Shown: positions 1 through 64,000 of the stretch, piece by piece
How the letters are laid out: the number at the start of each line of letters is the position of its first letter
How positions within the stretch are numbered: the stretch's first letter is position 1
Source of the DNA: Phycisphaerales bacterium
GTDB lineage: Bacteria > Planctomycetota > Phycisphaerae > SM23-33 > FEN-1343
DNA: 64,000 nt
Assembly (NCBI GenBank): GCA_003171335.1
Contig: PMYD01000089.1
Coordinates: 34,958 to 98,957 of the forward strand
Direction of reading: 5' to 3'
The notes under the pieces: generated by a model
Databases searched by the model: none
Seen by the model: the letters and a program-made list of their open reading frames with translations, nothing else
What the model was told of the DNA's origin: nothing
Program-made: the position numbers and the translations under genes

Positions 1-1946
1 TAAGTTTGGCGATGACCAACAACACCATCCTGGGCGGCATCAGCAACTTTGCAATCAACGATTACGGCACGGGAAACACGAACCCCGCGGTCCCCACTTC
101 CGGCAAGAAGATTGTCGTCGAGCCCGACAAGTATGAAGCGGGCCGTGCGAACATCGCCATCTACAACTATGACCAGAGCTCGAGTGTTTCGGTAAACGTT
201 TCCTCCGCCGGCCTGGTCAGCGGCTGGAGCTATGAGGTTCGCGATGCGCAGAATTACTTCGGCGCTGCGGTGACCAGCGGCACGTACACCGGCGCGCCCA
301 TTTCCATTCCGATGACCACCGAGTTCCCGGCCATGCCCCTGGCATTGGTGAATCCGCCGCTGTCCACGTGCCCGGCCTTTGGCAGCTTCGTGATTCGTGC
401 GGTGAACAACGCGCCGGTGGTTACCGTCGCCGCCAACCAGACGGTCACCCTGCCCGTCAACTCGGCGACGATCTCCGGCACCACCAGCGACGATGGGCTG
501 CCGGCCGGCCATGCCGTGACCACCGCCTGGACCCAGGTCTCCGGTCCGGCGGCCGCCACCATCACCAATGCGTCGGCCCTGAGTACGACCGTGACCTGCC
601 CGAATGCCGGCACGTACACCTTCCGCTTGACCGCCAGCGATTCGGCCCTGACCGGCTATGGCGACCAGTCGATCACGGTCGTCGACCTCAACGCCAAACG
701 GCTCATGCAGCTGAGTTTCAGCGAAGGCACCGGCCTTACCGCCTTTGACTCCTCCGGCAGCGGAAACAACGGCACGCGGACCGCCGTCGGGGCGGCGCCG
801 CTGCCGACCTGGACCACCACCGGGCCGACCGGCTTTGGCGGCGCCATGCAGTTCGACTCCAACGGCACCCACGTGGATTACGTGGGCGTGCCTTCGTTCC
901 CCCTCACCAACCCCGCCACCGGCACGAACACGGACTTCACCATCGCGTTCTGGTTCAACCCCGGCAACAGTATCGACGCCAACCACAGCAGCTACCACTA
1001 CATGTTCAGTTGGGGCGGCCTGTCCACCGCCAACAGCATTAACGTGTGGCTGACATGCGCCAGCGAGACGCCATCCGGCATTGGAATTCGCACCTTGGCG
1101 TCGGACTCGGCCGGAACCCATCTGAGCAACGATCCGCCTTGGCAGGCGCCGACTCCCGGTGACACCCTGGACGTGTATGATACGTACACTGCCGGTACGG
1201 GCACTTATGCCACCTACCATTTTGCCGATGGCAACTGGCACCATTATGCCCTGACCTTCTCGGCCACTACGGGCAGGACGGTGTACATCGACGGCAACGC
1301 CTTGATCACCGACATGAAGGACGTCGGGCATTCCGTCGTGCCCAACACCTCGAAGCTCTATATCGGCTGCCGTTGCGACACCAATAACGTCCGAAACTAC
1401 GGCGGCCAGATGGACGAGGTGATCGTGATTAGCCACGCCCTGGACGCCAACAACGTTCTGGCACTCATGCAGGTCCAGAACTTGGCCCCCACGGCCAATG
1501 CGGGGCCCAACAAGAAGATCATGCTGTGCACCACCCCCCTCATCAATTCGGTGGCGCTGGCCGGCACGATCAGCGATGATGGCCAGCCCAACCCGCCGGC
1601 CACCTGCACAGCCGCCTGGAGCAAGTTGTCCGGCCCCCCCGCGGCTGTGACGTTCGCCAACCCGGCCGCGGCCAGCACCACGGCCACATTCACCAGCGCG
1701 GGAACCTACGTGCTGCAACTGACCGCCAACGACTCCGTGCTGACCGGCACGAGCAACGTGACGGTGATCATCCTGGCGCCGGGCGACTTCAACGGCGACG
1801 GCAGAGTCGACGGCGTGGACTTCCTGAACTGGCAGAGCCATTACCCCACCACCAGCGGCGGCACCTGCGATCACGGCGACGCCAACGGTGACGGCAAGGT
1901 CGATGGTGTGGACTTCCTGATCTGGCAGTCGCATTACCACGGCTAA
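1..1946 (+). CDS. Secreted multidomain protein with Ig-like repeats, a LamG/concanavalin-like domain and two C-terminal dockerin-type repeats; probably 5'-truncated by the window edge
   Basis: ORF 6..1946 shows no signal peptide at its first Met, so the N-terminus is probably upstream of the window. About 95-aa repeats carry the motif GT(I/V)SDDGLP...TWS.(V/L)SGP. The central region is laminin-G/lectin-like. The C-terminus has two DFNGDG(R/K)VDGVDFL.WQ calcium-binding dockerin type-I-like repeats. A strong terminator follows. Confidence 0.6.
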   Translation, partial: SLAMTNNTILGGISNFAINDYGTGNTNPAVPTSGKKIVVEPDKYEAGRANIAIYNYDQSSSVSVNVSSAGLVSGWSYEVRDAQNYFGAAVTSGTYTGAPISIPMTTEFPAMPLALVNPPLSTCPAFGSFVIRAVNNAPVVTVAANQTVTLPVNSATISGTTSDDGLPAGHAVTTAWTQVSGPAAATITNASALSTTVTCPNAGTYTFRLTASDSALTGYGDQSITVVDLNAKRLMQLSFSEGTGLTAFDSSGSGNNGTRTAVGAAPLPTWTTTGPTGFGGAMQFDSNGTHVDYVGVPSFPLTNPATGTNTDFTIAFWFNPGNSIDANHSSYHYMFSWGGLSTANSINVWLTCASETPSGIGIRTLASDSAGTHLSNDPPWQAPTPGDTLDVYDTYTAGTGTYATYHFADGNWHHYALTFSATTGRTVYIDGNALITDMKDVGHSVVPNTSKLYIGCRCDTNNVRNYGGQMDEVIVISHALDANNVLALMQVQNLAPTANAGPNKKIMLCTTPLINSVALAGTISDDGQPNPPATCTAAWSKLSGPPAAVTFANPAAASTTATFTSAGTYVLQLTANDSVLTGTSNVTVIILAPGDFNGDGRVDGVDFLNWQSHYPTTSGGTCDHGDANGDGKVDGVDFLIWQSHYHG

Positions 1947-1955
1947 GCGAGTTTC

Positions 1956-2007
1956 TTCCCGCCAGGGCGGCGGATCCACCCGGATCCGCCGCCCTGGGGT
2001 TTTTTGA
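1956..2007 (+). terminator. Rho-independent terminator
   Basis: GC-rich inverted repeat CCCGCCAGGGCGGCGGATCC / GGATCCGCCGCCCTGGGG followed by TTTTTTG immediately after the stop at 1946. Confidence 0.75.
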
Positions 2008-2365
2008 TTCCTGGAGGCTTCCGTCTGGACCCGTTGTGAGTTCCTTCCCACCCCGCCGGCGCTGGCAGCGGCCAGCCGGCGGCGATGGCGAAAGCTTTTT
2101 TGCACGCGCGTGATGGCTCGGCCCCAAATGACTGGACCTCTTCACGAGCCGATCTGTCTGTCGTAGGCGCACGGGTTATCAGTTGTCCGCCGAGGATGCG
2201 TCCGAAGGCACGATGGAGGTTGAAGCATTCCTGCCGCTTTGCCCAGCGCAAGAGGAAGGATCCCACCGTCCACCCTGCCAAAGACAGCCGTGCCAAAGGT
2301 GCGACCTTTGCGGCAGCCCTCGAAGTGATGTGTGAAACGCCGGCGTACCTCGAAAAGGATGCGAC

Positions 2366-5227
2366 ATGAAATCTGCAATCCTGCTGTCGGCCGGCGTATT
2401 GTGCATCTCCCTTCTGGTCTGCCCCGCAGTGGCCAAAGACTGGTACATCTCACCTTCGGGCCTGCCCGGCAATGCCGGCACACAGGCGTCGCCGTGGGAT
2501 ATCTCCTCGGCGCTCAATGGCAGCAAGAATGGCAGCATTATGCCCGGCGATACAGTCTGGATGATGGATGGAACCTACATCGGCGATCGCGCCGGCCTCA
2601 ACGGGAACCTGTGGGTCAAGCTGCTGGGCTCCCCCAGTGCGCACATCACCCTGCGACCTGTTCCCGGCGCGCATGCCAAGATTGACGGCGGCCTGGCCGT
2701 TGGCGAAGTCGAGAATTACGGCCAGGGAAACGTGTACACCCCCAGCGAATGGCTGGACATCCGCGATATTGAAATGGCCTCGACGCCGTGGCTGAACAAT
2801 GTCATTTCCCAGCAGTCCGGCCCCTGGCCGGGTGACATTCCCTTGCCATTTGGCGGCGCCAATTTCTTTTGCGGCACCGGCATCCGGGTGATCAACTGCG
2901 TTCTTCATGCCGGCTCGGAAGGCATCTCCTGCTGGCAGGAAGTCACGAACTTTGAGGCCTACGGCAACCTCATCTACGGCTGCGGCTGGGAGGCCCCTGA
3001 TCGCGGCCACGGTCACTGCATCTACACACAGAATGGCGACCCCAACGGCAAGTTCTACCGCGATAACTATTTATCCACTCGCTACCCCGCCGGGCAGCAG
3101 ACGATACAGGCCTATGGCAGCGGAGATGCCAATACCTCCCACTTCTGGGTCGAAGACAACATCGCCACCGATGGCGGTCAGTTCCTGGTGGGCGGCGGCG
3201 GTCCTTCCGATGACAACCACCTGCTGGGCAATATCCTCAATGGGTGCGCTATGTGGGCCGGTTACAGCTTCTCCGCCTACAACCTCAGGTACGAAGTGCG
3301 AGACAATTGGGTCGTTAATGAGAGCATTAATTACTGGCGGATTCAGAACCTGACGGCCAGCAACAACACGGTCATCAACGGAACGATCAACCTTTATCCT
3401 TATCCTGCCACGCCCAATGGGGTGGTCACGCAGGGTTCACCCGTTCCCAGCCAACCGACGATCTTCCTCAAGCCCAATGCCTACGACCCCGCGCGAGCCC
3501 ATCTGGTCATTTTCAACTGGCACAACGCAACGAGTGTCCCTGTAAACTTCGGCGGCCTGGTCGCCTCCGGCGGACCTTTCCGGCTGATGGATCCCAAGAA
3601 CTTCTATGGAACGCCCTTGTTTCAAGGCTATGCCGATGCGACCGGCAGCGCCAATGTTCCTACCGTGGATGCCAACCACAATCCCACGCTGTTCAATGTC
3701 TTCGTTGTGCTTGCCGGCGCCCTGGGCAACATGGCCCCGCAGGCGAATGCCGGGCTTGACCAGTCGGTCACGCCGCCGGCGAACACCGCGACATTGACCG
3801 GCACCGTGACCGACGACGGCCTGCCCACCGGCGCGGTTGTGACGCACACCTGGAGCCAGGTCTCCGGCCCCGCCGCCACGATCGCCAATCCTTCGGCCTT
3901 GTCCACGTTGGTCACCCTGTCGGGCGGCCCGGGAATCTACGTGTTCCGCCTCTCGGCCAGCGACACGGCCCTGAGCAGCTATGACGACTGCCAGGTCACG
4001 CTCATCGGCAATCGACCTCCCGTGGTGAGTGCTGGGGCCGACCAGCACGTCTCTCTGCCGGCGACGACGGCCACGTTGGCCGGCACGGTCAGCGATGACG
4101 GCCTGCCGCCTCCCGGCACCGTCACGTTGGCCTGGACCCTGCAAAGCGGACCCGGAACGGTCAGCTTCGCCAATGCGGCCGCCGCCGCCACGACGGCGAC
4201 GTTTTCCACGACCGGCACGTACGTGCTGCGCCTGACCGCCAGTGATTCAATCCTCCAGGGTTACGCCCAGTGCACCATCACCGTCCAGCCGCCCGGCTTC
4301 GGCGAGCAACCTTTTGCAGGGGTCCCCTGGCTTCTGCCTTGCCGCATCGAGGCGGAGAACTACGACCTGGGCGGGCAGAACGTCGCCTACTATGACACCA
4401 CCCCGGGCAACTCCGGCGGGGCGTATCGCACCGACGATGTCGACATCCGCGTCACCACGGATGTCCGCGGCGGTTACCTCGCCAAGGACATCGTCGCCGG
4501 AGAGTGGCTGAAATACACGGTCAACGTGCCCTGCCTGGGGGTCTACAGCATCAGCGTCCGCACGGCTGGAACCAACACCGGCAAGTATCTGCACATCGAG
4601 TGCGATGGCAACGACGTGACAGGGCACATCAACCTGCCCGCCACCGCGGATTGGGATAACGGAGTGACGACGACCGCGCCCAACTGTGTGCTTCCGGCCG
4701 GCATTCACATCCTCCGGGTGTACTTCGACACGAACGAGTTCAACTTCAACTGGTTCCAAATCGCCACGGTCAATGCCGCCCCAGCCGCCAGCGCCGGGCC
4801 GAACCTGAAGGTGATGATCTCCAACGCCCTGACGTTGGCCGGCTCGATCAGCGATGATGGCCACCCTAGCCCGCCGGCCGCCTGCTCGGCCGCCTGGAGC
4901 AAGCTCTCCGGGCCCGGCACGGTTACATTTACCAACCCGGCAGCGGCCCTCACGACGGCCACCTTCTCCACCGCCGGCACCTACATGTTGCAGTTGACGG
5001 CAAATGATTCGCAGTTTTCCAGCACGAGCACCACGACCGTGACCGTCCTGGCGCCCGGCGATTTCAATGGCGACGGCCTGGTCAACGGCGCGGATTTCCT
5101 CATCTGGCAGCAGCATTACCCGATGCTCAGCGGTGCGGCCGTAAGCGATGGCGACGCCACCGGCGACGGGAAGGTCGATGGCCAGGATTTCCTGGTCTGG
5201 CAGCAGAACTACAAGCCGATGCCGTAG
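2366..5227 (+). CDS. Secreted right-handed beta-helix (pectate-lyase-fold) protein with Ig-like repeats, a CBM6/CBM35-like carbohydrate-binding module and C-terminal dockerin repeats
   Basis: Signal peptide MKSAILLSAGVLCISLLVCPAVA, preceded by RBS AAAAGGA. The N-terminal domain has beta-helix-like repeats (NCVLHAGSEGISCWQ...). Three SDDGLP Ig-like repeats follow. A CBM6-like segment reads CRIEAENYDLGGQNVAYYDTTPGNSGGAYRTDDVDIRVT. The C-terminus has two DFNGDGLVNGADFLIWQ dockerin-like repeats. Confidence 0.7.
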   Translation: MKSAILLSAGVLCISLLVCPAVAKDWYISPSGLPGNAGTQASPWDISSALNGSKNGSIMPGDTVWMMDGTYIGDRAGLNGNLWVKLLGSPSAHITLRPVPGAHAKIDGGLAVGEVENYGQGNVYTPSEWLDIRDIEMASTPWLNNVISQQSGPWPGDIPLPFGGANFFCGTGIRVINCVLHAGSEGISCWQEVTNFEAYGNLIYGCGWEAPDRGHGHCIYTQNGDPNGKFYRDNYLSTRYPAGQQTIQAYGSGDANTSHFWVEDNIATDGGQFLVGGGGPSDDNHLLGNILNGCAMWAGYSFSAYNLRYEVRDNWVVNESINYWRIQNLTASNNTVINGTINLYPYPATPNGVVTQGSPVPSQPTIFLKPNAYDPARAHLVIFNWHNATSVPVNFGGLVASGGPFRLMDPKNFYGTPLFQGYADATGSANVPTVDANHNPTLFNVFVVLAGALGNMAPQANAGLDQSVTPPANTATLTGTVTDDGLPTGAVVTHTWSQVSGPAATIANPSALSTLVTLSGGPGIYVFRLSASDTALSSYDDCQVTLIGNRPPVVSAGADQHVSLPATTATLAGTVSDDGLPPPGTVTLAWTLQSGPGTVSFANAAAAATTATFSTTGTYVLRLTASDSILQGYAQCTITVQPPGFGEQPFAGVPWLLPCRIEAENYDLGGQNVAYYDTTPGNSGGAYRTDDVDIRVTTDVRGGYLAKDIVAGEWLKYTVNVPCLGVYSISVRTAGTNTGKYLHIECDGNDVTGHINLPATADWDNGVTTTAPNCVLPAGIHILRVYFDTNEFNFNWFQIATVNAAPAASAGPNLKVMISNALTLAGSISDDGHPSPPAACSAAWSKLSGPGTVTFTNPAAALTTATFSTAGTYMLQLTANDSQFSSTSTTTVTVLAPGDFNGDGLVNGADFLIWQQHYPMLSGAAVSDGDATGDGKVDGQDFLVWQQNYKPMP

Positions 5228-5468
5228 CGAATTTCAGGCCCCAGGGTCTGATGGGAAGACTCGCATGAACGAATAGTGGCGCCGCTGAGCCTGCCACGTG
5301 ATTCGCAGGCGAGGGAGCGTACGCTTGAACGTAGAGCCGTTACACATGGAGTTGCGTTTTCCTGACCTGTCACAGAAAGAGTCCCGAACTGGCGAAAGCC
5401 GTGGTATAATGTGGTTTACAACCTTCAGGCAGTAAGCCCGCCTGCACGCAACGAAGAAGGAGGAGGTT

Positions 5469-8400
5469 ATGTTCCGATCCGTGACCCTCATGAGCTTGTC
5501 GATGCTGCTGATTGCCCTTACGAACGCCCCGCCGATGGCCGGCGCGGCTATTGTGCTGAATGAGGACTTCGACAGCGGCGGCTTGAACGTGCCCCTGTGC
5601 ATAATCAATACGAGCAACCCCTCCCGGCCCGCCATCACCCTGGCCGGCCGGTATAACTGGCCTGAAGACCCCAGCCAGTGGGCGTGGATGATGTTCTCCA
5701 TGACCGGGGCAAATGCCACCACGCCCCAATTCACCGTGTTGGCAAGCAATATCGGCGGCGGGGTTTATTACCCAGCGAGCTGGACACGCTATGTCTACAG
5801 CTATGACCAGCAGAATTGGTTCTTCTTCGACAACGGCTCGCTGAATTCCGGGTCGCTCATTTACAGCTTCAGCAACAATTCCGCGTTCAATCAGAACACC
5901 GTGTATGTCGCCCTGGGCATTCCTTATCCCTGCTGGCGGACCGCGGCGTTCGTGGCCTCCATCAAGAGCAATCCCTACGTGAAACCCACCGCCAGCGCCG
6001 ATGCGAATTGCATTGTCGGGAACACCCCTGGCACCTACGGGCACGACGCCAACGGCAATCTGTATTACGATGACATGGGCCGAGTGGTCCCGTCCATGCC
6101 CGTTTTCGGCTTCATGATCAACGACGCCAACGCCACCGGCCCCAAGACCCGCGTGGTGATGCAGAGCGGCAACCACGGCGCTGAGCACTGGGCGCATTAT
6201 GCCCTGGAGGGTATGGTCCAGGCGCTGCTGTCGAACGATCCGAACATGGTCGCCCTGCGGCAGAAGGCGATCTTCTTCATCTATCCGGACGTCAATCCGG
6301 AAGGCAATTACTGCGGCTACTGGCGCTCGACGCCCGTCAACCCGGGTAACCTTCCTGGTCTTACCGCGGACCACAACCGGCTCTGGGCCGACCCCAACGG
6401 CCTGGCCGTCGGCTTTGGCGGTCCCACCAGGAATCCGGAAATTGCCATCGTCGAGAACGCCCAGCGCGCTGATGCTGGAAGCGCCGAATACTTCCTCGAT
6501 GTGCATGGCACCTGGGATCCCACTTCAGGTCCGGATTATCTGAATCTCACCTCCTACAATTCCGCCTTGGCGAACAACCTTCGTCTGATTGATCCGGGCG
6601 ATATCGGAGCGGAAACTTACTGGGGCGATCTGCGGTTTGCGATGGGGTACGCCTCGGCGCCGGTTTCTACCGGCGGCCTGGCCGCGGTCACCAGCCTCAC
6701 GCCCGAGATCGGCATGAAGGCCGGAGAGACCGCCGACTATAACCGGCAACTGGGCAAGTACTATATGATGGCCCTGTACGCCACGCTGAACGCCCCGGGT
6801 AACAATTTTCCCCCGACCGTCAGCGCCGGCGCCAACCAGACCATCCACCTGCCGACAAACACGGCAAGCTTGGCCGGCACCGTCAGCGATGATGGCCTGC
6901 CGACCGGCTCGGCCGTCACCGTTACCTGGAGCAAGGTCAGCGGCCCGGGCACGGTCACCTTCGCCAACGCCAGCGCCGCGGCCACCCGGGCGACCTTCTC
7001 GACCTCGGGCACCTACATCCTCCGCCTGACCGCCACGGACACGGCTTTGCCGACCTTCGCGCAAATGCAAGTCACGGTAGCCTCGGGCAATGCACCCCCT
7101 GTAGTCAACGCGGGAGCCAACCAGAGCATTACGCTGCCCATCAACACCGTCAACCTGGTCGGTACGGTCAGCGATGACGGTCTGCCCACCGGGGCGGCCG
7201 TGACGACCACCTGGAGCCGCCTGGGCGGCCCGGGCAGCGTCACCTTCGCCAACCCCAGCGCCTTGAGCACCACAGCCACGTTCTCAACGGCGGGCACCTA
7301 TGTATTGCAACTAGCGGCCAGCGACACGGCGTTGACTGGCACCAGCAACCTGCAGGTTACGGTTATCCCCGCGAATCAGGCTCCCGTAGTTAATGCCGGT
7401 GCGAATCAGGCCATCACGCTGCCGGTTAACACCGTCGCGCTGGCCGGTACGGTCAGCGATGATGGTCTGCCCACCGGGGCGGCTGTGACGACCACATGGA
7501 GCCGCCTCAGCGGTCCGGGCAACGTGACCTTCGCCAACACCAGCGCCTTGAGCACCGCGGCCACGTTCTCAACGGCGGGCACGTACCTGCTGCAACTGGC
7601 GGCCAGCGACACGGCTCTGACTGGCACGAGCAATATTCAGGTTACGGTTGCCCCCGGCGTTAATCAGGCTCCGGTAGTCAGCGCCGGTGCTAACCAGGGC
7701 ATCACGCTGCCGATCAACACCGTTGCGCTGACCGGTACGGTCAGCGATGACGGCCTGCCCTTCGGGGCGGCCGTGACGACCACATGGAGCCGCCTGGGCG
7801 GCCCGGGCAGCGTCACCTTCACCAACGCCAGCGCCTTGAGCACCACAGCCACGTTCTCAACGGCGGGCACGTACATGCTGCAACTGGCGGCCAGCGACAC
7901 GGCTCTGACTGGCACGAGCAACATGCAGGTTACGGTTGCCCCCCCGGGTAATCAGGCTCCCGTGGTCAGTGCCGGTGCGAATCAGACCATCACGCTGCCG
8001 GCCAACACCGTCGCGCTGGCCGGTACGGTCAGCGATGACGGACTGCCCACGCCTCCCGGCGCCGTCACGCTGGCCTGGACCCTGCAAAGCGGGCCCGGAA
8101 CGGTCAGCTTCGCCAATGCGGCCGCCGCCGCCACGACGGCCACGTTTTCGACGGCCGGTACGTACGTGCTGCGCCTGACGGCCAGCGACACGGCGTTGAC
8201 ATCGTATGGCCAGTGCACAGTCGTGGTGCAGCCGCCAGCGTCGCCGTCGCACGCAGAACGCATCCTGATTGATGTCGGTGACCCAACGACCGGCAGTGGC
8301 ACGGGTTGGAACAATTTCACCGTACATCCTCACTGGTCTGGCACTCCGGGCGTGGACCAGGATGGTTACGATGTGTACCTGCAAGAGCTTGCTCCTGGCG

Positions 8401-9335
8401 CCGTGGTTGACTCCAACAATGCCAATCTTCCCGGCGTGGCGTTCGGCGTCTCGAACCTCGACGATGTCAGAACCAATTCCGGCACGGCCAACAGCTACAC
8501 CGTGGATGGTCTGACCTATCCCCTCACCGCAACCGAGGACATCGCCCAGAGCGTTGACGCGACCCAAGGCGATATTAATGGCCCAACGACCGGTTACATG
8601 GCCAGACTCATCATCTCCGGCCTGACCGGCTCGTCCTATAATGTCCGCCTGCTGAGCGCGCGCGACAGCGGTGGCACTCGGTTGGGCTACTTCCGCATCA
8701 ATGGCGGCGCCATCCAGTCCGTTGACTCGGGCAATGCCCCGGCCCTTTTGACCTTCCCCAAATGTGCTCCGGCCGCCATTACCTGCGGCCAGACGAACCT
8801 TTCAAACGCCATCGAAGTGGAGTTCTGGGGCACAGTCGGTGGTACCGTGGACCTGAACCTGATCGATATGGTTGCCGTTCCCTCCAACACTCCCCCGACG
8901 GTCACCGCCAGCGCCGTGTACCCCAAAGTCATGATTCCCAACGGCCTGTCTCTGAGTGGCACGGTCAGCGATGATGGCCTGCCCGCCGGCAGCACGGTCA
9001 CGGTCGCCTGGAGCGAGGTCTCCGGCCCCGGCAACGTGACCTTCGCCAATCCGACCGCTACCAGCACGATGGCCACCTTCTCCTCGGCCGGCACCTACGT
9101 GCTCCAGTTGGCGGCCAGCGACACGGATAAGACCGGCACGGGCAACGTGACCGTGACCGTCCTGGCCCCTGCCGATTTCAACGGCGATGGCAAGGTCGAC
9201 GGCGTGGACTTCCTGATCTGGCAGAGCCATTACCCCACCGCCAGCGGCGGCAAGCCGGAGAGCGGCGATGCCAACGGCGATGGCAAGGTTGATGGCGTGG
9301 ACTTCCTGATCTGGCAGTCGCACTATACCGGGTAA
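5469..9335 (+). CDS. Secreted M14-family zinc carboxypeptidase-like domain fused to 8-9 tandem Ig-like repeats and a C-terminal dockerin module
   Basis: Strong RBS GAAGGAGGAGG and a signal peptide. An HxxE zinc motif (SGNHGAEHW) and a downstream LDVHGTW histidine are typical of M14 peptidases. Nearly identical ~95-aa repeats follow (APVVNAGANQ.ITLP.NTV.L.GTVSDDGLPTGAAVTTTWSRL.GPG.VTFAN.SALSTTATFSTAGTY.LQLAASDTALTGTSN.QVTV). The C-terminus has dockerin repeats, followed by a terminator. Confidence 0.7.
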   Translation: MFRSVTLMSLSMLLIALTNAPPMAGAAIVLNEDFDSGGLNVPLCIINTSNPSRPAITLAGRYNWPEDPSQWAWMMFSMTGANATTPQFTVLASNIGGGVYYPASWTRYVYSYDQQNWFFFDNGSLNSGSLIYSFSNNSAFNQNTVYVALGIPYPCWRTAAFVASIKSNPYVKPTASADANCIVGNTPGTYGHDANGNLYYDDMGRVVPSMPVFGFMINDANATGPKTRVVMQSGNHGAEHWAHYALEGMVQALLSNDPNMVALRQKAIFFIYPDVNPEGNYCGYWRSTPVNPGNLPGLTADHNRLWADPNGLAVGFGGPTRNPEIAIVENAQRADAGSAEYFLDVHGTWDPTSGPDYLNLTSYNSALANNLRLIDPGDIGAETYWGDLRFAMGYASAPVSTGGLAAVTSLTPEIGMKAGETADYNRQLGKYYMMALYATLNAPGNNFPPTVSAGANQTIHLPTNTASLAGTVSDDGLPTGSAVTVTWSKVSGPGTVTFANASAAATRATFSTSGTYILRLTATDTALPTFAQMQVTVASGNAPPVVNAGANQSITLPINTVNLVGTVSDDGLPTGAAVTTTWSRLGGPGSVTFANPSALSTTATFSTAGTYVLQLAASDTALTGTSNLQVTVIPANQAPVVNAGANQAITLPVNTVALAGTVSDDGLPTGAAVTTTWSRLSGPGNVTFANTSALSTAATFSTAGTYLLQLAASDTALTGTSNIQVTVAPGVNQAPVVSAGANQGITLPINTVALTGTVSDDGLPFGAAVTTTWSRLGGPGSVTFTNASALSTTATFSTAGTYMLQLAASDTALTGTSNMQVTVAPPGNQAPVVSAGANQTITLPANTVALAGTVSDDGLPTPPGAVTLAWTLQSGPGTVSFANAAAAATTATFSTAGTYVLRLTASDTALTSYGQCTVVVQPPASPSHAERILIDVGDPTTGSGTGWNNFTVHPHWSGTPGVDQDGYDVYLQELAPGAVVDSNNANLPGVAFGVSNLDDVRTNSGTANSYTVDGLTYPLTATEDIAQSVDATQGDINGPTTGYMARLIISGLTGSSYNVRLLSARDSGGTRLGYFRINGGAIQSVDSGNAPALLTFPKCAPAAITCGQTNLSNAIEVEFWGTVGGTVDLNLIDMVAVPSNTPPTVTASAVYPKVMIPNGLSLSGTVSDDGLPAGSTVTVAWSEVSGPGNVTFANPTATSTMATFSSAGTYVLQLAASDTDKTGTGNVTVTVLAPADFNGDGKVDGVDFLIWQSHYPTASGGKPESGDANGDGKVDGVDFLIWQSHYTG
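7081..8230 (+). repeat. Intragenic tandem array of ~290-300-bp near-identical DNA repeats, each encoding one Ig-like domain
   Basis: Consecutive units at about 7081, 7376, 7672, 7966 are ~85-90% identical at the DNA level. One repeat type (8000-8200) is ~90% identical to 4070-4260 in the neighbouring gene. Confidence 0.75.
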
Positions 9336-9392
9336 CAGCCTGATGAGAGACCGGCGCTGACGGCGGACTAAATCAGAACCGTCGCGTGTCCA

Positions 9393-9434
9393 AAAAGAGA
9401 GACCCGCAAGCTCTGGACTTGCGGGTCTTTTTTT
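9393..9434 (+). terminator. Rho-independent terminator (bidirectional-looking: A-run, stem, T-run)
   Basis: AAAAAGAGA GACCCGCAAGCTCTGGACTTGCGGGTC TTTTTTT immediately after the 1288-aa gene. Confidence 0.8.
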
Positions 9435-9439
9435 GCGAT

Positions 9440-9510
9440 CTGGGGAACTAGGATTCGAACCTAGACTAACTGATCCAGAGTCAGTTGTGCTGCCGTTACA
9501 CTATTCCCCA
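9440..9510 (-). tRNA. tRNA-Gln (anticodon CTG)
   Basis: The reverse complement reads TGGGGAATAGTGTAACGGCAGCACAACTGACTCTGGATCAGTTAGTCTAGGTTCGAATCCTAGTTCCCCAG. The acceptor stem is 7 bp, the anticodon stem is ACTGA/TCAGT with loop CTCTGGA (anticodon CUG), the T arm is CTAGG-TTCGAAT-CCTAG, and the discriminator is G. No CCA is encoded. Confidence 0.85.
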
Positions 9511-9661
9511 GTAAGGCTTAGGGGTCGCACGGCCGACACCAAAAGGGGCGTCAGCTGGACGCCCAGAGACACCAGAAGTGTAGTCATCCTGGCGGGCAAG
9601 TCAAGTATCTGGCCGCGGCAGGTGGACAGCTTTGAACTGGCCCCGTTCCGGCAGCCGACCC

Positions 9662-10009
9662 CTATGCGGCGACCGCGATGATGGGTTCGTCGGCGCAGAG
9701 CGTGGCCATGGGCCGTTCGAATTCGATGCCCAGCTGGTGCATGCCGTCGGCCATGTGGCACCGGCGAATGATGCCGCAGATGTTCCGCACGCTCATGCCG
9801 GCTCCCGGCAGGCGGACCATGACCCGCTGGCCCGGGTAGTGCCAGCGGCCCGCCAGGGCGCCCAGGCCCCCGCGGCTGATGTCTACCATTTCAACCTGTT
9901 CCACCACGTCCCCGCCGTCGGGGTCCAGGCGGGTTAATTGCACGGGCATGCGAACTTGCGTCCGCGGGTACAGCCGCCGCTCGGCCAGCAACGTTTCAGT
10001 GCCTAGCAT
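9662..10009 (-). CDS. PilZ domain protein (c-di-GMP receptor-like)
   Basis: RxxxR (ERRLYPR) and D.S.GG (DISRGGLG) PilZ motifs. The longest ORF would overlap the divergent cobA start, so the internal Met at 10009 (MLGTETLL...), which puts RxxxR near the N-terminus, is preferred. Confidence 0.6.
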   Translation of the reverse strand: MLGTETLLAERRLYPRTQVRMPVQLTRLDPDGGDVVEQVEMVDISRGGLGALAGRWHYPGQRVMVRLPGAGMSVRNICGIIRRCHMADGMHQLGIEFERPMATLCADEPIIAVAA

Positions 10010-10124
10010 ATTTCGCGCTCCACGAGGGATTTGCCTCGTTGGTCGCATCGACCGACCAGAGGGGCAACTTGATTTGTGCGTAACGGTTTTGCGGTCTGTA
10101 GGGTTGGCCCTGTAGAATGCGACC

Positions 10125-11660
10125 ATGGCCATTACGCCGTCAGAAGGCGAAGTTGTGCTCGTGGGCGCCGGTCCGGGTGATCCTGGGTTGATTACCCTAG
10201 AGGCCCTGCGCTGGCTTGCCCGGGCCGACGTGGTTTTCTACGATCGCCTGGCCCCACCGCAGTTGCTGGACTTCACGCCGGCGGCGGCCACTCGTGTCTA
10301 CGTCGGCAAGTCCAGCGGCGAAAAGGGCTTATCACAGGAAGAGATCAACCACCGGCTGATCGACGCCGCCCGGGCGGGAAAACTGGTCGTCCGACTCAAG
10401 GGCGGCGACCCCTTCCTCTTCGGCCGCGGTGGCGAGGAAGCCTCAGTCCTCAAAGCGGCCGGCGTGAGCTACCGCGTAGTGCCGGGCATCACGGCGGCCT
10501 GCGGTGCGGCCGCATGGAACGGCCTGCCGCTGACCGACCGGCGGCTGGCAAGTACCGTCGCCTTTGTCACCGCCGAGGAAGACCCGGCCCACGCTTCGGG
10601 CCGGGTGAATTGGGCGGCGCTGGCGGGTATCGACACGGTGGTTCTTTACATGGGCGTCAAGACGCTCGATGGCGTGGCCGCCAGGCTTATCGCCGCGGGC
10701 AAAGCGGCCGACACGCCGGCCGCGATCATCGAGCGCGCCACGTTGCCCGGCCAGCGAGTGATTTCGGCGACGCTCAAAACGATCGCTCAGGCGGCCGCCG
10801 CGGCGGATATTCAGCCGCCGGCCATCACCATTGTCGGACCGGTGGTCTCGCTCGCCGCCCAGCTTGATTGGCGCTCGGCCTTACCGCTGGCGGGGCGAAC
10901 GATCGTGATCACCCGGCCGGCGGACCAATCGATGCGGCTGCGCGACCAGTTGTCTGACCTGGGCGCCGATGTGCTGACCGCCCCGGCAGTCGAGGTTCGC
11001 CCGGCGGAGGATCTCGCGGCCGTGGATGCGGCACTGAGACAAATAGACCAATATGCCTGGATCTGCTTCACCAGCGCGCATGGCGTGGCCGCGTTTCTCC
11101 AGCGGGCGGTGTCGCTGGGGCTTGATGGCCGGGCGTTTGGCGGTGTGAAGATCGCCGCCATCGGCCCGGCGACGGCCGAGGCGCTGGGCCGGCATTTCCT
11201 GCGACCCGACCTGCTGCCGCATCGCTACACCGGGCAGGATCTGGCCGAGGAAATCCTCGCCCGCGATGGCGCGCCAGGCGGCGGCCGCGTGCTGCTGGCC
11301 CGCTCCGACCTTGCCCAGCCGGAACTGCCGGCGGCCCTCCGCCAAGCGGGGGTCGTTGTCGACGATGTGGTCGTCTACCGCAGCGTTTGCCCCGCTTCTT
11401 TGCCTGTGGATGTCGTGGCCGCCCTGGCCGCGGGCAAAGTGAACTGGGTGACATTTACCAGCGGGTCCACCGTTCGGAATTTCCTGGCGCTGGCCCGCCG
11501 GCAGGAGGTGGCGCTGGATGGTGTGAAGCTGGCCAGCATCGGCCCCTCGACCTCTGCCGCCTTGCGTGAGGCGGGCCTGGAGGTGCATGTCCAGGCGCAG
11601 CCGCACACCGCTGAGGGGCTGTGCGCCGCCCTGCTGGCGGCCGAGGGCATCAGCCCATGA
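10125..11660 (+). CDS. cobA-hemD: Uroporphyrinogen-III C-methyltransferase / uroporphyrinogen-III synthase fusion
   Basis: The N-terminal SUMT motif VVLVGAGPGDPGLITLEALRWLARADVVFYDRL and the GGDPF block identify the methyltransferase half. The C-terminal half is HemD-like (TIVITRPADQS...). Confidence 0.85.
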   Translation: MAITPSEGEVVLVGAGPGDPGLITLEALRWLARADVVFYDRLAPPQLLDFTPAAATRVYVGKSSGEKGLSQEEINHRLIDAARAGKLVVRLKGGDPFLFGRGGEEASVLKAAGVSYRVVPGITAACGAAAWNGLPLTDRRLASTVAFVTAEEDPAHASGRVNWAALAGIDTVVLYMGVKTLDGVAARLIAAGKAADTPAAIIERATLPGQRVISATLKTIAQAAAAADIQPPAITIVGPVVSLAAQLDWRSALPLAGRTIVITRPADQSMRLRDQLSDLGADVLTAPAVEVRPAEDLAAVDAALRQIDQYAWICFTSAHGVAAFLQRAVSLGLDGRAFGGVKIAAIGPATAEALGRHFLRPDLLPHRYTGQDLAEEILARDGAPGGGRVLLARSDLAQPELPAALRQAGVVVDDVVVYRSVCPASLPVDVVAALAAGKVNWVTFTSGSTVRNFLALARRQEVALDGVKLASIGPSTSAALREAGLEVHVQAQPHTAEGLCAALLAAEGISP

Positions 11661-12508
11661 GCCCTACACTGGAGATTACCTTCATGGGCACCGGCACCAG
11701 TCACGGCGTGCCGATGATCGGCTGCGACTGCCGCACCTGTCGGTCGGAGGATCCGCGCGATAAGCGGAATCGCGCCAGCGTGTCGATTCGGGTGAAGCCG
11801 GATCGCGCTGAATCGGCGCCGCCGACGGCGGCTGTGCCACATCGAGAAGCCGCGGATGACGAGGCGGTCTTGCTGATCGACACGCCGCCGGAGCTTCGCC
11901 TGGCGGCCATTGCCACGAGCTTGTCGCGGGTGGATGCGGTACTCATTACACACGCCCACGCCGACCACATCCTGGGGATGGACGACCTGCGGCGGTACAA
12001 CGATTTGCGCGGCGGCCCCATCGACGTGTATGGGGCGGCCGACTCCATAACCATCATCCGCAAGGTATTCGGCTATGCCGAGGCGCCTTATGATAATTTT
12101 GATCGGCCGAGCCTGCGCTTCCGCGAGATGGCCGGCGCGATCTGTGCGGCGGGCGTGGGGGTAACGCCCGTGCCCCTGGTCCACGGCCAGCGGATGATCC
12201 TGGGCTACCGCATCGGCCCGGTCGCCTACTGCACCGACTGCTCGGCCATCCCCCCCGCCAGTTGGCCGCTGCTGGAGGACCTGGAGCTGCTGATTCTAGG
12301 CTGCCTGCGCTACACGCCTCACCCGGCCCACTTCAACGTCGAGGGGGCGTTGGCCACTATCGAGCGCCTGGGCCCCCGGCGGACGCTGCTGACGCACATC
12401 GCGCACGAGATCGGCCATGCCGAGCTTTCGGCCCGGCTGCCCGACAACATCCAGCCCGCGTTTGACGGGCAGCGAGTCGAGCTGCTCGGCTTGCAGGCCA
12501 GCAGGTGA
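11657..12508 (+). CDS. MBL-fold metallo-hydrolase (PhnP/GPMDE-like)
   Basis: HAHADH zinc motif (VLITHAHADHILGMDDL) and an FMGTGTSHGVP N-terminus. The ATG overlaps the upstream TGA (ATGA), indicating translational coupling with cobA-hemD. Confidence 0.7.
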   Translation: MSPTLEITFMGTGTSHGVPMIGCDCRTCRSEDPRDKRNRASVSIRVKPDRAESAPPTAAVPHREAADDEAVLLIDTPPELRLAAIATSLSRVDAVLITHAHADHILGMDDLRRYNDLRGGPIDVYGAADSITIIRKVFGYAEAPYDNFDRPSLRFREMAGAICAAGVGVTPVPLVHGQRMILGYRIGPVAYCTDCSAIPPASWPLLEDLELLILGCLRYTPHPAHFNVEGALATIERLGPRRTLLTHIAHEIGHAELSARLPDNIQPAFDGQRVELLGLQASR

Positions 12509-12551
12509 ATATCGCGGCAGCACCGGTCGGAAAGCAGCCGCGGGGGCAATC

Positions 12552-14114
12552 TTACGCCGCACGGCGCCAGTCGGCGCGGGCGGTCAGCGTGATCCGGGTG
12601 CCCCGGTCCGGAGCGCTTTGGATGGACAGCTCGCCCCCCATCGCGGCGACGCGCTGGTTGATGCGAAGCAGGCCCGTTCCGCTGTACAGGTCAGGCGCCG
12701 CGCCAGCGGAAGGCTCAAAGCCCTTGCCATGATCCTCGACGAAGACCTGGATGTGCTCCTCATCAGCGCGCAGCAGTTCCACGCGCGCCGAATCGACGCC
12801 GGCATGTTTGGCCACATTCAGCAGCAGCTCCCGGACGGAGTCGAACACGAAGTAGCGCAGCTCCTGGCTGGGCGGCTCGGCGGCGGGGTCGGCCTTGAGG
12901 TCGACCTGGAGGTTGTATTTTTCGGACACATCCCGGCACAGCCAATCCAGTGCGGCGGCCAGTCCGTGCGATTCCAGAACGGGCGGGCTCAGCTCCGCGG
13001 TCAGCGAGCGCGCCACCTGCAACGCCTCGGCCAGCATGGCGCTGGCGCGCTGGGCGGCCTGACCGTTTTCCGTATCCTTTGGTTTCTTGGCCATCAGCTC
13101 AATGCTCACCTTGGCCGCGACCAGCAATTGCTGAAGATTATCATGCATGACTCGGCCAATGCGCCGGCGCTCGCGCTGCTCGGTGGAGACCAGTTCATCC
13201 GCCAGGGCGCGGAGCTGCCCGGCCTGCTGTTCCTGGGTCTCATTGGCGGCTTCCAGTTGCGCCGTCCGTTCCTCGACGCGCAACTCCATTTCGTTGTACA
13301 GCCGCAGGACTTCCTTCTCCACGCGCCGTTGCTCGGTGATATCACGCAGGGCCGTCAGAACCGCCGGCCGTCCTTGAAAATAGATGCGGGCCGTGCTGGC
13401 CTCGACGTCGACCACCTTGCCGTCCAGCCGGAACAGCGGCATCTCCAGCGGCGGGACAACTCCTCCTTTGGCCAGCACAAGTTCGCGGCGCCGCCGCGCC
13501 AGGTCGCTGAAATCCGGCGAGGTAAACTGGGCCAGGTCGCGCCCCAGGAGTTCCTCCATGCTGGCGGCCCCGGCCAGATGAACGCCTACCGGGTTCACGT
13601 ACACCAGCTTGTCATCAATGCTGACGATAATGGGACCCGGTGACAGTTCCACCAGGGCACGGTAGCGTTCCTCGCTCTCCCGCAGGGCGTTTTCCAGGCG
13701 CTTGCGCTCGGTGATGTCGCGGTCGATGCCGCCGTAGCATTCCAGGCTGCCCTTGGGCCCGAATATCGGCGCCCCGCTGGTCTCCAGCACCACCAGCCGG
13801 CCATCCTTGCGGATATGCATGTTCTCCAGTTGAACGATCTCGCTGCCGCGCTGGACGGATTCCTCAAAAATCGGCCGCACCCGCCGCGCTTCCTCGGGCG
13901 GCATGAAATCGAACGGCGTCTTGCCGATGACTTCGCGCGGCTCGTATCCCAGGACCTCGCGCACGCCCTGGTTGCAGTAGATGTACTGCCCGGCCGAACT
14001 GACCTCCCAGACCCAGTCGGATACCGACGCCACCAGCCTGGGAAGTGTCGCCGCGTACGGCGGCACTCTGCGGCCATCGCGGTCCTGCCATTCTCTTGCC
14101 ATGCCCGAGCTCAT
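12552..14114 (-). CDS. PAS-domain sensor histidine kinase (HisKA_3/NarL-type H-box)
   Basis: Two or three PAS-like segments, an H-box MHDNLQQLL, and a HATPase C-terminus (GTGLLRINQRVAAMGGELSI). The ATG at 14114 has a purine-rich RBS; the longest ORF begins at GTG 14135. Confidence 0.75.
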   Translation of the reverse strand: MSSGMAREWQDRDGRRVPPYAATLPRLVASVSDWVWEVSSAGQYIYCNQGVREVLGYEPREVIGKTPFDFMPPEEARRVRPIFEESVQRGSEIVQLENMHIRKDGRLVVLETSGAPIFGPKGSLECYGGIDRDITERKRLENALRESEERYRALVELSPGPIIVSIDDKLVYVNPVGVHLAGAASMEELLGRDLAQFTSPDFSDLARRRRELVLAKGGVVPPLEMPLFRLDGKVVDVEASTARIYFQGRPAVLTALRDITEQRRVEKEVLRLYNEMELRVEERTAQLEAANETQEQQAGQLRALADELVSTEQRERRRIGRVMHDNLQQLLVAAKVSIELMAKKPKDTENGQAAQRASAMLAEALQVARSLTAELSPPVLESHGLAAALDWLCRDVSEKYNLQVDLKADPAAEPPSQELRYFVFDSVRELLLNVAKHAGVDSARVELLRADEEHIQVFVEDHGKGFEPSAGAAPDLYSGTGLLRINQRVAAMGGELSIQSAPDRGTRITLTARADWRRAA

Positions 14115-14364
14115 AGATATGCTCTCTCTCTTCACTCGGGGCAGACTAAACCCGTGTTGGGACCCCTATATTTATCTTAGCGCCGCCGCCCGCGCAGGCA
14201 ACGGGATCGGCCGGAAAACCTGGTCTTGACGGAAAGCCGCACTTGCATCTGGCGTCCTTCAAAAATACATTCATGTCCAATTCGCGGCCAGCGCAGATGT
14301 CGGGCCGCATCGGGAAAGATCGTCCAAGCGCCGCCGCCGTTACGGCCCGTGCGCTCTCGCCAGG

Positions 14365-15780
14365 ATGGGTGCCATGATTAAGTTGATGTTTCTCGACTAT
14401 CGCGACCTGGAAGTCGTCACAGCCTTCACGCGGCAGGCGCATCCGCCCATCAAGCACGCGGGCGACCCCTTGCTGCGGTCGGACCTGCCCACCGAAGACA
14501 ACCTGATGAGCATGTTCGGCACCGTCATCCGCCGGCCCACCGACGGGTTGTGGCAGTACTGGTACAAGTGCTTTAACCCGAACGAGAAGGGCCCGGCCCT
14601 GGGATACGCCCAGAGCCGCGACGGCGTGAAGTGGGAACGCCCCGGCATGGGCGTGGTCAGCTTCAAAGGCCAGGACACGCACATCGTTTTCGATGCGGGG
14701 CCGCACGGGACGGCGGTGATCTACGATGAGCAGGAAACCCGCCCCGCCTGGCGCTACAAGATGGTGCACGGCTCCAACCCCACCAAGCGGATCTCCGCCC
14801 ACCGCAGCCCCGACGGCATTCACTGGACAGCGGCCGGCGAGAACCCCGTCGTGTGCGCCACCGCCGGCGGCCCCCTGGGGCTGATGCGGGCCCAGGATGG
14901 CCGGTACGTGATGTACATCCGGCCTTGCAAGGGCGATCGCCGCGTGGCCCGAGCCGAATCGTGGGATTTCATCCACTGGACCGAGCCGGTGGTGGTGATC
15001 GACCAGGATCCTATCGACCCCGTCCAGGTGCAGTTCTACGGCATGGATGCCTGGCCCTACGGCGGCTACGAGATGGGGCTGCTGTGGATCTACGACACCG
15101 ACGCCGACGACCTGGCCTTCCACAAGCCGCGCGGGCGGATGTTCCCCGAGCTGGCGTATACCCGTAGCGGCTACGCCTGGCACCGCGCCAGCGTGGGCAC
15201 GCGCTGGATCGACCTGGGCGCCCCGGGAACCTGGGACCACGCCCAGATCCACCCTTCCAGCCTGCCGGTCTACCTCGACGATGAAGTCCGCTGGTACTAC
15301 ACCGCCTGTTCCGTGCCGCACGAGTTCGTGGCCCGCGGCGGCGAGCCTACCTGGGCCTTCGGCTACGCCTCCAGCCGGCCCGATCGCTACATCAGCCTGA
15401 ACGCCGGCCAGCAGGAGGCCCAACTGCTCACCCGGCCGTTCTGGAGCGAGGTGGGCGAGTTCTTCGCCAACGCCCAGATCGACCGCGGCGGTTACGTGAA
15501 GGTGGAAGTCACCGACACGGCGGGTGCGGCCGTCGAAGGCTTCTCGCTGGCTGATGCCCAGACGCTCCAGGGCGACGATCTGCGGCATCGTCTGGCCTGG
15601 AGCAAAGGCAAGCCGGCCGCACTGGCCAATAAACAGATCCGCCTGCGCATCCGCGCCAAGAACGCCAAGCTCTTCTCCCTGGCCGGCGGCACGGAAGCCC
15701 AGGCCAAGCAATACTGGCGATTCCGAATCCCGCATTTCATGCCCATGGATGAGGAAAAGGCCCTGGTGGGCATCGGCTAG
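14365..15780 (+). CDS. Glycoside-hydrolase-like 5-bladed beta-propeller protein (GH43/GH32/GH130-clan-like)
   Basis: Recurrent D-G-x-x-W blades (SRDGVKWERP, SPDGIHWT, WDFIHWTEP). No signal peptide. Family assignment is tentative. Confidence 0.5.
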   Translation: MGAMIKLMFLDYRDLEVVTAFTRQAHPPIKHAGDPLLRSDLPTEDNLMSMFGTVIRRPTDGLWQYWYKCFNPNEKGPALGYAQSRDGVKWERPGMGVVSFKGQDTHIVFDAGPHGTAVIYDEQETRPAWRYKMVHGSNPTKRISAHRSPDGIHWTAAGENPVVCATAGGPLGLMRAQDGRYVMYIRPCKGDRRVARAESWDFIHWTEPVVVIDQDPIDPVQVQFYGMDAWPYGGYEMGLLWIYDTDADDLAFHKPRGRMFPELAYTRSGYAWHRASVGTRWIDLGAPGTWDHAQIHPSSLPVYLDDEVRWYYTACSVPHEFVARGGEPTWAFGYASSRPDRYISLNAGQQEAQLLTRPFWSEVGEFFANAQIDRGGYVKVEVTDTAGAAVEGFSLADAQTLQGDDLRHRLAWSKGKPAALANKQIRLRIRAKNAKLFSLAGGTEAQAKQYWRFRIPHFMPMDEEKALVGIG

Positions 15781-15922
15781 GGCGCTTTGTTTTCGAGCCC
15801 GCAGGGTTTTTGACCATTAGGGCACTCTGTTTTGGAGCCCGTAGGGCGGTTGACCATTAGCCCCGGGTGCTGCCGCGAGCGGTAGCGAGCGGCAAACCCG
15901 GGGAATACGTGGCCCCATATTC

Positions 15923-17734
15923 TCAGAGTCCGTCAGGGCGACTGAGCCGCGCAGACTCAAACGCTCCGATCTCATCACGTGACAAGCCCGCCTGCTCGGC
16001 CTTCCCGTAATTGGACCTGATCCAGTCTGCCGGATCTTGCGTAAGGGTAATGCGGACAACCACCAGTTGACTCTTTGTTGGACCCTTTGTGGCCAACGTC
16101 TCCATTTGTATTCCCTTGAGCGTGTCAAGCAGGCTCACGCGGTCCAGGCCGCTGATGATGCCGTACGCCTCGCCCTCCTTCCAGAGCCAGCGAACCAGCT
16201 TGTCCGGCATGCGGTCCTCGAAACGGATGGGGCTGGGCCAGCCGGTGTAGAACTGGAAGGAAAACCGCTCGGCGGACCAGAGGAAATATCGCGCCGGTTT
16301 GACCGGCACGGCCGCCTTTGTCTGGTCGGCAAGTTCGCGGCAACTGGCCATGCGGTAGGTTGGGGCCACCCACCCAATTGCGCCCAACCAGCCCACGAAG
16401 ACCGCCGCCACGACCATGGCCAGTGCGGCAGGCCGGCCTTCTTTTCGCATCAGCCGCAGCGCCGCCAACGCCAGAATTCCGACCGCCGCCGGCGCGATCG
16501 CCATCCACGGGCTGAGCTCCTTCGACCACGGCGCCAGGATCATCGGTAGCGCCGCGACGCCCACCGCGCTGATCGCCAGGGCGGGCAGGCCCAGCCGCAT
16601 CAGCCGATGCGGCTGCGCGGAGTCCGACCAGTTGCCCAGGAAGACGCCGATCAGAACCGCCAGCGGTGCAAAGAGCGGCATCAGATATTGGGCTTCCTTT
16701 CCGGAACTCACGGCCACCACACCCAGTGGTAAAAGCACGGCCAGCCACAGCAACAGCACCTGGCCTCGCTGCGACACGGCCAGGCCGCCGCGGCGGATGG
16801 ACCGGACGATCACGCCGGGCAGCAGGAGCGTCCAGGGCATCAGCCCCCCCAGCAGCAAGGGCACGTAGAGGATGCCCGGCCAATGCCGGCCGACGCTGAC
16901 GGTGGCAAAGCGTTCGAGATTATTCCTGATGAAGAAATACTGGAAGTACGACGGATCTCGCCACATGGCCGCCACGTACCACGGCGCCGCGATGGCCGCG
17001 AACAGCGCCAGCCCCAGCGGGCTCAGCGCTCCGGTCAGGCGGCTGTATTGCCGGCGGGCGATCATCCACACCAGGATCACCAGCAGCGGCAACGCCAGCC
17101 CCGCCGGCCCCTTAAACAGCACGGCGAGGGCCGCAAAGCCGTAAAAACCGATCCAACCGGCTCGCCGGGCCTTGGCCGAGGGATCTTCAGCGGCGGCGGC
17201 CTGGCCCCGCGCCAGCCACCACAGGGCGGCCCACATGGCGGCCGTGAAGGCCATGTCCATGCGGTACCAGTGGGCGACGAACAGAAACTCCCCCGCCGTC
17301 GCCAGGGCCGCCCCCGCCGTCAGGCCGGCCGCCCGACCCGCCAGCCGCCGCGCCCAGGACCAGGTGATCAGCACGGCCAACCAGGCCGCCAGGGCCGAGA
17401 CCAGCCGCCCGCCCAGCTCGGCGCTGCCGGTCAGCTTCTGGCTCGCGGCGGCCAGCCAGAAAAATGGGGCCGGTTTATCGTAATACACCTGGCCGGTCAG
17501 GTGCGGCATGAGCCAGTCGCCGCCCTGGAGCATCTCCTTGACGACCAGGGCGCAGCGCGATTCATCCGGGTCCATCAGCGGCAGGCTGGCGGATTTGAAC
17601 AGGAACAGGCACAGCACCGCCGCCGAGAGCCACAGCCAATCCAGGCGGCCGCTGGCCAGCCGCGCGAAAATGGCGCGGCGGCGCATACGGACGGCAGGCT
17701 GAGTGGCTTCTACAGGCATTGTAATTGCGGGCAT
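15923..17734 (-). CDS. PMT/ArnT-like membrane glycosyltransferase (GT39/GT83 family), polyprenyl-phosphate-sugar dependent
   Basis: Polytopic membrane protein with the family-typical N-terminal block DPDESRCALVVKEMLQGGDWLMPHLTGQVYYDKPAPFFW and a ~150-aa C-terminal soluble extension. Confidence 0.7.
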   Translation of the reverse strand: MPAITMPVEATQPAVRMRRRAIFARLASGRLDWLWLSAAVLCLFLFKSASLPLMDPDESRCALVVKEMLQGGDWLMPHLTGQVYYDKPAPFFWLAAASQKLTGSAELGGRLVSALAAWLAVLITWSWARRLAGRAAGLTAGAALATAGEFLFVAHWYRMDMAFTAAMWAALWWLARGQAAAAEDPSAKARRAGWIGFYGFAALAVLFKGPAGLALPLLVILVWMIARRQYSRLTGALSPLGLALFAAIAAPWYVAAMWRDPSYFQYFFIRNNLERFATVSVGRHWPGILYVPLLLGGLMPWTLLLPGVIVRSIRRGGLAVSQRGQVLLLWLAVLLPLGVVAVSSGKEAQYLMPLFAPLAVLIGVFLGNWSDSAQPHRLMRLGLPALAISAVGVAALPMILAPWSKELSPWMAIAPAAVGILALAALRLMRKEGRPAALAMVVAAVFVGWLGAIGWVAPTYRMASCRELADQTKAAVPVKPARYFLWSAERFSFQFYTGWPSPIRFEDRMPDKLVRWLWKEGEAYGIISGLDRVSLLDTLKGIQMETLATKGPTKSQLVVVRITLTQDPADWIRSNYGKAEQAGLSRDEIGAFESARLSRPDGL

Positions 17735-17913
17735 CCTAAAGCACGCCCCGCCGCTTGTACAGGCAAAGTGAAGTCCTGAGGTGGCATGCCCTCACGCCGT
17801 GGGCCGCCAAGGCGGCCAAGGCGAGTGGGCATGGCTCATCCAGCAAGCCTGTCCGGCCGCATAAAATGGGTTGGCCTATGCGATTTCTCCTTTCGCTGCC
17901 AAAGGCGCAACCG

Positions 17914-18972
17914 ATGATGGTGAAACGTTCCGACGCCAATCCGTTGATCAGCCCCGCTTCGGTCGTACCCACGCGCGAGGATGTCGAGATCTACTGCACG
18001 ATCAACCCGGCCGCCACGTGGCTTAGTAGCGGCGAGGCGCTGCTGCTGGTCCGCGTGGGCGAGCGGCCGCTGCCGGTGGAAGGCACGGCCGCCGCACTGG
18101 TCTTCGATTACGCCAGCGGGAAGACGGAGGTCCGCCGGTATCGGCTCGACGACCCAAAGGTGGACATCCAGGATGGTCGAACCTTTCATTACGAAGGCCG
18201 CCGGCTGCTCACCAGCCTGTCGCACCTGCGAATCGCCCGCAGCCGCGACCTGCGCTCCTGGCGGCTCGATCCGCAGCCGGCCATCGCCCCGACCACCGAG
18301 TGGGAGGCGTACGGCTGCGAGGATGCCCGCATTACGCCGCTGGAGGGGCGATACTACATCACCTACACGGCCGTCAGCCACCTGGGCATCAACGCCATGC
18401 TGGCGGTGACGGATGATTTTGTGCGCTTCGAGAAGCTGGGCATCATCATCCCCACGTACAACAAGGATGTGTGCATCTTCCCGGAGCGCATCGGCGGGCG
18501 GTATGTCTGCCGGCACCGGCCCTACCGCAGCGAGTTCAACGAGCCGAACATCTGGACCGCCTGGTCGCCGGACCTGAAACACTGGGGCGACCATTCCGTA
18601 CTGCACCGGCCGGTGCACGGCACGTGGCAGTCGGAGCGCGTGGGCGCCGGCGCCCCGCCCATCCGCACCGAGGCCGGCTGGCTGGAAATCTTCCACGGCA
18701 GCGACCCGGCCGGCCGCTACGGCCTGGCGGCCATGCTCTCGGAACTGGACCACCCCGAGCGGCTGATCGGCTACTCCGAACCTGTGCTCCAGCCGCAGGA
18801 ACTCTATGAAACGGCAGGCATTTACGGCCAATGCGTCTTCAGCAACGGCCTCTTGACCCATTCCGACGGCCGGCTGACCATCTTCTACGGCGGTGCCGAC
18901 ACGATCGTCGCCGCAGCGCAAACGACGGTTCAAGAAATGGTTAACGCGGTGAAAGAAGCGAACCGTCGCTAA
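17914..18972 (+). CDS. GH130-family glycosidase/phosphorylase (DUF377/BT_1033-like beta-mannoside phosphorylase family)
   Basis: GH130 motifs GCEDARITPLEGRYYITYTA, IFPERIGGRY..HRP, GAPPIRTEAGWLEIFHG, and FYGGADTIVAAA at the C-terminus. The start was chosen at ATGATG 17914, which has RBS AAAGG. Confidence 0.75.
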   Translation: MMVKRSDANPLISPASVVPTREDVEIYCTINPAATWLSSGEALLLVRVGERPLPVEGTAAALVFDYASGKTEVRRYRLDDPKVDIQDGRTFHYEGRRLLTSLSHLRIARSRDLRSWRLDPQPAIAPTTEWEAYGCEDARITPLEGRYYITYTAVSHLGINAMLAVTDDFVRFEKLGIIIPTYNKDVCIFPERIGGRYVCRHRPYRSEFNEPNIWTAWSPDLKHWGDHSVLHRPVHGTWQSERVGAGAPPIRTEAGWLEIFHGSDPAGRYGLAAMLSELDHPERLIGYSEPVLQPQELYETAGIYGQCVFSNGLLTHSDGRLTIFYGGADTIVAAAQTTVQEMVNAVKEANRR

Positions 18973-20260
18973 TGGCTCCGGACGCTGCCGCGTAGCCAGT
19001 CTTGAGATTCCTTGCTTATTCCTGCATTCATAAGCAGTTAAGCACCAATCTCGGGTGCCAAAACAGGCCAAAACAGGCCAAAACAGCAATTAACCTTCTT
19101 TAGCACTTATGCTTATGCGCAAGTCCTTATCACACAAAGGCCCATGCAAAAGTGCATAATGCTTAAGATGCATATGCCCCTTTTTGTGCAGCTTGTGCAA
19201 TTTCGCAAACTGCCCCATGCCGACCTCGCATCGTCGCTATTCACTTGTCAAGCCACACGCAGCCCTCAGCGGCCGCCAGCGTCGCGATTAACGCGCCAAC
19301 AAGTATTAAGGGGCAAATTGCGTGCCAGACTGTGAACATTCCAAGACGAATTTTTGCACATTTCACAACCGATGTTCATTACAAGCGTTATGAGATCAAA
19401 ATAACAGAACTAACTTTGCAACTCGCGACTTTGGCCGGCCGTGGCCTGCCAAAATGTGCGCATTTCGTTATCTTGGCGACCCGCACCTGCCATTCTTGGC
19501 ATGCGTTGGGTGCCGTGGCTGCGTTTTTCTGCAGCCACGCGTCAGTGCAAGTTGCTCCCCTTCTCGCGCATCAACGCGGCTCCGCAAGTTCTTCCTGATG
19601 ACGCGTGGCTGCGAAGAGAAGCAGCCACGGCACCCGGCTCGATTAGAGCAGTTAAGCCTTGCATATTTACGTCCGGCTTAAAGAAGGTTATGGAAACGAC
19701 CGAGAATCGCTGGAGCCACGAATTTCCAGGGGTATCCCCTGACCGGCAAGTTCTTTAGCCTCCGCAGGAGGCGTTTGATAGTAGCACGACAGCGCTAGTT
19801 TGATCGTAAGTCCTTATTTCTCCGTCGGACCGTTCGGAGTCGTTGTGCGAGTTTCCTAAGGTTCTTGAACATCGAAAGTGAAACTAGCGCTGTCGTGGTA
19901 GGCCCGGCGCGCTGCCCCCAAGCGAGCGCCAGCGAGCGTGGGGGCGAGCCCGGGGGACAGGGCCCTCCCAGAAAAAGAGCCCCGTCAGGGGCGATTGAAC
20001 GGTGCAACCGGGGACACTGCTGCGGCCGCATCGCTCAATCGCCCTGGCGGGCTCCCAGAAGAGGGGGTCCTTCCTTTCCCCAGGCTCGCCCTTCGACTCG
20101 CTTCGCTCGCTCAGGGCAGCGCCAGGGGCTACTGGTCAGACGCCCTGGCGGGCTCAAGAACCGGAGGAAACTCAGGCCGCCCGCTCCGGCTCGGTCGGCG
20201 CCGAAGCCTTCTTAAGCCGGATGTAAACATGCAAAGCTAAACTGCTATAGCCTAGCCTTC
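18973..20260. other. About 1.3-kb lower-GC structured noncoding region with hairpins and short repeats (candidate ncRNA(s) or decayed element)
   Basis: No credible ORF. 3x tandem GCCAAAACAG (19060-19090). Two near-identical hairpins CGTGGCTGCG-loop-GCAGCCACG (19511-19540, 19603-19632). Long-range inverted motifs TAACCTTCTTTA (19093) / TAAAGAAGGTTA (19679). ACGACAGCGCTAGTT inverted pair (19783/19877). GC-rich nested stem 19915-20115 enclosing a GGGCGATTGA...TCAATCGCCC hairpin. Confidence 0.3.
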
Positions 20261-20782
20261 TCACAGCATTTCCTCCAGCGGGCGGACAACCTTGCGAAAC
20301 GGCTCGGTGGGCATGGTGAGCGTCTGCCAGCGGGCGCTGCGGGGCTTGGCGGCGGTGCAGTAGTCATCCAGGGTGACGGCGGCGAAGATGTAGTGCCGGC
20401 CGCGATGCACGTGGACGTCCTCGAAGGGAGAACGCTCCGGCGAGCCCAAAAGCCAATAGACGAAAACCAGCACGGCACGGAAACCCGGGCCAAAGACCCG
20501 CTGCCACTGGTGCAGGCCGTCGATATCCTCGCGCGTGACCCAGTTCTCCCACGGCCGGCCGATGCGCCGCCGGCCGACGGCCGCCAGGTCGGGAAACTTG
20601 CGGCCCTTGACGTCCACCAGGAGATTGGCGCCGCGGGTGGAATAGACGATAAAGTCGAAATTCTTCAACTGCGCCGCCGCAAAGGTCTTCTTCTTGGCTT
20701 CATCCACCGCCACGTACGGGCACTGCCGGGCGCGGAGGAAGTTTTCGAAGGCATCTTCGTAATGGTCGCGGCGATGGGCCAT
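20261..20782 (-). CDS. Hypothetical protein, possible PD-(D/E)xK nuclease fold
   Basis: D...(D/E)xK-like arrangement (NFDFIVYS ... LLVDVKGRK). No recognised family. No obvious RBS. Last gene of the ykgJ-hisS minus-strand run. Confidence 0.4.
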   Translation of the reverse strand: MAHRRDHYEDAFENFLRARQCPYVAVDEAKKKTFAAAQLKNFDFIVYSTRGANLLVDVKGRKFPDLAAVGRRRIGRPWENWVTREDIDGLHQWQRVFGPGFRAVLVFVYWLLGSPERSPFEDVHVHRGRHYIFAAVTLDDYCTAAKPRSARWQTLTMPTEPFRKVVRPLEEML

Positions 20783-20789
20783 GGAAGAA

Positions 20790-20836
20790 TTTCAAATAGC
20801 CAATTTCCAATTGCAAATTAGCAATTGGCAATGGGT
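20790..20836. repeat. Short AT-rich palindromic element (CCAATT/CAATTG units)
   Basis: CCAATTTCCAATTGCAAATTAGCAATTGGCAATGG between the hisS stop and the downstream gene start. Same periodic style as the elements at 22683, 24848, 29328, 61210. Confidence 0.5.
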
Positions 20837-20838
20837 TG

Positions 20839-22152
20839 TCATCGGGCTAGTCCCCGCGGACGCGATTGAAGCTCCCTCGCCAGTTCGGCCCTCGCCACGG
20901 GCGCCTGCTCGCCCGTCGCCATGTCCTTCACCACCACCTCGCCGCGGTCGCGCAGCTCCTGGCCCACGATCACCGCGATGGCGGCGCCTTTCTGGCCGGC
21001 GGCGCGAAGCTGCTTGCCCAGGGCCTGGCGCTTATAGGAGAAGCCGGCCGCCAGGCCCGCGCGGCGAAGTTCAGCCACGATCGCCAAGGCGTCGTCAAAC
21101 ATGCCCTCGCCGGCGTCGATGATGAAGCAGTCGCAGCGCTCGGCGAAATCCGGCAGCTTGCCCTTTTCCGCCAGCAAGATGCCCAGCACGATATCGCCCA
21201 TGCCAAAACCGGTGGCGCCGATCTTGGGGCCGCCCAGGAGTTCCAGCAGGTTGTCGTACCGGCCGCCGCCAGCCAGGGCCCGCAAGGCGCGGCCGCTGTC
21301 GAAGGCCTCGTAGACGACGCCGGTGTAGTACGCCAGGCCGCGCACGACGTGCAGGTCGAGCTTCACGTAATCCCCGGCCCCCATGGCGCCGAGCAGCTTG
21401 AGCACCTCTTCCAGCGCAGCGCGCGCTGTGGCCACCGCGTCGGTGGGTTCCAGATAGCCGATGGCCTCTGCCAGCGTCGTGGAATCCTGGAATCGCCGCA
21501 GCCGGTCGATCTGAGCGGCCTCCAGGCCGGCCTTGAGCGCCATCTCCTCGAACGCCTCGGGGGGGACCTTGTCGCGCTTGTCCAGGACCGGCAACACGGC
21601 CTCGTGTTTTTCATTCGCCACGCCCACGGAAGCCAGCGCCGCCGCCAGCAGCGACCGGCTGGAGAGAAAGACCGCCGCATCGGCGGGCGAAAGGTTCAGC
21701 TCGGCCAGCAGGTCCACCAGCGTGAAGATGCATTCGGCATCGGCCAGGACCTCGTCGGAGCCGACGACATCCACGTTCCACTGGTAAAACTCGCGGCCCC
21801 GGCCTTTTTGGGGATTTTCCGCCCGGCACACGTGCGGGATGCTGAACCACTTGATCGGTCGGGGCAGCCCGCCGATGCGGGCGTTGATCATCCGCGCCAG
21901 CGAGGGCGTGATTTCCGGCGCGATGGCCAGCTCGCGGCCGCCGCGGTCCACCAGGCTGAACAGTTCGCTGACGATGCCCTCGCCGCTCTTGACGCGGAAA
22001 AGATCGAGGTACTCCAGCATGGCCGCCTCGTACTCGACGAAACCGTTGCGGATGGAGACCCGTCGCCAGGCGTCGACGAGGTAGTTGCGCAGGGCCATCT
22101 GCTCGGGGTAAAAGTCGCGAAAACCTTTGACGGTCTGAAAACTTCCGGCCAT
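20839..22152 (-). CDS. hisS: Histidine--tRNA ligase
   Basis: Start MAGSFQTVKGFRDFYPEQMA... (class II aaRS motif 1 region) and a HisRS anticodon-binding C-terminus. ATG at 22152. Confidence 0.9.
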   Translation of the reverse strand: MAGSFQTVKGFRDFYPEQMALRNYLVDAWRRVSIRNGFVEYEAAMLEYLDLFRVKSGEGIVSELFSLVDRGGRELAIAPEITPSLARMINARIGGLPRPIKWFSIPHVCRAENPQKGRGREFYQWNVDVVGSDEVLADAECIFTLVDLLAELNLSPADAAVFLSSRSLLAAALASVGVANEKHEAVLPVLDKRDKVPPEAFEEMALKAGLEAAQIDRLRRFQDSTTLAEAIGYLEPTDAVATARAALEEVLKLLGAMGAGDYVKLDLHVVRGLAYYTGVVYEAFDSGRALRALAGGGRYDNLLELLGGPKIGATGFGMGDIVLGILLAEKGKLPDFAERCDCFIIDAGEGMFDDALAIVAELRRAGLAAGFSYKRQALGKQLRAAGQKGAAIAVIVGQELRDRGEVVVKDMATGEQAPVARAELARELQSRPRGLAR

Positions 22153-22220
22153 GAATCTCGTTCTCCGGGTGGCACAGGCTTTTAGCCTGTGTCGGGCCGC
22201 AGGCTCAAGGCTGTGCCAAC

Positions 22221-22616
22221 TCACTTCGCTTTTCGTGCGCCCTTGCCCTTGGCCTTCTTCGGCACTTTGGTTTTTCGTTTCAGCCGCTTCCGGGCATACT
22301 CGACGATCTGCTCGGGATGCGTGAAGAACAGCTTATACTCGTAATCCCCGCCGCGATAGTCGCAGCCGTCGCTGCTGTATTCCCGGCAGATCTGCGGCCG
22401 CCGGGCATAGATCGTGCAGCGGCTCTGGGCATCCAGGTGCCGGCAGGGCGTCGTGACGCTGACATACCACTGCCCCTCCGTCACAAACACCGTGACGCCC
22501 TCATGCATCAGAAACCAGCGCACCTCCTCGAACGCCTCGGTATCCTTCGGCTCGTCGAACGGCAGCGCAATGTAGCGGCAGCACGCGGCCGGACAGCGAT
22601 GGCAGAGGGATTTCAT
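22221..22616 (-). CDS. YkgJ-family cysteine-cluster protein (UPF0153, CxxCxxCC)
   Basis: MKSLCHRCPAACCRY... plus a second Cys cluster and a basic Lys-rich tail. Confidence 0.7.
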   Translation of the reverse strand: MKSLCHRCPAACCRYIALPFDEPKDTEAFEEVRWFLMHEGVTVFVTEGQWYVSVTTPCRHLDAQSRCTIYARRPQICREYSSDGCDYRGGDYEYKLFFTHPEQIVEYARKRLKRKTKVPKKAKGKGARKAK

Positions 22617-22682
22617 GGGGCTGGATTATAGGCCGCGAGGCTTTCGATTAGAAGGTTAGGTCTCTCGTGAAGGGGAGAGAAA

Positions 22683-22853
22683 AAATCCCAAATCCAAAAT
22701 TCCAAATCCCAAACAAATCCCAAGCACCAAATTCCAAACGGGGATGTGCCTGGGGCACTCCTCGACGCGCTGGGCAGATGCTCCGGCGCGGAGTTTGGAA
22801 TTTGGAATTTGGTGCTTGTTTGGGATTTGGAATTTGGGATTTCCCCGCCGCCT
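22683..22853. repeat. Composite palindromic intergenic element: ~55-bp AT-rich arms built from CCAAAT(T)/GGATTTG heptads around a GC-rich palindromic core
   Basis: Left arm ATCCCAAATCCAAAATTCCAAATCCCAAACAAATCCCAAGCACCAAATTCCAAAC. The right arm is its near reverse complement (GTTTGGAATTTGGAATTTGGTGCTTGTTTGGGATTTGGAATTTGGGATTTCC). The core contains GTGCCTGGGGCAC. It sits in the divergent promoter gap between ykgJ-like and cimA. Confidence 0.8.
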
Positions 22854-23231
22854 CCGCAGTTTGATTACCGGCCAAGGCGAGCCATTGACACCCGAAAAGC
22901 ATTGCCTATAATTTTTCCTGTACCTTCGGCACGAAGCGCAGGAGACCCTGGTGCGGACGCCCCTGACAGGTCAAGCTGCCAGCGAGGCCGGCCCGAGCGG
23001 CCGGACGGGCGATCTCCGCGCCGGCATCATTGCCGCTGTCCCTGTACGCTGCGTGCCTTAGGGCTTGCCTCGTGCATCTGGCATGCCGGCCCTGAGGCGT
23101 GATGGCTTCGGGGCTTTTTTTCTTGCCCCGCGGCGATTTGACGGTCGCCCGGCTCGCTGGAAACGGGCCTGAACGGCTCGGCCGGCCGCGACCGATAAGA
23201 AACCCATGTGCCCAGGAGGCATCGAACAACC

Positions 23232-24830
23232 ATGGGCAAGACCGACAAACGCAGAATCGAGATCTACGACACCACGCTGCGCGATGGCACGCAGGGCGAG
23301 GGCGTCAGCCTGTCGCTGGAAGACAAGCTGCGCATCGCCGAGAAGCTCGACACGCTGGGCGTGGATTACATCGAGGGCGGCTACCCCCTTTCCAACCCCA
23401 AGGATGCCGGCTTTTTCCGCGAGATCACCCGGCGCGCCATCCGCCAGGCGAAGATCGCCGCGTTCGGCATGACCCGCCGGCGCGATGCCAAGGCGGATGA
23501 AGATGCCGGCATGAAGGCCCTGCTGGACTCCCACGCGCCCGTCTGCACCATCGTGGGCAAGAGCTGGGATCTGCACGTCCGCGAGGTGCTGCGAGTCAAC
23601 GATGATGAAAACCTGGCGATGATCGCCGACAGCGTGGCCTTCTGCGCCAAACACGGCCGCGAGGTGATCTACGACGCCGAGCATTTCTTCGATGGCTACC
23701 GCGCCAACGCGCCGTACGCCCAGGCCACGCTGAAGGCGGCCCTGGAGGCCGGGGCCACGCACCTGGTGCTGTGCGACACCAACGGCGGCTCGCTGCCTGG
23801 CCAAGTGGCCCAGATCGTCGCCGAGGTCCTGGCGGCACTGCCGGCGGCGCGGCTGGGCATCCACACGCACAACGACAGCAACCTGGCCGTGGCCACCGCC
23901 CTGGCCGCCGTCCAGGCCGGGGCCGTGCAGGTCCAAGGCACGGTCAACGGCGTGGGCGAGCGCACGGGCAATGCCGACCTGACCAGCGTCATCCCCAACC
24001 TGGTCCTGAAATGCGGCTTTGACTGCCTCCGGCCCGGCTCGCTGTCGCACCTGACGGAGGTGAGCCGTTTCGTGTACGACGTGGCGAATCTGAACTTCCG
24101 CAGCGACCAGCCGTTCGTCGGCCGCTCGGCCTTCGCCCACAAGGGCGGCATGCACGTGCACGCGGTGACGCGCAACACCCGCACCTACGAGCACATCGAC
24201 CCGGAGGCGGTGGGCAACACGCGGCGAATCCTGGTGAGCGAGCTATCGGGCGCGAGCAACATCGCCGCCACCGCCGGCGAAAAGTTCCATATTCTCGATA
24301 ACCGGGCGGCCCAGAAAAAGGTGCTCGACGAGGTCGTCCGCCTGGAGGCCGAGGGCTACCAGTTCGAAACGGCCGAGGCGAGTTTCCAACTGCTGGTGCG
24401 AAAGACGCTCGGCGGGGAGTGGTGGCCCGGGCAGTTCTGGGAGCTGGGTCACTTCCGCTGCAACATCTACCGCCAGAACGGCCAGCCGGCCGAGACCGAG
24501 GGCGTGGTCTGCCTGACCATCAACGGCTGCCAGGAGCACACGGTCTCCAGCGGCGATGGCCCGGTCAACGCCCTGGATGGCGCGCTGCGCAAGGCCCTGC
24601 GCCCCCACTACCCCTGCGTGGACCAGATCCACCTGGATGACTACAAGGTCCGCGTGGTCAACGCCGTGGAAGAGACGGCCGCCAAGGTGCGCGTCACCAT
24701 CAGCTTCCACGATGATCAGCACGCCTTCGGCACCGTCGGCGTCAGCACCAATATCATCGAAGCATCCTGGCTGGCCCTGACGGATGCGTTTGAGTATGAG
24801 CTGGTGAAAGCGATGGAGAGGGACGGGTGA
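23232..24830 (+). CDS. cimA: (R)-citramalate synthase / LeuA-family 2-alkylmalate synthase
   Basis: IEIYDTTLRDGTQGEGVSLSLEDKLRIAEKLDTLGVDYIEGGYP is the DRE-TIM aldolase signature of the LeuA/CimA family. A ~530-aa length with a C-terminal regulatory domain fits CimA. RBS AGGAGG precedes the ATG at 23232. Confidence 0.75.
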   Translation: MGKTDKRRIEIYDTTLRDGTQGEGVSLSLEDKLRIAEKLDTLGVDYIEGGYPLSNPKDAGFFREITRRAIRQAKIAAFGMTRRRDAKADEDAGMKALLDSHAPVCTIVGKSWDLHVREVLRVNDDENLAMIADSVAFCAKHGREVIYDAEHFFDGYRANAPYAQATLKAALEAGATHLVLCDTNGGSLPGQVAQIVAEVLAALPAARLGIHTHNDSNLAVATALAAVQAGAVQVQGTVNGVGERTGNADLTSVIPNLVLKCGFDCLRPGSLSHLTEVSRFVYDVANLNFRSDQPFVGRSAFAHKGGMHVHAVTRNTRTYEHIDPEAVGNTRRILVSELSGASNIAATAGEKFHILDNRAAQKKVLDEVVRLEAEGYQFETAEASFQLLVRKTLGGEWWPGQFWELGHFRCNIYRQNGQPAETEGVVCLTINGCQEHTVSSGDGPVNALDGALRKALRPHYPCVDQIHLDDYKVRVVNAVEETAAKVRVTISFHDDQHAFGTVGVSTNIIEASWLALTDAFEYELVKAMERDG

Positions 24831-24847
24831 GCTGGCTTGGCTACCCC

Positions 24848-24951
24848 TGGTCAATTGGTCAATTAGTCAATTGGTCAATTCGGGGGGGGGAAGCGCCTGC
24901 CTCTCTACTAATTGACGAATTGACTTGTTGACTAATTGACCGATTGACGAC
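24848..24951. repeat. Palindromic intergenic element of GTCAATT octamer units, ending 2 nt before the valS ATG
   Basis: Left arm GGTCAATTGGTCAATTAGTCAATTGGTCAATT, spacer GGGGGGGGAAGCGCCTGCCTCTCTAC, right arm TAATTGACGAATTGACTTGTTGACTAATTGACCGATTGACGAC. Confidence 0.75.
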
Positions 24952-24952
24952 T

Positions 24953-27900
24953 ATGCCAACACAACTGGACCCTGTCTACGACCCCAAACGTTTCGAGGCC
25001 GCCGCCTACCAGCTCTGGGAGCAGGCAAAGAGTTTCCATGCCGAGCCAGGCGATGGCGAGAAGTACTCGATTGTCATCCCCCCGCCCAACGTAACGGCCC
25101 CGCTGCACCTGGGCCACGCCCTCAACAACACGCTGCAGGATATCCTCATCCGCTGGCAGCGGATGACCGGCAAGGCGACGCTGTGGATGCCCGGCACCGA
25201 CCACGCCGGCATCGCCACGCAGACGGTCGTCGAGAAGCGCATCCTCGCCGAAGAGGGCAGGCGGCGGACCGATTTCGCCCGCGAGGAGTTCGTCGGCCGC
25301 GTGCAGGCGTGGAAGGATGAGTACGAGGCCCGCATCGTGGGGCAACTCAAAGCGATGGGCTGCTCATGCGACTGGGACCGCAGACGTTTCACCATGGACG
25401 AGATGTGTACCCGCGCCGTCCGCGCGGCGTTCTACCAGCTTTTCGCCGATGGGCTGATCTACCGCGGCAAGCGCCTGGTCAACTGGGACCCGGCGACGCA
25501 AACCGTGCTGGCCGATGATGAGGTCGAGCACGAGACGATCAAGGGCTTCTTCTGGTATCTGCGCTATCCGCTGGTCGAGGGTGCGGAGATCGACGGCAAA
25601 CGCGTCGAATGGGTCACCGTCGCCACGACGCGGCCCGAGACCATGCTCGGCGACACGGCCGTGGCGATCAACCCGCGCGACCCGCGCGCCAAAACCCTGG
25701 TGGGTAGGCAGGTGCGCCTGCCCATCGTGGGGCGAATCATCCCCATCATCGCCGATGACTACGTCGTCATGAGCGACCCCACCAGCGAGGATGCCAAGGC
25801 TCGCTTCGCCACCGGCTTTCTCAAGGTGACCCCCGCCCACGACCCCAACGACTGGGAGATCGGCCGGCGGCACAACCTGCCCGTGATCAACGTCATGGCC
25901 CCCGATGGCAGCATCTCGGACAAGCATGGCTGGACCGACGCCACGGAACCGGAGGCCCAAAATCTCCTGGGCATGGATCGTTTCGAGGCCCGCGAGGCCA
26001 TCGTCGAGTACTTCCGCGAGGAGGGCCTGCTCGAAGAGGTGCGCGATTACGAACACGAGGTCGGCCACAGCTACCGCAGCCACGTGCCCATCGAGCCGTA
26101 CCTGTCAGACCAGTGGTATATCGCGGTGAAGAAGCCGCTTGCCCTGAGCGAGCGCAGCGAGTCGAAGGGGATTGTAAATTGTAAATTGCAAATTGCAAAT
26201 TGGGAACGGGAACATGCGGAGTTGGTTGAAAAACAGGGCGACCTGACGGTGCTGAAAGGCACCGACGTGCCGGTTAATTCGCTGGCTGGCATGGCGCTGA
26301 TGCCGCTGCTGGATGGGCGGCTGAAGTTCGTGCCCGACCGCTACGCCAATACCTACCGCGCCTGGCTGGAGAATCTGCGCGATTGGCCCATCAGCCGACA
26401 GCTCTGGTGGGGACATCGAATTCCCGTCTGGAGCATAGAGTTCTCGCAGGCCCATCATGGCAAAGAAGCCGATGGCAAGCGTCCAGAGCATGTGGCCAAC
26501 GAGATGCGTGACTTTTTCGCCAAGCGCAGCGTCACCACGCAAGTTGAACTGCGATGGCCGCCTGTTCTAGTGGAAGGGAAATGGTTTTTCCATGTCAGCG
26601 CGATGACGCCTCGTGCCAGTCGCCTGCTTGAGTTGCTCGGAAAGGTGCTGAAGCATCACCCGCCCGACAAGAGTGAACTCATGCATGAGATGTGGGATGA
26701 GAATAGGGAACTCCGGGAGGAATTTGGCGAGGAATCCCTTGCAGGGGTGACCAAACTGCGCGAGTGTCTAAATGGTTGCCAACAGGACCCCGACGTCCTC
26801 GACACGTGGTTCTCCTCCGGCCTGTGGCCCATCTCCACGATGGGCTGGCCGGAAGAAACGCCGCTGCTGAAGGCGTTCTATCCCACCAGCGTGCTGTGCA
26901 CGGCCCGCGAGATCATCACGCTGTGGGTCAGCCGCATGGTGATGTTCGGGCAGTATTTCCGGGGCGACATTCCGTTTGCCGATGTGTACATCCACGCCAT
27001 GATCCAGGATGGCGAGGGTCGAAAGATGTCCAAGAGCCTGGGCAACGGAATCGACCCCCTGGACATCATCGACAGCCACGGCGCCGACGCCCTGCGGTAC
27101 ACGCTGGCCGCCATGACCACCGAGACGCAGGATGTGCGCATGCCCGTCGAGCACATCAAGCTGCCCGATGGGCGGGAGATGAACAGTTCGCCGAAATTCG
27201 ACATCGGCCGCAACTTCTGCAACAAGCTGTGGAACGCCTCGCGCTTCGCCATGATGAACCTGGAGGCCCTGCCGGCCTTCGGCGACATCGACTGGCGGGG
27301 CAACCTGGCCGACCGCTGGATCCTCAGCCGCCTGCACTCGACCATTCGCGATACGACGGCGGCCCTGGCGGCGTATCGCTTCAATGACCTGGCCTCGACG
27401 CTCTACCGCTTCATGTGGGATGACCTGTGCGACTGGTACCTGGAGATCGCCAAGGGCCGCATCAACGCGGGCGAGACTGCGCCCAAGGCCATCCTCGCCT
27501 ACGTGCTGGATGGCCTGCTGCGGCTGCTGCACCCGATCGCCCCGTTCATCACCGAATCCATCTGGCAGCACCTCAACGAGGTGGCGCCTTCGCGCGGCCC
27601 GGCCGGCAGCGCTGCCGAAAAACTGCTCATCACGGCGGCCTGGCCGACGGCCAATGCCGACTGGATCGATGCGGCGGTCGAAACCCAGTTCGGCCTGCTC
27701 CAGGATCTCATTCGCTCCATTCGCCAGGTCCGCACGACGCACAACGTACCGCCGGCGCGGGAGCTTTCCGTGCTGGTTCGCGCCAGCGGCGAGCCGGCCG
27801 CACTGGTCGGGGCAAACGCCGGGCTTATCCGGTCGCAGGCCCGGCTGGCGGAACTGACGGTTCGCGCCGACGCCCAGCGCCCCGACTCCAAGGCGGCCAC

Positions 27901-28141
27901 GGTGGTCGCCGCCGGCCTGGCCGCCTTCGTGGCCGACGTGGTGGATGTCCCCGCCGAGCGGGCCCGCCTGTCCAAGGAACGCCAAACGGTGGCCAAGGGC
28001 ATCGCCGGCGCCGAGGGCAAGCTCAACAACGAGAAATTCCTGGCTAAGGCCCCGCCGGAGGTTGTGGCCTCGGAGAAACAGCGACTTTCAGAAATGAAGG
28101 CGCGGCTGGAACAGATCGAGAAGGCGCTGGGCGAACTGTAA
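24953..28141 (+). CDS. valS: Valine--tRNA ligase with two lineage-specific in-frame insertions
   Basis: HLGH motif (PLHLGHALNNTLQD), a KMSKS-region (GRKMSKSLGN) and a C-terminal coiled coil identify ValRS. Relative to canonical ValRS there are extra segments at about 26150-26290 and 26460-26790. Confidence 0.9.
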   Translation: MPTQLDPVYDPKRFEAAAYQLWEQAKSFHAEPGDGEKYSIVIPPPNVTAPLHLGHALNNTLQDILIRWQRMTGKATLWMPGTDHAGIATQTVVEKRILAEEGRRRTDFAREEFVGRVQAWKDEYEARIVGQLKAMGCSCDWDRRRFTMDEMCTRAVRAAFYQLFADGLIYRGKRLVNWDPATQTVLADDEVEHETIKGFFWYLRYPLVEGAEIDGKRVEWVTVATTRPETMLGDTAVAINPRDPRAKTLVGRQVRLPIVGRIIPIIADDYVVMSDPTSEDAKARFATGFLKVTPAHDPNDWEIGRRHNLPVINVMAPDGSISDKHGWTDATEPEAQNLLGMDRFEAREAIVEYFREEGLLEEVRDYEHEVGHSYRSHVPIEPYLSDQWYIAVKKPLALSERSESKGIVNCKLQIANWEREHAELVEKQGDLTVLKGTDVPVNSLAGMALMPLLDGRLKFVPDRYANTYRAWLENLRDWPISRQLWWGHRIPVWSIEFSQAHHGKEADGKRPEHVANEMRDFFAKRSVTTQVELRWPPVLVEGKWFFHVSAMTPRASRLLELLGKVLKHHPPDKSELMHEMWDENRELREEFGEESLAGVTKLRECLNGCQQDPDVLDTWFSSGLWPISTMGWPEETPLLKAFYPTSVLCTAREIITLWVSRMVMFGQYFRGDIPFADVYIHAMIQDGEGRKMSKSLGNGIDPLDIIDSHGADALRYTLAAMTTETQDVRMPVEHIKLPDGREMNSSPKFDIGRNFCNKLWNASRFAMMNLEALPAFGDIDWRGNLADRWILSRLHSTIRDTTAALAAYRFNDLASTLYRFMWDDLCDWYLEIAKGRINAGETAPKAILAYVLDGLLRLLHPIAPFITESIWQHLNEVAPSRGPAGSAAEKLLITAAWPTANADWIDAAVETQFGLLQDLIRSIRQVRTTHNVPPARELSVLVRASGEPAALVGANAGLIRSQARLAELTVRADAQRPDSKAATVVAAGLAAFVADVVDVPAERARLSKERQTVAKGIAGAEGKLNNEKFLAKAPPEVVASEKQRLSEMKARLEQIEKALGEL

Positions 28142-28261
28142 AGATTGCCAATTTGCCATTCCCGAAAAAAAGTGCCCCATCCGGTGAGTCCCGGACGGGG
28201 CGTCCCTCCCTCCGTCGCCAAGGAAGGATCCTCAGCGCGGGGTCTTACAACTGGGAAAGGA

Positions 28262-29242
28262 TCAGGGAACCGGCGCATCGGCCCCGCGCCGGGTCATCAC
28301 AGGTATCGGTGCGATCGGGTACTCGGGGCGCGTGCGAACCAACAGCGTGACGGGCACCAGAGTCAGCAGCATGGTGTACACCCAGATCGAGACGCCCACC
28401 GTGGCCGTCTCCGGCCCGGCGCGCCACACCGGTACGACCTGGCTGACCATCAGCCAGCCCACCAGGAAACCGAGCAGCGACAGCCAGTACAGCACAAAGG
28501 GAAATACCAGGCCCCGGCCGCCGTGGCGGTAGGCCACCACGAGCATCACCAGCCCCAGCAGCAGCGACAGGCCGTAAAACGCCGGCGAATACACCATCAG
28601 GATCGCGCCGGCCAGGGCCGGGCTGTCGGCGGGAACTGAATCCAGCCCCACCATCTCGGGGAGCGAGTGTGAAAACCCGACGCGGGTATCCAGCGCGCTG
28701 CAAACGCAGGCGTGGGTGCTGTGCACGATGACCTGCCATCCCAACAGCGGCGTGACCGTCAGCGGCCCATTCCCGGAGACCCCCTGGGGCATGTTGTACC
28801 AGGGCAGGAAAATGAAGCCCCCACACACGATCAGGATGAGCGAGCGAAGAATCATCCAGCCCATCGGCGGCGCCGGGTCGGATTGCGCCTTGGCCCAGGC
28901 CTGCGGCCAGCGCGTCACATGCTCGGCGACCTCCGCATCCGGCCCGGTAACCACCACCGGCACCTCGGCGGATGGGTCTTCGGCCGTCGCCGCCAGAGTC
29001 GAGGTCCGCGCGGCGGCCAAGCCGGCTGGCGGCGGCTGACCTTTGGCCTGGCCCTCGGCCAGATGCGCCGTCCCCTCATGCGCCAGCACGACCGGAGGCA
29101 CCTGGGACGGCGGCACCGCCCGGGGCGACCCGACCGGCAGATTCACCAGGGCGCCGCATACCTTGCACGTGAAGACCTGGCCCGCCCGGCTGTCGTCCAG
29201 CCGGTATTCCGATCCGCAGTGGCATTTGACCTCGATTGCCAT
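28262..29242 (-). CDS. Membrane protein with N-terminal cytoplasmic zinc-ribbon (CxC...CxxC), Pro-rich linker and polytopic C-terminal domain
   Basis: MAIEVKCHCGSEYRLDDSRAGQVFTCKVCGALV at the N-terminus, then a P-rich spacer and 5-6 predicted TM helices. RBS GGAG. Confidence 0.55.
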   Translation of the reverse strand: MAIEVKCHCGSEYRLDDSRAGQVFTCKVCGALVNLPVGSPRAVPPSQVPPVVLAHEGTAHLAEGQAKGQPPPAGLAAARTSTLAATAEDPSAEVPVVVTGPDAEVAEHVTRWPQAWAKAQSDPAPPMGWMILRSLILIVCGGFIFLPWYNMPQGVSGNGPLTVTPLLGWQVIVHSTHACVCSALDTRVGFSHSLPEMVGLDSVPADSPALAGAILMVYSPAFYGLSLLLGLVMLVVAYRHGGRGLVFPFVLYWLSLLGFLVGWLMVSQVVPVWRAGPETATVGVSIWVYTMLLTLVPVTLLVRTRPEYPIAPIPVMTRRGADAPVP

Positions 29243-29327
29243 CGCTATGCTCCATGCGGCTGCTGCGCAAGAAAACGGTACGGAAAGCTCATCGGGTTAT
29301 TACGCGGGAGACTTTTGCAGTGTCTCA

Positions 29328-29487
29328 GGCCAAAAATCCCAAATCCCAAATCCCAAACAAATCCCAAGCTCCAAATCCCAAAGGGGAACAAGAGGCCCGC
29401 TGGACAGCAGCGCGAGTTCCCGTACGGGGTTTGGAGCTTGGGATTTGGAGCTTGTTTGGGATTTGGAACTTGGAATTTGGGATTTGC
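29328..29487. repeat. Composite palindromic intergenic element of the same family as 22683-22853
   Basis: AATCCCAAATCCCAAATCCCAAACAAATCCCAAGCTCCAAATCCCAAAGGGG ... GC-rich core ... GGGTTTGGAGCTTGGGATTTGGAGCTTGTTTGGGATTTGGAACTTGGAATTTGGGATTTG. The shared core is CCCAAACAAATCCCAAGC. Confidence 0.8.
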
Positions 29488-29560
29488 CGTCCCAAAAGCA
29501 GCGGCAGGACGACCTGAAGCCATCCTGCCGCCGCCAAAAAGACACTCGACCCAGAAAAAG

Positions 29561-31144
29561 CTACGGCTGCGAGATTCCCTGGCTCTTGCCATTCTGGATA
29601 GACAGCGCCCGGTTCACCGCTGCCAGATACGCCCTGCCGGAGGCCTCGACGATATCGGTGGACAGGCCTCGGGCGCGGATCTTCCGGCCGCCCAGGTCCA
29701 CCTCGACGGTCACCTCGCCCTGGGCCTCCTTGCCGCCGGTGACGGCCCGGAGCTGGTAGTCGGTCAGCTTCAGTTCCACGCCCGTAATTCGGCCAATGGC
29801 GGAATAGATCGCATCCACCGGCCCATCGCCCGTGGCGGCGTCGGTGAATTGCTGTCCCTGTTTATCCAGGGTCACCGTGGCGGTCGGCATGGAATTCGTG
29901 CCGGCCATGGTCTGCAGCGCCACCAGCTTCCACGTCTCGACGATGCGCTCGGTCTGCGCCTCCAGGATCGACTCGATGTCCTCGTCGTACACGTTCTTCT
30001 TCTTGTCCGCCAGGCGGATGAACAGGTCGAAGGCGGCGTCGAGCTGCGCATCGCTGATTTTGTAGCCCAGCGCCTCCACGCGGTCGCGGAAGGCGTGGCG
30101 CCCCGAATGCTTGCCCAGCACCAGCTTGGAAGCGGGAATGCCCACATCCTCGGGCCGCATGATCTCGTACGTCTCGCGATTGGCCAATACCCCGTGCTGG
30201 TGAATGCCGGCCTCGTGGGCGAAGGCGTTCTCGCCGACGACCGCCTTGTTGCGCTGCACGTTGATGCCCGTGATGGACGAAAACAGCCGGCTGGTCGGGT
30301 AGATTCGCTGGGTCACGATGTTCGTTTCGGCGCCGAAGATATCCCGGCGCGTCTTGAGCGCCATGACCACCTCTTCCAGCGAGGCGTTGCCGGCCCGCTC
30401 GCCGATGCCGTTGATGGTGCATTCCACCTGCCGGGCGCCCGCGCGCACGGCGGCCAGGCTGTTGGCCACGGCCATGCCCAGGTCGTTGTGGCAGTGCACG
30501 CTGATGACCGTGCGCTCGATGCCCTTGACGTGCTCGCGCAGATAGCGGATCAGGTTGCCGAACTCATAGGGCACGGCGTAGCCCACGGTGTCGGGAATGT
30601 TCAGCGTGGTGGCGCCGGCCTCGATCACCGCCGAGAGCACCTGGGCCAGAAAATCCCACTCCGTGCGCGAGGCATCCTCGGGGCTGAACTCCACATCGTC
30701 GGTAAACGTCTTGGCCAGCTTGATCGCCTCGACGCTCATGGTGACGATCTGGTCCTTCGCCTTGCGCAGCTTGAACTTGCGATGCACCTCGCTGGTGGCG
30801 CAAAAAACGTGGATGCGCTTGCGGCCGGCCGGCGCCAGCGCCTCGGCCGCGCGCAGGATATCCTTCTCCAGGCTGCGGGCCAGGCCGCAGATGATGCGGC
30901 CGGTGATTTGCTCGGCCACGGCCTTGACGGCCTCGAAATCGCCGGGCGAGGCGATGGGAAAACCCGCCTCGATCACATCCACGTTCAGCGCTGTCAGGGC
31001 GCGGGCCATCTGGAGCTTCTCCTCGATATTCATCGAGGCGCCGGGGCACTGCTCGCCGTCCCGAAGCGTGGTATCGAAAATGATGATCTTGCCGGCCGGC
31101 TGGTCGGCCGGGGTTTCCGTTACGTTTTCTTGCTTCTCTGGCAT
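29561..31144 (-). CDS. leuA: 2-isopropylmalate synthase
   Basis: [44 protein letters not shown] and a LeuA dimerisation/regulatory C-terminus. The start MPEKQENV is at about 31143-31144. Confidence 0.85.
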
Positions 31145-31551
31145 GGCTGTTCTTCCTTCTGGGCCGGTCGCCCGCAGACGCCGGCGGTGGTTCCTTAGAG
31201 AATCTGTCGCACGCGTTTCGCACCACCACTTGATAGTCGAAACGGCCGAACCGGCCATTGGCGATCAGTCTTTTCAGTCATCATCATTTCCTTGCCACGA
31301 TGAAGGCATAAAAAAACCCGCGACATTGCAAGGTCGCGGGGCAAGTTCGTCAAGTCTGGCGTAATTCGATCAGCCCGAGCGACCCACTAGCACAGCAATA
31401 GCCCCAGTCGTAGGGCGAGGGTCAAAATATTGCTGCCGCAGGTCATCGGGTGCTCGCTTTTTCGGACTTCTATAGAGATAGTATCGTCCCGTTTGGCGAA
31501 AGCAAGAAGAAAAAGCAGGCTGCAAACCTTGGGGCAGACCGGAGCCGCACT

Positions 31552-31836
31552 ATGGATAAACCGTTAACCTCTTCCGACTACTCGCACTTGCGCAGCGAAG
31601 GCCGGCGGCTGACCGTCACCGCCACCGTGGGCAAGGCCGGTCTTACCGAGGCCGTCGCCCTGCAGATTTCGACGCTGCTGGCCCATCATGAATTGGTCAA
31701 GGTGCGGATACCACCATCCGACAAGGCCGGGCGAGCTGAAATGGCCCAGAAACTGGCTGCAAAAACCGCCGCCACGCTGGTGGAACTGCTGGGCCGGACG
31801 GTGCTGCTGTATAAACCGCTGCCAAAACAAGAGTAA
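31552..31836 (+). CDS. yhbY: YhbY/CRS1-family (CRM domain) RNA-binding protein
   Basis: LTSSDYSHLRSEGRRLTVTATVGKAGLTEAVALQISTLLAHHELVKVRI...AEMAQKLAAKTAATLVELLGRTVLLYK matches the YhbY family. Confidence 0.75.
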   Translation: MDKPLTSSDYSHLRSEGRRLTVTATVGKAGLTEAVALQISTLLAHHELVKVRIPPSDKAGRAEMAQKLAAKTAATLVELLGRTVLLYKPLPKQE

Positions 31837-31865
31837 CGTGAGCATCCCTTCTGGCGATGGCCTAC

Positions 31866-32300
31866 CGCGACTCCGACATTGTCGCAGTCAACTGCGGAAT
31901 TTCCGCAGTTGACCCCCGGCGCGACTCCATAATTTTTGGAGTCACCTCCTGATTCACGTCCGGAAATTCCGGACGTGAGTACGCCTCTGGCCGGGGAGCC
32001 GGGGCGCGACTCCGAGATTTTCAGAGTCGATCTTTCATTCAGTTCATTCCCGGAATGAACTGAGGACTGCCAGGAAGCCCCCAGGGACACAGCTCAACTC
32101 CGAAATTTTCGGAGTTGACTGGAGAAATTCTCCAGTTGGAGCTTGGCGCGACTCCGACTTTGTCGGAGTCAACTGCGGAAATTCCGCAGTTGTGCCCGGC
32201 GCGACTCCATAATTTATGGAGTCACGTCCGGAAATTCCGGACGTGAGTATCCCTTCTGGGTCCGACTTTGTCGGAGTCAACTGCGGAAATTCCGCAGTTG
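31866..32300. repeat. Array of about 12 short perfect palindromes (9-11-bp arms centred on AATT/AAATTT), organised as about 3 copies of a ~130-bp higher-order unit
   Basis: Examples: GACTCCGACATTGTCGCAGTC, CAACTGCGGAATTTCCGCAGTTG, GACTCCATAATTTTTGGAGTC, ACGTCCGGAAATTCCGGACGT, GTTCATTCCCGGGAATGAAC, CAACTCCGAAATTTTCGGAGTTG, ACTGGAGAAATTCTCCAGT, GACTCCGACTTTGTCGGAGTC. The higher-order unit recurs at about 31868-31995 and 32148-32270, with a partial third copy at 32265-32300. Confidence 0.8.
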
Positions 32301-32451
32301 AAGCCAGCGGTTGGAGTCAATGCAAGAAAATGGGGCCGTTAAGTGTTACACTCGTTATCATTTTCGGATGACTGTAACACTTACAATGCCAGCCTATGCT
32401 CAATTCCACCCTATGCGCCAATCCGAAGGAGCATCAAACTGACAGTAGCCA

Positions 32452-32589
32452 TCAGTTGAGAGCCAGGATTACGCTGTAGAAAACGCCGTTAACCCATTGG
32501 GCAACATGGTGCAGCATCATCACGGTCGGCACGGAAACGGCCGCTAGAATGAGCACCTTTTCGACTGCCGAGACACTCGTACCGGTCAT
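32452..32589 (-). CDS. Small hydrophobic protein (45 aa), hypothetical
   Basis: MTGTSVSAVEKVLILAAVSVPTVMMLHHVAQWVNGVFYSVILALN preceded by GGGAG 8 nt upstream. Lies in a lower-GC patch immediately downstream of the alpha/beta hydrolase and next to the palindrome array. Confidence 0.35.
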   Translation of the reverse strand: MTGTSVSAVEKVLILAAVSVPTVMMLHHVAQWVNGVFYSVILALN

Positions 32590-32667
32590 CTCTCGGCTCC
32601 CTCCTTCTGGCCCTACGGAATTAGAAACCGCCCCCAACATTCACCGCCGCGATCGGCGGTGCGGCCA

Positions 32668-33792
32668 TTACAGGTGCGGCGGCATCTTGGCGACTACCTT
32701 GGCGTGACTCTCCTGCTCGATGAGCATGCCGTCGAAGTACGAGACGACCATGCGGGCCACCGCCGGGCTGTTAGCCGCCTGGCCGTCGCGGGCGCCGGGA
32801 ACGATCAGCCGGGCGATATTGCCGCCGGCGCCGGCCACAATGGGCTCCAGGTCGGCCGGCGGCGTGCTCTCGGCCCTCGAGCCGGTGATCAGCAGCAAAC
32901 CGCGGTCGGTGTAATTGTGGGAGGAATCGACGGCGTTCTCATCGATGAGACGATGGCCGAAATACGCGCTCATGCCCCAACTGAAGGCGGTGCCAAGTTC
33001 CGTCGGCACGTGCATCCGATGGGCCATGTTCTCGAAAACCGCCGGCACCGAGGGATACGAATCGACCGCCACCACGCAGCGCACGCCCTTGCAGCGCGGC
33101 CCGGCCAGGATGGCGGCATAGCCGCCCATGCCCGTCCCCAGAATGCCGATACGCTGCTCATCTACGCCGGACTGGCTTTGGAGATATCGCACGGCGGCCA
33201 TCACGTCGGCCGCTTCGGTGGTGCCGAAGGAAACGGGGGCATCGGCGCTGAGCCCGTGTCCGCGGAAGTCCAGCAGCAGCAGGTCATAGCCGGCCTGGGC
33301 CAGTTCACGGCCCAGCGGATAGAGCAACTGATCGCGGTTGCCCCCGTAGCCGTGGCACAGGACCACCCCCGGGCGCCGCTGCTTCCAGTTCTCCGTCGTC
33401 AGCGGGCCGCCGGCTACCAATGAGTTGATGTACCAGCCCTTAATGATGACCCCGTCATCGCTGTTGAAACGCACATCGCGGCACACCAGCGAGAATTGGT
33501 CGGGCGTGACGGCAATCGCCTGGCGCGGCGGGTGCGTCACCGAGTAGATCATCACCAGCCAGGCGCCCATCACCACCAGCGGCAGCAGGGCCACGCGATA
33601 CAGCACGCCGCCCACAAAGCGCCACAGGTAGGGGTGCTTGGATTTGGAAGCCGGCATCATGGCGCCGAAGGGATGCCAGAATAAGATCTTGCGCATCGTC
33701 GGCCAGAAGATGTTCGTCACCTTTCCCACATGGTGAACCACGTAGGCCAAGGCGATCAGCATCCGTCGATACAGCGGCATTTGCGTAGCCAT
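32668..33792 (-). CDS. Membrane-anchored alpha/beta-fold hydrolase
   Basis: N-terminal TM helices, then VVLCHGYGGN...LLDFRGHG, a nucleophile elbow GTGMGG and a downstream His. RBS GAGG precedes the ATG at 33792. Confidence 0.7.
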   Translation of the reverse strand: MATQMPLYRRMLIALAYVVHHVGKVTNIFWPTMRKILFWHPFGAMMPASKSKHPYLWRFVGGVLYRVALLPLVVMGAWLVMIYSVTHPPRQAIAVTPDQFSLVCRDVRFNSDDGVIIKGWYINSLVAGGPLTTENWKQRRPGVVLCHGYGGNRDQLLYPLGRELAQAGYDLLLLDFRGHGLSADAPVSFGTTEAADVMAAVRYLQSQSGVDEQRIGILGTGMGGYAAILAGPRCKGVRCVVAVDSYPSVPAVFENMAHRMHVPTELGTAFSWGMSAYFGHRLIDENAVDSSHNYTDRGLLLITGSRAESTPPADLEPIVAGAGGNIARLIVPGARDGQAANSPAVARMVVSYFDGMLIEQESHAKVVAKMPPHL

Positions 33793-34123
33793 TTTGTTCG
33801 CCTCACAGACAGTCTGTTTGCGCGCTGGGCGCGCTGCGGGGCGCCCCGCATCAGAAAACCTACGATTCCACTCGGATGAATGAGATGCCGGGTTGGGTAA
33901 AAAACAGGCAAATCGCGGGTCGTGGGCATTGCGAGGCGCCTTGATAACGGCCTTGACCGTCCCACGAGGCGGGTGATAATTCGTTGTTAGCGGGGCGGAA
34001 CCAGCAGGTGCGCAGATGCGCACCTGAAAAACGCGCCCCCAACTTGCCGCCTTAGTCGTTGAAAAAAGGTTACGGCGATTCTAAAATCGCTGCTTACGCC
34101 GAGATCGGAAACGAGGATATCCA

Positions 34124-34579
34124 ATGGCGGATGAGAAACCGCAGCAGACGCCCAAGATCGTAGTGGATGATGACTGGAAGAGCCAAGCGCGCGCTGAGAA
34201 GGAGCGTCTTGCGGCCGAGCAGCAAAAGCCTCGGACCGCCGCCGCTGGCGCCGCAGGCGCACCCGCTTCCGGCGCCCCCGCCCGGGCTGGCGCCGCCGCC
34301 GGGGCCGAGCATGCCGGCGTGCCGGACGCCAGCTTCATCAGCCACGTGGCGACACTGGCGTCCCAGGCGCTGTTCGCCCTGGGAGCCTTACCCGACCCGC
34401 AGACAGGCCGGCGCTACCTCGATATCGAGCTGGCTAAGTATTACATCGACACGCTCAAGATGCTGGAAAGCAAGACGGCCGGCAACCTGAGCGCGGATGA
34501 GAAGAAGCAGTTGGATAGCGCGCTGTACCAGCTCCGGTCGGCGTACATCGAAGCGGCCTCGGCCGGAAATATCATATGA
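34124..34579 (+). CDS. Hypothetical protein (DUF1844-like C-terminal region), Ala/Gly-rich linker
   Basis: The conserved-looking C-terminal block FISHVATLASQALFALGALPDPQTGRRYLDIELAKYYIDTLKMLESKTAGNLSADEKKQLDSALYQLRSAY is the basis. The family name is recalled from memory and not verified. Confidence 0.45.
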   Translation: MADEKPQQTPKIVVDDDWKSQARAEKERLAAEQQKPRTAAAGAAGAPASGAPARAGAAAGAEHAGVPDASFISHVATLASQALFALGALPDPQTGRRYLDIELAKYYIDTLKMLESKTAGNLSADEKKQLDSALYQLRSAYIEAASAGNII

Positions 34580-34992
34580 GCGACCCGCGGACGGCGAGCG
34601 ATGCGGGCGAGGGCAGTCTGATGCGAAAAATGGCACTGGTTTGGGTCGTGGCGCTTCTGGGCCTGCTGACGTCCTCGTGCCAGCAGGAGGTTCTCAGCGA
34701 GACCTCCAGGCCCTTGGGCCCCAACATGAAAGCGAACAACAACCTGGCCCAGGGCCAGGCGCGCAACGGCCCGGTGCTCACCCCGCAGGCCCAGCCGTCG
34801 CCGCAGGAGGCGGCCGCTGCTGCTGCTGCTAAACCGGCCAGCCCGGACGTGTGGGATTGGCTGACCGGTGTTTTTGAAGGTCCTTCCAAGCCCGCCGCCC
34901 AGCCGGCGCCCATGATGTCGCAGCCCGTGCAGCCGGCCGCCTCCCTCGCCCCGGCGACACCCAAAGGCCAGGTGCAGACGGCGACGCCCTAG
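34576..34992 (+). CDS. Low-complexity secreted lipoprotein (Ala/Pro/Gln-rich), hypothetical
   Basis: Lipobox LLTSSC after a hydrophobic h-region. The ATG overlaps the upstream stop (ATGA). Confidence 0.45.
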   Translation: MSDPRTASDAGEGSLMRKMALVWVVALLGLLTSSCQQEVLSETSRPLGPNMKANNNLAQGQARNGPVLTPQAQPSPQEAAAAAAAKPASPDVWDWLTGVFEGPSKPAAQPAPMMSQPVQPAASLAPATPKGQVQTATP

Positions 34993-35013
34993 GCATTGAC
35001 GGCGGTGGCTTGA

Positions 35014-37062
<2,049 letters not shown>

Positions 37063-37675
37063 CAGCCACACAAAACGCCCAGGAAATCACTACCCGAGTT
37101 GACTTCGTTGATGAACTGCCTTGCTCAGCGCGGCCGGCAGAGCCGGCCCTTCGACTGCACAATCAGCACATCGCCGCGAAGCTCAGGATGATCAATATAA
37201 GAACTTTTCGTTTGTGACGCCAATTTTTCGGCCACATGGGATTACCTCCTGAGGCAATCTCGCACGCTTTTTCACTACAGCCTGAGTATACCCCGAGATG
37301 GCAAATCCGTGGGGACGCAAGTGGCACTTTTGTCGCAAAAAGGCCGCAAAAAGCGGCCCTCTTTGGTAAATTGCGCAAACTATTCCGACGGGGAAGGATT
37401 CGGGCGTAAGATGGGTAAACTCTATGAACTGCGTAATGGCAGGTTTCGCCTCAAAGGCCGTAAAATCAGGGCATTCACGTGGTCGATTCGACCACGTAAT
37501 CACGCCAAATGACCATCACTCAACCGTAACAATGTTACGGTTGAGGGTACCGAGATGAAGTTTTCGACCCGCCGGGGTCGCTATCCTTTCGTCGGGGACG
37601 GGGTTGCGAACGGCTGGCCGCAGGGTTAAAAGACAGTGAATATTGCCGCACATCAGAATAAGGTCCACGAAATTG

Positions 37676-38428
37676 AGTGACGCCACACCATCGCTGGCAG
37701 GCGTTGTCGCCCTGATCACCGGGGCCGGCATGCGGCTGGGCAAGGCCATGGCCCAGGCCCTGGCCGCACGCGGGGCCGACGTGGTGGTGCATTACCATCG
37801 CTCCGCCGAAGGCGCCAATCAGACCCTCAGCGCCGTCGAGGCCCTGGGCCGGCGGGCCTGGCCGGTGCAGGCGGATTTGGGCAAGAGCGACCAGGCCGAG
37901 GGACTTTTCAGCCGCGCCATTGCCGCGGCCGGCGCGCCGGTGGACATCCTCATCAACAGCGCCTCGTTTTTCGAGTCCAGCCGCATAACGACGGTCAGCA
38001 TCGAGGACATCCTGGCCAACCTCCAGGTGCACGCGTTTGCCCCGCTGCTCCTGTCGCGGGCCCTGGCGGCGCAAGGCCGGCCAGGACGAATCATCAACCT
38101 GCTCGATACCCGCATCGTCGATTACGATCGCGAGCACGCGGCGTACCACCTCTCCAAGCGCATGCTCTTTACGCTCACGCGCATGCTGGCGCTGGAGCTG
38201 GCGCCCCAGGTGTCGGTCAATGCCATCGCGCCCGGCGCCATTTTGCCCGCCGCCGGCGCCACGCCCGAGCAGTTCGAGCAGCTCGCCCAGGCGGCCCCGC
38301 TGGCCCGCGTGGGCAGCCCGGACGACATCATCAAGGCCATCCTGTTCCTGCTCGATAGCCCCTTCATCACCGGCCAGGTGATTTTCGTCGATGGCGGCAG
38401 GCACATGCGGGGGAACGTGTATGGCTGA
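37676..38428 (+). CDS. SDR-family oxidoreductase, likely pterin/folate-related reductase (FolM/pteridine-reductase-like by context)
   Basis: Rossmann motif ALITGAGMRLGKAMAQALAARGADVVVHY and a YxxxK (AAYHLSKRM). Translationally coupled (ATGGCTGA overlap) to folB. The start was chosen at TTG 37676 with RBS AAGGT; the longest ORF begins at TTG 37643. Confidence 0.65.
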   Translation, partial: SDATPSLAGVVALITGAGMRLGKAMAQALAARGADVVVHYHRSAEGANQTLSAVEALGRRAWPVQADLGKSDQAEGLFSRAIAAAGAPVDILINSASFFESSRITTVSIEDILANLQVHAFAPLLLSRALAAQGRPGRIINLLDTRIVDYDREHAAYHLSKRMLFTLTRMLALELAPQVSVNAIAPGAILPAAGATPEQFEQLAQAAPLARVGSPDDIIKAILFLLDSPFITGQVIFVDGGRHMRGNVYG

Positions 38429-38795
38429 ACAGCGCGGCGACCGCATCCACATCCGCGACCTGAAGCTGCGGTGCATCGTCGGCGTTTTTTCCGAGGAACG
38501 CCGCGAGAAGCAGGATGTGACGATCCAGATCACGCTCTTCGCTGACCTGCGCCCCAGCGGCCGCAGCGACAACCTGGCCGATACCGTCGATTACAAGGCC
38601 ATCAAGCAGCAGGTGGTGGCGATGGTCGAGCAATCCTCGTTCCAGTTGGTGGAGCGGCTGGCGCAGGCGATTGCCGACATCTGCCTGGCGCCGCCGCTCG
38701 TGCAGGCGGTGCAGGTGACGGTGGAGAAACCCGGCGCCTTGCGCTTCGCGCGGACCGTGTCCGTGGAGATCACGCGCCGCAGAAATGAAGGCTAG
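38421..38795 (+). CDS. folB: Dihydroneopterin aldolase
   Basis: DRIHIRDLKLRCIVGVFSEERREKQDVTIQITLFADL...DTVDYKAIKQQV matches the FolB family. Confidence 0.85.
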   Translation: MAEQRGDRIHIRDLKLRCIVGVFSEERREKQDVTIQITLFADLRPSGRSDNLADTVDYKAIKQQVVAMVEQSSFQLVERLAQAIADICLAPPLVQAVQVTVEKPGALRFARTVSVEITRRRNEG

Positions 38796-38803
38796 CCAAC
38801 ACG

Positions 38804-39367
38804 ATCGACAGCACCGCCTACATCGCCGTGGGGTCCAACATCGACCCCCAGAAGAACATCACTGGCGCCCTGTCGCTGCTGCGGCGGCAGGTGACCGTGA
38901 CGGCGAGCTCGACGTTCTACCGCAGTCGCGCCGAGGGCCGGCCCGAGCAGGGAAGGCCACAGGCTAAAAGCCTGTGCCACCAGGAATTCTCCAACGGAGT
39001 ATGGCGGATCCACACCGCCATCGAGCCATCTCCGCTCAAATTCGACGTGCTGCGCTCCATTGAGAACCACCTCGGCCGGCGGCGGGACGTGCGCGACAAA
39101 TTCGCCGATCGCACCATTGATCTTGACCTGATACTGTATGCCGAATGTATCATTGACGCGCCCGAACTGAGAATTCCCGACCCGGGAATCGTGCGGCCGT
39201 TCGTGGCCGTGCCGCTGCTGGAGCTGGCGCCGGGGCTGATCTTGCCCGATGGCCGGCCGCTGGCCGAGTTGCCTGGGGCGAACGATCCGACGGGGCTTGA
39301 GCCACTGGCGGAGTTGACGGCGATGCTGCGGGCGGCTCTGCGACGCGATGTGAGGACCACGGAATGA
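38804..39367 (+). CDS. folK: 6-hydroxymethyl-7,8-dihydropterin pyrophosphokinase (HPPK), start codon uncertain
   Basis: TAYIAVGSNIDPQKNITGALSLL...TFYRSRAEGRPEQ...RTIDLDLILY are HPPK motifs. The first canonical start (GTG 38828) lies inside the conserved beta-1 strand. Upstream in frame only ATC (38804) is available before a TGA at 38786. Confidence 0.75.
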   Translation: MDSTAYIAVGSNIDPQKNITGALSLLRRQVTVTASSTFYRSRAEGRPEQGRPQAKSLCHQEFSNGVWRIHTAIEPSPLKFDVLRSIENHLGRRRDVRDKFADRTIDLDLILYAECIIDAPELRIPDPGIVRPFVAVPLLELAPGLILPDGRPLAELPGANDPTGLEPLAELTAMLRAALRRDVRTTE

Positions 39368-39930
39368 ACATCGAACGTGTCGAACAACTGGTGCGCGAGC
39401 TCTTGATCGAGATCGGCGAAGACCCGACGCGCGAGGGCCTGCTCAAGACCCCCCACCGCGTGGCCAAGGCCTGGGAATTCCTCACGCGCGGCTACCGCCA
39501 GAACAGCGAGTCGATCGTCAACGGCGCGATCTTCCGCGCCGAGACGAACAACATGATCGTGGCCCGCGACATCGAGGTCTACAGCCTGTGCGAGCACCAC
39601 ATGCTGCCGTTTTTCGGCCGCTGCCACATCGGGTACATCTCCGACAAGCAGGTGATCGGCGTGAGCAAGCTGGCGCGGATCGCCGACCATTACGCCCACC
39701 GGCTCCAGATTCAGGAGCGGCTGACCGCCCAAATCGCCCGGGCCATCATGGACAGCGTCCACGCCGACGGCGTGGGCGTGGTCATGGAATGCCGCCACCT
39801 GTGCATGATGATGCGCGGTGTGGAAAAGCAGGGCTCTGTCATGACCACCTCGTCCGTGCTGGGCAGCTTCCACGATGACCAATCCACGCGGCTGGAGTTT
39901 TTAAACCTCATCAGCCGGCAAATAACCTAG
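39364..39930 (+). CDS. folE: GTP cyclohydrolase I
   Basis: CEHHMLPFFGRCHIGYI and MVMECRHLCMMMRGVEKQGS identify FolE. ATGA overlap with folK. Confidence 0.9.
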   Translation: MNIERVEQLVRELLIEIGEDPTREGLLKTPHRVAKAWEFLTRGYRQNSESIVNGAIFRAETNNMIVARDIEVYSLCEHHMLPFFGRCHIGYISDKQVIGVSKLARIADHYAHRLQIQERLTAQIARAIMDSVHADGVGVVMECRHLCMMMRGVEKQGSVMTTSSVLGSFHDDQSTRLEFLNLISRQIT

Positions 39931-40023
39931 TCAAGAAAGTCTGAAAACCGCCCTGGATGCATCCGATAACAAGATGAGGAGGTACTTGCGTCTGGCCAAG
40001 GCTCAGGGCGAGGAAAAGCGCAG

Positions 40024-40671
40024 ATGGACTTGGTGGGCAGCAGAAGAATGAACGCCAAACGCGTCAAAAGCAGCCGAATTGTCGCCTTGGCGCTGGCGCT
40101 GCTTGTCGCGGGAATTGCGGGATGGTTTCTGTATGACGAGTACCATGCCCACGCTGGCTGGCGCGTAGACGAGCAGATCTGCGCGAAGGCCATGTCGCAG
40201 ATTGGGGACGTGAAGCTGGACATGACCACCAGCTATGGACAGATCGAGAGGATCTTTGGCAAGCCACACTCGATCCAGGGATGGAACAGTGGCTTGGTGA
40301 AGAACGGGGTCACCGCCTATTGGTGGGGCGACAAAATCCAGGCCACCTTCATTGGCTTTGTCGGAAAGTTCCCTACCGCCGAAGACAGAGATAAATCTCC
40401 CGTCATTATGCAGGTCTCCCCTCCTTTCAATGGGTCGCTCTGCGGCGTGCATCTCGGGGATACGCCCGAGCATTTTCTTGGCGTAGCGCACCCGGTGGCG
40501 TCGAAAGATTTTACGGTATGCCCGGCCGGCAGTTGGCAGTGGCGCAATGGTAAGAAAGTGGACACGACCGGCGAGTGGCAAATGTCCCAGAATCGCGTCG
40601 ATTGCCAAGCGCGGAATGGAAAGATAATCCAGATACACGCCGAGAACTATACGCTGAAGATCCAGGAATAA
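40024..40671 (+). CDS. Hypothetical membrane-anchored/secreted protein in a low-GC island
   Basis: RBS GAGGAAAAG, an N-terminal TM/signal segment IVALALALLVAGIAGWFL, and Trp-rich motifs. GC is about 55%, against about 68% in the flanks. Confidence 0.5.
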   Translation: MDLVGSRRMNAKRVKSSRIVALALALLVAGIAGWFLYDEYHAHAGWRVDEQICAKAMSQIGDVKLDMTTSYGQIERIFGKPHSIQGWNSGLVKNGVTAYWWGDKIQATFIGFVGKFPTAEDRDKSPVIMQVSPPFNGSLCGVHLGDTPEHFLGVAHPVASKDFTVCPAGSWQWRNGKKVDTTGEWQMSQNRVDCQARNGKIIQIHAENYTLKIQE

Positions 40672-40733
40672 ATCGCACCGGCCGCTGCCGCGCCCAATCC
40701 CGCCTCCACCGGTGTGCAGCAAAAGTGCACACC

Positions 40734-41951
40734 CTAGGTAATCTCCCCGTCGGTGAGGTAGCACGCCGGATCATCACCCCAAATATCGCCGGCGGCCTCA
40801 GCGCGCGCCCGCAGGTTGCCGTTGCACACCTCCAGCCAGCGGCACCGGCCGCAGCGCCCAGCCAGCGGGCGGGGGCGCTGGCGAAGCTGGCAAAGCAGCG
40901 AGCCGGCCGGCACGTCGGTCCAGATGGCGCTGAACGGCCGGCGGCGGATGTTGCCCAGGCTGTGCTGCCGCCAGAACTGGTCGGGGTGAACCTCGCCGTT
41001 CCAGCTCACGCAGCCCAGCCGGCAGCCCGAGGCGTTGCCGCCGGCGGCGCGCAGGAGCGCTAAGGCCTGGGCGGCCAGCGCCGGATTTTCGCGCGCGAGC
41101 CGCATCAGGAGATACGGCCCATCGGCATGGTTATCGACGGTGAGCACCTCAGCGGGTTTGCCCGCGCGATGCAGGGCGGCGGTGCGATCGATGATCAGGT
41201 CAACCGCCGCACGTGTCTGGGCGTGCGACAGGTCCAGGCCCGAAGACGACTCGCCGCCGCGGCCGGCGTGAACGAGGTGGTAGAAGCACACGCGGCCGAT
41301 GTTCTCGCGCTCGACCAGGTCGAATATTCCGCCCAGCTCGGCGACGGTGTGGGCGGTGAGCGTCAGCCGCAGGCCCACTTTGAGCCCGCGCGACCGGCAG
41401 CGGCGAATGCCGTCAATCGCCGCGGCGAAGGCGCCACGGCGGCCGCGGAAGCGGTCGTTCGTATCCGCCAGGCCGTCGAGGCTGACGCCGACGTAATCGA
41501 CGCGAATGGCGGCCAGCCGCTCGGCGGTGGGCTCATCGATGAGCGTACCGTTGGTGGACAGCACGGCCCGCAGGCCGGCCGCACGGGCGTGGGCGATCAA
41601 CTCCAGCGTGTCCGCTCGCGCCAGCGGCTCCCCGCCGGAAAACAGCACCACGGGCACGCCGAAGGCCGCCAGGTCATCCAGCAGCCCGCGGGCCTCCTCG
41701 CCCGTCAGTTCATCGCCGTCGGCCGGCCCGGCGGAGGCGCTGTAGCAGTGGATGCACCGCAGGTTGCACGCCCGCGTGCAGTTGTAGACGACGATAGGCT
41801 TTTGCGCCCGCACAGGTGCGGCGGCATTGCCCGCACTCCCGGCGGCGTTCGATCCGCCCGCCGCATCTCCCGCGGCGGCGGCGGGCCGGCCGTAGCGCAA
41901 GCCATCGGTCGGCTCGGCCCTGCCGCAATACAACCTGGAGATTCCAATCAT
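40734..41951 (-). CDS. Radical SAM/SPASM-domain maturase (AhbD/NirJ/anSME-like)
   Basis: CxxxCxxC in VVYNCTRACNLRCIHCYS, a glycine-rich SAM motif VVLFSGGEPL, and a C-terminal SPASM Cys cluster (CRLGCVSW...CGRCRWLEVCNGNLRA). Strong RBS GGAGG before the ATG at 41951. Confidence 0.75.
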   Translation of the reverse strand: MIGISRLYCGRAEPTDGLRYGRPAAAAGDAAGGSNAAGSAGNAAAPVRAQKPIVVYNCTRACNLRCIHCYSASAGPADGDELTGEEARGLLDDLAAFGVPVVLFSGGEPLARADTLELIAHARAAGLRAVLSTNGTLIDEPTAERLAAIRVDYVGVSLDGLADTNDRFRGRRGAFAAAIDGIRRCRSRGLKVGLRLTLTAHTVAELGGIFDLVERENIGRVCFYHLVHAGRGGESSSGLDLSHAQTRAAVDLIIDRTAALHRAGKPAEVLTVDNHADGPYLLMRLARENPALAAQALALLRAAGGNASGCRLGCVSWNGEVHPDQFWRQHSLGNIRRRPFSAIWTDVPAGSLLCQLRQRPRPLAGRCGRCRWLEVCNGNLRARAEAAGDIWGDDPACYLTDGEIT

Positions 41952-42157
41952 GCCTATCCTCCGCCAATCGTGCATCTTACGCGACCGGCACAGCCGGAAC
42001 AACCGAGCCCGGGTAGCCCATTTGCCGCCTTCACGATTTGGCCGCCCGGGTGTAGAATGACTGTGGAGTTAGTAATTTCGCGTTGCGGAAGGGAGGCCGC
42101 GGCCGGTCGTTTTGGACGAGCGGAAAATGGATTTACCCCGCTCGCCGGCGTGCCGCG

Positions 42158-42547
42158 ATGACCAGACTGTGGTACATCTTCTGGGCCATGCCGCTTTTCT
42201 TTGCCGGCTGCGCCAACCACGCGAACGACTACGTCCTGCAATACCGGCCCGAATTCCTCATCCAGGAGACCGCCACGGCGCGGCCCCCCAGCGCCATCTT
42301 CGACCCGCCCTACCTAGCCGACACCGACGCCTTCGGCCGCGATGAAATCGCCGGCGTGAACCTCAACCACCGCACCGTGCCGCAATCCATCCGCGGCTAC
42401 AACCTGGGCGAAATCGAGAGCTACCAGTACTACTACACCGACTACGGGCCCGGCAACGGCTGCGGCGGCTGCGGCTCTGGTTACGGCTGGGGCGGCGGGC
42501 CTTCCAGTACGCTGTATTACTACCGGGCCGGGACGATGGTGCCGTGA
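42158..42547 (+). CDS. Lipoprotein with C-terminal Tyr/Gly/Cys-rich tail, hypothetical
   Basis: Lipobox MPLFFAGC. C-terminus YQYYYTDYGPGNGCGGCGSGYGWGGGPSSTLYYYRAG. Transcribed divergently from the radical SAM gene. Confidence 0.5.
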   Translation: MTRLWYIFWAMPLFFAGCANHANDYVLQYRPEFLIQETATARPPSAIFDPPYLADTDAFGRDEIAGVNLNHRTVPQSIRGYNLGEIESYQYYYTDYGPGNGCGGCGSGYGWGGGPSSTLYYYRAGTMVP

Positions 42548-42568
42548 GCAGAAGGGCGAGCAATTCCG

Positions 42569-43525
42569 TCAATGGCTATCTTGCCTAAGGGGTTCTCCCA
42601 CGGCTTCTTTCATTGCACGACGCATTCTGTACAAGACAACGGACATGGTTACTCCGACAAAAGGAGGTATCAGGGAGAGGCAAAGTGACAGCCACAAGAA
42701 CGCCCTGCCCCACCGAACTGAGACAACAATCAGTCCCTCAAAGAATTCCAACAATACGCTGAACATGCCGATAGCTACGACCAGCCAACGGCATAACCAA
42801 ATCCATCTGACGTTCATTTGCTTAGACCGCCGCGCTATTCTTTCCAAGCAAACCAAGGCTCCAAAAACTGCAATTGTGGCTAGAATCGCTTCCGGTAAAG
42901 TCCAAGAGGGGGCAATCGCACCTGGCCGGTGTAGACAATCTCTTGACGCATGAACAACCATTGACATTCCCAAGGCAATAGCTGGCCATTTGCGCCACTG
43001 GGGCATGAATAGAGGGCGTTCGGGATCATGCCTCGTCAACAAGACGATTCCGATTAGCAGGCCAATATTCGGAATGAAGTAAGAAACAATCTCAGTGAGC
43101 CGTGCATCCGACTCTATAGATAACAAGCTGCGAAGGACAAAGTCGCCAACGGCTGACGTAGAATCGTAAATTACCAATCCGGCGTAAAGAGCGCTCTCAA
43201 AGATCTCACCAATCAAGCCTGCTGCGAATGCCAACGCCAAAATGGCCAATCCCAAGAGCAGCCTGCGAACATACTTTGGATCGGCCTGGCTCCAGTGCTC
43301 GCTCTTGAGGCTGTCGGCCACGGCGCGGCCACACTCGGGACATCGGCCGTCGGGGCGCAGTCCCCGGAGGTTGTAGCCGCAGGCGACGCAGGCGACATCC
43401 TTGTCGAGGGTGGAGTTGGCGGCATCGGGGCTGGGCGGTCCGGCAGCGCCGGAAGCGCCGGCGGCCTGGCCGGCCGTGCCGGGCTGATCGGGAGGCTGGC
43501 CGGCCTTGGGTGCGGGCTCGCTCAT
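42569..43525 (-). CDS. Polytopic membrane protein with N-terminal CxxCGYxLxGLRxDxRCxxCG zinc-ribbon; chimeric GC composition
   Basis: The N-terminal 90 aa are GC-rich and Ala/Pro/Gly-rich and contain CVACGYNLRGLRPDGRCPECG. The membrane domain (42580-43250) is about 48% GC. The ATG at 43525 overlaps the stop of the upstream small zinc-ribbon gene. Confidence 0.55.
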   Translation of the reverse strand: MSEPAPKAGQPPDQPGTAGQAAGASGAAGPPSPDAANSTLDKDVACVACGYNLRGLRPDGRCPECGRAVADSLKSEHWSQADPKYVRRLLLGLAILALAFAAGLIGEIFESALYAGLVIYDSTSAVGDFVLRSLLSIESDARLTEIVSYFIPNIGLLIGIVLLTRHDPERPLFMPQWRKWPAIALGMSMVVHASRDCLHRPGAIAPSWTLPEAILATIAVFGALVCLERIARRSKQMNVRWIWLCRWLVVAIGMFSVLLEFFEGLIVVSVRWGRAFLWLSLCLSLIPPFVGVTMSVVLYRMRRAMKEAVGEPLRQDSH

Positions 43526-43851
43526 GCCGAGCCCTTCTTCTTCTTTTTGTCCTCGGCGGGGCGGGCCAGTTCGGCGGCCATCTGCGCATCGGCGGCCTGT
43601 GTGAAGAGGCTCGTCGGCGCGGTGTCGCGGACCCAGGTCTGCTCGGCGTAGCGCAGCAGGTTGCCCAGCGGGCTGCGCCCCACGGCCAGGCCGCAGTTGG
43701 CGCACCTTCGGTCGTTGCGCAGGCCCGTCAGCGAGGCCCCGCACGCCAGGCACGCCGGAAGCTCCACCTCGGCCTGGTACGGCCGGAATTTCAGCGCGGC
43801 GGCCGCATCGCGGTCGAAGGGGGGCAAAGGATGGTCACCGTCGCGGATCAT
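43522..43851 (-). CDS. Small soluble zinc-ribbon protein, paralogous to the N-terminus of the downstream membrane protein
   Basis: CLACGASLTGLRNDRRCANCGLAV ... W motif parallels CVACGYNLRGLRPDGRCPECGRAV ... W in the next gene. C-terminal KKKKKG tail. The genes overlap by 4 nt, indicating translational coupling. Confidence 0.5.
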   Translation of the reverse strand: MIRDGDHPLPPFDRDAAAALKFRPYQAEVELPACLACGASLTGLRNDRRCANCGLAVGRSPLGNLLRYAEQTWVRDTAPTSLFTQAADAQMAAELARPAEDKKKKKGSA

Positions 43852-44274
43852 GCCTGTTCTTCATGCCGCCGGTTGCCCGGGCGACTGGCCTCGCGCATCC
43901 ATACGCAGCGGCGAGCCGCCGGATGCCCCTATGATGCGCCCGCGCGGCCGCCAACGGAAGCGCCGAATGGGGTGCGCTCAGCCAGGATTTTTCGGGTCAG
44001 GTGGCATGCTCTCACGGCCGGGGCGGGAGCACCGGACGGGTGAGCATGGGCGGTCCGCAATGCGAACGACGCAGCGCCCAACACGAACGACCATGCCCAC
44101 CCGCCTCGGCCGCCTTTGGCGGCCTTCGACGTGAGGGCATGCCACCTCGGCCATATATTGGCCTTGCCCGCCGAAGCTTTTCCCTTGCGTGCCGGCCGCA
44201 CGAGGCCATAATGACCCGCGCACGTGTCATGGGATGAAGCATTGCGCGGACCTCAAGAAAACGAGGAATCAAGG

Positions 44275-45474
44275 ATGAGACGCGTACTGGCGGCGATACT
44301 GGTCACTTCTTTGGCGGTGGGGCTTGGCGGCTGTCGACACCGAAACACGGGGATGATTCACGAGGGCCTCGGCGAGCCCGACTACGGCCGGCAGTTGGCC
44401 CTCGGGCAGTTGGCGCTGGTGAAGATCACCGATCCCAACGAGATTCCCGACTTTTCCGCCGCCTGGGCCGATCTGTCGGGCCTGCACGAGGCCATCGCCC
44501 GCAGCCTGGATTACCTGGCCAAACCCTCTAGCGCACGCTGCTTCCCGTACGGCGATATCCCTCGCGACAAGGCCGTGGCCAGTCTGCGCGCCTTTGATGC
44601 GCTGATCGCGCAGCGCGTGCCCGCCTCGCAAATCAACCAGGTCATCCGCCAGCAGTTCGACGTGTACACCTCCGTCGGCTGGGATGGCCGCGGCACGGTG
44701 CTGTTCACCGGCTATTACACGCCCATCCTGGAGGCCTCGCCCGTGCAGACGGAGCGGTTCCGCTACCCGCTGTACCGCGCGCCGGCGGGAATCCTCAAGG
44801 ATGAGGAAGGCAACGTCCAGGGCGTGAAGATGGCCGATGGCAGCGTGCAGAAGATGGCCGACCGGGCGGGCCTGGAATCCTCGGGCCAGCTCAAGGGCCT
44901 GGAACTGGTCTGGTTAGCAGACAAATTCGAGGTTTACATCGCCCAAGTCCAGGGCTCGGCCAAGTTGCGCATGCCCGATGGCTCGCTGAAAACCGTTGGC
45001 TACACCGCCAACAACGGCTACGAGTACAAGAGCGTGGGCGAGGCGATGGTGAAGGATGGCAAGGTGGCCGAGAAGGATCTGAGCCTGCAGTGGATGATTC
45101 GCTACTTCCGCGCCCACGGCGATGAGCTGGACCGCTACGTGAAGGCCAACCCGCGCTTCGTCTTCTTCGCCGAGTCGGATGGCCCACCCCGCGGCTGCCT
45201 GAACGAGCCGGTGACCACCTGGCGCACGATCGCCACCGACAAGAGCATCTTCCCCCGGGCCTGCCTGGCGATGGTCCGCACCCGCCGGCCGCAGATGCAG
45301 GGCGCCAGCGTACAGATGACCGCCTTCAACAACTTCGCCTGCGATCAGGATGCCGGCGGCGGCATTCGCGCCCCCGGCCGCTGCGACATCTACATGGGCG
45401 AAGGCGACAGCGCCGCCGACCTGGCCGGAAGAACCAAGGAAGAGGGCAGGCTGTACTACCTCTTCCTGAAGTAA
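44275..45474 (+). CDS. mltA: Membrane-bound lytic murein transglycosylase A (lipoprotein)
   Basis: Lipobox LAVGLGGC. MltA motifs LVWLADKFEVYIAQVQGSAKLRMPDGS...VGYTANNGYEYKSVG and a 3D-domain C-terminus (FACDQDAGGGIRAPGRCDIYMG). RBS GAGGAA. Confidence 0.85.
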   Translation: MRRVLAAILVTSLAVGLGGCRHRNTGMIHEGLGEPDYGRQLALGQLALVKITDPNEIPDFSAAWADLSGLHEAIARSLDYLAKPSSARCFPYGDIPRDKAVASLRAFDALIAQRVPASQINQVIRQQFDVYTSVGWDGRGTVLFTGYYTPILEASPVQTERFRYPLYRAPAGILKDEEGNVQGVKMADGSVQKMADRAGLESSGQLKGLELVWLADKFEVYIAQVQGSAKLRMPDGSLKTVGYTANNGYEYKSVGEAMVKDGKVAEKDLSLQWMIRYFRAHGDELDRYVKANPRFVFFAESDGPPRGCLNEPVTTWRTIATDKSIFPRACLAMVRTRRPQMQGASVQMTAFNNFACDQDAGGGIRAPGRCDIYMGEGDSAADLAGRTKEEGRLYYLFLK

Positions 45475-45480
45475 CCTGAG

Positions 45481-45558
45481 TGTTCTGTCACACATCATGT
45501 GATGGGTGCTGTGGTTTGCGGAGGTCGCTACTGCGACCGAAGCAACCACGCTGGCTGT
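45481..45558. repeat. Left copy of a 78-bp inverted-repeat pair (partner at 49913-49990)
   Basis: TGTTCTGTCACAC.T.A.GTGATGGGT.C.GTGG..TGCG.AGGTCGCTACTGCGACCGAAGCAACCACGCTGG is ~87% identical to the reverse complement of 49913-49990. It contains the hairpin GGTCGCTACTGCGACC. It starts 4 nt after the mltA stop. Confidence 0.7.
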
Positions 45559-45743
45559 TGATCGCCGTCGGCGTGGGGGCATTCGCACGAAGGCACGTGC
45601 CGACTGCTCCGGACTGCTGGTTCTTTTCACAACCCCGGCAGGGGTTGAAACAGCTACGGTCCGATCCTGGTACATAGGTAACACTTTAGTCCAGGCACAT
45701 GGGTGACACTTTTGGTAAATGCGTGGGCAAAAGGAGTTCGCCT

Positions 45744-46300
45744 ATGCCCTGGCAGGAGACATCACCAATGGACGAACGTGTTCAATTTGTGGCTGCGTGT
45801 CAGCAAGGCGAGGGATCGATGGCCGAGCTTTGTCGGTTCTATGGCATTAGAGCAGGTTAACAAATCGTGTAGCGATGTTCTTGCTGGAAATGGCCTAAAA
45901 ACAGTCATTTTTAGGCCTTTCGACCGCTACAAGAAAAGCAAAAGTGCTCTAGTCGCAAGACGGGCTACAAGTGGCTCGGCCGATACGAGCAACAGGGGCC
46001 CGAAGGCCTGCGGGATGCCCGGCGGGCGCCGCGGCATCATCCCAACCAACTGGAAGCGCAGGTGCTGGCCGCGATCTTGAAGCATCGCGATGCGCATCCG
46101 ACCTGGGGGCCCAAGAAGCTGGTCGCATTGCTGGCGGCCCAGCGCCCCTCGTGGGCGGTGCCGGCCCGCAGCACGATCGCGCCGTTCTTAAGCTGCATGG
46201 GCGGGTGGTCGAGCGCAAGCGGCGTCGGCGAGTCCCGCCTCAGACCCAGCCCTTCGCCTCCTGCGAGGGTCCCAACGCGTTATGGTGCTGTGCAACCGGG
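45744..46300 (+). pseudogene. Decayed IS481/IS3-superfamily-like transposase (N-terminal HTH region only; MITE insertion, frameshift, 3' truncation)
   Basis: RBS AAGGAG, then MPWQETSPMDERVQFVAACQQGEGSMAELCRFYGI | ISRKTGYKWLGRYEQQGPEGLRDARRAPRHHPNQLEAQVLAAILKHRDAHPTWGPKKL... The frame shifts near 46180. It ends at ...ASCEGPNALWC, at the start of the DDE/rve domain. Flanked by ~38-bp direct repeats at 45671-45709 and 46300-46339. Confidence 0.65.
45850..45949. mobile_element. 100-bp MITE derived from the adjacent IS630-family element, flanked by TA duplication
   Basis: TIRs GAGCAGGTTAACAAATCGTGTAGCG / CGCTACAAGAAAAGCAAAAGTGCTC match the IS630 TIRs at 46464 and 47463. Removing the element plus one TA restores ...YGISRKTGYKWL... 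in the host transposase ORF. Confidence 0.75.
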
Positions 46301-46463
46301 CACATGGGTAACAGTTTAGTCCAGGCACATGGGTAACACATCTTGCTCCGGTGGCGAAGCTTCCTGGAGCGCAGCGGAAGGAAGCTTCGCCACCGGAGCG
46401 GCGGCCGCCGGGGCATCTCCTGCCGCCCATGTGCGATGGAGGCGGCGCTGCTGAGCCGCACTA

Positions 46464-47463
46464 GAGCACTTTAACTTTTCCTGTAGCGTTGTCCGATAGA
46501 ACTGTGATGGAAAGCTACTCGATGGATTTGCGTAAGCGAGTGGTCGAGGCGTGCGACTGTGAACAACGACGTGGATCCCGAGCACGGATCGGCGCGCAAT
46601 TCGGGGTCTCGACAGCCTGGATACGGCGATTGTTGCAGCGGCGTCGCCAACTGGGCCACTACAGGCCGCTGATGACCAAGCCGGGACGCAAGCCCATCTT
46701 CTTTGGCCGCTCAGCAGAGCAACTGGAGCAGTTGGTTCAGCAGCAGCCCGACGTGACGTTGGCCGAGTTGCGGGATCGCACCGGAGTGAACTGTTCGCTG
46801 GCGGCGATTTGCAAGACGCTGAAGCGCCTGGGCTATCGTCACAAAAAAAGACGCTCCGGGCCGCTGAGCAAGATCGACCGGACATTCAGCGGCAGCGTGA
46901 ACAGTGGCGGGTGAGAACGGCCACCGTTGACCGGTCGCGGTTTGTTTTTATCGATGAAAGCGGGGCCAAGACGAACATGACCCGGCTTCGAGACCGGTGC
47001 AAAGGTGGCAGCCGCGTGCACGACTCGGCGCCGCTGGGGCATTGGGAAACGACGACGATGATCGCGGCGTTGCGGCTGGAGGGTGCGACGGCCCCGATGG
47101 TGATCGAAGGAGCGATGGATGCGGCGGTGTTCCGGGCGTATGTCAAGCACGTGCTGGTGTCGGTATTGCGGCCGGGTCAGATCGTGGTGCTGGACAACTT
47201 ATCCAGTCACAAGGGCGGTGAGATCCGCCAGATGATCCAGGCCGCCGGGTGCGAGTTGTGGATGCTGCCGCCGTATTCGCCCGACTTCAACCCGATCGAG
47301 AAGATGTGGTCGAAAGTCAAAGAGTTCCTGCGTTCGGCCAAGGCACGCTGCACGGAAGAACTGGATCATGCCGTCGGCGCAGGGCTGCATAAGGTCACTT
47401 CGCAGGACGCGACGGGGTGGTTCGAGTCCTGCGAATATCGCTACACGAAAAGTTAAGCTGCTC
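46464..47463 (+). mobile_element. IS630-family (Tc1/mariner superfamily) insertion sequence, about 1.0 kb, with TA target-site duplication
   Basis: TIRs GAGCACTTTAACTTTTCCTGTAGCG (left) and GAGCAGCTTAACTTTTCGTGTAGCG (reverse complement of right). TA on both flanks. Internal orfA/orfB carry DDE motifs. Confidence 0.85.
46507..47456 (+). CDS. IS630-family transposase, orfA-orfB joined by programmed -1 frameshift
   Basis: OrfA (46507-46914) is an HTH region (MESYSMDLRKRVVEACDCEQRRGSRARIGAQFGVSTAWIRRL...). The slippery run ACAAAAAAAGACG lies at about 46843. OrfB (46809-47456) carries the catalytic triad context VFIDESG...VLDNLSSHK...PPYSPDFNPIE. Confidence 0.8.
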
Positions 47464-47743
47464 TAGAACGAGCCTCGCACCAGGAGGCCTCGGCCGGGGT
47501 CTGCCTGAGTCGATCATCGGCGACGGCCAGGTCCGTCAGAACTGCGCGAATGGACTTGTCGGGGTTCAGGGCACGATGGACCATCGACCTGATCGTAACC
47601 GCCGGCGTGAAAATTCTATCTCGCCACGTATGCCCCAGGTGGCGGCAGATCTCGTCGTCGCTCACAAGTTCTTGAAGGGCAGCAACTTGAATGCCGTGCA
47701 GAAATCCTGGATGAGAACCGGCTGACTTGTCGATACCATGCAC
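47453..47743 (-). pseudogene. IS4-family-like transposase N-terminal fragment
   Basis: ...DRIFTPAVTIRSMVHRALNPDKSIRAVLTDLAV... resembles the conserved N-terminal block of IS4/Tn5-like transposases. Only about 95 aa remain, abutting the IS630 right end. Confidence 0.35.
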
Positions 47744-48276
47744 GGCTGGCCTCCTTGCCTGATGAGTGAGGGACTCTATCCACCCTTCTCATCGACAAGG
47801 CAGGCCTTCATTTTTGATGGTTCCTGCCCTTATCCTAATGCCATTAGGAAGATAATCCCGTATAGCGCATCCAGTGGGTCACTCCCGTCAAGGCACACCC
47901 ACCGTCAAATCCACCCCAACGTCAAAGCCATCCCACCGGCATAGCAATTCCGTCAGCAACGCCCCCTGCGCCCTCTCCGCTCTTTCCCCCTCGTGGCCAG
48001 TGGCGAAAACCTGCACAGCCGAGGGCGGCTGTGCCACACAACCCTGCCGCTTCTAGCCCTGCCTCTGTCCTTTTCCGGCCGTTATCCCCTGCATCCCCTG
48101 CATCCCTGCCCTTTTCTTTCTTCGCTTGGGCCCGTTTTCCAATTCCGCGCGGCCGCGACTTTGCTCTTTCCTCTTCTTGCCCGCGCAGAGTAATATGGCG
48201 CATTCGTATTGACGATAATGCACGAGTAAGACTCTTCATGTGAAATCCCGAACACGGTCGTAGTCGAGGAAGTGCA

Positions 48277-49854
48277 ATGAGCGACGAACAGGGCAAGGAC
48301 CTCAACCTGCATCGGTCTGGGCCCGGGCTGGATGCCGACCTGCAGCAGGAAATCAACGAGGCCTTGGGCGGCAAGAGCGTCGAGGAGCTGCTCGAGGCGG
48401 AACAGGCCGCCGCCGGCGGCTCGCGTGGCGAGGCGGGCTCCAACATCCGCCACGGCCGCGTGGCCGCGGTGCACGGCGAGGACATCTTCGTCGACATGGG
48501 CGGCAAGAACCAGGGTCTCATCCAGGTGGCCCAGTTCGCCGAGGGCGAGGTGCCCAAGGTGGGCGACATCATCGAGGTCACCATCAAGGGCGTGGACAAC
48601 CAGGACGGCCTGCTGCTGCTGGCCAGGCCCGGGGCCGTGCAGGAGGCCTCGTGGGAAACGCTGGAGGTGGGCCAGGTGGTCGAGGGCCGCGTCACCGCGC
48701 TCAACACGGGCGGCCTCGAGCTGAACGTCAACAATATCCGCGCCTTCATGCCCATCAGCCAGATCGAACTGTACCGCGTGGAGGACCTCAAGCCGTACAT
48801 CAACACGCGGCTGTCGGGCAAGGTGATGGAGCTGAAGAAAAAGGGCAAGAACAGCTCGGTCGTCATCTCCCGCCGGCAACTGCTGGATGAGGAGATGGCC
48901 AAGATCCGCGAGGAGACGCTGGCCCAGCTCACCGAGGGCAAGACCGTCAAGGGCCTGGTCAAGTCGATCATGCCGTACGGCGCGTTCGTGGACATCGGCG
49001 GCGTGGACGGCCTGCTGCACATCAGCGACATGAGCTGGGCGCGCGTGGAGAACCCCTCCGACATCGTCAAGGAAGGCCAGCAGCTTGAGGTGATGATCCT
49101 GAAGATCAATCCCGAGACCCACAAGATTTCCCTGGGTCTCAAGCAGGTGGCCCCCGACCCGTGGACCGTTGTGGAGACCCGCTACGGGGCCGATTCCATC
49201 GTCAGCGGCCGCGTGACGCGGCTGACCGATTTCGGCGCGTTCGTCGAATTGGAGCCGGGCGTCGAGGGGCTCATCCCGATGAGCGAGTTGTCGTTTGAAC
49301 GGCGGATCAAGCATGCCTCCAGCGTCGTGAAGGAAGGCGACGTGGTGCGGCTGCGCATCCTGTCCGTCGACCTGGAGCGCAAGCGAATCAGCCTGTCGCT
49401 CAAGCGCGTGGGCGATGACCCCTGGACCGGCGCGCTGGCGCGCTGGCCGGTCGACAGCGTGGTCGACGGCATTGTCACGCGGACGACCGACTTTGGGGCG
49501 TTCGTGGAGCTGACGGCGGGCGTCGAGGGCATGGTGCACATCAGCGAGCTTTCCGACAAGCACATCAAGGCCGTCAACCAGGCCGTCAGCGAGGGCCAGA
49601 CCGTGAAGGCCAAGGTGCTGGCGGTGGATGAAGAGCGGCGGCGGATCAGCCTGTCGCTCAAGGCCCTGATCGTGCGAGCAGCACCTGAGCCCACCGCCCA
49701 GCCGGCCAAGACCGCCGCCGGTAGCGCCACACCGGCCGAAGCCGCCAAGGCCGCCGAGGCCGCCAAACGCAAGAAGCCACTCAAGGGCGGTCTGGAATTT
49801 CCGGGCGGCGGCATGAGTCTGGGCAACCTGCTCGGGCAAAAGCCCAGGGAGTAG
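48277..49854 (+). CDS. rpsA: 30S ribosomal protein S1
   Basis: Multiple S1 domains (GQVVEGRVTALNTGGLELNV, GRVTRLTDFGAFVELEPGVEGLIPMSEL, GIVTRTTDFGAFVELTAGVEGMVHISEL). RBS GAGGAAG. Preceded by a ~500-bp pyrimidine-rich, lower-GC leader. Confidence 0.9.
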   Translation: MSDEQGKDLNLHRSGPGLDADLQQEINEALGGKSVEELLEAEQAAAGGSRGEAGSNIRHGRVAAVHGEDIFVDMGGKNQGLIQVAQFAEGEVPKVGDIIEVTIKGVDNQDGLLLLARPGAVQEASWETLEVGQVVEGRVTALNTGGLELNVNNIRAFMPISQIELYRVEDLKPYINTRLSGKVMELKKKGKNSSVVISRRQLLDEEMAKIREETLAQLTEGKTVKGLVKSIMPYGAFVDIGGVDGLLHISDMSWARVENPSDIVKEGQQLEVMILKINPETHKISLGLKQVAPDPWTVVETRYGADSIVSGRVTRLTDFGAFVELEPGVEGLIPMSELSFERRIKHASSVVKEGDVVRLRILSVDLERKRISLSLKRVGDDPWTGALARWPVDSVVDGIVTRTTDFGAFVELTAGVEGMVHISELSDKHIKAVNQAVSEGQTVKAKVLAVDEERRRISLSLKALIVRAAPEPTAQPAKTAAGSATPAEAAKAAEAAKRKKPLKGGLEFPGGGMSLGNLLGQKPRE

Positions 49855-49912
49855 CCTACCTGCGATTGGGTGGAGCGGTTTGCGAAGCGCAGCGCAGCAA
49901 CCACGCGATGTC

Positions 49913-49990
49913 CCATACCAGCGTGGTTGCTTCGGTCGCAGTAGCGACCTTCGCAGCCCACGGTACCCATCACTTTAGGTGTGACAGAAC
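49913..49990. repeat. Right copy of the 78-bp inverted-repeat pair (partner at 45481-45558)
   Basis: The reverse complement is ~87% identical to 45481-45558. Contains the GGTCGCTACTGCGACC and AGCAACCACGC...GCGTGGTTGCT hairpins. Located about 55 nt after the rpsA stop. Confidence 0.7.
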
Positions 49991-50093
49991 ACGAGTTCCT
50001 TCCTTGACATTTCCGTCCCGCAGGCTTAGCCTCTCTCCGATCGAAAAGCGCGTTCATGGTGGAACGGCTGAGGGCTAACGGAAAGCACGGGTT

Positions 50094-51125
50094 ATGATCA
50101 AAAAGAGAAAAACGGCGGCACTGTTTGAGGTCATCGCCAAGGAGCAAGGCGGCCAACCGGTGCGTCTGCCCGGCTGGTTTCGGCGGAATCTCGTGGCCGT
50201 CGCCCCCGTGGCTCGGCCCAGCCCCCGACTGAAACAGCCGCCGGGGCTTGCCGGACTTAAAGCTGTCGGCCAGGCCGCTACGGCCACGGCCGTCGAGGAA
50301 GATCTTGAGGAACAGGCGGCCCAATCCGTGCCGGCGGCCGCTCCTCGCCCGGCCACGGTGCCGGTTTCCTCAGCCGCCCAGGCGCTGCGCCGACTCCAGA
50401 TGTCGCAGGCATCCGCCGTGGCCGCGGCCGCACCCAAGTCGGCAACCCCTGCGGCCACCGCCGCACCGGCGTTTCCTGGGGTCCAGACCACCGTTATTCC
50501 CGGCGCTGTCGTCAAGACGCCTGCGGCTTCGGCAGCGCCCGCGCCAGCTCCGGCCGCCGCCAGCACCGCCTCGCGCGCGCGGGAGGAAACCCGCCCCGTC
50601 GCCGAGCGTCTTGCCGCCGTCGTGGGCGGCCGCCTGCGCGTCAGCTTGAGTTATCCCATCTGCGTGGCCGCCGCCTTAGGGCTGGTGGTGCTGCTGGTGG
50701 GCGCATTCAGGCTCGGCAGGCACCAGACCAGCACAGCCGCACCGCCCGCCGCGGCCCAAAGCGCATCGCCAAACCCGATCGCCCCGGCGCCTGTGGCCGG
50801 CAATGGGTTCGATTTTGACAAGAGCCAAATTCTCGGCGAGGCACGCTATAATGCCGAGAAGCGTTACCTCATGGTTGAGCCCAGCGTGGCCAGCAAGGCC
50901 GATGCCGTCGCCATCTGTGAGTGGCTGTACAACAACGGCTTTGTGCCGTGGGCCGCCAACGACAACGACCGGATCGTGGTGATCGCGCTGCCGAAGGAAC
51001 CCGGCGGCAGCGCGGACACCTTTAACAAGCAGGCCGCCAGTCTTCGCGAGCTGGGCAAATCGCGCGGCTGGAAGCTGCGAGATCGTTACACGTTTGCCCA
51101 GGCCAGAGTAGAACCGAAAAAGTAG
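50094..51125 (+). CDS. Ala/Pro-rich single-pass membrane protein with possible SPOR-like C-terminal domain, hypothetical
   Basis: Long A/P-rich low-complexity N-terminal half, TM segment ICVAAALGLVVLLVGAF, and a C-terminal ~90-aa globular region (EARYNAEKRYLMVEPSVASKADAVAICEWLYNNGF...IVVIALPK). Confidence 0.45.
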   Translation: MIKKRKTAALFEVIAKEQGGQPVRLPGWFRRNLVAVAPVARPSPRLKQPPGLAGLKAVGQAATATAVEEDLEEQAAQSVPAAAPRPATVPVSSAAQALRRLQMSQASAVAAAAPKSATPAATAAPAFPGVQTTVIPGAVVKTPAASAAPAPAPAAASTASRAREETRPVAERLAAVVGGRLRVSLSYPICVAAALGLVVLLVGAFRLGRHQTSTAAPPAAAQSASPNPIAPAPVAGNGFDFDKSQILGEARYNAEKRYLMVEPSVASKADAVAICEWLYNNGFVPWAANDNDRIVVIALPKEPGGSADTFNKQAASLRELGKSRGWKLRDRYTFAQARVEPKK

Positions 51126-51146
51126 AACGGAAGGAGTCGTGAATTC

Positions 51147-51506
51147 ATGAGCGTTGACCGCACACTGCATATTCGTTCGGGCGGAACCCAGAAGCGCAAC
51201 GTCCTGTCGCGGGCGGAGCGCATCGCCATGCTGGCCGAAGGCGGCGAGGTGGACCTGGATGCCCTCAATCCGCTGGGACTGACCAAGACCAAGGTCCGTG
51301 TCTCCAAGGCCGGCACCAAGAGCAAGAAGGAAGAGAAGCCTGCGGAAGGCGCCGAAGGCGTGCCCGCGGCCGAAGGCGCCGCCCCCGCCGCCGGCAAGGA
51401 AGGGGCTGCGGCTGGCGCCGCCAAGCCCGCCGCCAAGCCCGCCGGCAAGGCCGAAGGCAAGCCCGGCAAGGGCGAAGCCAAGGCCGAGGGGAAGGGAAAG
51501 AAGTAG
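51147..51506 (+). CDS. Small basic protein with Lys/Ala/Gly-rich histone-H1-like C-terminal tail, hypothetical
   Basis: Strong RBS AAGGAG. N-terminal ~55-aa globular part, then KSKKEEKPAEGAEG...AAKPAAKPAGKAEGKPGKGEAKAEGKGKK. Confidence 0.5.
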   Translation: MSVDRTLHIRSGGTQKRNVLSRAERIAMLAEGGEVDLDALNPLGLTKTKVRVSKAGTKSKKEEKPAEGAEGVPAAEGAAPAAGKEGAAAGAAKPAAKPAGKAEGKPGKGEAKAEGKGKK

Positions 51507-51697
51507 GGCATTTGAGACCGTCCGCTCCAAACCGGCGGGCCGTCCCTTGAAGCGTTAATAGGTTAACTGGTTAATCGGTTAGCTGGCCATGCCGGCCAGG
51601 CCTAATCAGTTAATAGATGCATTTAGTGAGTCCTCCGCAAGCGGGGACGCGTTGCCTATTGTCCGATTAACCTATTACCTGCGTCGGAGCCATTTCA

Positions 51698-51922
51698 ATG
51701 AAACTGCGAGCTATCAGGATTGACTTTGCAAATGCAATTTCTTCCCAAGTAGTTTTTCTAGACGATAAAGAAAACCGGAAACTTCAGGCCGCTTGGGACA
51801 AGAAGAAGGGCAGAATCGCAGTGGAATGTCGGCATTCCCAAGAGGACAGAGAGGTGCATACAAAGCGTTTGGATTTGAACGGTGTCGTTCTTATAGAAGA
51901 CCTTTCAGGCAGCCGGGCCTGA
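51698..51922 (+). CDS. Small hypothetical protein in AT-rich patch (speculative)
   Basis: 74-aa ORF with GGAG about 10 nt upstream. GC is about 45%, against a ~68% background. Next to GTTAA/TTAATAG inverted motifs at 51555-51690. Confidence 0.3.
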   Translation: MKLRAIRIDFANAISSQVVFLDDKENRKLQAAWDKKKGRIAVECRHSQEDREVHTKRLDLNGVVLIEDLSGSRA

Positions 51923-51982
51923 TTCGCGGCTGGGTTTCGGCTGTCTTTGCCATTTTCAACTCTGTCGTCGGCATGAAACAGA

Positions 51983-53107
51983 ATGAAGCCACGAATGCCC
52001 AAGTCCTTCCCCATCGCCGAACGCATGGCCAAGCTGGATGCCAGCGGCATCCGCAAGGTGTTCGATCTGGCCGCCGCGATGAAAGACCCGATCAACCTGT
52101 CGATCGGCCAGCCGGATTTCGACGTGCCCGAGCCGGTCCGCCGCGAGGCGGCCGAGGCCATCGCCCGCGGCTTTAATAAGTACACCCAGACCCAGGGCAC
52201 CGCCGAACTGCGGGCGGCCGTGGGCAAGGGGCTGGCTGAGGAGTTCGGCTGGACGGATGAGCGGCCGGTGCTGATCACCTCGGGGGTCTCCGGTGCGCTG
52301 CTGCTGGCGTTCCTGTCAGTCATCAATCCAGGCGATGAGGTGATCATCCTCGAGCCGTACTTCGTGATGTACAGCCACCTGGTGAACCTGTGCGGCGGCG
52401 TGCCGGTGTGCATTTCCACCTATCCGAGCTTCCGCCCGGATGCCGATCGCATGGCCGAGGCCATCACGCCGCGGACGAAGATGCTGGTGGTGAACAGCCC
52501 CTGTAACCCCACCGGCGCGGTGTATACCCAGGCGGAACTGGAGGCCCTGGCGCAGGTGGCCCGCAAGCACGGCCTCTTAGTGGTCTCCGACGAAATCTAC
52601 AACAGCTTCTGCTACGATGCCCCGTTCGTTTCCATGGCCGGCCTGTACGAGCATACGCTGCTGATGCGGGGTTTCAGCAAGACGTACGCCATGACCGGCT
52701 GGCGGCTGGGCTGGTGCACCGGGCCCAAGAACGTGCTGGAGAAGATGACGATGCTCCAGCAATACAGCTTCGTGTGCGCCCCGAGCATGGCCCAGGCGGC
52801 GGGTATCGTGGCCCTCGGGGTGGATGTTTCCCAGCACCAGGACCAGTACCGCCGCAAGCGCGACATGGTCTTTGCCGCCCTGGCCAGACCCTTGGGCCTG
52901 GCCAAGCCCGGCGGGGCCTTCTACGCCTTCGTGCCGGCCCCCAAGGGCCAGACCGCCACCCAGTTCGTCACGCGGGCCATCCAGAACAACGTGCTGATCA
53001 TTCCGGGGAACGTCTTTTCCACCCAGGACACGCACTTTCGCCTCTCCTACGCCACCAGCGATGAAAAGCTGGCGCAGGGGCTGGGAATTCTGGTGAAACT
53101 GGCGTAG
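51983..53107 (+). CDS. PLP-dependent aminotransferase class I/II (aspartate/aromatic aminotransferase-like)
   Basis: FSKTYAMTGWRLGW (PLP-lysine region), NPCNPTGAVY and GNVFSTQ motifs identify the aminotransferase fold. Confidence 0.8.
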   Translation: MKPRMPKSFPIAERMAKLDASGIRKVFDLAAAMKDPINLSIGQPDFDVPEPVRREAAEAIARGFNKYTQTQGTAELRAAVGKGLAEEFGWTDERPVLITSGVSGALLLAFLSVINPGDEVIILEPYFVMYSHLVNLCGGVPVCISTYPSFRPDADRMAEAITPRTKMLVVNSPCNPTGAVYTQAELEALAQVARKHGLLVVSDEIYNSFCYDAPFVSMAGLYEHTLLMRGFSKTYAMTGWRLGWCTGPKNVLEKMTMLQQYSFVCAPSMAQAAGIVALGVDVSQHQDQYRRKRDMVFAALARPLGLAKPGGAFYAFVPAPKGQTATQFVTRAIQNNVLIIPGNVFSTQDTHFRLSYATSDEKLAQGLGILVKLA

Positions 53108-53236
53108 CGCACGACCCGCCGCCGCGGTGGTTTTGCCCCCTCATTACAGGCCTTTCTGCAGAAAACCCGCGACTTATCTAGGTCTCCTTGATACACTGCC
53201 GGTGTGAGCGTTTTTTCCGGCTACACACGACGCTAC

Positions 53237-55078
53237 ATGAATGCCGAAGCGGCGGGGAAAATTAATTTTCGCTGCCTGTGGCGGTACATCGGTCTGGCCT
53301 TGCCATACTGGTGGAACTTCCTTCTGGGCGCGGCCGGGGGAATGGGCCGGCAAGTGCATGGGCTATACGTTCCTTGGATGATGGCGTACCTGATTGACGC
53401 GGTCGGAACGCCCTACCTCAAGGGCATGCTCAAGACATCTGAAGTGTGGAGCCGGACCGGCTGGGTTATGGTGCTTTTCGCCGATCTGCTTGTTTTCCAT
53501 GTGTTGATGACAATGGCTCGCTTTTATTTCCCCTACCAGGGCAGCGGCAGTGTTTCCAGGGACTTACGTAAAGACCTTTTCGCCCATCTCCAGGGGCTGT
53601 CGCTGGCATTTCACACGCAACGGCCCGCGGGCGCCCAAGTGGCCCGTGTCATGGCCGATGTGGATGCGGCCCAAGGTATTTACGACAGCCTGTTCATTCA
53701 GCTTACGCAGCAGCTTTTCACCGGTGTCTGGGTTGCCGTTGCCCTGCTGCTGAAGGACTGGCAGTGGGCTGTGGTTGTGCTTATCGCTACGCCGGCCTTC
53801 GCCATGGTGGCACGCTTGATCGGCAAGCCGCTTCGCCTTGCCACACGCATGTATCGCCAGAGTTTTGAAGGGGCCAGCGCCCAAGCCCAGGAGCGCTTGG
53901 CGATGGTTCGCGAAGTGCAGGCCTTCACCGCCGAGAACCGTGAGGAAGAGAGTATTCGTGGCCGATTTGACGCCTTGCGTAAGTGGACCGTGCGACTGGG
54001 CCTGCTTGGCGGCGGCTTTCTGGGCGCATCGGAAATCGCCCGCTTCTTAGGCACGGCTTTAGTTATAGCCTTCGGTATTTACGGAATCGTGCACCACCGC
54101 CCGGGGGTCACGGCCGGTTCGCTGTGGCTCTTTGTCACCTACACGGACAAACTGCTCTTTCCGATCGAGTACTTTGCCGACCTGTACACCCGTCTTCAAA
54201 CCGCCGCCGCCCCGGCCGATCGTATCTTTGAATTCCTCGACACCCCGCCGGCAATTCGCGATCTCCCAGGCGCGCACAAGCTGGAGCCACAAGGCGCGCT
54301 GCCGGTGCAGTTTGACGCTGTCTCCTTCGCCTACCCCTCCAAGCCGTCGGTGATGGTTCTGCGCGAGGTAAGCTTCAGTGTGCCGGCCGGAGCCCGCGTG
54401 GTGATGGTAGGAGAAAGCGGGGCCGGCAAGAGCACCTTGGCCAGTCTCCTGCCCCGGTTTTATGACGTGCTGACCGGCCGAATCCTTATCGATGGGCAAG
54501 ACCTGCGCCACTTTCAACTCAAGTCGTTGCGGCAGGCGCTGGGCATCGTGCCGCAGGACCCGGTGCTGTTTGCCGGTACTATTGCCGACAATATTCGATA
54601 TGGGCGGCCGGAAGCCTCGCTGGAAGAAGTACGCCAGGCCATTCGTGACGCCAATGCCGAGCAATTCGTCCTGGAAATGGAGCACGGGCTGGAGAGCCAG
54701 ATTGGCGAGCGCGGTGTGGGGTTGTCGGGGGGCCAAATTCAGCGGCTGGCCATTGCCCGGGCATTCTTGAAAAACCCGCCGCTGTTGATCCTGGATGAGC
54801 CCACGAGCAACCTGGACGCCAGCAGCGAATCCCAGATCATGGAAGCTCTGGAGCGACTTTCGAGGGGCCGAACCACGTTTGTCATTGCCCATCGCCTCTC
54901 TTTGGGCCGCGACGCCGACATGATCATCTCCCTGGACAGGGGCCGGCTGGCCGAAATTGGCACGCATGAGGATTTGCTGGCCCGCGATGGCGTCTACCGC
55001 CACCTGTGGCTACAGCAGATGGGCGATGTGGACATTCCCGCTATCGAACCCGATGCGGCGGATTCCAGCCCGGCGTAG
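53237..55078 (+). CDS. ABC transporter, fused permease/ATP-binding subunit (MsbA-like exporter)
   Basis: Six-TM N-terminal domain; Walker A GESGAGKSTL, signature LSGGQIQRLAIARAF, Walker B LLILDEPTSNLD. Confidence 0.85.
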   Translation: MNAEAAGKINFRCLWRYIGLALPYWWNFLLGAAGGMGRQVHGLYVPWMMAYLIDAVGTPYLKGMLKTSEVWSRTGWVMVLFADLLVFHVLMTMARFYFPYQGSGSVSRDLRKDLFAHLQGLSLAFHTQRPAGAQVARVMADVDAAQGIYDSLFIQLTQQLFTGVWVAVALLLKDWQWAVVVLIATPAFAMVARLIGKPLRLATRMYRQSFEGASAQAQERLAMVREVQAFTAENREEESIRGRFDALRKWTVRLGLLGGGFLGASEIARFLGTALVIAFGIYGIVHHRPGVTAGSLWLFVTYTDKLLFPIEYFADLYTRLQTAAAPADRIFEFLDTPPAIRDLPGAHKLEPQGALPVQFDAVSFAYPSKPSVMVLREVSFSVPAGARVVMVGESGAGKSTLASLLPRFYDVLTGRILIDGQDLRHFQLKSLRQALGIVPQDPVLFAGTIADNIRYGRPEASLEEVRQAIRDANAEQFVLEMEHGLESQIGERGVGLSGGQIQRLAIARAFLKNPPLLILDEPTSNLDASSESQIMEALERLSRGRTTFVIAHRLSLGRDADMIISLDRGRLAEIGTHEDLLARDGVYRHLWLQQMGDVDIPAIEPDAADSSPA

Positions 55079-55172
55079 GGATAATCACGTGTGCGCCGCG
55101 AACATCTGCGGCGACCAGGTGGGCGTTGCCGGTCGACACGAATTCAATTGAAGTCGAATTTCGGCGAACCAT

Positions 55173-55925
55173 TCACTCCTGGCCCTGCAAGGCCGGTAGC
55201 TTCTGCCGGATAAACCGGATCGTATCCTGGATGTGCACATCCCAGTACGCCCAGTTGTGGTCGCCGGGGAACTCCGCGTAGCTGTGGGCGATGCCCAGTT
55301 GCTCGAGGTGGGCGTGGAAGTCGCGGTTGTCCTGGAGCAGAAAATCCTTGTCCCCGCAGTCGATGCGAATGGCCAGCTCCCCCGCCGGCCGCTCCTTTTG
55401 CTTCTGCGCCAGCGCAAAGCAGTCGTACTGGCTGATGTCAATCGCGGAAGAGAGATCCTGGAGCAGCGGCACCTCCGGCCGGGGGTGATGGAACGCCCCC
55501 ACCGCCCCCGAATGCGAGCAGGCGACGGAAAACAGATCGGCGTGCTTGAAGCCTAGCATCATGGCGCCGTAGCCGCCCATGCTCATCCCCGCCACCGCGC
55601 GGGCGCCGCGCTGCGGGATGGTGCGGAAGGTCGTGTCCACGAAACCGATCACATCCTTGATGATGTGGTCCTCGTACGGGCTGCCGCCGGGGGCGGGATT
55701 GTTCACGTAGAAGGAGCGGTGGGCATCGGGCATGGCCACGATCATGGGCACGTTGTCCATGTGCCGCTCGAGGCCCGTGCGGCGCAGCCAGCCGCTGTGG
55801 TCGTCGCTCAATCCGTGCAGCAGGTACAGCACGGGAAACGGTCCGGGCCCATCCGGCAGCAGCACGTACAGGCTGGTCATCTTGACCAGGACCATCGCCC
55901 GGAAATGCGCCTCAATCCATGCCAT
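55173..55925 (-). CDS. Esterase D / S-formylglutathione-hydrolase-like putative esterase
   Basis: LYLLHGLSDDHSGW..., nucleophile elbow GMSMGGYGAM, and acid/His residues downstream. Confidence 0.75.
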   Translation of the reverse strand: MAWIEAHFRAMVLVKMTSLYVLLPDGPGPFPVLYLLHGLSDDHSGWLRRTGLERHMDNVPMIVAMPDAHRSFYVNNPAPGGSPYEDHIIKDVIGFVDTTFRTIPQRGARAVAGMSMGGYGAMMLGFKHADLFSVACSHSGAVGAFHHPRPEVPLLQDLSSAIDISQYDCFALAQKQKERPAGELAIRIDCGDKDFLLQDNRDFHAHLEQLGIAHSYAEFPGDHNWAYWDVHIQDTIRFIRQKLPALQGQE

Positions 55926-58530
55926 GGGGACTCCTCGTTACCGTGGCCTGGGCGGCCGCAGCGGGGCCGGCCAGGCAAGATTTTTCGCTGCCCGCGCGGT
56001 CGAGCAGTTGCCGAACCGTGCGAAGCAGCTGGTTGTTGCTGAACGGTTTAAACAGCAGTTCGGCCTGGCTGTCAATACCGCGATGGGCCAGTGTTCGGTC
56101 GGCATAGCCCGAAACGTACAGCACGGCGATTTGCGGCCGCAAGGCCCGGATCTTGGCGGCCAAGTCCGCGCCGCTCGAGCCGGGCATGACCACATCGGTC
56201 ACCAGCGCGTCGATGGAGGCGGCGTGCTCGTTGAACAGCCGCAGGGCCTCGGCGCCGTCGGCGGCCTGAAGCACCCGGTAGCCCGCCTCCAGCAGCGATG
56301 CCGCCACGAGCCCGCGCACCGCCGGCTCATCCTCGACCAGCAGAATCGACTCGCTGCCGCGCGGTGCTTCATCATCGGCCACCACGGCGGGCGCCCCGGC
56401 CGCGGGCGCTTCGCTGAGCGGAAAGTACAGCCGGAATTCTGTGCCCTTGGCGACCACGCTTTCCACTTCCACCGCGCCGCCGCTCTGGCGGACGAAACCG
56501 TACACCATCGCCAAACCCAGGCCGGTGCCTTTGCCGACCTCCTTGGTGGTGAAGAAAGGTTCGAAGATCCGCGCGCGCACCTGATCGTCCATGCCGCACC
56601 CGGTGTCGCTCACCGAGACAACGGCGCAGGGCCCGGGGGCCATGTCCTGCCGCGCGGCCCTGCCTGTGTCGGCCTCCAGGCAATACGTGCGGATGATCAG
56701 CTTGCCGCCGCGCGGCATGGCGTCGCGGGCGTTGGTCACGAGGTTCATCAGCGCCTGCTGGAACTGGCCGGCATCGACCGTGGCGATGCAGGGCTGGGCG
56801 GCGGCGGCAATGGACAGCTCGACGTCCTCGCCGATCACCCGCTCCAGCGCGCCGGCGACGTCGCCGATGAGCTGGCTCAGGTCGGCCGGCTGCGGGTGCA
56901 GGATGTCGCGCCGGCTGAAGGCCAGCAGTTGCCCCGTACTGCGGGCGGCCCGGGCGGCGGCCTGGAGAATCTCCTCCAGCATGGTCCGGGCCTCCGGGCC
57001 GAGCGTCTGATCGCGCCGCAGCATCTCGCCGTAGCCCTTGATGACGGTCAGTTGATTGCGGAAATCGTGGGCGATTCCACCGGCCAATTGCCCGATGGCC
57101 TCCATCTTCTGGGCCTGGAGCAATTGCTGCTCCAGCCGCTTTTGTTCGGTGATGTCCATCGCGGCATGGACGGCGCCGATCACGCGCCCTTCGGCATCCG
57201 TGACCGGATTGGTGCGGACGGTAAGGATTCGTCCTCCTGGCGTGACCTTCTCGCCTTCCTGCGGCTGTCCAGTGGCCAGGGCACGCACCGCGATGCAGCC
57301 TTCGCAAGGCTCCTTGCGGCCGCGGACAATTTCAAAACAGCGCCGCCCGTCGATTTGCTCCCGCCTGATGGCCAGGTTCTCGAGCATGGCGTCGTTGGCC
57401 CACACCAGTTTCATGTCGGTGCCGAGGTACTCGATGCCGATGCTCATCAGCCCATCCAGGATGGCCGCCTTCTCGCGCTGGGCCGCGTGCAGTTCCGCTT
57501 CTCTCCGCCGCCGCTCGGTGACATCCTCGACCACCTCGATGAAGCCAGTCGGCTGGCCGCCCGCGTCCAGCAGCGGGAACGCCAGGATACGAGCCATCCA
57601 CGATGTGCCGTCGGCGCGAAACTGGAGGCGCTCGATCTCGGCCGAACGCCCAGTGGCCAGGGCTTTGGTCCCCAGGCAGTCTGGGCAGACCTGGTCCTGC
57701 CGGTGCAAGACACTAAAGCAATGCCGGCCGAGCAACTCCGTCTGCCTGGTCATGCGGGCCAGGCCGCTGTTGGCGGTGATAATTTGATACTGCGCGTCTA
57801 CCTGCAAAACACCCAAGTCGATGTTCTCAACCAATCCGCGGTATCGCTGCTCGCGCTGGCGGATTTCCTCTTCGGCCTGGCGGCGCTGCTCGGCGAGCTG
57901 CTCCAGTTGGCAGTGCGCCCGCTTGCGTTCGGTAATGTCCGTGGCCGTACCCAGCATACGGACAGGTTTGCCGGCCGGATCATAGGAGATGAACGCCCTG
58001 TGCAGCACCCAGCGCACGCTCCCGTCCGGACGGAGGATGCGGTGGTCGCCTTCCAGCTCCCGGAGTTTTTCACGAACGCACCGCTCATAGCCGGCCATGG
58101 CCGCCGCCAGGTCCTCCGGGTGAATCCTGTCCATCCAGTCCGTTGCGCCGTAGTAGCCCGCGCCCCGATTGACGCCGTAGATGGCAGCCAGTCCGGCGGA
58201 CCAGTAGCACCGCTTTTCGGCCACGCTCCAATCGAAAACCCCCACCTGCCCGGCCTGCTCGGCCAGGACAACTCGGGCCTCACTTTCGAGCAACTGCTGC
58301 TGGCCACGAAGGATGGTTCGCTGAGCCCCCCGCCGCTCCAGAAACAGCAGCAGGCCCGACATGGAGACGAAAGCCAGCCCTTGATATTCCACCACGCCAG
58401 GATGTGCACATTGTTCAGGAATCGCGTCAACAGCGAATTGGTCAAGAGGATCCACAAGACACCGAACGCCACGTACACCAAAGCCACGAAACGGGCCGAC
58501 CGAATGCCAGGGGATGCGGGCGGTTTCCAT
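55912..58530 (-). CDS. Multi-PAS hybrid sensor histidine kinase/response regulator
   Basis: At least four PAS-like segments, H-box IAHDFRNQLTVIKGYGEML, HATPase (DTGCGMD...GTGLGLAMV), and a C-terminal receiver domain (ILLVEDEPAVRGL...DVVMPGSSG). The 3' end overlaps the esterase gene by 14 nt. Confidence 0.8.
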   Translation of the reverse strand: METARIPWHSVGPFRGFGVRGVRCLVDPLDQFAVDAIPEQCAHPGVVEYQGLAFVSMSGLLLFLERRGAQRTILRGQQQLLESEARVVLAEQAGQVGVFDWSVAEKRCYWSAGLAAIYGVNRGAGYYGATDWMDRIHPEDLAAAMAGYERCVREKLRELEGDHRILRPDGSVRWVLHRAFISYDPAGKPVRMLGTATDITERKRAHCQLEQLAEQRRQAEEEIRQREQRYRGLVENIDLGVLQVDAQYQIITANSGLARMTRQTELLGRHCFSVLHRQDQVCPDCLGTKALATGRSAEIERLQFRADGTSWMARILAFPLLDAGGQPTGFIEVVEDVTERRRREAELHAAQREKAAILDGLMSIGIEYLGTDMKLVWANDAMLENLAIRREQIDGRRCFEIVRGRKEPCEGCIAVRALATGQPQEGEKVTPGGRILTVRTNPVTDAEGRVIGAVHAAMDITEQKRLEQQLLQAQKMEAIGQLAGGIAHDFRNQLTVIKGYGEMLRRDQTLGPEARTMLEEILQAAARAARSTGQLLAFSRRDILHPQPADLSQLIGDVAGALERVIGEDVELSIAAAAQPCIATVDAGQFQQALMNLVTNARDAMPRGGKLIIRTYCLEADTGRAARQDMAPGPCAVVSVSDTGCGMDDQVRARIFEPFFTTKEVGKGTGLGLAMVYGFVRQSGGAVEVESVVAKGTEFRLYFPLSEAPAAGAPAVVADDEAPRGSESILLVEDEPAVRGLVAASLLEAGYRVLQAADGAEALRLFNEHAASIDALVTDVVMPGSSGADLAAKIRALRPQIAVLYVSGYADRTLAHRGIDSQAELLFKPFSNNQLLRTVRQLLDRAGSEKSCLAGPAAAAQATVTRSPHGMD

Positions 58531-58624
58531 TGCATAGAGTCCCTTCCTGCAAATGGGAACGATCGATAGGTTTAACGATCATCCGACAACAGCCAGACCG
58601 CAGACCACACCTGGCCGACGGCGT

Positions 58625-59716
58625 TCAGTCTTCTCGCACCAATTCGTACTGCGTGCTTCCCAATCCGATCTGCTGGCCGTACGCGAGTTGGGTGTTGTGA
58701 TCTAGTTGCGGCCAGTACTCGCTGAAGACGTTGCGGCCGTGCCGCTCGTCCAGTAGTGCCGCGGAGGCGGCATCGACGGCGATCGGGTCGAACGAGCCCG
58801 CCACGCCCAGGTCCGGCAGCCGCGGTTCATCGGTTGCCATGCAGTCGCAGTTCTTCGTCACGCGCGTGATGAAGTTCAGATACGCCACGCGGCCGGCCTT
58901 TTCGCGGTGATACGCCAGGCAATACTCGGCCATCTTGTGCTGGAGATCGGTGCTGGTCGTGCTCCAGTCGAAGCCCACCGCCCCGTGCGGGCAGAAGGCA
59001 TAGCACTCGCCGCAACTGATGCATCGCTCCTGGTCCAGCACGGCCGTGTCCTTCATGGTGATGGCCCCGACCGGGCAATGCTTGATGCACCGCCCGCACA
59101 CCTTGCATTTGTCCTTCTTGAAGATCGGCTTGGCGGCGTGGTGTTGCTGGAGTTTTCCCGCCCGTCCGCCAAAACCCATGGCCACGTTCTTGATGGCCGC
59201 CCCCATGCCGGCGGCCAGGTGGCCCGTCACGTGCGTCAGAATGATGGCAGCGTCGGCCATGTAGCCGGCACCGGCGATAAAGACGTGCTTGAGCGTTTTG
59301 GCCGGGCCATCCAGCGTCACTTGCGATTCACCCTTGAGACCGTCGGCGATAATGACGGGAAAGCCGAGCGTCTCGTGCGAAAAACCGTGCTCGCGGGCCA
59401 GTTCGAGGTGATCGACGGCGTTGGCGCGCATGCCGTTGTACAGCGTATTGGAGTCGGTGAGGAAGGGCTTGCCGCCCGCCTGGCGGATCCGCTGGCCCAC
59501 CGCCTTGGCCACGGCCGGCGGGACGAAGTTCTGCCCGTTCTTCTCGCCGAAATGCTGCTTGATCGCCACCAAGCTCTTGTCGGCGATGATCGTATCGAGC
59601 TTCATCCGTTCCCAGAGTTTCACCGCCGCCGCGGCCATGTCCTGGGGCGTGGAGGATTCGGGCACAGGGACAAAATACACGGTAGAGCCGGCGGCGGGCT
59701 TCGACTTCTTACTCAT
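58625..59716 (-). CDS. DUF362-domain iron-sulfur protein with 2x[4Fe-4S] ferredoxin motifs
   Basis: CKVCGRCIKHCP and CISCGECYAFCP ferredoxin motifs inside a DUF362-like scaffold. RBS GGAG. Confidence 0.65.
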   Translation of the reverse strand: MSKKSKPAAGSTVYFVPVPESSTPQDMAAAAVKLWERMKLDTIIADKSLVAIKQHFGEKNGQNFVPPAVAKAVGQRIRQAGGKPFLTDSNTLYNGMRANAVDHLELAREHGFSHETLGFPVIIADGLKGESQVTLDGPAKTLKHVFIAGAGYMADAAIILTHVTGHLAAGMGAAIKNVAMGFGGRAGKLQQHHAAKPIFKKDKCKVCGRCIKHCPVGAITMKDTAVLDQERCISCGECYAFCPHGAVGFDWSTTSTDLQHKMAEYCLAYHREKAGRVAYLNFITRVTKNCDCMATDEPRLPDLGVAGSFDPIAVDAASAALLDERHGRNVFSEYWPQLDHNTQLAYGQQIGLGSTQYELVRED

Positions 59717-59887
59717 GATGGGCTCCGCACAGTGGTTGCGCCAAAAAATCGCAATACGATGCTGATCGTACCGCGATGGCAGAAAGGATCAAGCGGCAGG
59801 CGTCAAAAAGGCCGGAGGAATTCCCCGCGGGTATCCGCACCCTTCCGACTCCGAAATTCATGGAATCAAGCCCCGAACGGATTGCCG

Positions 59888-61177
59888 TCATTCGCCTGAA
59901 AACGCGGTCCCCGCCAGGGCCCCGCTGGCGAAGGCCCAGTGCAGGTTGAAACCGCCGGTCGGGCCGTCCAGATCAAGAATTTCGCCGGCGAAGGCCAGGC
60001 GGCCGATGAGTCTGCTGGCCAGTGTGCGCGGGTCCACTTCCTTCAAGGCCACTCCGCCGGCGGTGACCATGGCGTGCTCAAAACCTTCCGTCCGCGTGAT
60101 GGTCAGCCGCGTCGCCGCCAGTCGCTGCGCCAAGTCATCCTGCACCGGCCGCGGCAGCCGCGCCGCCGGCGTATCGGCCGCCACACCGGCCTGCTCGCAC
60201 AAGGCATCGACCAGCGCCCGCGGCAACTGACGGGCCAGCAGCGTGCGGACTTGACTGGCTCCAGCGCTGACCCGCCACCGCTCCAGGATGGCCGCCGCCG
60301 ACTCCCCCGGCGCGATGCCGGATGAAGCCAGCGGAAGACTCAGCAGAACGGGCACGGGCGAGGCCTTTATCAGCAGCCGCGAGATGCGGCCAGAGAGGTT
60401 CAGCACGGCCGGGCCGGACAGGCCGCGATGCGTGAAAAGAATGTCGCCCCGGCTGGCCGCCTGGCGCTCGTGCGGCAGGTCGATGCGGAGCGTCGCTTCG
60501 GCAACGGACACGCCAGCCAGCTTGGCGGGCCACGTCTCCTGCGTCACCAGCGGCACCAGTGCGGGTACAGGTTCAACGATCGTGTGCCCCGCCTTCCGGG
60601 CCAGCTTCAGCCCGGCGCCCGTGCCGCCCAGGGCCGCATAGCTGCACCCGCCGGCGGCCAGAATGATGCCGTCCGCCGGCCAGTCCTGCCCGTTGGCACG
60701 AATTCCCCGCACCGCCGCCGGTCGATCCGACTCGTGCACAGCCGAGGGCGACTGTGCCACATCTAGAACAAGTTCGTCAACCGCCACCCCGCACCGAATC
60801 TCCACCCCCAGCCGCCGGCACTCGCGAACCAGTGCGGCCGTCACATCGCCGGCCCGCTGCGAGGCAGGGTAGACGTGCAGGCCGTCGGGGCTGACCGTCG
60901 GCACGCCTAATCCGGAGAGAAAATCACATAGTCCCTGCGCATCCATCGCCTCCAGCGCTGCCAGCGCGAATCGCCCCTGCCGGCCGTAAGCCGCTGCCAT
61001 CTCCTTGGCCGCCAGGCGGATCGTCACATTGCCGCGCCCGCCGCCGCACACGGATAGTTTTGCCCCGGGCCGGTCGAGCTGCTCCAGAACCAGGACCTTC
61101 GCCCCGGCGCGCGCGGCAACGATGGCGGCGGTGAGGCCGGCAGGACCGGCTCCTACGATAATGAGGCGCCTTGGCAT
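59888..61177 (-). CDS. HI0933/BaiN/YhiN-family FAD-dependent oxidoreductase (aminoacetone-oxidase-like)
   Basis: LIIVGAGPAGLTAAIVAARAGAKVLVLEQLDRPGAKLSVCGGGRGNVT dinucleotide-binding N-terminus and the family-typical C-terminal GGFNLHWAFASG. Confidence 0.75.
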   Translation of the reverse strand: MPRRLIIVGAGPAGLTAAIVAARAGAKVLVLEQLDRPGAKLSVCGGGRGNVTIRLAAKEMAAAYGRQGRFALAALEAMDAQGLCDFLSGLGVPTVSPDGLHVYPASQRAGDVTAALVRECRRLGVEIRCGVAVDELVLDVAQSPSAVHESDRPAAVRGIRANGQDWPADGIILAAGGCSYAALGGTGAGLKLARKAGHTIVEPVPALVPLVTQETWPAKLAGVSVAEATLRIDLPHERQAASRGDILFTHRGLSGPAVLNLSGRISRLLIKASPVPVLLSLPLASSGIAPGESAAAILERWRVSAGASQVRTLLARQLPRALVDALCEQAGVAADTPAARLPRPVQDDLAQRLAATRLTITRTEGFEHAMVTAGGVALKEVDPRTLASRLIGRLAFAGEILDLDGPTGGFNLHWAFASGALAGTAFSGE

Positions 61178-61209
61178 GGTTTGATCGTCGCCTGTGCCCC
61201 AGAAACAGG

Positions 61210-61247
61210 CAAATTCCAAATTCCAAGATTTGGAATTTGGAATTTCT
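61210..61247. repeat. Compact palindrome of AAATTCC/GGAATTT units in a divergent promoter gap
   Basis: CAAATTCCAAATTCCAAGATTTGGAATTTGGAATTTC. Same motif style as the 22683 and 29328 elements. Confidence 0.6.
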
Positions 61248-61287
61248 TCTTCCCCTTCTGCATAATCCTTCAAAAGGAAGGAAACCC

Positions 61288-62370
61288 ATGCGAATTACCG
61301 AACCTTTTCACGGCGCCGTGCTGAACCACCACGACGGCCAGCAGACGAACGACAGCCTCACCATCGCCGTCCGCGGCGAAGCGCGGCTGAACGATCGCGT
61401 GATGATCAACGGCCAGCCGGCCACCCGCGTAGCGAATGAGTTTTTCGCCTCTGTCGCGCTGCGGCAGAAGGAGACGGACATCGTCGCCATCGCCGACGGC
61501 ACGCAGGGCCGAAGCGAACACCGCATTCGCGTGGTGTGGGACCGGTTCAGCCGCCGGCGCTACCGCGTCTCTATTGACGACAACAGCTACTTCCTGCGCG
61601 ATATCGCCCAAAAGAACTACAAGTCGCTCTTCGACTGCTTCTACCTGAAGATCCTGCGCGATCTGAATGCCAAGTACGGCACGAAGTACACGGTCAACTT
61701 GTTCTTCGAAACGCCCGATGCCGACTTCACGCTGGACACCTTCCCCGACCGGTACAAAGGCGAGTGGGCCGACAACGCCGACTGGCTGCGCCTGACCTTC
61801 CACGCCTGGCGCGAGTTCCCGCCCCGGCCGTACCAGTACGCCAACGCTGAAACACTGCTGCACGATCTGGACGGCGTGGCCCAGGAGATTCACCGCTTCG
61901 CCGGCGAAAAAGCCTGGTGCCCGCCGACGATCATCCACTGGGCGATGGTGCAGCCGGACTGCTTTGGCTCGCTGGCCACGCGCGGCGTGCGGGCCTTGAG
62001 CGCCCTGTCGATAAAGCTTTCCGGCGGCTGGGACCTCAACTACATGCTGGCCGATGCCCAGTGCGACTGGCTCAGCCGCCACGAAGCCCTGCGAGATTTC
62101 GGCTCGGGGATCACCTTCTCCAATTGCGACATCATTCTGAACGCCACGCCCATCGAGCGGGTCGTGCCCACGCTGGAAGCCTCCACGCGCTCGCCCCAGA
62201 CCTCTGACGTGCTGGACCTGCTAACGCACGAGCAGTATTTCTGGCCCTTCTACCACAACTACGTGCCCGATCACGCCCAACGGCTCGACACGGCCTTCGC
62301 TTGGGCGACTGAAAATGGCTACGAGCCCATCTTCTTCCACGAGGGGCTGCTGGGCGGGAAGGATTGGTAG
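61288..62370 (+). CDS. Hypothetical protein (no confident family)
   Basis: Good RBS AGGAAGG and 360 aa with even codon usage. No recognised motifs. Confidence 0.45.
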   Translation: MRITEPFHGAVLNHHDGQQTNDSLTIAVRGEARLNDRVMINGQPATRVANEFFASVALRQKETDIVAIADGTQGRSEHRIRVVWDRFSRRRYRVSIDDNSYFLRDIAQKNYKSLFDCFYLKILRDLNAKYGTKYTVNLFFETPDADFTLDTFPDRYKGEWADNADWLRLTFHAWREFPPRPYQYANAETLLHDLDGVAQEIHRFAGEKAWCPPTIIHWAMVQPDCFGSLATRGVRALSALSIKLSGGWDLNYMLADAQCDWLSRHEALRDFGSGITFSNCDIILNATPIERVVPTLEASTRSPQTSDVLDLLTHEQYFWPFYHNYVPDHAQRLDTAFAWATENGYEPIFFHEGLLGGKDW

Positions 62371-62493
62371 CTGTCGGTCCCTGAAGCCTGAATCACTTAT
62401 ATCGAGATTTCAGCATCCGCCGAGCTGAGCCTTCGCCCACGGGCCATACAAAGGCCATCAACTGAGGAAATTCCTCCATCGCTGATGGCTCGG

Positions 62494-63024
62494 CTATTCA
62501 ATGAGCACGAGTCCAAAGTAATGCTGCACATCCTGGCGGCTGCGAACGACATCGATCGTAAAGCCATGCTTGCGAACCGTGGCGAACACGTCGATGCCGC
62601 AGGCCTCCATGGCAGGACGGGCCTGCTCGGCATGGCGGCAGCCTTTCTCGAAAGCGCACGTCGGGCACAGCATGCACGGGCCGGCGCCCAGGCCGAAGGC
62701 TTTGTAGTAACCTTCCAGGAAAAATTGCTTTTCCAACGCCACGGCGATCTGTTTGGGTTCGCCCCTGCCCGCCTCGAAGAGCACAGCCGTCTTGTACCCA
62801 TCCAGCACCGCCCGCGTCTGGCTGGGCGGCGGAGAATGCGGCGGGCACATCCGACTGGAGCCAAAGCCGTCGCAGCCGAACTGGCATTTCCAGCGAACCC
62901 ATTCGGCCGTCTCGACGGAACGAGGATCAATCACCTTGGCCGCCGCCGCCCCGGCCGCCAGGGCGGCGTCCACAAAGTGGCGGTCGTTGCCAGTCCGCTG
63001 GCCCGATGATCTTTTCGCCGGCAT
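62494..63024 (-). CDS. DUF2284-like predicted metal-binding protein
   Basis: Cys clusters CQFGCDGFGSSRMCP and CMLCPTCAFEKGC. Confidence 0.5.
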   Translation of the reverse strand: MPAKRSSGQRTGNDRHFVDAALAAGAAAAKVIDPRSVETAEWVRWKCQFGCDGFGSSRMCPPHSPPPSQTRAVLDGYKTAVLFEAGRGEPKQIAVALEKQFFLEGYYKAFGLGAGPCMLCPTCAFEKGCRHAEQARPAMEACGIDVFATVRKHGFTIDVVRSRQDVQHYFGLVLIE

Positions 63025-63145
63025 GGAAATGCTCCTTCCCGACCGGTGAGATTCTAACAATTAGCACGGGCGTCTCGCCGCAAGAACGGCCCGTCGGCCG
63101 ACCTGCGGATGGGCGAGACGCCCGCGCCAGGGTACCTCTCTTTGC

Positions 63146-64000
63146 TTAGTGCGACGCTCCGACCAGGCCGCCGCCGCCGGCCGGCGCGGTGATGATGGTC
63201 GTCGTCCCTGTGCCGCGGGCGTCGCCGTAGAGCGTGCTGCCGTACATCTCGTAGTCGGCGCCGGCGCCAGCGCGGAAGTAGAGAACCTGGTTGAAGAAGT
63301 TCAGGATGCGGGTGCCGGTGGTATGCGGCACCCAGAGAATGTCACCCGCGGCCAGTTCCACGTCGGGGGCCTCGCCAGCGATGATCTTCTTCAGGTTCAG
63401 GTCCACGTGAACATCCTGCCCGTCGGTCCGGTGAATCAGCTCGCCCTTGCTGGGGAACAGGTACGGATGAAGGCCGCCGGCGGCCGCAATGGCCTGAAGA
63501 ATGGTCACGCGCGTGCCCGGCGGGTATTCCTGGCGGGCGGGCGCCACGACCAGGCCATAGACGAAGATCGCGTTGGGCCGGGCGCCTTCCACGGTGACGA
63601 TATCGCCATCCTCCAGCGGCTCGAGCATGAGCGCCTGCCGCAGCCCCTCGGGCTCGCGCAGGTCGTACGTCTGCGATCGCCCGCCCTGGCGGATCCGGCG
63701 CAGGTTGACGCGGCCGGAGGCATTGGCCACGGCCGTGACCGACACGGGACTGGTCGGTGCGGCGGCCACGGTCGCGCCCACGCCGCCGGCACTGGGCGTC
63801 GGCCCGCCGGCGCCGGCGATAGCGTGCAGAATGTCGCGGTTGCCGCGCTGCAAGGTCACCAGGCCCGGCGCGCCCACCGTGCCCAGGACGACCACGCTGG
63901 TGTATCTCGGCTCGACCATGCGAACCAGCACCAGGGCCTCGACCATGTAGGTGGGCACGTAGGTCTTGCGAATGGCGGCTTCGGCCTCTTCCAGCGTCAG
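63146..64000 (-). CDS. Polysaccharide export protein (Wza/SLBB-like), N-terminus beyond the window
   Basis: GDILWVP and SLBB-like beta-grasp segments (YDLREPEGLRQALMLEPLEDGDIVTV). The ORF is open to the window edge. Confidence 0.6.
   Translation of the reverse strand: MTLEEAEAAIRKTYVPTYMVEALVLVRMVEPRYTSVVVLGTVGAPGLVTLQRGNRDILHAIAGAGGPTPSAGGVGATVAAAPTSPVSVTAVANASGRVNLRRIRQGGRSQTYDLREPEGLRQALMLEPLEDGDIVTVEGARPNAIFVYGLVVAPARQEYPPGTRVTILQAIAAAGGLHPYLFPSKGELIHRTDGQDVHVDLNLKKIIAGEAPDVELAAGDILWVPHTTGTRILNFFNQVLYFRAGAGADYEMYGSTLYGDARGTGTTTIITAPAGGGGLVGASH

Follow-up and report, generated by a model that had tools for sequence, protein, structure and literature searches.

Do the three neighbouring genes g1, g2, and g3, located at the start of a 64-kb stretch of Phycisphaerales DNA (the window), encode a set of enzymes tethered by dockerins, and if so, of what kind? 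According to the ORF list of the window, they are adjacent and co-oriented, and Pfam confirms a dockerin tail on each of them, as a preceding reading without database searches (the sequence-only reading) had proposed.

1..1946, + strand: g1 (window part), 3' two-thirds of a 971-aa gene, the 5' part lying outside the window
1962..1997, + strand: strong terminator-like hairpin 3' of g1 (16-bp stem, 13 G-C pairs, T-run; consensus scan only)
2366..5227, + strand: g2, 953 aa; signal peptide, beta-helix head, 2 PKD, CBM6/35, PKD, dockerin
5469..9335, + strand: g3, 1288 aa; signal peptide, M14_N, M14 catalytic domain, 5 tandem PKD, X domain, PKD, dockerin

Complete g1 is found on a longer contig extending past the window start (L001:6666-9581, 971 aa). 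Its N-terminus is MSGRGSHVLSLVCAIAAITCLLVSSPAPAA followed by QWYVSP, and its full-length order, according to Pfam and the extended contig, is signal peptide, beta-helix head, PKD, LamG, PKD, and dockerin. Judged by eye, all three N-termini are signal-peptide-like. The proteins had been called giant; with 971, 953, and 1288 aa they are large, not giant. The hairpin suggests that g1 may be transcribed separately from g2, the total number of terminator-like sites in the consensus scan being not above that in shuffles. The nearest loci belong to Phycisphaerae or Pirellulales MAGs throughout, the best one to an uncultured Phycisphaerales MAG (64% identity). A GH130 and a GH43/GH130-like protein are encoded a few kb downstream.

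Catalytic heads and binding modules

The following modules, apart from spacers and tails, were located.

909..1457, + strand: Laminin_G_3 module of g1 (residues 302-484 of the window ORF; Pfam 42.8 bits, cut-off 27.6)
2438..3715, + strand: g2 head, right-handed parallel beta-helix (AlphaFold and Foldseek)
4427..4762, + strand: CBM6/CBM35 module of g2 (Pfam CBM_6 55.1 bits, CBM_35_2 49.7 bits)
5559..6803, + strand: M14 metallocarboxypeptidase head of g3, N-terminal beta-sandwich and catalytic domain (M14_N and Peptidase_M14, Pfam)
8226..8876, + strand: X domain of g3, ~215 aa, no known family

The heads of g1 and g2 are paralogous (28% identity, E 1e-35). The g2 head family includes 378 homologues, several of them named 'right-handed parallel beta-helix repeat-containing protein', and its relatives are ~406-aa stand-alone proteins abundant in Phycisphaerae. 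For the AlphaFold model of the g2 head (pLDDT 91.5), the top Foldseek matches are GH136, PL9, GH138, and PL6 enzymes (TM 0.24-0.41, 10-15% identity), and the N-terminal cap resembles that of PL9 PelX/PelN. Both heads are probably polysaccharide lyases or hydrolases. With PL9 rhamnogalacturonan/pectate lyases, PL6, GH136, and GH138 they share their fold and a cap motif at the N-terminus; since this likeness is at the fold level only, it points to no particular catalysis or substrate. A precomputed Pel9A-like annotation of g1 was not reproduced by the Pfam scan of the full-length protein.

Laminin_G_3 is a concanavalin-A-like lectin/glucanase module. The LamG-like domain previously taken for the g1 head was indeed detected above the cut-off, but it is internal, because the full gene first encodes a signal peptide and then a beta-helix, which is the true head. 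The beta-helix and CBM6-like head described for g2, in turn, agrees with the predicted fold and with CBM6/CBM35 scores above the Pfam cut-offs; in a sequence search against PDB, the g2 CBM matches CBM6 modules (E 5e-25 to 7e-12).

The M14 peptidase head reported for g3 is supported by M14_N and Peptidase_M14 matches above the Pfam cut-offs. Seven residues (H236, E239, R286, N303, R304, H346, and E413) correspond to the catalytic residues of carboxypeptidase A; in alignment A1 of the M14 family, H236, E239, H346, and N303 are invariant, and R304, R286, and E413 nearly so. The head keeps the complete catalytic set. The family profile matches bacterial CCP-like structures 3k2k, 4b6z, 3l2n, and 4a37 in PDB (E 1.8e-30 to 3.2e-26), with which g3 shares the N-terminal beta-sandwich, the carboxypeptidase domain, and the conserved zinc/catalytic residues. 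Those chains, however, have 388-405 residues, whereas the g3 head is fused to 6 PKD modules, the X domain, and a dockerin, and is presumably exported. The subfamily is small, with 11 members among 5.8 billion sequences searched. The M14-dockerin combination had been considered unusual, but M14-PKD-dockerin fusions recur among relatives of the Phycisphaerales host (P0003 and a 959-aa protein in L003), and the combination appears in the published planctosome hypothesis discussed below. The X domain has no match in Pfam, NCBIfam, or PDB and is rare (ten clusters among 1.84 billion representatives); elsewhere it occurs with M14 and PKD, with PKD and dockerin, or alone with a PEP-CTERM anchor.

Dockerin tails and the proposed surface tether

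The tails of g1, g2, and g3 are genuine two-repeat type-I dockerins.

1779..1943, + strand: g1 dockerin, half-repeats DFNGDGRVDGVDFLNWQSHY and DANGDGKVDGVDFLIWQSHY (Pfam 29.8 bits; pattern matches)
5054..5224, + strand: g2 dockerin (Pfam 27.3 bits; pattern matches)
9162..9332, + strand: g3 dockerin (Pfam 33.0 bits; PDB dockerin matches; predicted structure)

All three C-terminal matches exceed the Dockerin_1 (PF00404) gathering cut-off of 22.9 bits. In the 64 kb, a degenerate DNA pattern for the half-repeat DG(x)DFLxWQ matches at 6 sites and no more, two per gene end, against 0 sites in 100 shuffles, which bears out the two terminal repeats claimed for every gene. The g3 half-repeats agree at 19/20 leading residues. 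In a fold search with the g3 dockerin model (pLDDT 92.4), the top 19 matches are all dockerins from cohesin complexes (TM 0.73/0.78 and rmsd 1.9 A for 2y3n_B). Clostridial type-I dockerins have Ser-Thr at the cohesin-contacting positions; in g1-g3, these positions read as Gly-Val, which counts against the tether proposed below and gives no clue to specificity.

We regard it as fairly probable (roughly 0.6) that g1-g3 are separately encoded exported enzymes, tethered by their dockerins via a partner, whose modules recombine. The three modular exo-enzymes would be exported by Sec. LamG would target the beta-helix head of g1 and CBM6/35 that of g2, g3 supplies a zinc carboxypeptidase head of the CCP-like M14 type, catalytically complete in its residues, along with the rare X domain, and K319L-like PKD (Ig-like) modules would act as spacers in each protein. 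The calcium-loaded dockerin would keep each enzyme at or close to the cell surface via a partner encoded elsewhere in the genome, which could be of cohesin type, as in the hypothetical Phycisphaerae planctosome. The PKD arrays would push the catalytic heads away from the cell, and the degradation of glycans and of peptides may then be combined on complex polymers. In other Planctomycetota, M14-head and X-domain homologues have a PEP-CTERM anchor in place of PKD-dockerin, which by analogy may count for surface retention.

The statement that dockerins imply a cohesin-like partner goes beyond what was found and stays something that we infer: in the genes scanned by Pfam in the 64-kb window and the fetched flanks (~90 kb), there is no cohesin, no scaffoldin was found in the same region, and about one third of homologous tails in other Planctomycetota (18/57) run directly into a PEP-CTERM-like anchor. 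In those 18, the dockerin cannot be the primary anchor, and a cohesin-independent role is possible. The tail may thus bind no cohesin at all, being a calcium-stabilised terminal module with another role in Planctomycetota: it could attach to a glycan of the cell surface or to a receptor other than a cohesin, or serve as a stalk/sorting element that cooperates with or replaces PEP-CTERM/exosortase anchoring. The PEP-CTERM replacement among M14-head and X-domain homologues and the lack of cohesin in the region scanned also favor this explanation, and dockerin together with PEP-CTERM was not found discussed in the literature searched. We consider it possible but rather doubtful, as the predicted fold is indistinguishable from that of cohesin-binding dockerins, cohesin-bearing proteins are reported in other Phycisphaerae (PMC6461901, PMC11557425), and ~90 kb without cohesin says little for a several-Mb genome. 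Moreover, g1-g3 and their closest homologues end 6-9 residues past the dockerin, like classical enzyme-borne dockerins.

Shared PKD modules and their probable exchange

Pfam identifies the ~95-aa 'SDDGLP' module as the K319L-like PKD domain PF22352. As had been noticed, it is common to all three genes; the window holds 11 copies (2 in g1, 3 in g2, and 6 in g3).

396..680, + strand: PKD g1a (K319L-like PKD, Pfam)
1482..1766, + strand: PKD g1b, middle third 82% identical to g2c
3719-4003, + strand: PKD g2a (Pfam; g2a and g2b span 3719..4285)
4001-4285, + strand: PKD g2b (Pfam)
4107..4245, + strand: putative gene-conversion tract, g2 copy, 94% identical to 8050-8188
4760..5044, + strand: PKD g2c (module alignment)
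6795..8225, + strand: PKD tandem array g3a-g3e, 5 modules, pairwise identity 69-88%
6795-7079, + strand: PKD g3a, tandem array member
7080-7364, + strand: PKD g3b, tandem array member
7365-7649, + strand: PKD g3c, tandem array member
7653-7937, + strand: PKD g3d, tandem array member
7941-8225, + strand: PKD g3e, tandem array member, mosaic
8050..8188, + strand: putative gene-conversion tract, g3 copy, inside g3e
8877..9161, + strand: PKD g3f, separate from the g3 tandem array

TRF reports the g3 array with period 285 and 4.3 copies. Instead of at least 7 tandem modules, as previously counted, g3 has 5 in tandem and 1 separate, i.e., 6. Near-identity of modules at the DNA level holds for one g2/g3 tract of ~140 nt at 94% (~190 nt if judged by eye from the alignment), but elsewhere almost all between-gene pairs have 56-70% identity. 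The two pairs of ranges quoted at ~90%, 4070-4260 versus 8020-8190 and 1790-1946 versus 9170-9335, both align at 81%.

The first third of g3e is 87% identical to g3c, and the second third is 95% identical to g2b. Such block-wise switches form a clear mosaic signature and support the gene conversion suggested earlier. Module shuffling is supported as well: a relative combines M14, PKD, CBM6/35, PKD, and dockerin, the same parts in a different combination, and the modules recur in further combinations among relatives. PKD modules and PKD-dockerin cassettes are probably exchanged and homogenised via gene conversion or unequal recombination, among copies in one gene as well as from gene to gene across the three.

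That this architecture, i.e., the 5-unit array and the tracts common to genes, is an assembly artefact appears very unlikely. Repeats of such kind are difficult for short-read assemblers, and an independent JGI contig (L002), 99.83% identical over 7.7 kb, jumps, within a perfect 46-nt repeat, by precisely one 288-nt unit and stops 115 nt further on. However, artefactual expansion would give identical copies, whereas the five units are individually distinguishable because of their 12-31% mutual difference. In addition, the open reading frames are kept, every unit scores as a PKD domain, and the 1288-aa g3 product is present, identical, on 3 long contigs. As for the predicted copy-number instability, the independent assembly does differ by one unit, but this fits either real variation or an assembly collapse.

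Comparison with known dockerin systems

A cohesin/dockerin 'planctosome' carrying M14 peptidases was hypothesised in 2019 for freshwater Phycisphaerae (Nemodlikiaceae) by Andrei et al., ISME J (PMC6461901), with an M14 subfamily-A enzyme, an M12B endopeptidase, and identified cohesin adaptor and anchor proteins. It is an experimentally untested hypothesis, mentioned in only 6 papers of the literature searched. The present locus has in common with it the class, non-cellulolytic dockerin use, and, among the subunits proposed, an M14 zinc carboxypeptidase that bears a dockerin. In contrast, M14 here is CCP-like with an N-terminal beta-sandwich, 2 of the 3 subunits are putative glycan-active beta-helix proteins, and cohesin, adaptor, and LTD anchor were not found in the window and fetched flanks. 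For Limihaloglobus, a Coh2-Doc1-Coh1 protein plus 13 dockerin fusions are reported (PMC11557425).

Non-cellulosomal proteins named 'dockerin type I domain-containing protein' in Pirellulales and Lacipirellulaceae MAGs are likewise extracellular and multidomain, with a DxNGDGxVDGxDFLxWQ double repeat above the PF00404 threshold; many of them, unlike g1-g3, have PEP-CTERM after the dockerin. The three-gene dockerin set does exist, but as an unexceptional case of a kind already described in Planctomycetota: its two beta-helix enzymes, which probably cut sugar polymers, and its zinc carboxypeptidase have spacers and a dockerin tail in common.

Clostridial cellulosomal enzymes (2y3n, 6kg9, and 2vn5) show the same succession of enzyme, linker, CBM, and C-terminal two-repeat dockerin, and their dockerins superpose on the predicted fold (TM 0.73-0.78, rmsd 1.9 A), although in sequence the identity with solved dockerins does not exceed about 20-33%. 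Here, however, the host is a Gram-negative planctomycete, beta-helix and M14 heads stand in the place of cellulases, and PKD arrays replace Pro/Thr linkers. The dockerin tails, the CBM6/35 module, and the downstream GH130 and GH43/GH130-like protein could be taken to mean that a true cellulosome-type system, one that degrades the cellulose of plant cell walls, has been transferred to a Gram-negative host. This is scarcely credible: neither cellulase families GH5/9/48 nor a scaffoldin or cohesin was found in the window and fetched flanks, so the term cellulosome-like component set is not retained, and the set of three includes a peptidase. Besides, a survey of cellulosome producers has one PVC-superphylum member only, judged non-cellulolytic (PMC11557425).

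We give least credence to the tails being ordinary EF-hand calcium sites with no more than a likeness to dockerins: EF-hands do have the calcium-loop motif DxNxDGxVD as well, and weak EF-hand matches occur lower in the result lists, but EF-hand_1 reaches 10.5 bits against a cut-off of 25.4 while Dockerin_1 exceeds its own, bona fide dockerins rank above EF-hand proteins in the PDB sequence search with the g3 tail, and troponin C first appears in the fold search at rank 21, with a probability of 0.02.

Secreted modular proteins and their heads

The first 9.3 kb of the window are occupied by three co-oriented ORFs:

g1: ends at 1946, + strand, ORF whose left part lies beyond the window edge
g2: 2366-5227, + strand, ORF of 953 aa
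g3: 5469-9335, + strand, ORF of 1288 aa
X domain of g3: 8226-8876, + strand, about 215 aa between the PKD array and the last PKD module (g3f)

The set is real and reasonably well resolved: in a Phycisphaerales planctomycete, modular enzymes that are secreted and bear true dockerin tails evolve by module shuffling and gene conversion. Several quantitative statements of the sequence-only reading were too strong. The missing 5' part of g1 was taken from a 97-kb ENA metagenome contig (c_000000007342, ERZ19970544) matched by exact protein, which gives a complete product of 971 aa (L001:6666-9581). According to Pfam, g1 consists of a beta-helix head, PKD, Laminin_G_3, PKD, and Dockerin_1; g2 of a head of ~450 aa without Pfam assignment, two PKD modules, CBM6/35, PKD, and Dockerin_1; and g3 of M14_N, Peptidase_M14, five PKD modules, ~215 aa without Pfam assignment, PKD, and Dockerin_1. 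Thus, the LamG-like head initially ascribed to g1 was an effect of the window edge, the true head being a beta-helix, and the proteins described as giant are large (950-1290 aa) but fall short of that word. By eye, the N-termini are signal-peptide-like in 3/3 proteins (MKSAILLSAGVLCISLLVCPAVA before KD, MFRSVTLMSLSMLLIALTNAPPMAGA before A, and ...LVCAIAAITCLLVSSPAPAA before QW). The gaps between the genes measure 419 and 241 nt, and a consensus scan places a G+C-rich 16-bp hairpin with a T-run 3' of g1, at 1962-1997. Because this strong hairpin follows g1, the single-operon reading is weakened, and the three genes probably do not form one operon.

The M14 head of g3 scores 27.0 bits for Peptidase_M14 (cut-off 21.6) and 27.8 bits for Pepdidase_M14_N (cut-off 23.2), and only 11 homologues of it were found among 5.8 billion sequences. 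In the alignment of these homologues H236, E239, N303, and H346 show no variation, and R286, R304, and E413 hardly any. We take H236, E239, R286, N303, R304, H346, and E413 to be the counterparts of carboxypeptidase A H69, E72, R127, N144, R145, H196, and E270, respectively, with matching spacings. The family profile matches the solved bacterial CCP-like enzymes 3k2k, 4b6z, 3l2n, and 4a37 (E 1.8e-30 to 3.2e-26), whose N-terminal beta-sandwich and catalytic domain are arranged as in the g3 head. The conserved residues, together with the matches to solved enzymes, make this head look like an active metallocarboxypeptidase.

As for the other two heads, those of g1 and g2 are 28% identical to each other (E 1e-35). 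The g2 head has 378 homologues, mostly stand-alone proteins of ~406 aa from Phycisphaerae, Sedimentisphaerales, and other Planctomycetota, which, where named, are called "right-handed parallel beta-helix repeat-containing protein." A sequence search of the PDB with this head gave no match, and its predicted model (pLDDT 91.5) shows a right-handed beta-helix with a small beta-sandwich after it. The nearest folds are GH136 lacto-N-biosidase, PL9 rhamnogalacturonan lyase, GH138 BT_1002, and PL6 lyases, with likeness to solved enzymes only at the fold level (TM 0.24-0.41); the PL9 structures 5olq and 5olr rank near the top of the list, with a TM of only 0.24-0.39, and the N-terminal cap resembles that of PL9 PelX and PelN. 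The Pel9A-like beta-helix family PF22842 is listed in precomputed matches for g1 and for most g2-head homologues, whereas our own hmmscan of g1 and the g2 head against Pfam-A (E<=1) returned none, a discrepancy that may come from differing versions or thresholds behind the precomputed matches. We read g1 and g2 as putative glycan-active enzymes.

Regarding the accessory modules, the CBM6/35 assignment in g2 is solid, with above-threshold Pfam scores of 55.1 and 49.7 bits for CBM6 and CBM35 and matches to solved CBM6 modules in the PDB (E 5e-25 to 7e-12). The X domain has no match in Pfam, NCBIfam, or PDB, and a search of 1.84 billion representative proteins yields only 10 clusters that contain it. 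In these it accompanies PKD and dockerin, M14 and PKD, or eight PKD modules, or else has no companion but a PEP-CTERM anchor. These searches mark it as an uncharacterised and rare extracellular domain in Planctomycetota.

Dockerin tails and possible surface retention

The initial assignment of dockerin tails to all three genes holds, as Dockerin_1 (PF00404) reaches 29.8, 27.3, and 33.0 bits in g1, g2, and g3, respectively, where the gathering cut-off is 22.9; full-length g1 scores 30.8 bits. Each gene carries two half-repeats spaced 31 residues apart, in keeping with the tandem loop-helix (F-hand) repeats of ~22 residues that bind calcium in type-I dockerins, and a degenerate DNA pattern for the half-repeat matches at exactly six sites of the 64 kb, one pair per gene end, and at none in 100 shuffles.

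The sequence-only reading had allowed that these repeats might be generic EF-hand calcium sites, and this was checked by sequence and by fold. In a PDB sequence search with the 61-residue g3 tail, dockerins lead (E 3.5e-6 to about 1e-2), and EF-hand proteins, SCaMC and troponin C among them, rank below (E > 0.08). The structure of the g3 tail, predicted after aligning 57 homologous tails, has a pLDDT of 92.4 and comprises two loop-helix units (helices H21-30 and H52-61). When the PDB was searched with this model by Foldseek, ranks 1-19 were all dockerins from cohesin complexes, the best fold match being 2y3n_B (TM 0.73/0.78, rmsd 1.9 A over 58 columns), and the first EF-hand protein, troponin C, appeared at rank 21 with a probability of 0.02. 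The tiny size of the domain keeps the Foldseek E-values weak, yet the order of the matches is unambiguous. Since dockerins outrank EF-hand proteins by both routes, the generic EF-hand explanation is rejected and ranked low; according to sequence and the predicted model, the tails have the dockerin fold.

As for the docking partner, precomputed Pfam matches and our own scans, covering every substantial gene of the window and of the fetched flanks (~7.6 kb upstream and ~6 kb downstream), contain no cohesin. A cohesin may lie elsewhere in the several-Mb genome. Of the 57 homologous tails, two groups stand out: in 18 of them a PEP-CTERM-like signal follows directly after the dockerin, which cuts against concluding a cohesin from a dockerin, and at least 25, including all close homologues, stop right after it. 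In the alignment of the tails, the dockerin double repeat of many Pirellulales/Lacipirellulaceae proteins stands immediately before the PEP-CTERM signal. The proteins g1-g3 themselves stop 6-9 residues past the dockerin and have no PF07589 match, so they do not count as PEP-CTERM proteins. Independently of each other, the M14 head and the X domain are joined to PKD-dockerin here and to PEP-CTERM elsewhere. A full-text search of the literature library used gave no paper that mentions dockerin together with PEP-CTERM.

The simplest reading of these sequences is that both endings, dockerin and PEP-CTERM, serve cell-surface retention, the dockerin either through a cohesin or in another way. A further reading, which we consider unlikely (a probability of roughly 0.15), is that the dockerins, here and in many other exo-enzymes of planctomycetes, bind a receptor that either is no canonical cohesin or has diverged beyond recognition. 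Such a PVC-specific system of cell-surface display would bring enzymes for glycans and for peptides together on PKD stalks, with gene conversion and copy-number change of the modules setting the stalk length. In evolution it would be interchangeable with PEP-CTERM anchoring, as M14 and X domains are seen with both endings. The identity of the dockerin ligand, given this frequent pairing and exchange with PEP-CTERM, is a mildly interesting question.

PKD modules, exchange, and copy number

The Ig-like "SDDGLP" module noticed in all three genes corresponds to the K319L-like PKD domain (PF22352), which scores 93.5, 131.9, and 258.1 bits in g1, g2, and g3, respectively (cut-off 27), with 2, 3, and 6 stretches above the cut-off and therefore 11 copies. 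In g3, five copies stand in tandem at 6795-8225 (modules g3a to g3e; TRF period 285, 4.3 copies) and one is separate at 8877-9161, so that the supposed tandem of at least seven is reduced to six in total. Likewise, the modules had been described as ~90% identical in DNA between genes, but almost all pairs lie at 56-70%. The exception is one tract, 4107-4245 vs 8050-8188, which is 94% identical; both range pairs originally quoted (4070-4260 vs 8020-8190 and 1790-1946 vs 9170-9335) have 81%.

Mosaics were sought by codon-aware comparison of the modules, third by third. The first third of g3e, the last module of the tandem array, is 87% identical to g3c and 69% to g2b, the second module of g2, whereas its second third is 95% identical to g2b and 66% to g3c. 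For g1b vs g2c, the last modules of their genes, the middle third has 82% and the first third 67%, and in g3b, g3c, and g3d the best partner switches block by block. Identity at third codon positions is 68-82% in converted pairs vs 40-60% in most pairs. These clear mosaics support the proposed ongoing exchange within and between genes.

As for the copy number, whose collapse on re-assembly the sequence-only reading had named as a refuting outcome, the same 1288-aa g3 product is found on three long contigs. An independent JGI assembly from the same population (contig L002), however, is 99.83% identical to the window over 7.7 kb and has one unit fewer: its offset against the window shifts by exactly 288 nt within the array (window 6795-8225 vs L002:7260-8175). 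The shift falls within a 46-nt run that is identical in g3c and g3d (7588-7633 = 7876-7921), which leaves a c/d hybrid unit and four tandem units against five, and the contig terminates 115 nt past it. This difference is either a short-read collapse or a true copy-number variant by unequal crossover. Artefactual expansion of the five units in the window is rejected because they differ from one another by 12-31%, and a pure assembly artefact as the source of the repeat architecture is ranked low.

Relatives, known systems, and genomic neighbourhood

A search for related loci with a 4-sequence alignment of the M14 head returned only MAGs of Planctomycetota, the nearest being an uncultured Phycisphaerales MAG (64% identity) and the others belonging to Phycisphaerae, Pirellulales, and Bythopirellula. 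In the nearest MAG (L003:3506-18333) the M14 family has expanded, and five or more paralogues of the g3 head are clustered there. Two ORFs of this locus (8984-10405 and 10092-11210) overlap and some look frameshifted, possibly through long-read errors. One paralogue of 959 aa combines the g3 head with the g2 binding module (M14, PKD, CBM6/35, PKD, Dockerin_1), and a JGI metagenome protein (P0003) consists of M14, two PKD modules, and a dockerin. Thus, the M14-dockerin fusion, first thought an unusual combination, recurs in the lineage, and the proposed module shuffling is confirmed by the same modules being joined in differing orders in relatives. Among more distant M14-head homologues, two have PEP-CTERM endings (P0005 and P0006) and one a sub-threshold Dockerin_1 match (P0010, 21.1 bits).

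A classical cellulosome is ranked low among the explanations, as none of g1-g3 bears a dockerin-borne GH5/9/48-type cellulase or hemicellulase, the heads being beta-helix (PL/GH-like) and M14 peptidase. The proteins belong with the non-cellulosomal dockerin-bearing exo-enzymes of Planctomycetota envisaged in the planctosome idea. For freshwater Phycisphaerae, Andrei et al. 2019 put forward the planctosome as a system of cohesin/dockerin proteins that would hold M12B and M14 peptidases (PMC6461901), and a 2024 survey of the phycisphaeral Limihaloglobus reported 13 dockerin fusions besides a Coh2-Doc1-Coh1 protein (PMC11557425). The planctosome is a hypothesis, and only six papers of the literature library searched refer to it. 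The architecture, the lineage, and even the pairing of peptidase and dockerin have been noted before, and the genes do not by themselves reveal a system of a new type. Planctomycetes play a major part in breaking down complex polymers in soils and waters, and how enzymes are retained at their unusual cell surface is poorly understood. The locus offers a compact, well-resolved set of dockerin-tailed enzymes outside Firmicutes, in which the catalytic features are intact and module exchange has left a clear trace, and is therefore a convenient start for testing dockerin-cohesin binding in planctomycetes.

The following features lie to the right of g3:

tRNA-Gln(CTG): 9439-9511, - strand, ~100 nt downstream of g3
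terminator-like hairpin of the tRNA-Gln(CTG): 9428-9400
GH130 gene: 17755-18972, downstream of the gene for a 471-aa protein

This side holds tRNA-Gln, PilZ, CobA/HemD, an MBL-fold protein, a PAS histidine kinase, a GH43/GH130-like protein, a PMT_2 glycosyltransferase, GH130, and then housekeeping genes. To the left of g1, on the opposite strand (L001:1-6232), are the type I-E CRISPR-Cas genes cse1, cas7, and cas5 and a gene for a 620-aa protein, in which a calpain-type cysteine protease domain, a Pro-rich stretch, and weak calcium-repeat matches were seen. The tRNA-Gln and the cas genes bracket the three-gene cluster. Neither an integrase nor direct repeats were found around the cluster, and acquisition as a genomic island or by horizontal transfer has no clear signal because the cluster's G+C (61-64%) lies within the range elsewhere (60-68%).

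The 471-aa protein (14365-15780) has no Pfam matches. Its homologue (L003:6657-8390, 25% identity, E 1e-27) sits within the M14/dockerin cluster of the nearest MAG. The only family likeness is a weak one, to GH130-type beta-1,2-mannoside phosphorylase and mannosidase, and the protein was rejected as a cohesin candidate, being GH43/GH130-like. Together with the GH130 gene it may hint at the glycan handled by the locus.

Beyond the right end of the window, on the - strand relative to it (L012:1-4926), lies the gene for a surface protein (at least 1844 aa) in which about nine Big_9/cadherin-like repeats are accompanied by one PKD domain and a precomputed Pel9A-like beta-helix; the protein contains neither dockerin nor cohesin, and a polysaccharide-export gene (Poly_export/SLBB) adjoins its gene. 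Within the window, a precomputed match at ~46900-47500 (end of L010) marks a DDE_3 transposase gene fragment amid housekeeping genes. Two LeuA/HMGL-like genes of the 2-isopropylmalate or homocitrate synthase type (23208-24830 and 29561-31258) lie within 7 kb of each other, on opposite strands and either side of valyl-tRNA synthetase.

Follow-up and report, generated by a model that had tools for sequence, protein, structure and literature searches.

The repeated elements of the 64-kb window (the whole stretch of DNA that was analysed) are short arrays, of about 2.5-8 units and typically ~32 nt, of the bacterial heptanucleotide short tandem repeat class, and many of them are inverted doublets whose arms can pair into hairpins of 17-55 bp, whatever the spacer between them. 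They have the look of repeat DNA that renews itself, not of a novel mobile element confined to one lineage or of a promoter device, and are local cases of a kind of tandem 7-8-nt array that is known from many bacteria and frequently comes in inverted pairs. The explanation favored here, with a probability of roughly 0.55, is that they are repeat DNA maintained by slippage and template switching, occasionally copied between loci and retained only where harmless; their mode of working is most likely mutational rather than regulatory. A local 7-8-nt seed would be amplified by slipped-strand or template-switch copying, continued slippage would keep the units of an array alike (concerted evolution), template switching within the hairpin would keep the arms of a doublet complementary, and from time to time one locus of a genome would pass its array to another by copying or conversion. 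Selection, with presumably no adaptive role for the arrays themselves, would only filter the sites, so that arrays persist in the gaps separating transcription units or, where they are in frame, in protein surface loops that tolerate them, such as that of ValRS. Where elements are transcribed, as A, C, and probably F may be, they would form long RNA hairpins, and any effect of these on mRNA processing or translation would be a by-product.

The window, part of a 97-kb metagenome contig (ENA ERZ19970544), contains eight elements (A to H). Its G+C content is 63.8%, below the ~68% first stated for the genome, and its ValRS is nearest to proteins labelled Planctomycetota or Phycisphaerae. The initial annotation had described five sites of one architecture. 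All five are present at the positions claimed for them and are far from chance expectation, but D, E, and G had been missed, and no single sequence is common to the eight elements, whose units fall into four types or more: CCAAATY (B, F, and H), ATTGCNA (A, D, and E), GGTCAATT (C), and GGTTAAYN (G). Tandem Repeats Finder (TRF) assigns period 7 to A, B, D, F, and H and period 8 to C and G, with 2.4-8.4 copies; its tracts are 22683-22738 and 22790-22842 in B, 29334-29382 and 29426-29486 in F, and 61210-61245 in H. The word CCAAATYCCAAAT, with at most one mismatch, occurs 17 times in the window, always within B, F, or H, while shuffled sequences give 0.10 occurrences and none of 100 shuffles reached 17. 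The arms are tandem 7-8-mers that are either non-palindromic or palindromic at the level of the unit. Arrays are paired on opposite strands in B, C, F, G, and H, with spacers of 3 to ~53 nt; in B, C, and F these are inverted doublets with arms of 33-57 nt around G+C-rich spacers. The two 35-60-bp arms first ascribed to every copy are thus a feature of B and F, and roughly of C (33-41 nt), but not of the small elements A (a 45-nt tract with an 8-bp palindrome) and H (17-18-nt arms). The proposed G+C-rich palindromic core holds insofar as the spacers are G+C-rich and contain internal hairpins, but those of B and F are unrelated.

Element B combines a left arm (22683-22739) of eight CCAAATY-type units, including the irregular words CCAAACAAAT and CCAAGCACC, a G+C-rich spacer (22740-22789) with small hairpins of its own (GTGCCtggGGCAC), and a right arm (about 22790-22846) that is an inverted copy of the left arm with one unit less; a repeat finder aligns 50 nt of the arms at 86% complementarity, with 53 nt between them. 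It separates a CxxCxxCC-domain gene (start 22616, - strand) from the divergent leuA gene. Element F (29331-29487), an inverted doublet of the same unit, has arms at 29334-29382 and 29426-29487 around a 43-nt G+C-rich spacer, its inverted arms measuring 49 nt, and lies between the conserved terminator-like hairpin of leuA2 and the start of a 326-aa gene (- strand). The near-identical arm core noticed earlier in these two copies is an exact 24-mer, CCAAATCCCAAACAAATCCCAAGC, and both also display the same arm asymmetry, with CAAACAAATCCCAAGC on the left and CAAACAAGC on the right, despite spacers whose similarity is negligible in both the direct and reverse-complement orientations (z 0.4-1.3). 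Sharing of an irregular 24-mer and of the asymmetry around unrelated spacers requires copying between loci by some further route, and counts against repeat maintenance in the form proposed here. The spacer of F is weakly similar to that of its ortholog (z about 2; see below). Of the idea that B resembles F more than F resembles its ortholog, only the shared 24-mer and the arm asymmetry were kept, and a phylogenetic order of the six CCAAATY arms was abandoned, as all pairs are 77-98% identical and low complexity leaves the tree unresolvable.

A pair of inverted arms forming a hairpin around a spacer of poor conservation is also the build of REPINs, which are extragenic and dispersed and form hairpins as ssDNA or RNA, as the window's doublets do or could do (Bertels and Rainey, 2011, PMC3116915). 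The elements might accordingly be REPIN- or MITE-like non-autonomous mobile DNA, the doublet being the replicative unit, excised as an ssDNA hairpin and reinserted by a transposase encoded elsewhere (e.g., a RAYT). Several copies per genome, the occurrence of both arm variants in B and F, and array gains between close genomes would fit, as would the finding that 41 of 133 CCAAATY elements are doublets, in which the CCAAAT arm comes first, as in the window, in 31 cases and second in 10 (all among the matches listed). In addition, RAYT-like Y1 transposase domains are encoded in relatives, and in Geobacter metallireducens IS elements lie at fixed distances from paired sites (PMC2700814). We nevertheless consider such mobility improbable. 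REP singlets are imperfect palindromes with an invariant 16-mer and a link to RAYTs, while the arms here are non-palindromic tandem repeats whose cores differ between A, C, D, G, and the B/F/H group, so that a shared core of the REP type is absent. The spacers are unrelated, units differ from site to site, new arrays arise from local sequence, and solo arrays outnumber doublets (85 vs 41 among the matches listed). Neither conserved termini nor GTAG/CGTC tags were found among the window's elements, and there is no target-site duplication at the flanks of B (GAGAAAAA / CCCCGCC), F (GGCCAAAA / GCCGTCC), C, or H. None of the eight elements has an IS or transposase gene as a neighbor, an IS with ends of this kind was not encountered, and tblastn with two RAYT-like domains gave no match to a Y1 transposase in the 64 kb of the window. 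Of the lineage-specific MITE/REP-like family first proposed, what stands is a set of dispersed, REP-like, hairpin-forming repeats, largely intergenic; what does not is the specificity to one lineage, arrays of the same build being present in relatives and many phyla and already catalogued in G. metallireducens (PMC2700814), nor the status of a MITE.

The remaining elements differ in size and setting. Element A (20788-20832) consists of ATTGCAA/ATTAGCA/ATTGGCA-type heptamers over 45 nt (period 7, 5.1 copies) and has a short palindrome at its center. It takes up the 56-nt gap that separates the stop of hisS (20839) from the start (20782) of a 173-aa gene, both genes being on the - strand. Element C (24848-24950) is an inverted doublet of 8-nt units, TGGTCAAT x4.1 followed by AATTGACN x5.1 (TRF tracts 24848-24880 and 24910-24950), with 33-nt arms that are 88% complementary on either side of a G+C-rich spacer of 33 nt. 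It occupies the interval between the leuA stop (24830) and valS, whose ATG is at 24953; the earlier statement that it ends 2 nt before the start codon is correct. Element D (26171-26203, + strand) is a 33-nt (ATTGTAA/ATTGCAA)x4.6 array in frame in valS, where it encodes IVNCKLQIANW, and an additional 33-nt insert lies just upstream of it in the window's valS. Directly after the valS stop comes E (28142-28163), a short 19-nt solo array (ATTGCCA ATTTGCC ATT), between valS and the terminator of a convergent gene. Element G (51554-51680), downstream of a gene with a Lys/Ala/Pro-rich tail, is compound: its left arm of GGTTAAYN units (51554-51586) is followed by inverted pieces at 51602-51616 and 51655-51680, and its interior contains G+C-rich hairpins. 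Finally, H (61209-61246) is a minimal doublet, (CAAATTC)x2.4 facing (ATTTGGA)x2.6 across a 3-nt loop, in a 112-nt divergent gap.

The elements had been placed in divergent promoter gaps or directly before start codons. This is true of B and H, which lie between divergent promoters, and of C, but A and F, like C, lie between co-directional genes, E is in a convergent gap, and D is inside a coding sequence. Such varied contexts leave no single relation to promoters, terminators, or start codons, and the lack of a consistent functional position counts in favor of repeat DNA that is merely tolerated.

Single-strand RNA folds scored against dinucleotide shuffles are very stable for the large doublets, 8-9 standard deviations below the shuffles: -92.3 kcal/mol for B, vs -57.7 +/- 4.4 for its shuffles (z -7.9), about -90 kcal/mol for F (z -8.2), and about -57 kcal/mol for C (z -9.1). 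H is intermediate (z -4.5), and the folds of A (z -2 to -3) and G (z -1.9) are weak. Stability of this order (z -8 to -9) would suit selected RNA elements, i.e., hairpins in polycistronic or leader transcripts acting as signals for processing, stability, termination, or translation control, for instance by masking the valS start, all the more as A, C, and F occupy co-directional gaps, C right next to the valS ATG. A translational role has indeed been proposed for TAACTGA arrays found before start codons (MacGregor, PMC4679880). Several observations make selected RNA elements an unlikely explanation for the set. B and H are upstream of both flanking promoters and probably untranscribed; the same arrays occur within coding regions; and solo CCAAATY arrays in co-directional gaps show no significant sense bias relative to transcription (14 vs 8 among the matches listed). 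As to termination, the stems are A/U-rich with no U-tract (T-run in the DNA) after them, and the terminators recognized by a consensus scan lie elsewhere (28174-28201, 23088-23115, and 31317-31340). With Rfam 15, only tRNA-Gln reached the gathering score in the window, and a relaxed search yielded no bacterial family, C and F giving only sub-threshold matches to eukaryotic miRNA precursors.

The closest relative by ValRS (P0001, 80-81% amino acid identity) is encoded on a syntenic contig, L002, whose four-fold degenerate sites are 69% identical to those of the window. Four gaps matching those of the window carry arrays in L002, and in two of these the unit is not that of the window. A small element of TTAACCAA-type units precedes the leuA promoter, at a distance other than in the window. 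In the leuA-valS gap, an 8-nt doublet has GGTTAAYC on both arms instead of GGTCAATT, around a spacer of ~110 nt, and after valS, where the window has only the 19-nt remnant E, there is a complete (ATTTCAA)n hairpin doublet. The ortholog of F (7276-7440 of L002) keeps the CCAAATY units, in a 79% alignment over the whole gap. Finding the same place occupied by a different unit counts in favor of self-renewing repeats. On the other hand, all four gaps are occupied in both species, and arm complementarity was kept after the change of unit, as selection for a hairpin would also produce; this counts against the absence of a selected function and for the RNA-element alternative, for which the absence of arrays from the same gaps in L003 is in turn an adverse point. 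In this more distant relative (67%), the gaps contain G+C-rich palindromes instead.

The change of unit at orthologous sites also bears on the suggestion that the elements are DNA-level protein-binding arrays, namely putative landing pads for a nucleoid-associated or ribbon-helix-helix-type regulator, or supercoil-sensitive A/T-rich melting sites at transcription-unit borders. All units in the window are A/T-rich (29-43% G+C, vs 63.8% for the window) and are found at such borders, two of which are divergent gaps. The pSM19035 omega repressor (7-bp heptads) and MetJ (8-bp metboxes) read tandem units of 7-8 bp that are arranged directly and inversely. Equivalent sites of Geobacter were moreover annotated as putative binding sites of a global regulator (PMC2700814). 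With at least four unit types in 64 kb, however, a change of unit at orthologous sites would mean a change of regulator, and the nucleoid-protein landing pad raised in the initial annotation is unlikely because the unit differs between orthologous sites. Furthermore, units in other genomes are barely A/T-biased (mean -0.035 relative to the host) and some are G+C-rich, such as GGGACCG in Geobacter, arrays also lie inside coding sequence, and the window and L002 differ in how far the element lies from the one clear promoter. Together with the phasing considered next, these points make protein binding highly doubtful as a general explanation.

Intrinsic curvature calls for A-tracts phased at ~10-11 bp, and an UP element for A/T-rich DNA at about -40 to -60. 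A 7-8-bp phasing should be out of register with the 10.5-bp helical repeat; at 240 degrees per 7-bp unit, three units would cancel and give no net curvature. A perfect sigma-70-type promoter, TTGACA-N16-TATAAT, is present at 22885-22912, 42 nt after B, but relative to the expected start the nearest arm of B spans about -77 to -129, which is not where an UP element sits. Since arrays of the same kind also lie inside coding sequence, neither curvature nor an UP element is supported as their role, and no support was found for a MITE either.

Beyond the window, the period rather than the unit appears to be special. Relatives selected through valS alone, 1.17 Mb in all, contain 38 period-7 arrays with 3.5 or more copies, against 9 of period 6 and 5 of period 8; the arrays are made of many different units, none of them CCAAATY. 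Additional copies thus exist both within the window (D, E, and G) and in relatives. Stretches of (CCAAATY)x2.7 number at least 120 in many phyla, cyanobacterial loci included (one genome per species), and the same loci hold, among the matches listed, 168 further period-7 arrays built from ~120 different units, against 43 of period 6 and 61 of period 8. CCAAATY is nonetheless not a special pan-bacterial motif, an idea rejected because heptamers of the same composition are at least as common in viral contigs, where CCAAATY gave 37 matches and three controls gave 49, 79, and at least 120. That period 7 is special and the unit is not counts in favor of repeat DNA renewed by copying. Readings as CsrA GGA-motifs, G-quadruplexes, or Chi-like sequences were likewise set aside, as they would account for the CCAAATY/GGGATTT units but for none of the window's other unit types. 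Heptamer units are not enriched in sequences that are stop-free in six frames (50 of 130, vs 54-61 expected).

Recent gains are seen between close relatives. Among genomes that are 94-96% identical, L128 bears 31 nt of (TCTGTCT)x4.9 at a site where L129 and L157 show just one GTCTT, and valS of L157 contains (AAAATCA)x3.9 where L128 and L129 have the non-repeat sequence GGAAATTGATGGTAAAAGACTTGAA of similar length. New arrays are thus built from sequence already at the site, which also counts toward slippage and local copying. Between L143 and L155 (88% identical), arrays are conserved. A search for same-species contigs, aimed at strain polymorphism, returned only relatives with at most 67% identity in ValRS.

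Two features of the wider set sit less easily with this account. Array lengths are not geometrically distributed, with peaks at 24-25 and 30-33 nt, which counts against maintenance by slippage and template switching. The irregular words also recur, CCAAGCWCCAAA in 8 of 120 loci and CCAAACAAAT in 19 of 120 (among the matches listed), in MAGs assigned to Bacteroidota, Acidobacteriota, Omnitrophota, and Planctomycetota, binning errors being possible; their occurrence across phyla is beyond slippage alone. Such features leave some room for a bolder idea, speculative and rather unlikely in our estimation, namely that the ~32-nt heptamer arrays are a distinct tiny self-copying DNA with a sequence-independent writing mechanism across bacterial phyla. 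It would take its seeds from local 7-mers, copy arrays between loci and hairpin arms, and write in-frame heptapeptide repeats (PNPKSQI, IADCGLR) into essential genes (valS, metH, secA, and mfd), long concerted evolution following. If this were true, the quantised length, the 31:10 bias in arm order (among the matches listed), and the cross-phylum irregular words would be signatures of the mechanism.

Such objects are on record in the literature as repeats of no known function (PMC2700814; PMC4692102; PMC4679880); a search by repeat sequence found no bacterial paper with a CCAAATY repeat. Mrazek (2007), as cited in later work, ranks heptamers first in abundance among the long-unit simple repeats of bacteria (PMC4679880; PMC4692102). 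The short tandemly repeated repetitive (STRR) sequences of cyanobacteria, as summarized in the same two papers from Mazel (1990), are tandem heptanucleotides, mostly intergenic and with several unit types per genome, as here; in these summaries they are direct arrays, a description that does not extend to inverted-doublet hairpins, in-frame copies, or Planctomycetota. Closest in architecture are the families of G. metallireducens (Aklujkar et al., 2009, PMC2700814), in which 3-5 tandem 7-9-nt units form mostly opposite-strand pairs at variable distance in dozens of copies per genome, just as in the window's doublets. The same paper lists a GGGACCG x4 element that occurs 49 times, inside genes as well as between them. 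The Geobacter units are G+C-rich or mixed (GTTGCTYN, TCTCCGTS, MTYCTGA, and GGGACCG), while those of the window are A/T-rich, the phylum differs, and the fixed-distance IS elements reported in Geobacter have no counterpart at the window's eight elements. The GGGAATC arrays of Xanthomonas and the GGGGAYT arrays of Nostoc are genome-wide, over-represented in non-coding DNA, and preferentially of about four units (Rehm et al., 2015, PMC4692102). These G-rich arrays were explained by G-quadruplex formation, whereas most units here (ATTGCAA, GGTCAATT, and GGTTAAYN) are unable to form quadruplexes and yet show the same length preference, with a mode of 30-33 nt. The TAACTGA repeats of Beggiatoaceae are direct, in 2-6 copies, often directly before start codons, and are also found in Cyanobacteria and Bacteroidetes and occasionally within ORFs (MacGregor, 2015, PMC4679880). 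They differ from the present elements in having one dominant unit and a strong forward orientation, with one inverted set in 170, instead of several units and no significant orientation bias.

Why bacteria have heptanucleotide arrays of about 4-5 units is a question that, from the accounts of STRR given in later papers, has stood since 1990, the excess having been quantified in 2007. New here are the Planctomycetota example, with arrays forming long hairpin doublets, and a ~32-nt preference that is not tied to G-quadruplex potential. On the practical side, the spurious ORFs and long inverted repeats that such arrays create can mislead gene callers, assemblers, and non-coding RNA screens, in particular in high-G+C metagenomes.

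Arrays also occur inside genes. Among the matches listed, CCAAATY arrays lie in frame in long ORFs in 23 cases in the sense and 4 in the antisense orientation, a ratio that fits random origin followed by selective filtering. They encode PN(S/P)K(F/S)QI repeats, and their hosts, which belong to other phyla, were assigned by Pfam to MetH, P-type ATPase, Mfd, SecA, class I tRNA synthetase, and glycosyltransferase families. Small repeats tolerated in frame in conserved protein genes are also known as the palindromic elements of Rickettsia, which are 100-150 bp long and form one conserved family. The in-frame copies described here are instead 33-nt tandem heptamer arrays.

The main interest of the locus is the in-frame, concertedly evolving array of valS, which was followed through 83 valS loci. 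The position is after DQWYIAVKK. Most relatives have a 17-aa loop there (KKPIEHLAEKFGEGLIE), the DNA of which, CCGATTGAGCATTTGGC, is a weak 7-nt proto-repeat, while a subclade with a longer loop bears arrays at the position of D. L002 has (ATTGCAA)x4 at exactly this position, L186 and L139 have (ATTGCGG)n, L153, L185, L141, and L170 have (ATTGACG/ATTGYCG)n, L140 has (ATTGACA)n, and L188 has (ATCTCAA)n in the loop. In the ATTG-type arrays, ATTG is constant, while the three remaining positions agree among the units of one array and vary from lineage to lineage. Judged from these sequences, uniformity within arrays combined with difference between lineages makes the valS loop a case of concerted evolution, and the presence of lineage-specific arrays at one position of the loop counts in favor of self-renewing repeat DNA. 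With one position kept across deep lineages while the unit is replaced, the in-frame valS array offers a clean system in which to measure concerted evolution. Other sites of valS show comparable changes: one is common to L180 and L190, with CAATCCG in the former and CAATCGG in the latter, and another is common to L157 and L160, with unrelated units. Of note, L180 also carries an inverted 8-mer doublet inside the valS gene.

Many Phycisphaerae-like relatives carry, in frame within ValRS, a domain of about 200 aa resembling the Y1 transposase of the IS200/RAYT type. This domain matches PF01797 above the Pfam cutoff and retains the NHVH, WQ, and YVLGNP motifs; it is present at valS loci L183, L185-L188, L192, L194, L195, L197, L199, L201, and L202, and in the compared ValRS proteins P0030 (residues 335-394) and P0061 (residues 1010-1072). 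It occupies two distinct insertion sites, the commoner of which lies directly N-terminal of the conserved YVTVATTRPE, and the heptamer arrays of the compared loci L157 and L160 are found at this identical spot. The copies share 54-100% identity, so this is an inherited domain whose reading frame is maintained open. No prior report of a ValRS-embedded Y1-like domain was found in the literature searched. The valS gene of the window itself is devoid of this domain.

In L163, L175, L202, and L199, the ValRS loop following DQWYIAVKK holds an in-frame insertion of a REP-like palindrome rich in G+C, CACGGGCTTCCAGCCCGTG, which encodes peptides of the WHGLPAREDTAKMAVP type. This loop, which also takes heptamer arrays, thus tolerates small repeat DNA of several kinds.

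In-frame (CCAAATY)3-4 arrays also occur in Bacteroidota, Patescibacteria, and Acidobacteriota, within MetH, a P-type ATPase, Mfd, SecA, a class I tRNA synthetase, and a GT4 glycosyltransferase (L120, L091, L061, L067, L110, and L094), where they are translated into PN(S/P)K(F/S)QI heptapeptide repeats. In addition, the irregular string CCCAAACAAATCCCAAGCACCAAATTCCAAAC of element B (22706-22739) almost matches CCCAAACAGATTCCAAGCACCAAGCACCAAATTCCAAAC, which is present on contigs of a MAG labelled Bacteroidales with 42-48% G+C (L104, ~1030-1100; L014, ~400-560). This likeness could reflect horizontal transfer, convergence, or mis-binning.

The repeat elements lack stop codons in more than one reading frame and so give rise, across B and across F, to spurious ORFs 80-115 aa long (22648-22902, minus strand; 29236-29517, plus strand; 29245-29592, minus strand), which a gene caller could report. 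Element G, for its part, lies 48 nt downstream of a 119-aa ORF (51147-51506), whose Lys/Ala/Pro-rich C-terminal tail, encoded by 12-24-nt repeats (51416-51486), recalls histone-H1-like nucleoid proteins.

Upstream of leuA, a perfect sigma-70 consensus promoter is followed by a leader of ~300 nt (region 22885-23115; 677-920 in the closest syntenic relative, L002, and 2925-3180 in the more distant L003). At its end this leader carries a conserved hairpin that resembles a terminator and is accompanied by a T-run (23088-23115), which suggests attenuation control; there was no match to any Rfam family.

Other repeats are found in the window. At 31869-32301 there is a cluster of differing palindromes, all perfect, 21-25 nt long and centred on AAATT (GACTCCGACATTGTCGGAGTC, CAACTGCGGAAATTCCGCAGTTG, TCACGTCCGGAAATTCCGGACGTGA); they recur 2-3 times with a ~53-nt period and form a repeat family of their own. 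At 19508-19635 lies a G+C-rich inverted repeat with 86% complementary 37-nt arms (GGGTGCCGTGGCTGC...) separated by 54 nt, similar to a REP-like palindrome in L002 (14964-15090). Lastly, a 285-nt unit repeated 4.3 times with 81% matches (6819-8050) is probably a coding tandem-domain repeat.

What the first reader, a model, noticed from the sequence alone, without database searches (positions are those of the whole stretch)
26150..26800. valS carries an in-frame copy of the AAATTG-type repeat and a second, low-GC ~100-aa insertion
The first insertion lies between the conserved YLSDQWY block and the FVPDRY...ISRQLWWGHRIP block. There the ValRS has about 45 extra residues, including GIVNCKLQIANWERE, encoded by AAATTGTAAATTGCAAATTGCAAATTGGGAACGGGAAC. 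This is the same periodic motif as the intergenic palindromic elements, which suggests in-frame domestication of a mobile repeat inside an essential gene. The second insertion lies between HRIPVW and DPDVLDTWFSS. About 100 extra residues (…HVANEMRDFFAKRSVTTQVELRWPPVLVEGKWFFHVSAMTPRASRLLELLGKVLKHHPPDKSELMHEMWDENRELREEFGEESLAGVTKLRECLNGCQQ) are encoded by a stretch of visibly lower GC (26500-26760).
Basis: partly seen in the sequence, partly recalled or inferred. Interest (0 to 1): 0.65.

Follow-up and report, generated by a model that had tools for sequence, protein, structure and literature searches.

The report
Mosaic valS with in-frame repeats
An essential planctomycete gene (valyl-tRNA synthetase) carries translated copies of the genome's short repeat DNA in one surface loop and, in a second surface module, a roughly 120-residue segment that has been replaced outright relative to its closest known relative, a pattern that recurs across the phylum.

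Summary
valS (24953-28141, +) is an intact class-Ia ValRS of a Phycisphaerae-like planctomycete with two expanded segments.

Insertion 1 lies at the entry to subdomain CP2 and is composite. It holds a 33-nt copy of a widespread dispersed short repeat, which has a second copy at 20089-20120 and is absent from the closest relative. It also holds an in-frame (ATTGYAA)x4.6 heptanucleotide array, which that relative shares. About 45% of 162 related ValRS carry arrays or REP-like palindromes at this same codon position, with different units and copy numbers. The rest have a repeat-free 23-26 aa loop. This is best read as tolerated repeat DNA in a permissive loop. Domestication is not shown.

Insertion 2 is not an insertion event here. 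It is the CP3 subdomain in a roughly 120-aa, ValRS-only form shared by 42 of 186 relatives. Against the closest relative the flanks are 88-92% identical in protein, with 4-fold-site divergence of 0.32-0.37. The cassette is saturated: 21% aa identity, third-position divergence 0.73, no DNA alignment. A second pair with 98% identical cores shows the same thing. Cassette replacement, or local hypermutation, therefore recurs.

The low GC3 of this cassette is phylum-wide (mean -0.23 over 81 loci).

The parts
24953..28141 (+). valS, valyl-tRNA synthetase, 1062 aa counted from the ATG (the ORF list starts 9 nt earlier at a TTG)
   Evidence: Pfam tRNA-synt_1 3.7e-122, Anticodon_1 3.3e-41, Val_tRNA-synt_C 3.7e-16. 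1GAX E = 1.3e-177. The HLGH and KMSKS motifs and the editing-domain motifs are present in the translation. The ATG start is conserved in L081.
26138..26170 (+). 33-nt in-frame copy of a dispersed short repeat, coding LALSERSESKG (aa 396-406). It is absent from the closest relative.
   Evidence: It forms a 33-nt gap in L081 in the DNA alignment. A second copy lies at 20089-20118 (-), 29 of 30 nt identical, E = 1.7e-9, with 0 expected by chance. The core is present in at least 120 metagenome contigs. AF2 pLDDT is 53 over aa 401-410.
26171..26202 (+). In-frame heptanucleotide tandem array (ATTGYAA)x4.6, coding IVNCKLQIANW (aa 407-417)
   Evidence: TRF score 50, 96% matches. The motif count is 3 against 0.06 expected. 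The same array is at the same site in L081. No stable fold.
26202..26213 (+). Direct hexamer duplication GGGAAC GGGAAC (codes W-ERE). L081 has GGGTAAACCAGC here.
   Evidence: Read directly from the sequence and the alignment.
26213..26272 (+). Conserved extension HAELVEKQGDLTVLKGTDVP, which follows the array in all 'expanded' relatives
   Evidence: The motif H-x-[DE]-L-V-E-x-x-[DG]...[YV]-L-K-G-T-D-V-P is shared by expanded relatives. AF2 predicts a beta-hairpin at aa 425-434 with pLDDT about 95.
26432..26785 (+). Insertion 2: the CP3 subdomain as a 118-aa alpha/beta cassette (aa 494-611) with low GC3. It is replaced relative to the closest relative.
   Evidence: It is homologous over its full length to the same segment of P0013, P0093, P0113 and others, at E down to 1.6e-13. 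Against L081 it shows 21% aa identity, p3 of 0.73 and no DNA alignment, while the flanks are 88-92% identical. GC3 is 0.62 against 0.87 in the flanks. The AF2 model of the module alone has pLDDT 79 and a b-a-b-b-a-a-a order.
20089..20120 (-). Second copy of the 33-nt repeat, in an apparently non-coding, repeat-rich stretch
20788..20832 (.). Intergenic degenerate heptamer array with the same unit (AATTGCA) as the valS array. It folds into a modest hairpin.
   Evidence: TRF. Fold z-scores are -2.7 and -3.4.
24848..24950 (.). Palindromic octamer-array element (TGGTCAAT)x4 ... (ATTGACNA)x5 immediately upstream of valS
   Evidence: TRF. Hairpin energy is -57.4 kcal/mol, z = -8.2. The orthologous element in L081 has the unit TGGTTAAT / ATTAACCA in both arms.

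Best explanation
The gene is a functional class-Ia ValRS of a Phycisphaerae-like planctomycete. Its two 'insertions' sit at two permissive points of the connective polypeptide: the entry to the CP2 helix pair, and CP3.

(1) Insertion 1 is repeat DNA that is translated because it lies in a solvent-exposed loop and keeps the reading frame.
- The (ATTGYAA)x4.6 heptamer array is inherited. It is shared with the closest relative.
- It belongs to a genome-specific family of 7/8-nt periodic arrays. These are normally intergenic palindromes.
- Such arrays change copy number by slippage, and inside a gene only steps of three units (21 nt) survive.
- A further 33-nt copy of an unrelated, widespread dispersed repeat was added 5' of the array after the split from that relative.
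- The peptide is most likely a tolerated passenger, not a domesticated module.

(2) Insertion 2 is the CP3 subdomain in a roughly 120-aa ValRS-specific form. This is an old family whose typical members have four conserved Cys. The window's copy keeps one.
- It behaves as a cassette. Within one cassette type it evolves roughly with the core, but types are distributed mosaically.
- Between this gene and its closest relative the cassette has been replaced, most likely by homologous recombination. The crossovers would lie in the invariant flanking motifs WWGH(R/Q)IPVW and D-x-DVLDTWFSS.
- The systematically low GC3 reflects a different evolutionary regime of this segment: weak constraint and little recombination-driven GC enrichment. 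It is not a foreign low-GC donor.

Shown: the anatomy; sharing or absence in relatives; saturation of the cassette; phylum-wide recurrence.
Inferred: the slippage and insertion mechanism; recombination as the means of replacement; neutrality.
For: Intact ValRS.

Position. By the IleRS domain scheme, CP2 is the antiparallel helix pair after the CP core. CP3 links CP2 to the second Rossmann half and has a different fold in different enzymes (PMC7191050). In the AF2 model the helix pair is at aa 444-453 and 463-473, just after insertion 1, and insertion 2 lies between the WWGHRIPVW strand and DPDVLDTWFSS.

Insertion 1:
- L081 (84% nt identity, syntenic) has (ATTGCAA)x4.6 at the same codons and lacks the 33-nt piece.
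- Of the fetched loci, 13 have TRF-detectable period-7 arrays at this site, with about 10 different units.
- Of 162 ValRS, 87 have the repeat-free loop PIEHLAEKFGEGL and about 75 are expanded, mostly with array-type peptides and some with REP-like palindromes.
- L080 and P0052 differ by one 21-nt block, ISNPESQ x4 against x3.
- The same unit occurs in a valS array and an intergenic array of the same genome in the window and in L040. The same unit occurs at two sites of one valS in L054, where a whole palindrome is in frame.
- The upstream intergenic array shows a concerted, compensatory unit change between the window and L081.
- The 33-nt piece has a second copy in the window and at least 120 metagenome copies.
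- pLDDT is low over the 33-nt-coded peptide.

Insertion 2:
- It is homologous over its full length to 14 or more ValRS cassettes and falls in a 42-member cluster among 186 unique cassettes.
- A profile search of 1.84 billion representatives found only another ValRS fragment. There is no Pfam hit.
- Window against L081: core aa identity 0.88-0.92 and 4-fold divergence 0.32-0.37. In the cassette aa identity is 0.21, p12 is 0.59, p3 is 0.73, and the local DNA score is 20 against 18.5 +/- 2.5 for shuffles.
- The same step occurs in L083/L084, with 98% core identity.
- P0001's cassette matches P0097's by eye, an estimated 50% identity that was not computed.
- Same-type cassettes track core identity.
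- The GC3 deficit averages -0.23 over 81 loci and is never clearly positive.
Against: - No transposase, terminal repeats or target-site duplication were found for the arrays, so mobility is inferred only from shared units.
- All units at this site resemble RATYNNN next to the native CCGATTGAG. In-situ origin by slippage therefore remains possible.
- No donor of the window's cassette was found. Its best match is only 30% identical, and the word-index search with the cassette alone returned nothing, not even the identical fragment P0004.
- Synonymous divergence is not raised in the 40 codons flanking the cassette, so no recombination tract is visible. A local hypermutation or rapid indel-turnover process is not excluded.
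- Even within one cassette type some pairs diverge far faster than the core: 95% core against 37% cassette for P0093/P0112.
- The uniform GC3 deficit is not predicted by simple horizontal exchange.
- Function, expression and zinc binding are untested.
- AF2 confidence in the cassette is only moderate, and only the PDB Foldseek library could be searched.
Confidence: 0.6

Rival explanations
1. Domestication. The repeat-derived peptide of insertion 1 has been co-opted as a functional element of ValRS, for example as a tRNA or partner contact, and is maintained by selection.
For: The array is better conserved between the window and L081 than the gene average: about 30 of 33 nt against 84%. Expanded relatives share a frame-specific pattern I-x-[ND]...I-[AS]-[ND]-W followed by a conserved H-x-[DE]-LVE-x-KDG hairpin. 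AF2 gives a short helix at aa 414-420 with pLDDT about 84.
Against: Units, peptides and copy numbers differ widely between lineages. At the same site some lineages carry unrelated REP-like palindromes. 87 of 162 relatives have no insert, and states switch at least 24 times on a core tree. The newest piece is predicted to be disordered.
Confidence: 0.12
2. In-situ microsatellite. The heptamer array arose once by slippage of the native codons CCG-ATT-GAG at this spot and has persisted and homogenised ever since. It was never a mobile insertion. This is compatible with the 'passenger' part of the best explanation but not with the link to a dispersed family.
For: Repeat-free relatives read CCGATTGAGCAT here. 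Many units are GATTGNC or AATTGCA, that is RATTGNN. L077 keeps IEHL and then starts its array. Copy number changes in 21-nt steps (L080 against P0052).
Against: The same unit occurs in intergenic arrays of the same genome (window 20788-20824; L040 downstream of valS) and at two separate sites of one valS (L054). Units such as AGAAGCA or AATCTCA are not derivable from CGATTGA without full turnover. Unrelated REP-like palindromes use the same site.
Confidence: 0.25
3. Insertion 2 diverged in place through a locally raised mutation or indel-turnover rate, or through positive selection, rather than by cassette replacement.
For: There is no raised synonymous divergence in the flanks. No donor was found. 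Within-type pairs have very fast cassette divergence. The uniform AT shift of GC3 is what mutation-dominated sequence would show. The window's copy has lost 3 of the 4 family Cys.
Against: Third positions and 4-fold sites are saturated (0.73 and 0.82) while neutral sites next door are at 0.32-0.37, so relaxed constraint or positive selection alone cannot do it. Lengths and types differ discretely. P0001's cassette is clearly of the P0097 type and the window's is of the P0013/P0093 type. No template repeat for a retroelement-type mutator is present in the 64 kb.
Confidence: 0.25
4. Insertion 2 is a recent acquisition of foreign, low-GC DNA specific to this genome.
For: GC3 is 0.62 against 0.87, and the boundaries are sharp.
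Against: The same GC3 deficit is seen in valS of 81 loci of all genomic GC contents. The segment is a member of a ValRS-only family at the homologous position.
Confidence: 0.05
5. Assembly artefact or misassembly of repeat-containing reads.
For: The source is a metagenomic assembly, and repeats are error-prone.
Against: The ORF is intact and all catalytic motifs are present. The same array is in an independent ENA assembly with conserved synteny. An identical JGI contig exists. Analogous arrays occur in long-read chromosome-level MAGs of relatives (titles).
Confidence: 0.02

Closest known systems
Rickettsia palindromic elements (RPEs) inserted in frame in protein-coding genes (Ogata et al. 2000, 2002, as summarised in PMC10969869)
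   Same: Dispersed repeat DNA is found inside unrelated, often essential genes. It keeps the reading frame, adds a peptide at a position compatible with the fold, and is absent from orthologues of relatives.
   Different: RPEs are roughly 100-150 bp elements with a conserved family sequence and a conserved encoded peptide. Here the inserts are short periodic 7/8-nt arrays whose unit differs from genome to genome, plus a 33-nt unrelated repeat. The valS copy has one arm only, and the same codon position is hit or retained in many lineages.
Cyanobacterial STRR heptanucleotide tandem repeats (recalled from memory: Mazel et al. 1990; two literature searches found no usable paper)
   Same: These are tandem heptamers present in many copies per genome, with lineage-specific units.
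   Different: As far as I recall, STRRs are described as intergenic, not as palindromic two-arm arrays and not as translated parts of a housekeeping enzyme. No sequence relationship was tested.
CP3 subdomain variability of class-Ia synthetases (IleRS: PMC7191050)
   Same: It occupies the same topological position, between the CP2 helix pair and the second half of the Rossmann fold. CP3 is known to have different folds and an optional zinc motif in different enzymes. Thermus ValRS has a Cys-rich knuckle here.
   Different: The known differences are between distant taxa. Here unrelated CP3 cassettes of 49-148 aa occur in proteins whose remaining sequence is 90-98% identical.
Low-complexity, AT-rich species-specific inserts in Plasmodium housekeeping proteins (from memory, not tested)
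   Same: These are slippage-prone, compositionally deviant, rapidly changing inserts in surface loops of conserved enzymes, including tRNA synthetases.
   Different: Those are eukaryotic, homopolymer-like and genome-wide. Here the repeat has a 7-nt unit, which reads all three frames, and the genome is GC-rich.
REP elements with RAYT (PF01797) transposases
   Same: These are short palindromic dispersed repeats. Some relatives carry REP-like palindromes at the same valS site, and even a PF01797 domain in frame inside valS.
   Different: No PF01797 gene is present in the window, and the arrays lack the REP consensus organisation. Any link to RAYT is untested.

Membership tests
Valyl-tRNA synthetase (class Ia) | Rossmann catalytic domain with HIGH and KMSKS motifs | tested here: met
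   HLGH at aa about 52-55 and KMSKS at aa about 691-695 are in the translation. PF00133 scores 3.7e-122. Both motifs are invariant columns in the 109-sequence alignment.
Valyl-tRNA synthetase (class Ia) | CP1 editing domain, anticodon-binding domain and C-terminal coiled-coil arm | tested here: met
   PF13603 6.6e-7, PF08264 3.3e-41, PF10458 3.7e-16. The alignment to 1GAX runs end to end apart from the two insertions.
In-frame dispersed palindromic repeat (RPE-like) | The inserted sequence has other copies elsewhere in the genome | tested here: met
   The 33-nt piece has a second copy at 20089-20118 and at least 120 metagenome contigs. The heptamer unit is shared with the array at 20788-20824. 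Only 64 kb of this genome could be examined.
In-frame dispersed palindromic repeat (RPE-like) | The insert is absent from orthologues of close relatives | tested here: inconclusive
   This is met for the 33-nt piece, which is absent in L081. It is not met for the array, which L081 shares. The array is absent from the next-closest relatives P0002-P0011.
In-frame dispersed palindromic repeat (RPE-like) | Palindromic or hairpin potential of the inserted copy | tested here: not met
   Fold z-scores are +0.52 (136 nt) and -0.52 (56 nt), and no inverted arm is present. The intergenic relatives do form hairpins (z = -8.2).
In-frame dispersed palindromic repeat (RPE-like) | The insert lies in a surface loop compatible with the fold | tested here: inconclusive
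   AF2 pLDDT is 53 for aa 401-410, and the adjacent core is confidently folded.
Coding microsatellite (slippage array) | Head-to-tail copies of a short unit, with copy-number differences between close relatives that preserve the frame | tested here: met
   TRF reports 4.6 copies at 96% matches. L080 and P0052 differ by exactly 21 nt, which is 3 units. No copy-number variant of the window's own array was available.
MITE / REP-RAYT element | Terminal inverted repeats, a target-site duplication, and a cognate transposase | tested here: not met
   No TIR or TSD is visible at the junctions. No PF01797 homologue is present in the window. The rest of the genome was not available.
Intein | Hint domain, N-terminal Cys/Ser, C-terminal His-Asn followed by Cys/Ser/Thr | tested here: not met
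   There is no Hint or intein Pfam hit. Insertion 2 ends in ...GCQQ followed by D.
Diversity-generating retroelement target | A variable repeat with a nearby template repeat and reverse transcriptase, and variants of equal length that differ at adenines | tested here: not met
   There is no second copy of the cassette DNA in the 64 kb. Variant cassettes differ in length (49-148 aa) and cannot be aligned.
CP3 zinc-knuckle subdomain of class-Ia synthetases | Position between the WWGH-IP-W strand and the D-x-DVLDTWFSS motif | tested here: met
   The domain scheme comes from PMC7191050.
CP3 zinc-knuckle subdomain of class-Ia synthetases | Four Cys ligands | tested here: not met
   The cassette family has four conserved Cys positions (EC..CG..YVC..SC). 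The window keeps only the last one. Metal binding cannot be tested here.

The most novel reading that the evidence does not exclude
Planctomycete valS is a previously unrecognised kind of mosaic housekeeping gene. At least four permissive sites repeatedly accept the genome's own periodic 7/8-nt repeat arrays in frame, and in some lineages REP palindromes or a whole HUH-Y1 transposase domain. The CP3 subdomain exists as a set of ancient, mutually non-alignable cassettes. These are exchanged between close relatives, or maintained as a trans-species polymorphism, under diversifying selection. One candidate driver is a ValRS-targeting toxin, phage factor or natural-product inhibitor.
Probability: 0.3. 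Interest if true: 0.8.

Novelty: new variant of a known kind. Interest (0 to 1): 0.62.

Why it matters
In-frame 'selfish' repeats in essential genes are textbook only for Rickettsia. Here a free-living, GC-rich phylum shows the same outcome with a different kind of repeat: periodic heptamer or octamer arrays whose unit evolves in concert. The inserts land at the same few loops of one enzyme again and again. This maps the structurally permissive sites of ValRS and gives a natural experiment on how non-coding repeat DNA becomes protein sequence.

The CP3 result goes further. A cytoplasmic housekeeping enzyme carries a cassette that is saturated in divergence between proteins that are otherwise 90-98% identical. 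Such a pattern is normally associated with surface antigens or specificity subunits. If selection drives it, it points to an unknown antagonist or partner of ValRS.

Practical consequences:
- valS is used as a phylogenetic marker, and these segments would mislead alignments and trees.
- The segments can break or chimerise metagenomic assemblies.

Tried and rejected
- A word-index protein search with the cassette alone found nothing, not even the identical fragment P0004, so it is uninformative.
- A profile HMM of the cassette family against 1.84 billion representatives found only one more ValRS fragment and one spurious hit. The module has no life outside ValRS.
- Pfam on three cassettes returned nothing.
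- A tblastn search for silent cassette copies in the window, using all 190+ cassettes, gave only noise.
- A search for a template repeat or second DNA copy of the cassette found none.
- A test for a recombination tract, seen as raised synonymous divergence in the 40 codons flanking the cassette, found none in either pair.
- Rfam found only a tRNA in the window and nothing for the 25-nt repeat core.
- The 33-nt repeat is not generally coupled to heptamer arrays: 1 of 126 copies (L124) has an adjacent array.
- No PF01797 transposase is present in the window.
- Literature searches for heptanucleotide repeats in Planctomycetes, STRR, and hypervariable or mosaic aaRS insertions found nothing relevant.
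- Intein, DGR and frameshift-pair explanations were rejected. The frameshift-pair idea fails because the DNA itself is non-alignable.
Full report
**What is there.** The window carries one long ORF, 24944-28141 on the + strand. Pfam finds the class-I catalytic domain (3.7e-122), the anticodon-binding domain and the ValRS C-terminal arm. The best solved relative is Thermus thermophilus ValRS, 1GAX (E = 1.3e-177). The ATG at 24953 is the probable start, because the closest relative begins with the same MPTQLDPVYDPK. Residue numbers below count from that ATG. HLGH, KMSKS and the editing-domain motifs are intact.

The 1GAX alignment breaks exactly at the two places described. Query 400-447 has no counterpart. 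Query 504-612 stands in for about 23 residues of the Thermus enzyme, which begin with a Cys-rich 'WYCEDCQAV'. TRF finds (ATTGCAA)x4.6 at 26171-26202 with 96% matches. The motif is far above chance: 3 hits against 0.06 expected. G+C drops to 0.52-0.57 over both insertions. GC3 is 0.62 in both against 0.87-0.88 in the flanks.

**Whose gene.** The 120 best homologues and the 80 genomic loci are all from Planctomycetota MAGs: Phycisphaerae, Sedimentisphaerales, Anaerohalosphaeraceae and 'Pirellulales' bins. The closest is P0001, with 79% identity over the whole protein. Its contig L081 is syntenic (cimA-like gene, valS, a hypothetical gene, leuA) and 84-85% identical in valS DNA. A JGI contig (L082) is 100% identical over 2503 nt.

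**Where the insertions sit.** In the homologous IleRS the order is CP core, CP1 (editing), CP core, CP2 (a pair of antiparallel helices), CP3, then the second half of the Rossmann fold. CP3 has a different fold in each solved IleRS, with a zinc motif only in Thermus (PMC7191050).

The AlphaFold model has mean pLDDT 86 and pTM 0.83. It places the helix pair at aa 444-453 and 463-473. Insertion 1 (aa 396-420 plus a hairpin at 425-434) therefore lies at the entry to CP2. Insertion 2 (aa 494-611) is CP3 itself.

**Insertion 1, anatomy.** The DNA alignment with L081 shows three layers.
- L081 has the same array at the same codons: CCGATTGCAAATTGCAAATTGCAAATTGCAGATTGGG. The array is therefore inherited, not recent.
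- The window has 33 extra nt immediately 5' of it (26138-26170, LALSERSESKG). This piece has a second copy at 20089-20118 on the minus strand, 29 of 30 nt identical, E = 1.7e-9, none expected by chance. The consensus is gtcatCCTGAGCGAGCGnAGCGAGTCGAAGGgcCt. No Rfam family matches it.
- A GGGAAC hexamer is duplicated 3' of the array.

AF2 gives pLDDT 53 for the 33-nt-coded peptide, about 84 for a short helix over IANWERE, and about 95 for the following hairpin. The RNA of the region has no unusual structure (z = +0.5 and -0.5). The intergenic element just upstream of valS, by contrast, is a very stable two-arm hairpin (-57 kcal/mol, z = -8.2).

**Insertion 1, comparative picture.** Among 162 related ValRS, 87 have a repeat-free loop of 23 or 26 aa, typically IAVKKPIEHLAEKFGEGLIEGTDVPV. 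About 75 are expanded to 27-64 aa.

Where DNA is available, the expansions are 7-nt tandem arrays that start at the same codons. 13 loci are TRF-positive. Units include CGAATCG, ATTTCAA, GATTGTC, AGAAGCA, AATCTCA, ATTGACG and ATTGCAA. Read in frame, three units give a 7-aa repeat, such as KLQIANC here and ISNPESQ in L080. L080 and P0052 differ by exactly one 21-nt block. That is the behaviour expected of a slippage-prone array in which only frame-preserving steps survive.

Other lineages carry translated REP-like palindromes at this very site: TGVSPVQ..GETPVLQ and HGLPAHE..GKMPMPQ. On a neighbour-joining tree of the masked core, the expanded/basal state changes at least 24 times against 51 for shuffled labels. 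The state is therefore neither clade-bound nor random.

**Link to the intergenic elements.** The window contains two-arm arrays with other units: AAATCCC/GGGATTT twice, TGGTCAAT/ATTGACNA, and CAAATTC/GAATTTG. It also contains a degenerate array at 20788-20832 with the same unit as valS.
- In L040 the valS array unit GATTGCG recurs six times directly downstream of the gene.
- In L054 the unit GAGGCACG occurs at two separate sites of valS, and a complete two-arm element is translated at a third site.
- The element upstream of valS has the unit TGGTCAAT/ATTGAC in the window and TGGTTAAT/ATTAAC in L081. The change is in every copy of both arms, so it is concerted and compensatory.

I conclude that the valS array belongs to a genome-specific, concertedly evolving family of periodic arrays. 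An in-situ origin from the native CCGATTGAG cannot be excluded, because many units are RATTGNN. Nothing shows function: sequence, length and presence all vary freely. 'Tolerated passenger in a permissive loop' is therefore better supported than 'domesticated'.

**Insertion 2 is an old family.** The 118-aa segment aligns over its whole length with the equivalent segment of P0013 (E = 1.6e-13), P0093, P0113, P0078, P0112, P0120, P0117, P0016, P0092 and others, at 20-30% identity.

Single-linkage clustering of 186 unique segments gives 24 clusters. The window's falls in a 42-member cluster of 109-148 aa. The family has four conserved Cys positions, and the window keeps one.

A profile search of 1.84 billion representative proteins found only another ValRS fragment. 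Pfam finds nothing. A model of the module alone has pLDDT 79, pTM 0.73 and the order b-a-b-b-a-a-a. It has no significant PDB neighbour.

**Insertion 2 behaves as a replaceable cassette.**
- Between the window and L081, blastn aligns 24947-26431 and 26783-28154 at 84-85% and nothing in between.
- BLASTP of the two segments aligns only HRIPVW.
- Outside the cassette, aa identity is 0.88-0.92 and divergence at 4-fold sites is 0.32-0.37. Inside it, aa identity is 0.21, first-plus-second-position divergence is 0.59, third-position divergence is 0.73 and 4-fold divergence is 0.82.
- The best local DNA alignment scores 20, against 18.5 +/- 2.5 for shuffles.

Neutral decay since the split could give at most the flanking 4-fold value. 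Vertical descent with relaxed or positive selection is therefore excluded. Either the cassette was replaced or it mutates far faster than its surroundings. P0001's cassette is clearly of the P0097 type, while the window's is of the P0013/P0093 type.

The step is sharp in 25-codon windows. It recurs in an independent pair: L083/L084 have 98% identical cores and 89-90% nt identity, with cassettes of 93 and 79 aa that cannot be aligned. Among pairs with at least 90% core identity, most have cassette identity below 40%. When two proteins carry the same cassette type, cassette identity roughly tracks core identity.

I found no donor, no silent copies in the window, no template repeat, and no raised synonymous divergence in the flanks. 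I favour recombination with crossovers in the invariant motif-coding DNA, or a long-lived cassette polymorphism. Local hypermutation or indel turnover stays a live rival.

**Low GC.** The GC3 deficit of the cassette is not peculiar to this genome. Over 81 loci, from GC3 0.43 to 0.96, the cassette is lower than its flanks by 0.23 on average and never clearly higher. That argues against a single foreign low-GC donor. It points instead to a distinct regime: weak constraint, and possibly little recombination-associated GC enrichment because divergent cassettes cannot pair. This last step is inference.

**Comparison with what is known.**
- The closest precedent for insertion 1 is the in-frame Rickettsia palindromic elements (PMC10969869). 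The outcome is the same, but the repeat is of a different type, and the site is reused across a phylum.
- Cyanobacterial STRR heptamers (from memory) resemble the arrays but are not known to me as translated inserts.
- CP3 is known to differ in fold between distant IleRS. Non-alignable CP3 cassettes in 90-98% identical proteins were not found in the literature searched.

I rate the whole as a new variant of a known kind.

**Verdict.** The gene is a real, intact valS with translated repeat DNA at the CP2 entry and a swapped, ancient CP3 cassette. Interest is 0.62.

Noticed in passing
Relatives P0026, P0030 (= L050 3001-6900), P0044, P0051, P0086, P0090, P0098, P0105, P0115, P0116 at query aa about 216-221; P0061 at aa about 908: A complete PF01797 (IS200/RAYT-like HUH-Y1 transposase) domain lies in frame inside ValRS, in the editing-domain hairpin or the C-terminal part. 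The HVH and YY motifs are intact. The domain is flanked by REP-like peptides (GTGVSPV.., HGRDARAT..). The ORFs are continuous at 1223-1338 aa.
   Followed up: partly
window 24848-24950 against L081 2639-2812: The orthologous two-arm octamer arrays upstream of valS differ by one base of the unit in every copy of both arms: TGGTCAAT/ATTGAC against TGGTTAAT/ATTAAC. This is concerted and compensatory evolution of a hairpin (z = -8.2).
   Followed up: partly
window 22683-22842 and 29334-29486 (also 61210-61245): There are two copies of an AAATCCC/GGGATTT two-arm heptamer element that share an internal signature (caaatcccaaacaaatcccaagc). A third small element has CAAATTC/GAATTTG. All are intergenic. 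L081 has counterparts with altered units.
   Followed up: partly
L046 3634-3667; L054 3672-3707, 4398-4429, 5620-5654; L066 5390-5424; L042 4267-4290: In-frame 7- or 8-nt arrays occur at other valS sites in relatives: the editing-domain hairpin, the CP2 entry, and an anticodon-domain loop. In L054 the same unit GAGGCACG is at two sites, and both arms of a palindrome are translated at a third.
   Followed up: partly
window 20089-20120 (-) and metagenome loci L085-L164: A very widespread short repeat has the core CCTGAGCGAGCGnAGCGAGTCGAAGG, often preceded by GTCAT and followed by ACCTGCGGTTG. It was found in at least 120 soil, peat and sediment contigs, sometimes 2-3 per contig. No Rfam family matches it. 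In L124 it is followed directly by a (TAGGCAG)n array.
   Followed up: partly
window 19760-20260: This apparently non-coding stretch is rich in short repeats; for example gagcccgccagggcg occurs twice. Its nature is unknown.
   Followed up: no
window aa about 205-222 of ValRS (nt about 25565-25620), and L083/L084: A third hypervariable patch lies in the editing-domain hairpin: YPL-VDGGKVETLTV against YPLAHEVVAHGMRFEAITV in proteins that are 98% identical. It is the same site that hosts arrays or the PF01797 domain in other lineages. The window itself has nothing unusual there.
   Followed up: partly
window 28141-28165: A remnant heptamer array (gattgccaatttgccatt) lies directly after the valS stop codon. 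L081 has a full two-arm (ATTTCAA)/(GAAATTT) element at the same place (6034-6148).
   Followed up: no
window 6819-8050: A 285-nt tandem repeat, 4.3 copies at 81% matches, is presumably a repeated protein domain. It was not examined.
   Followed up: no
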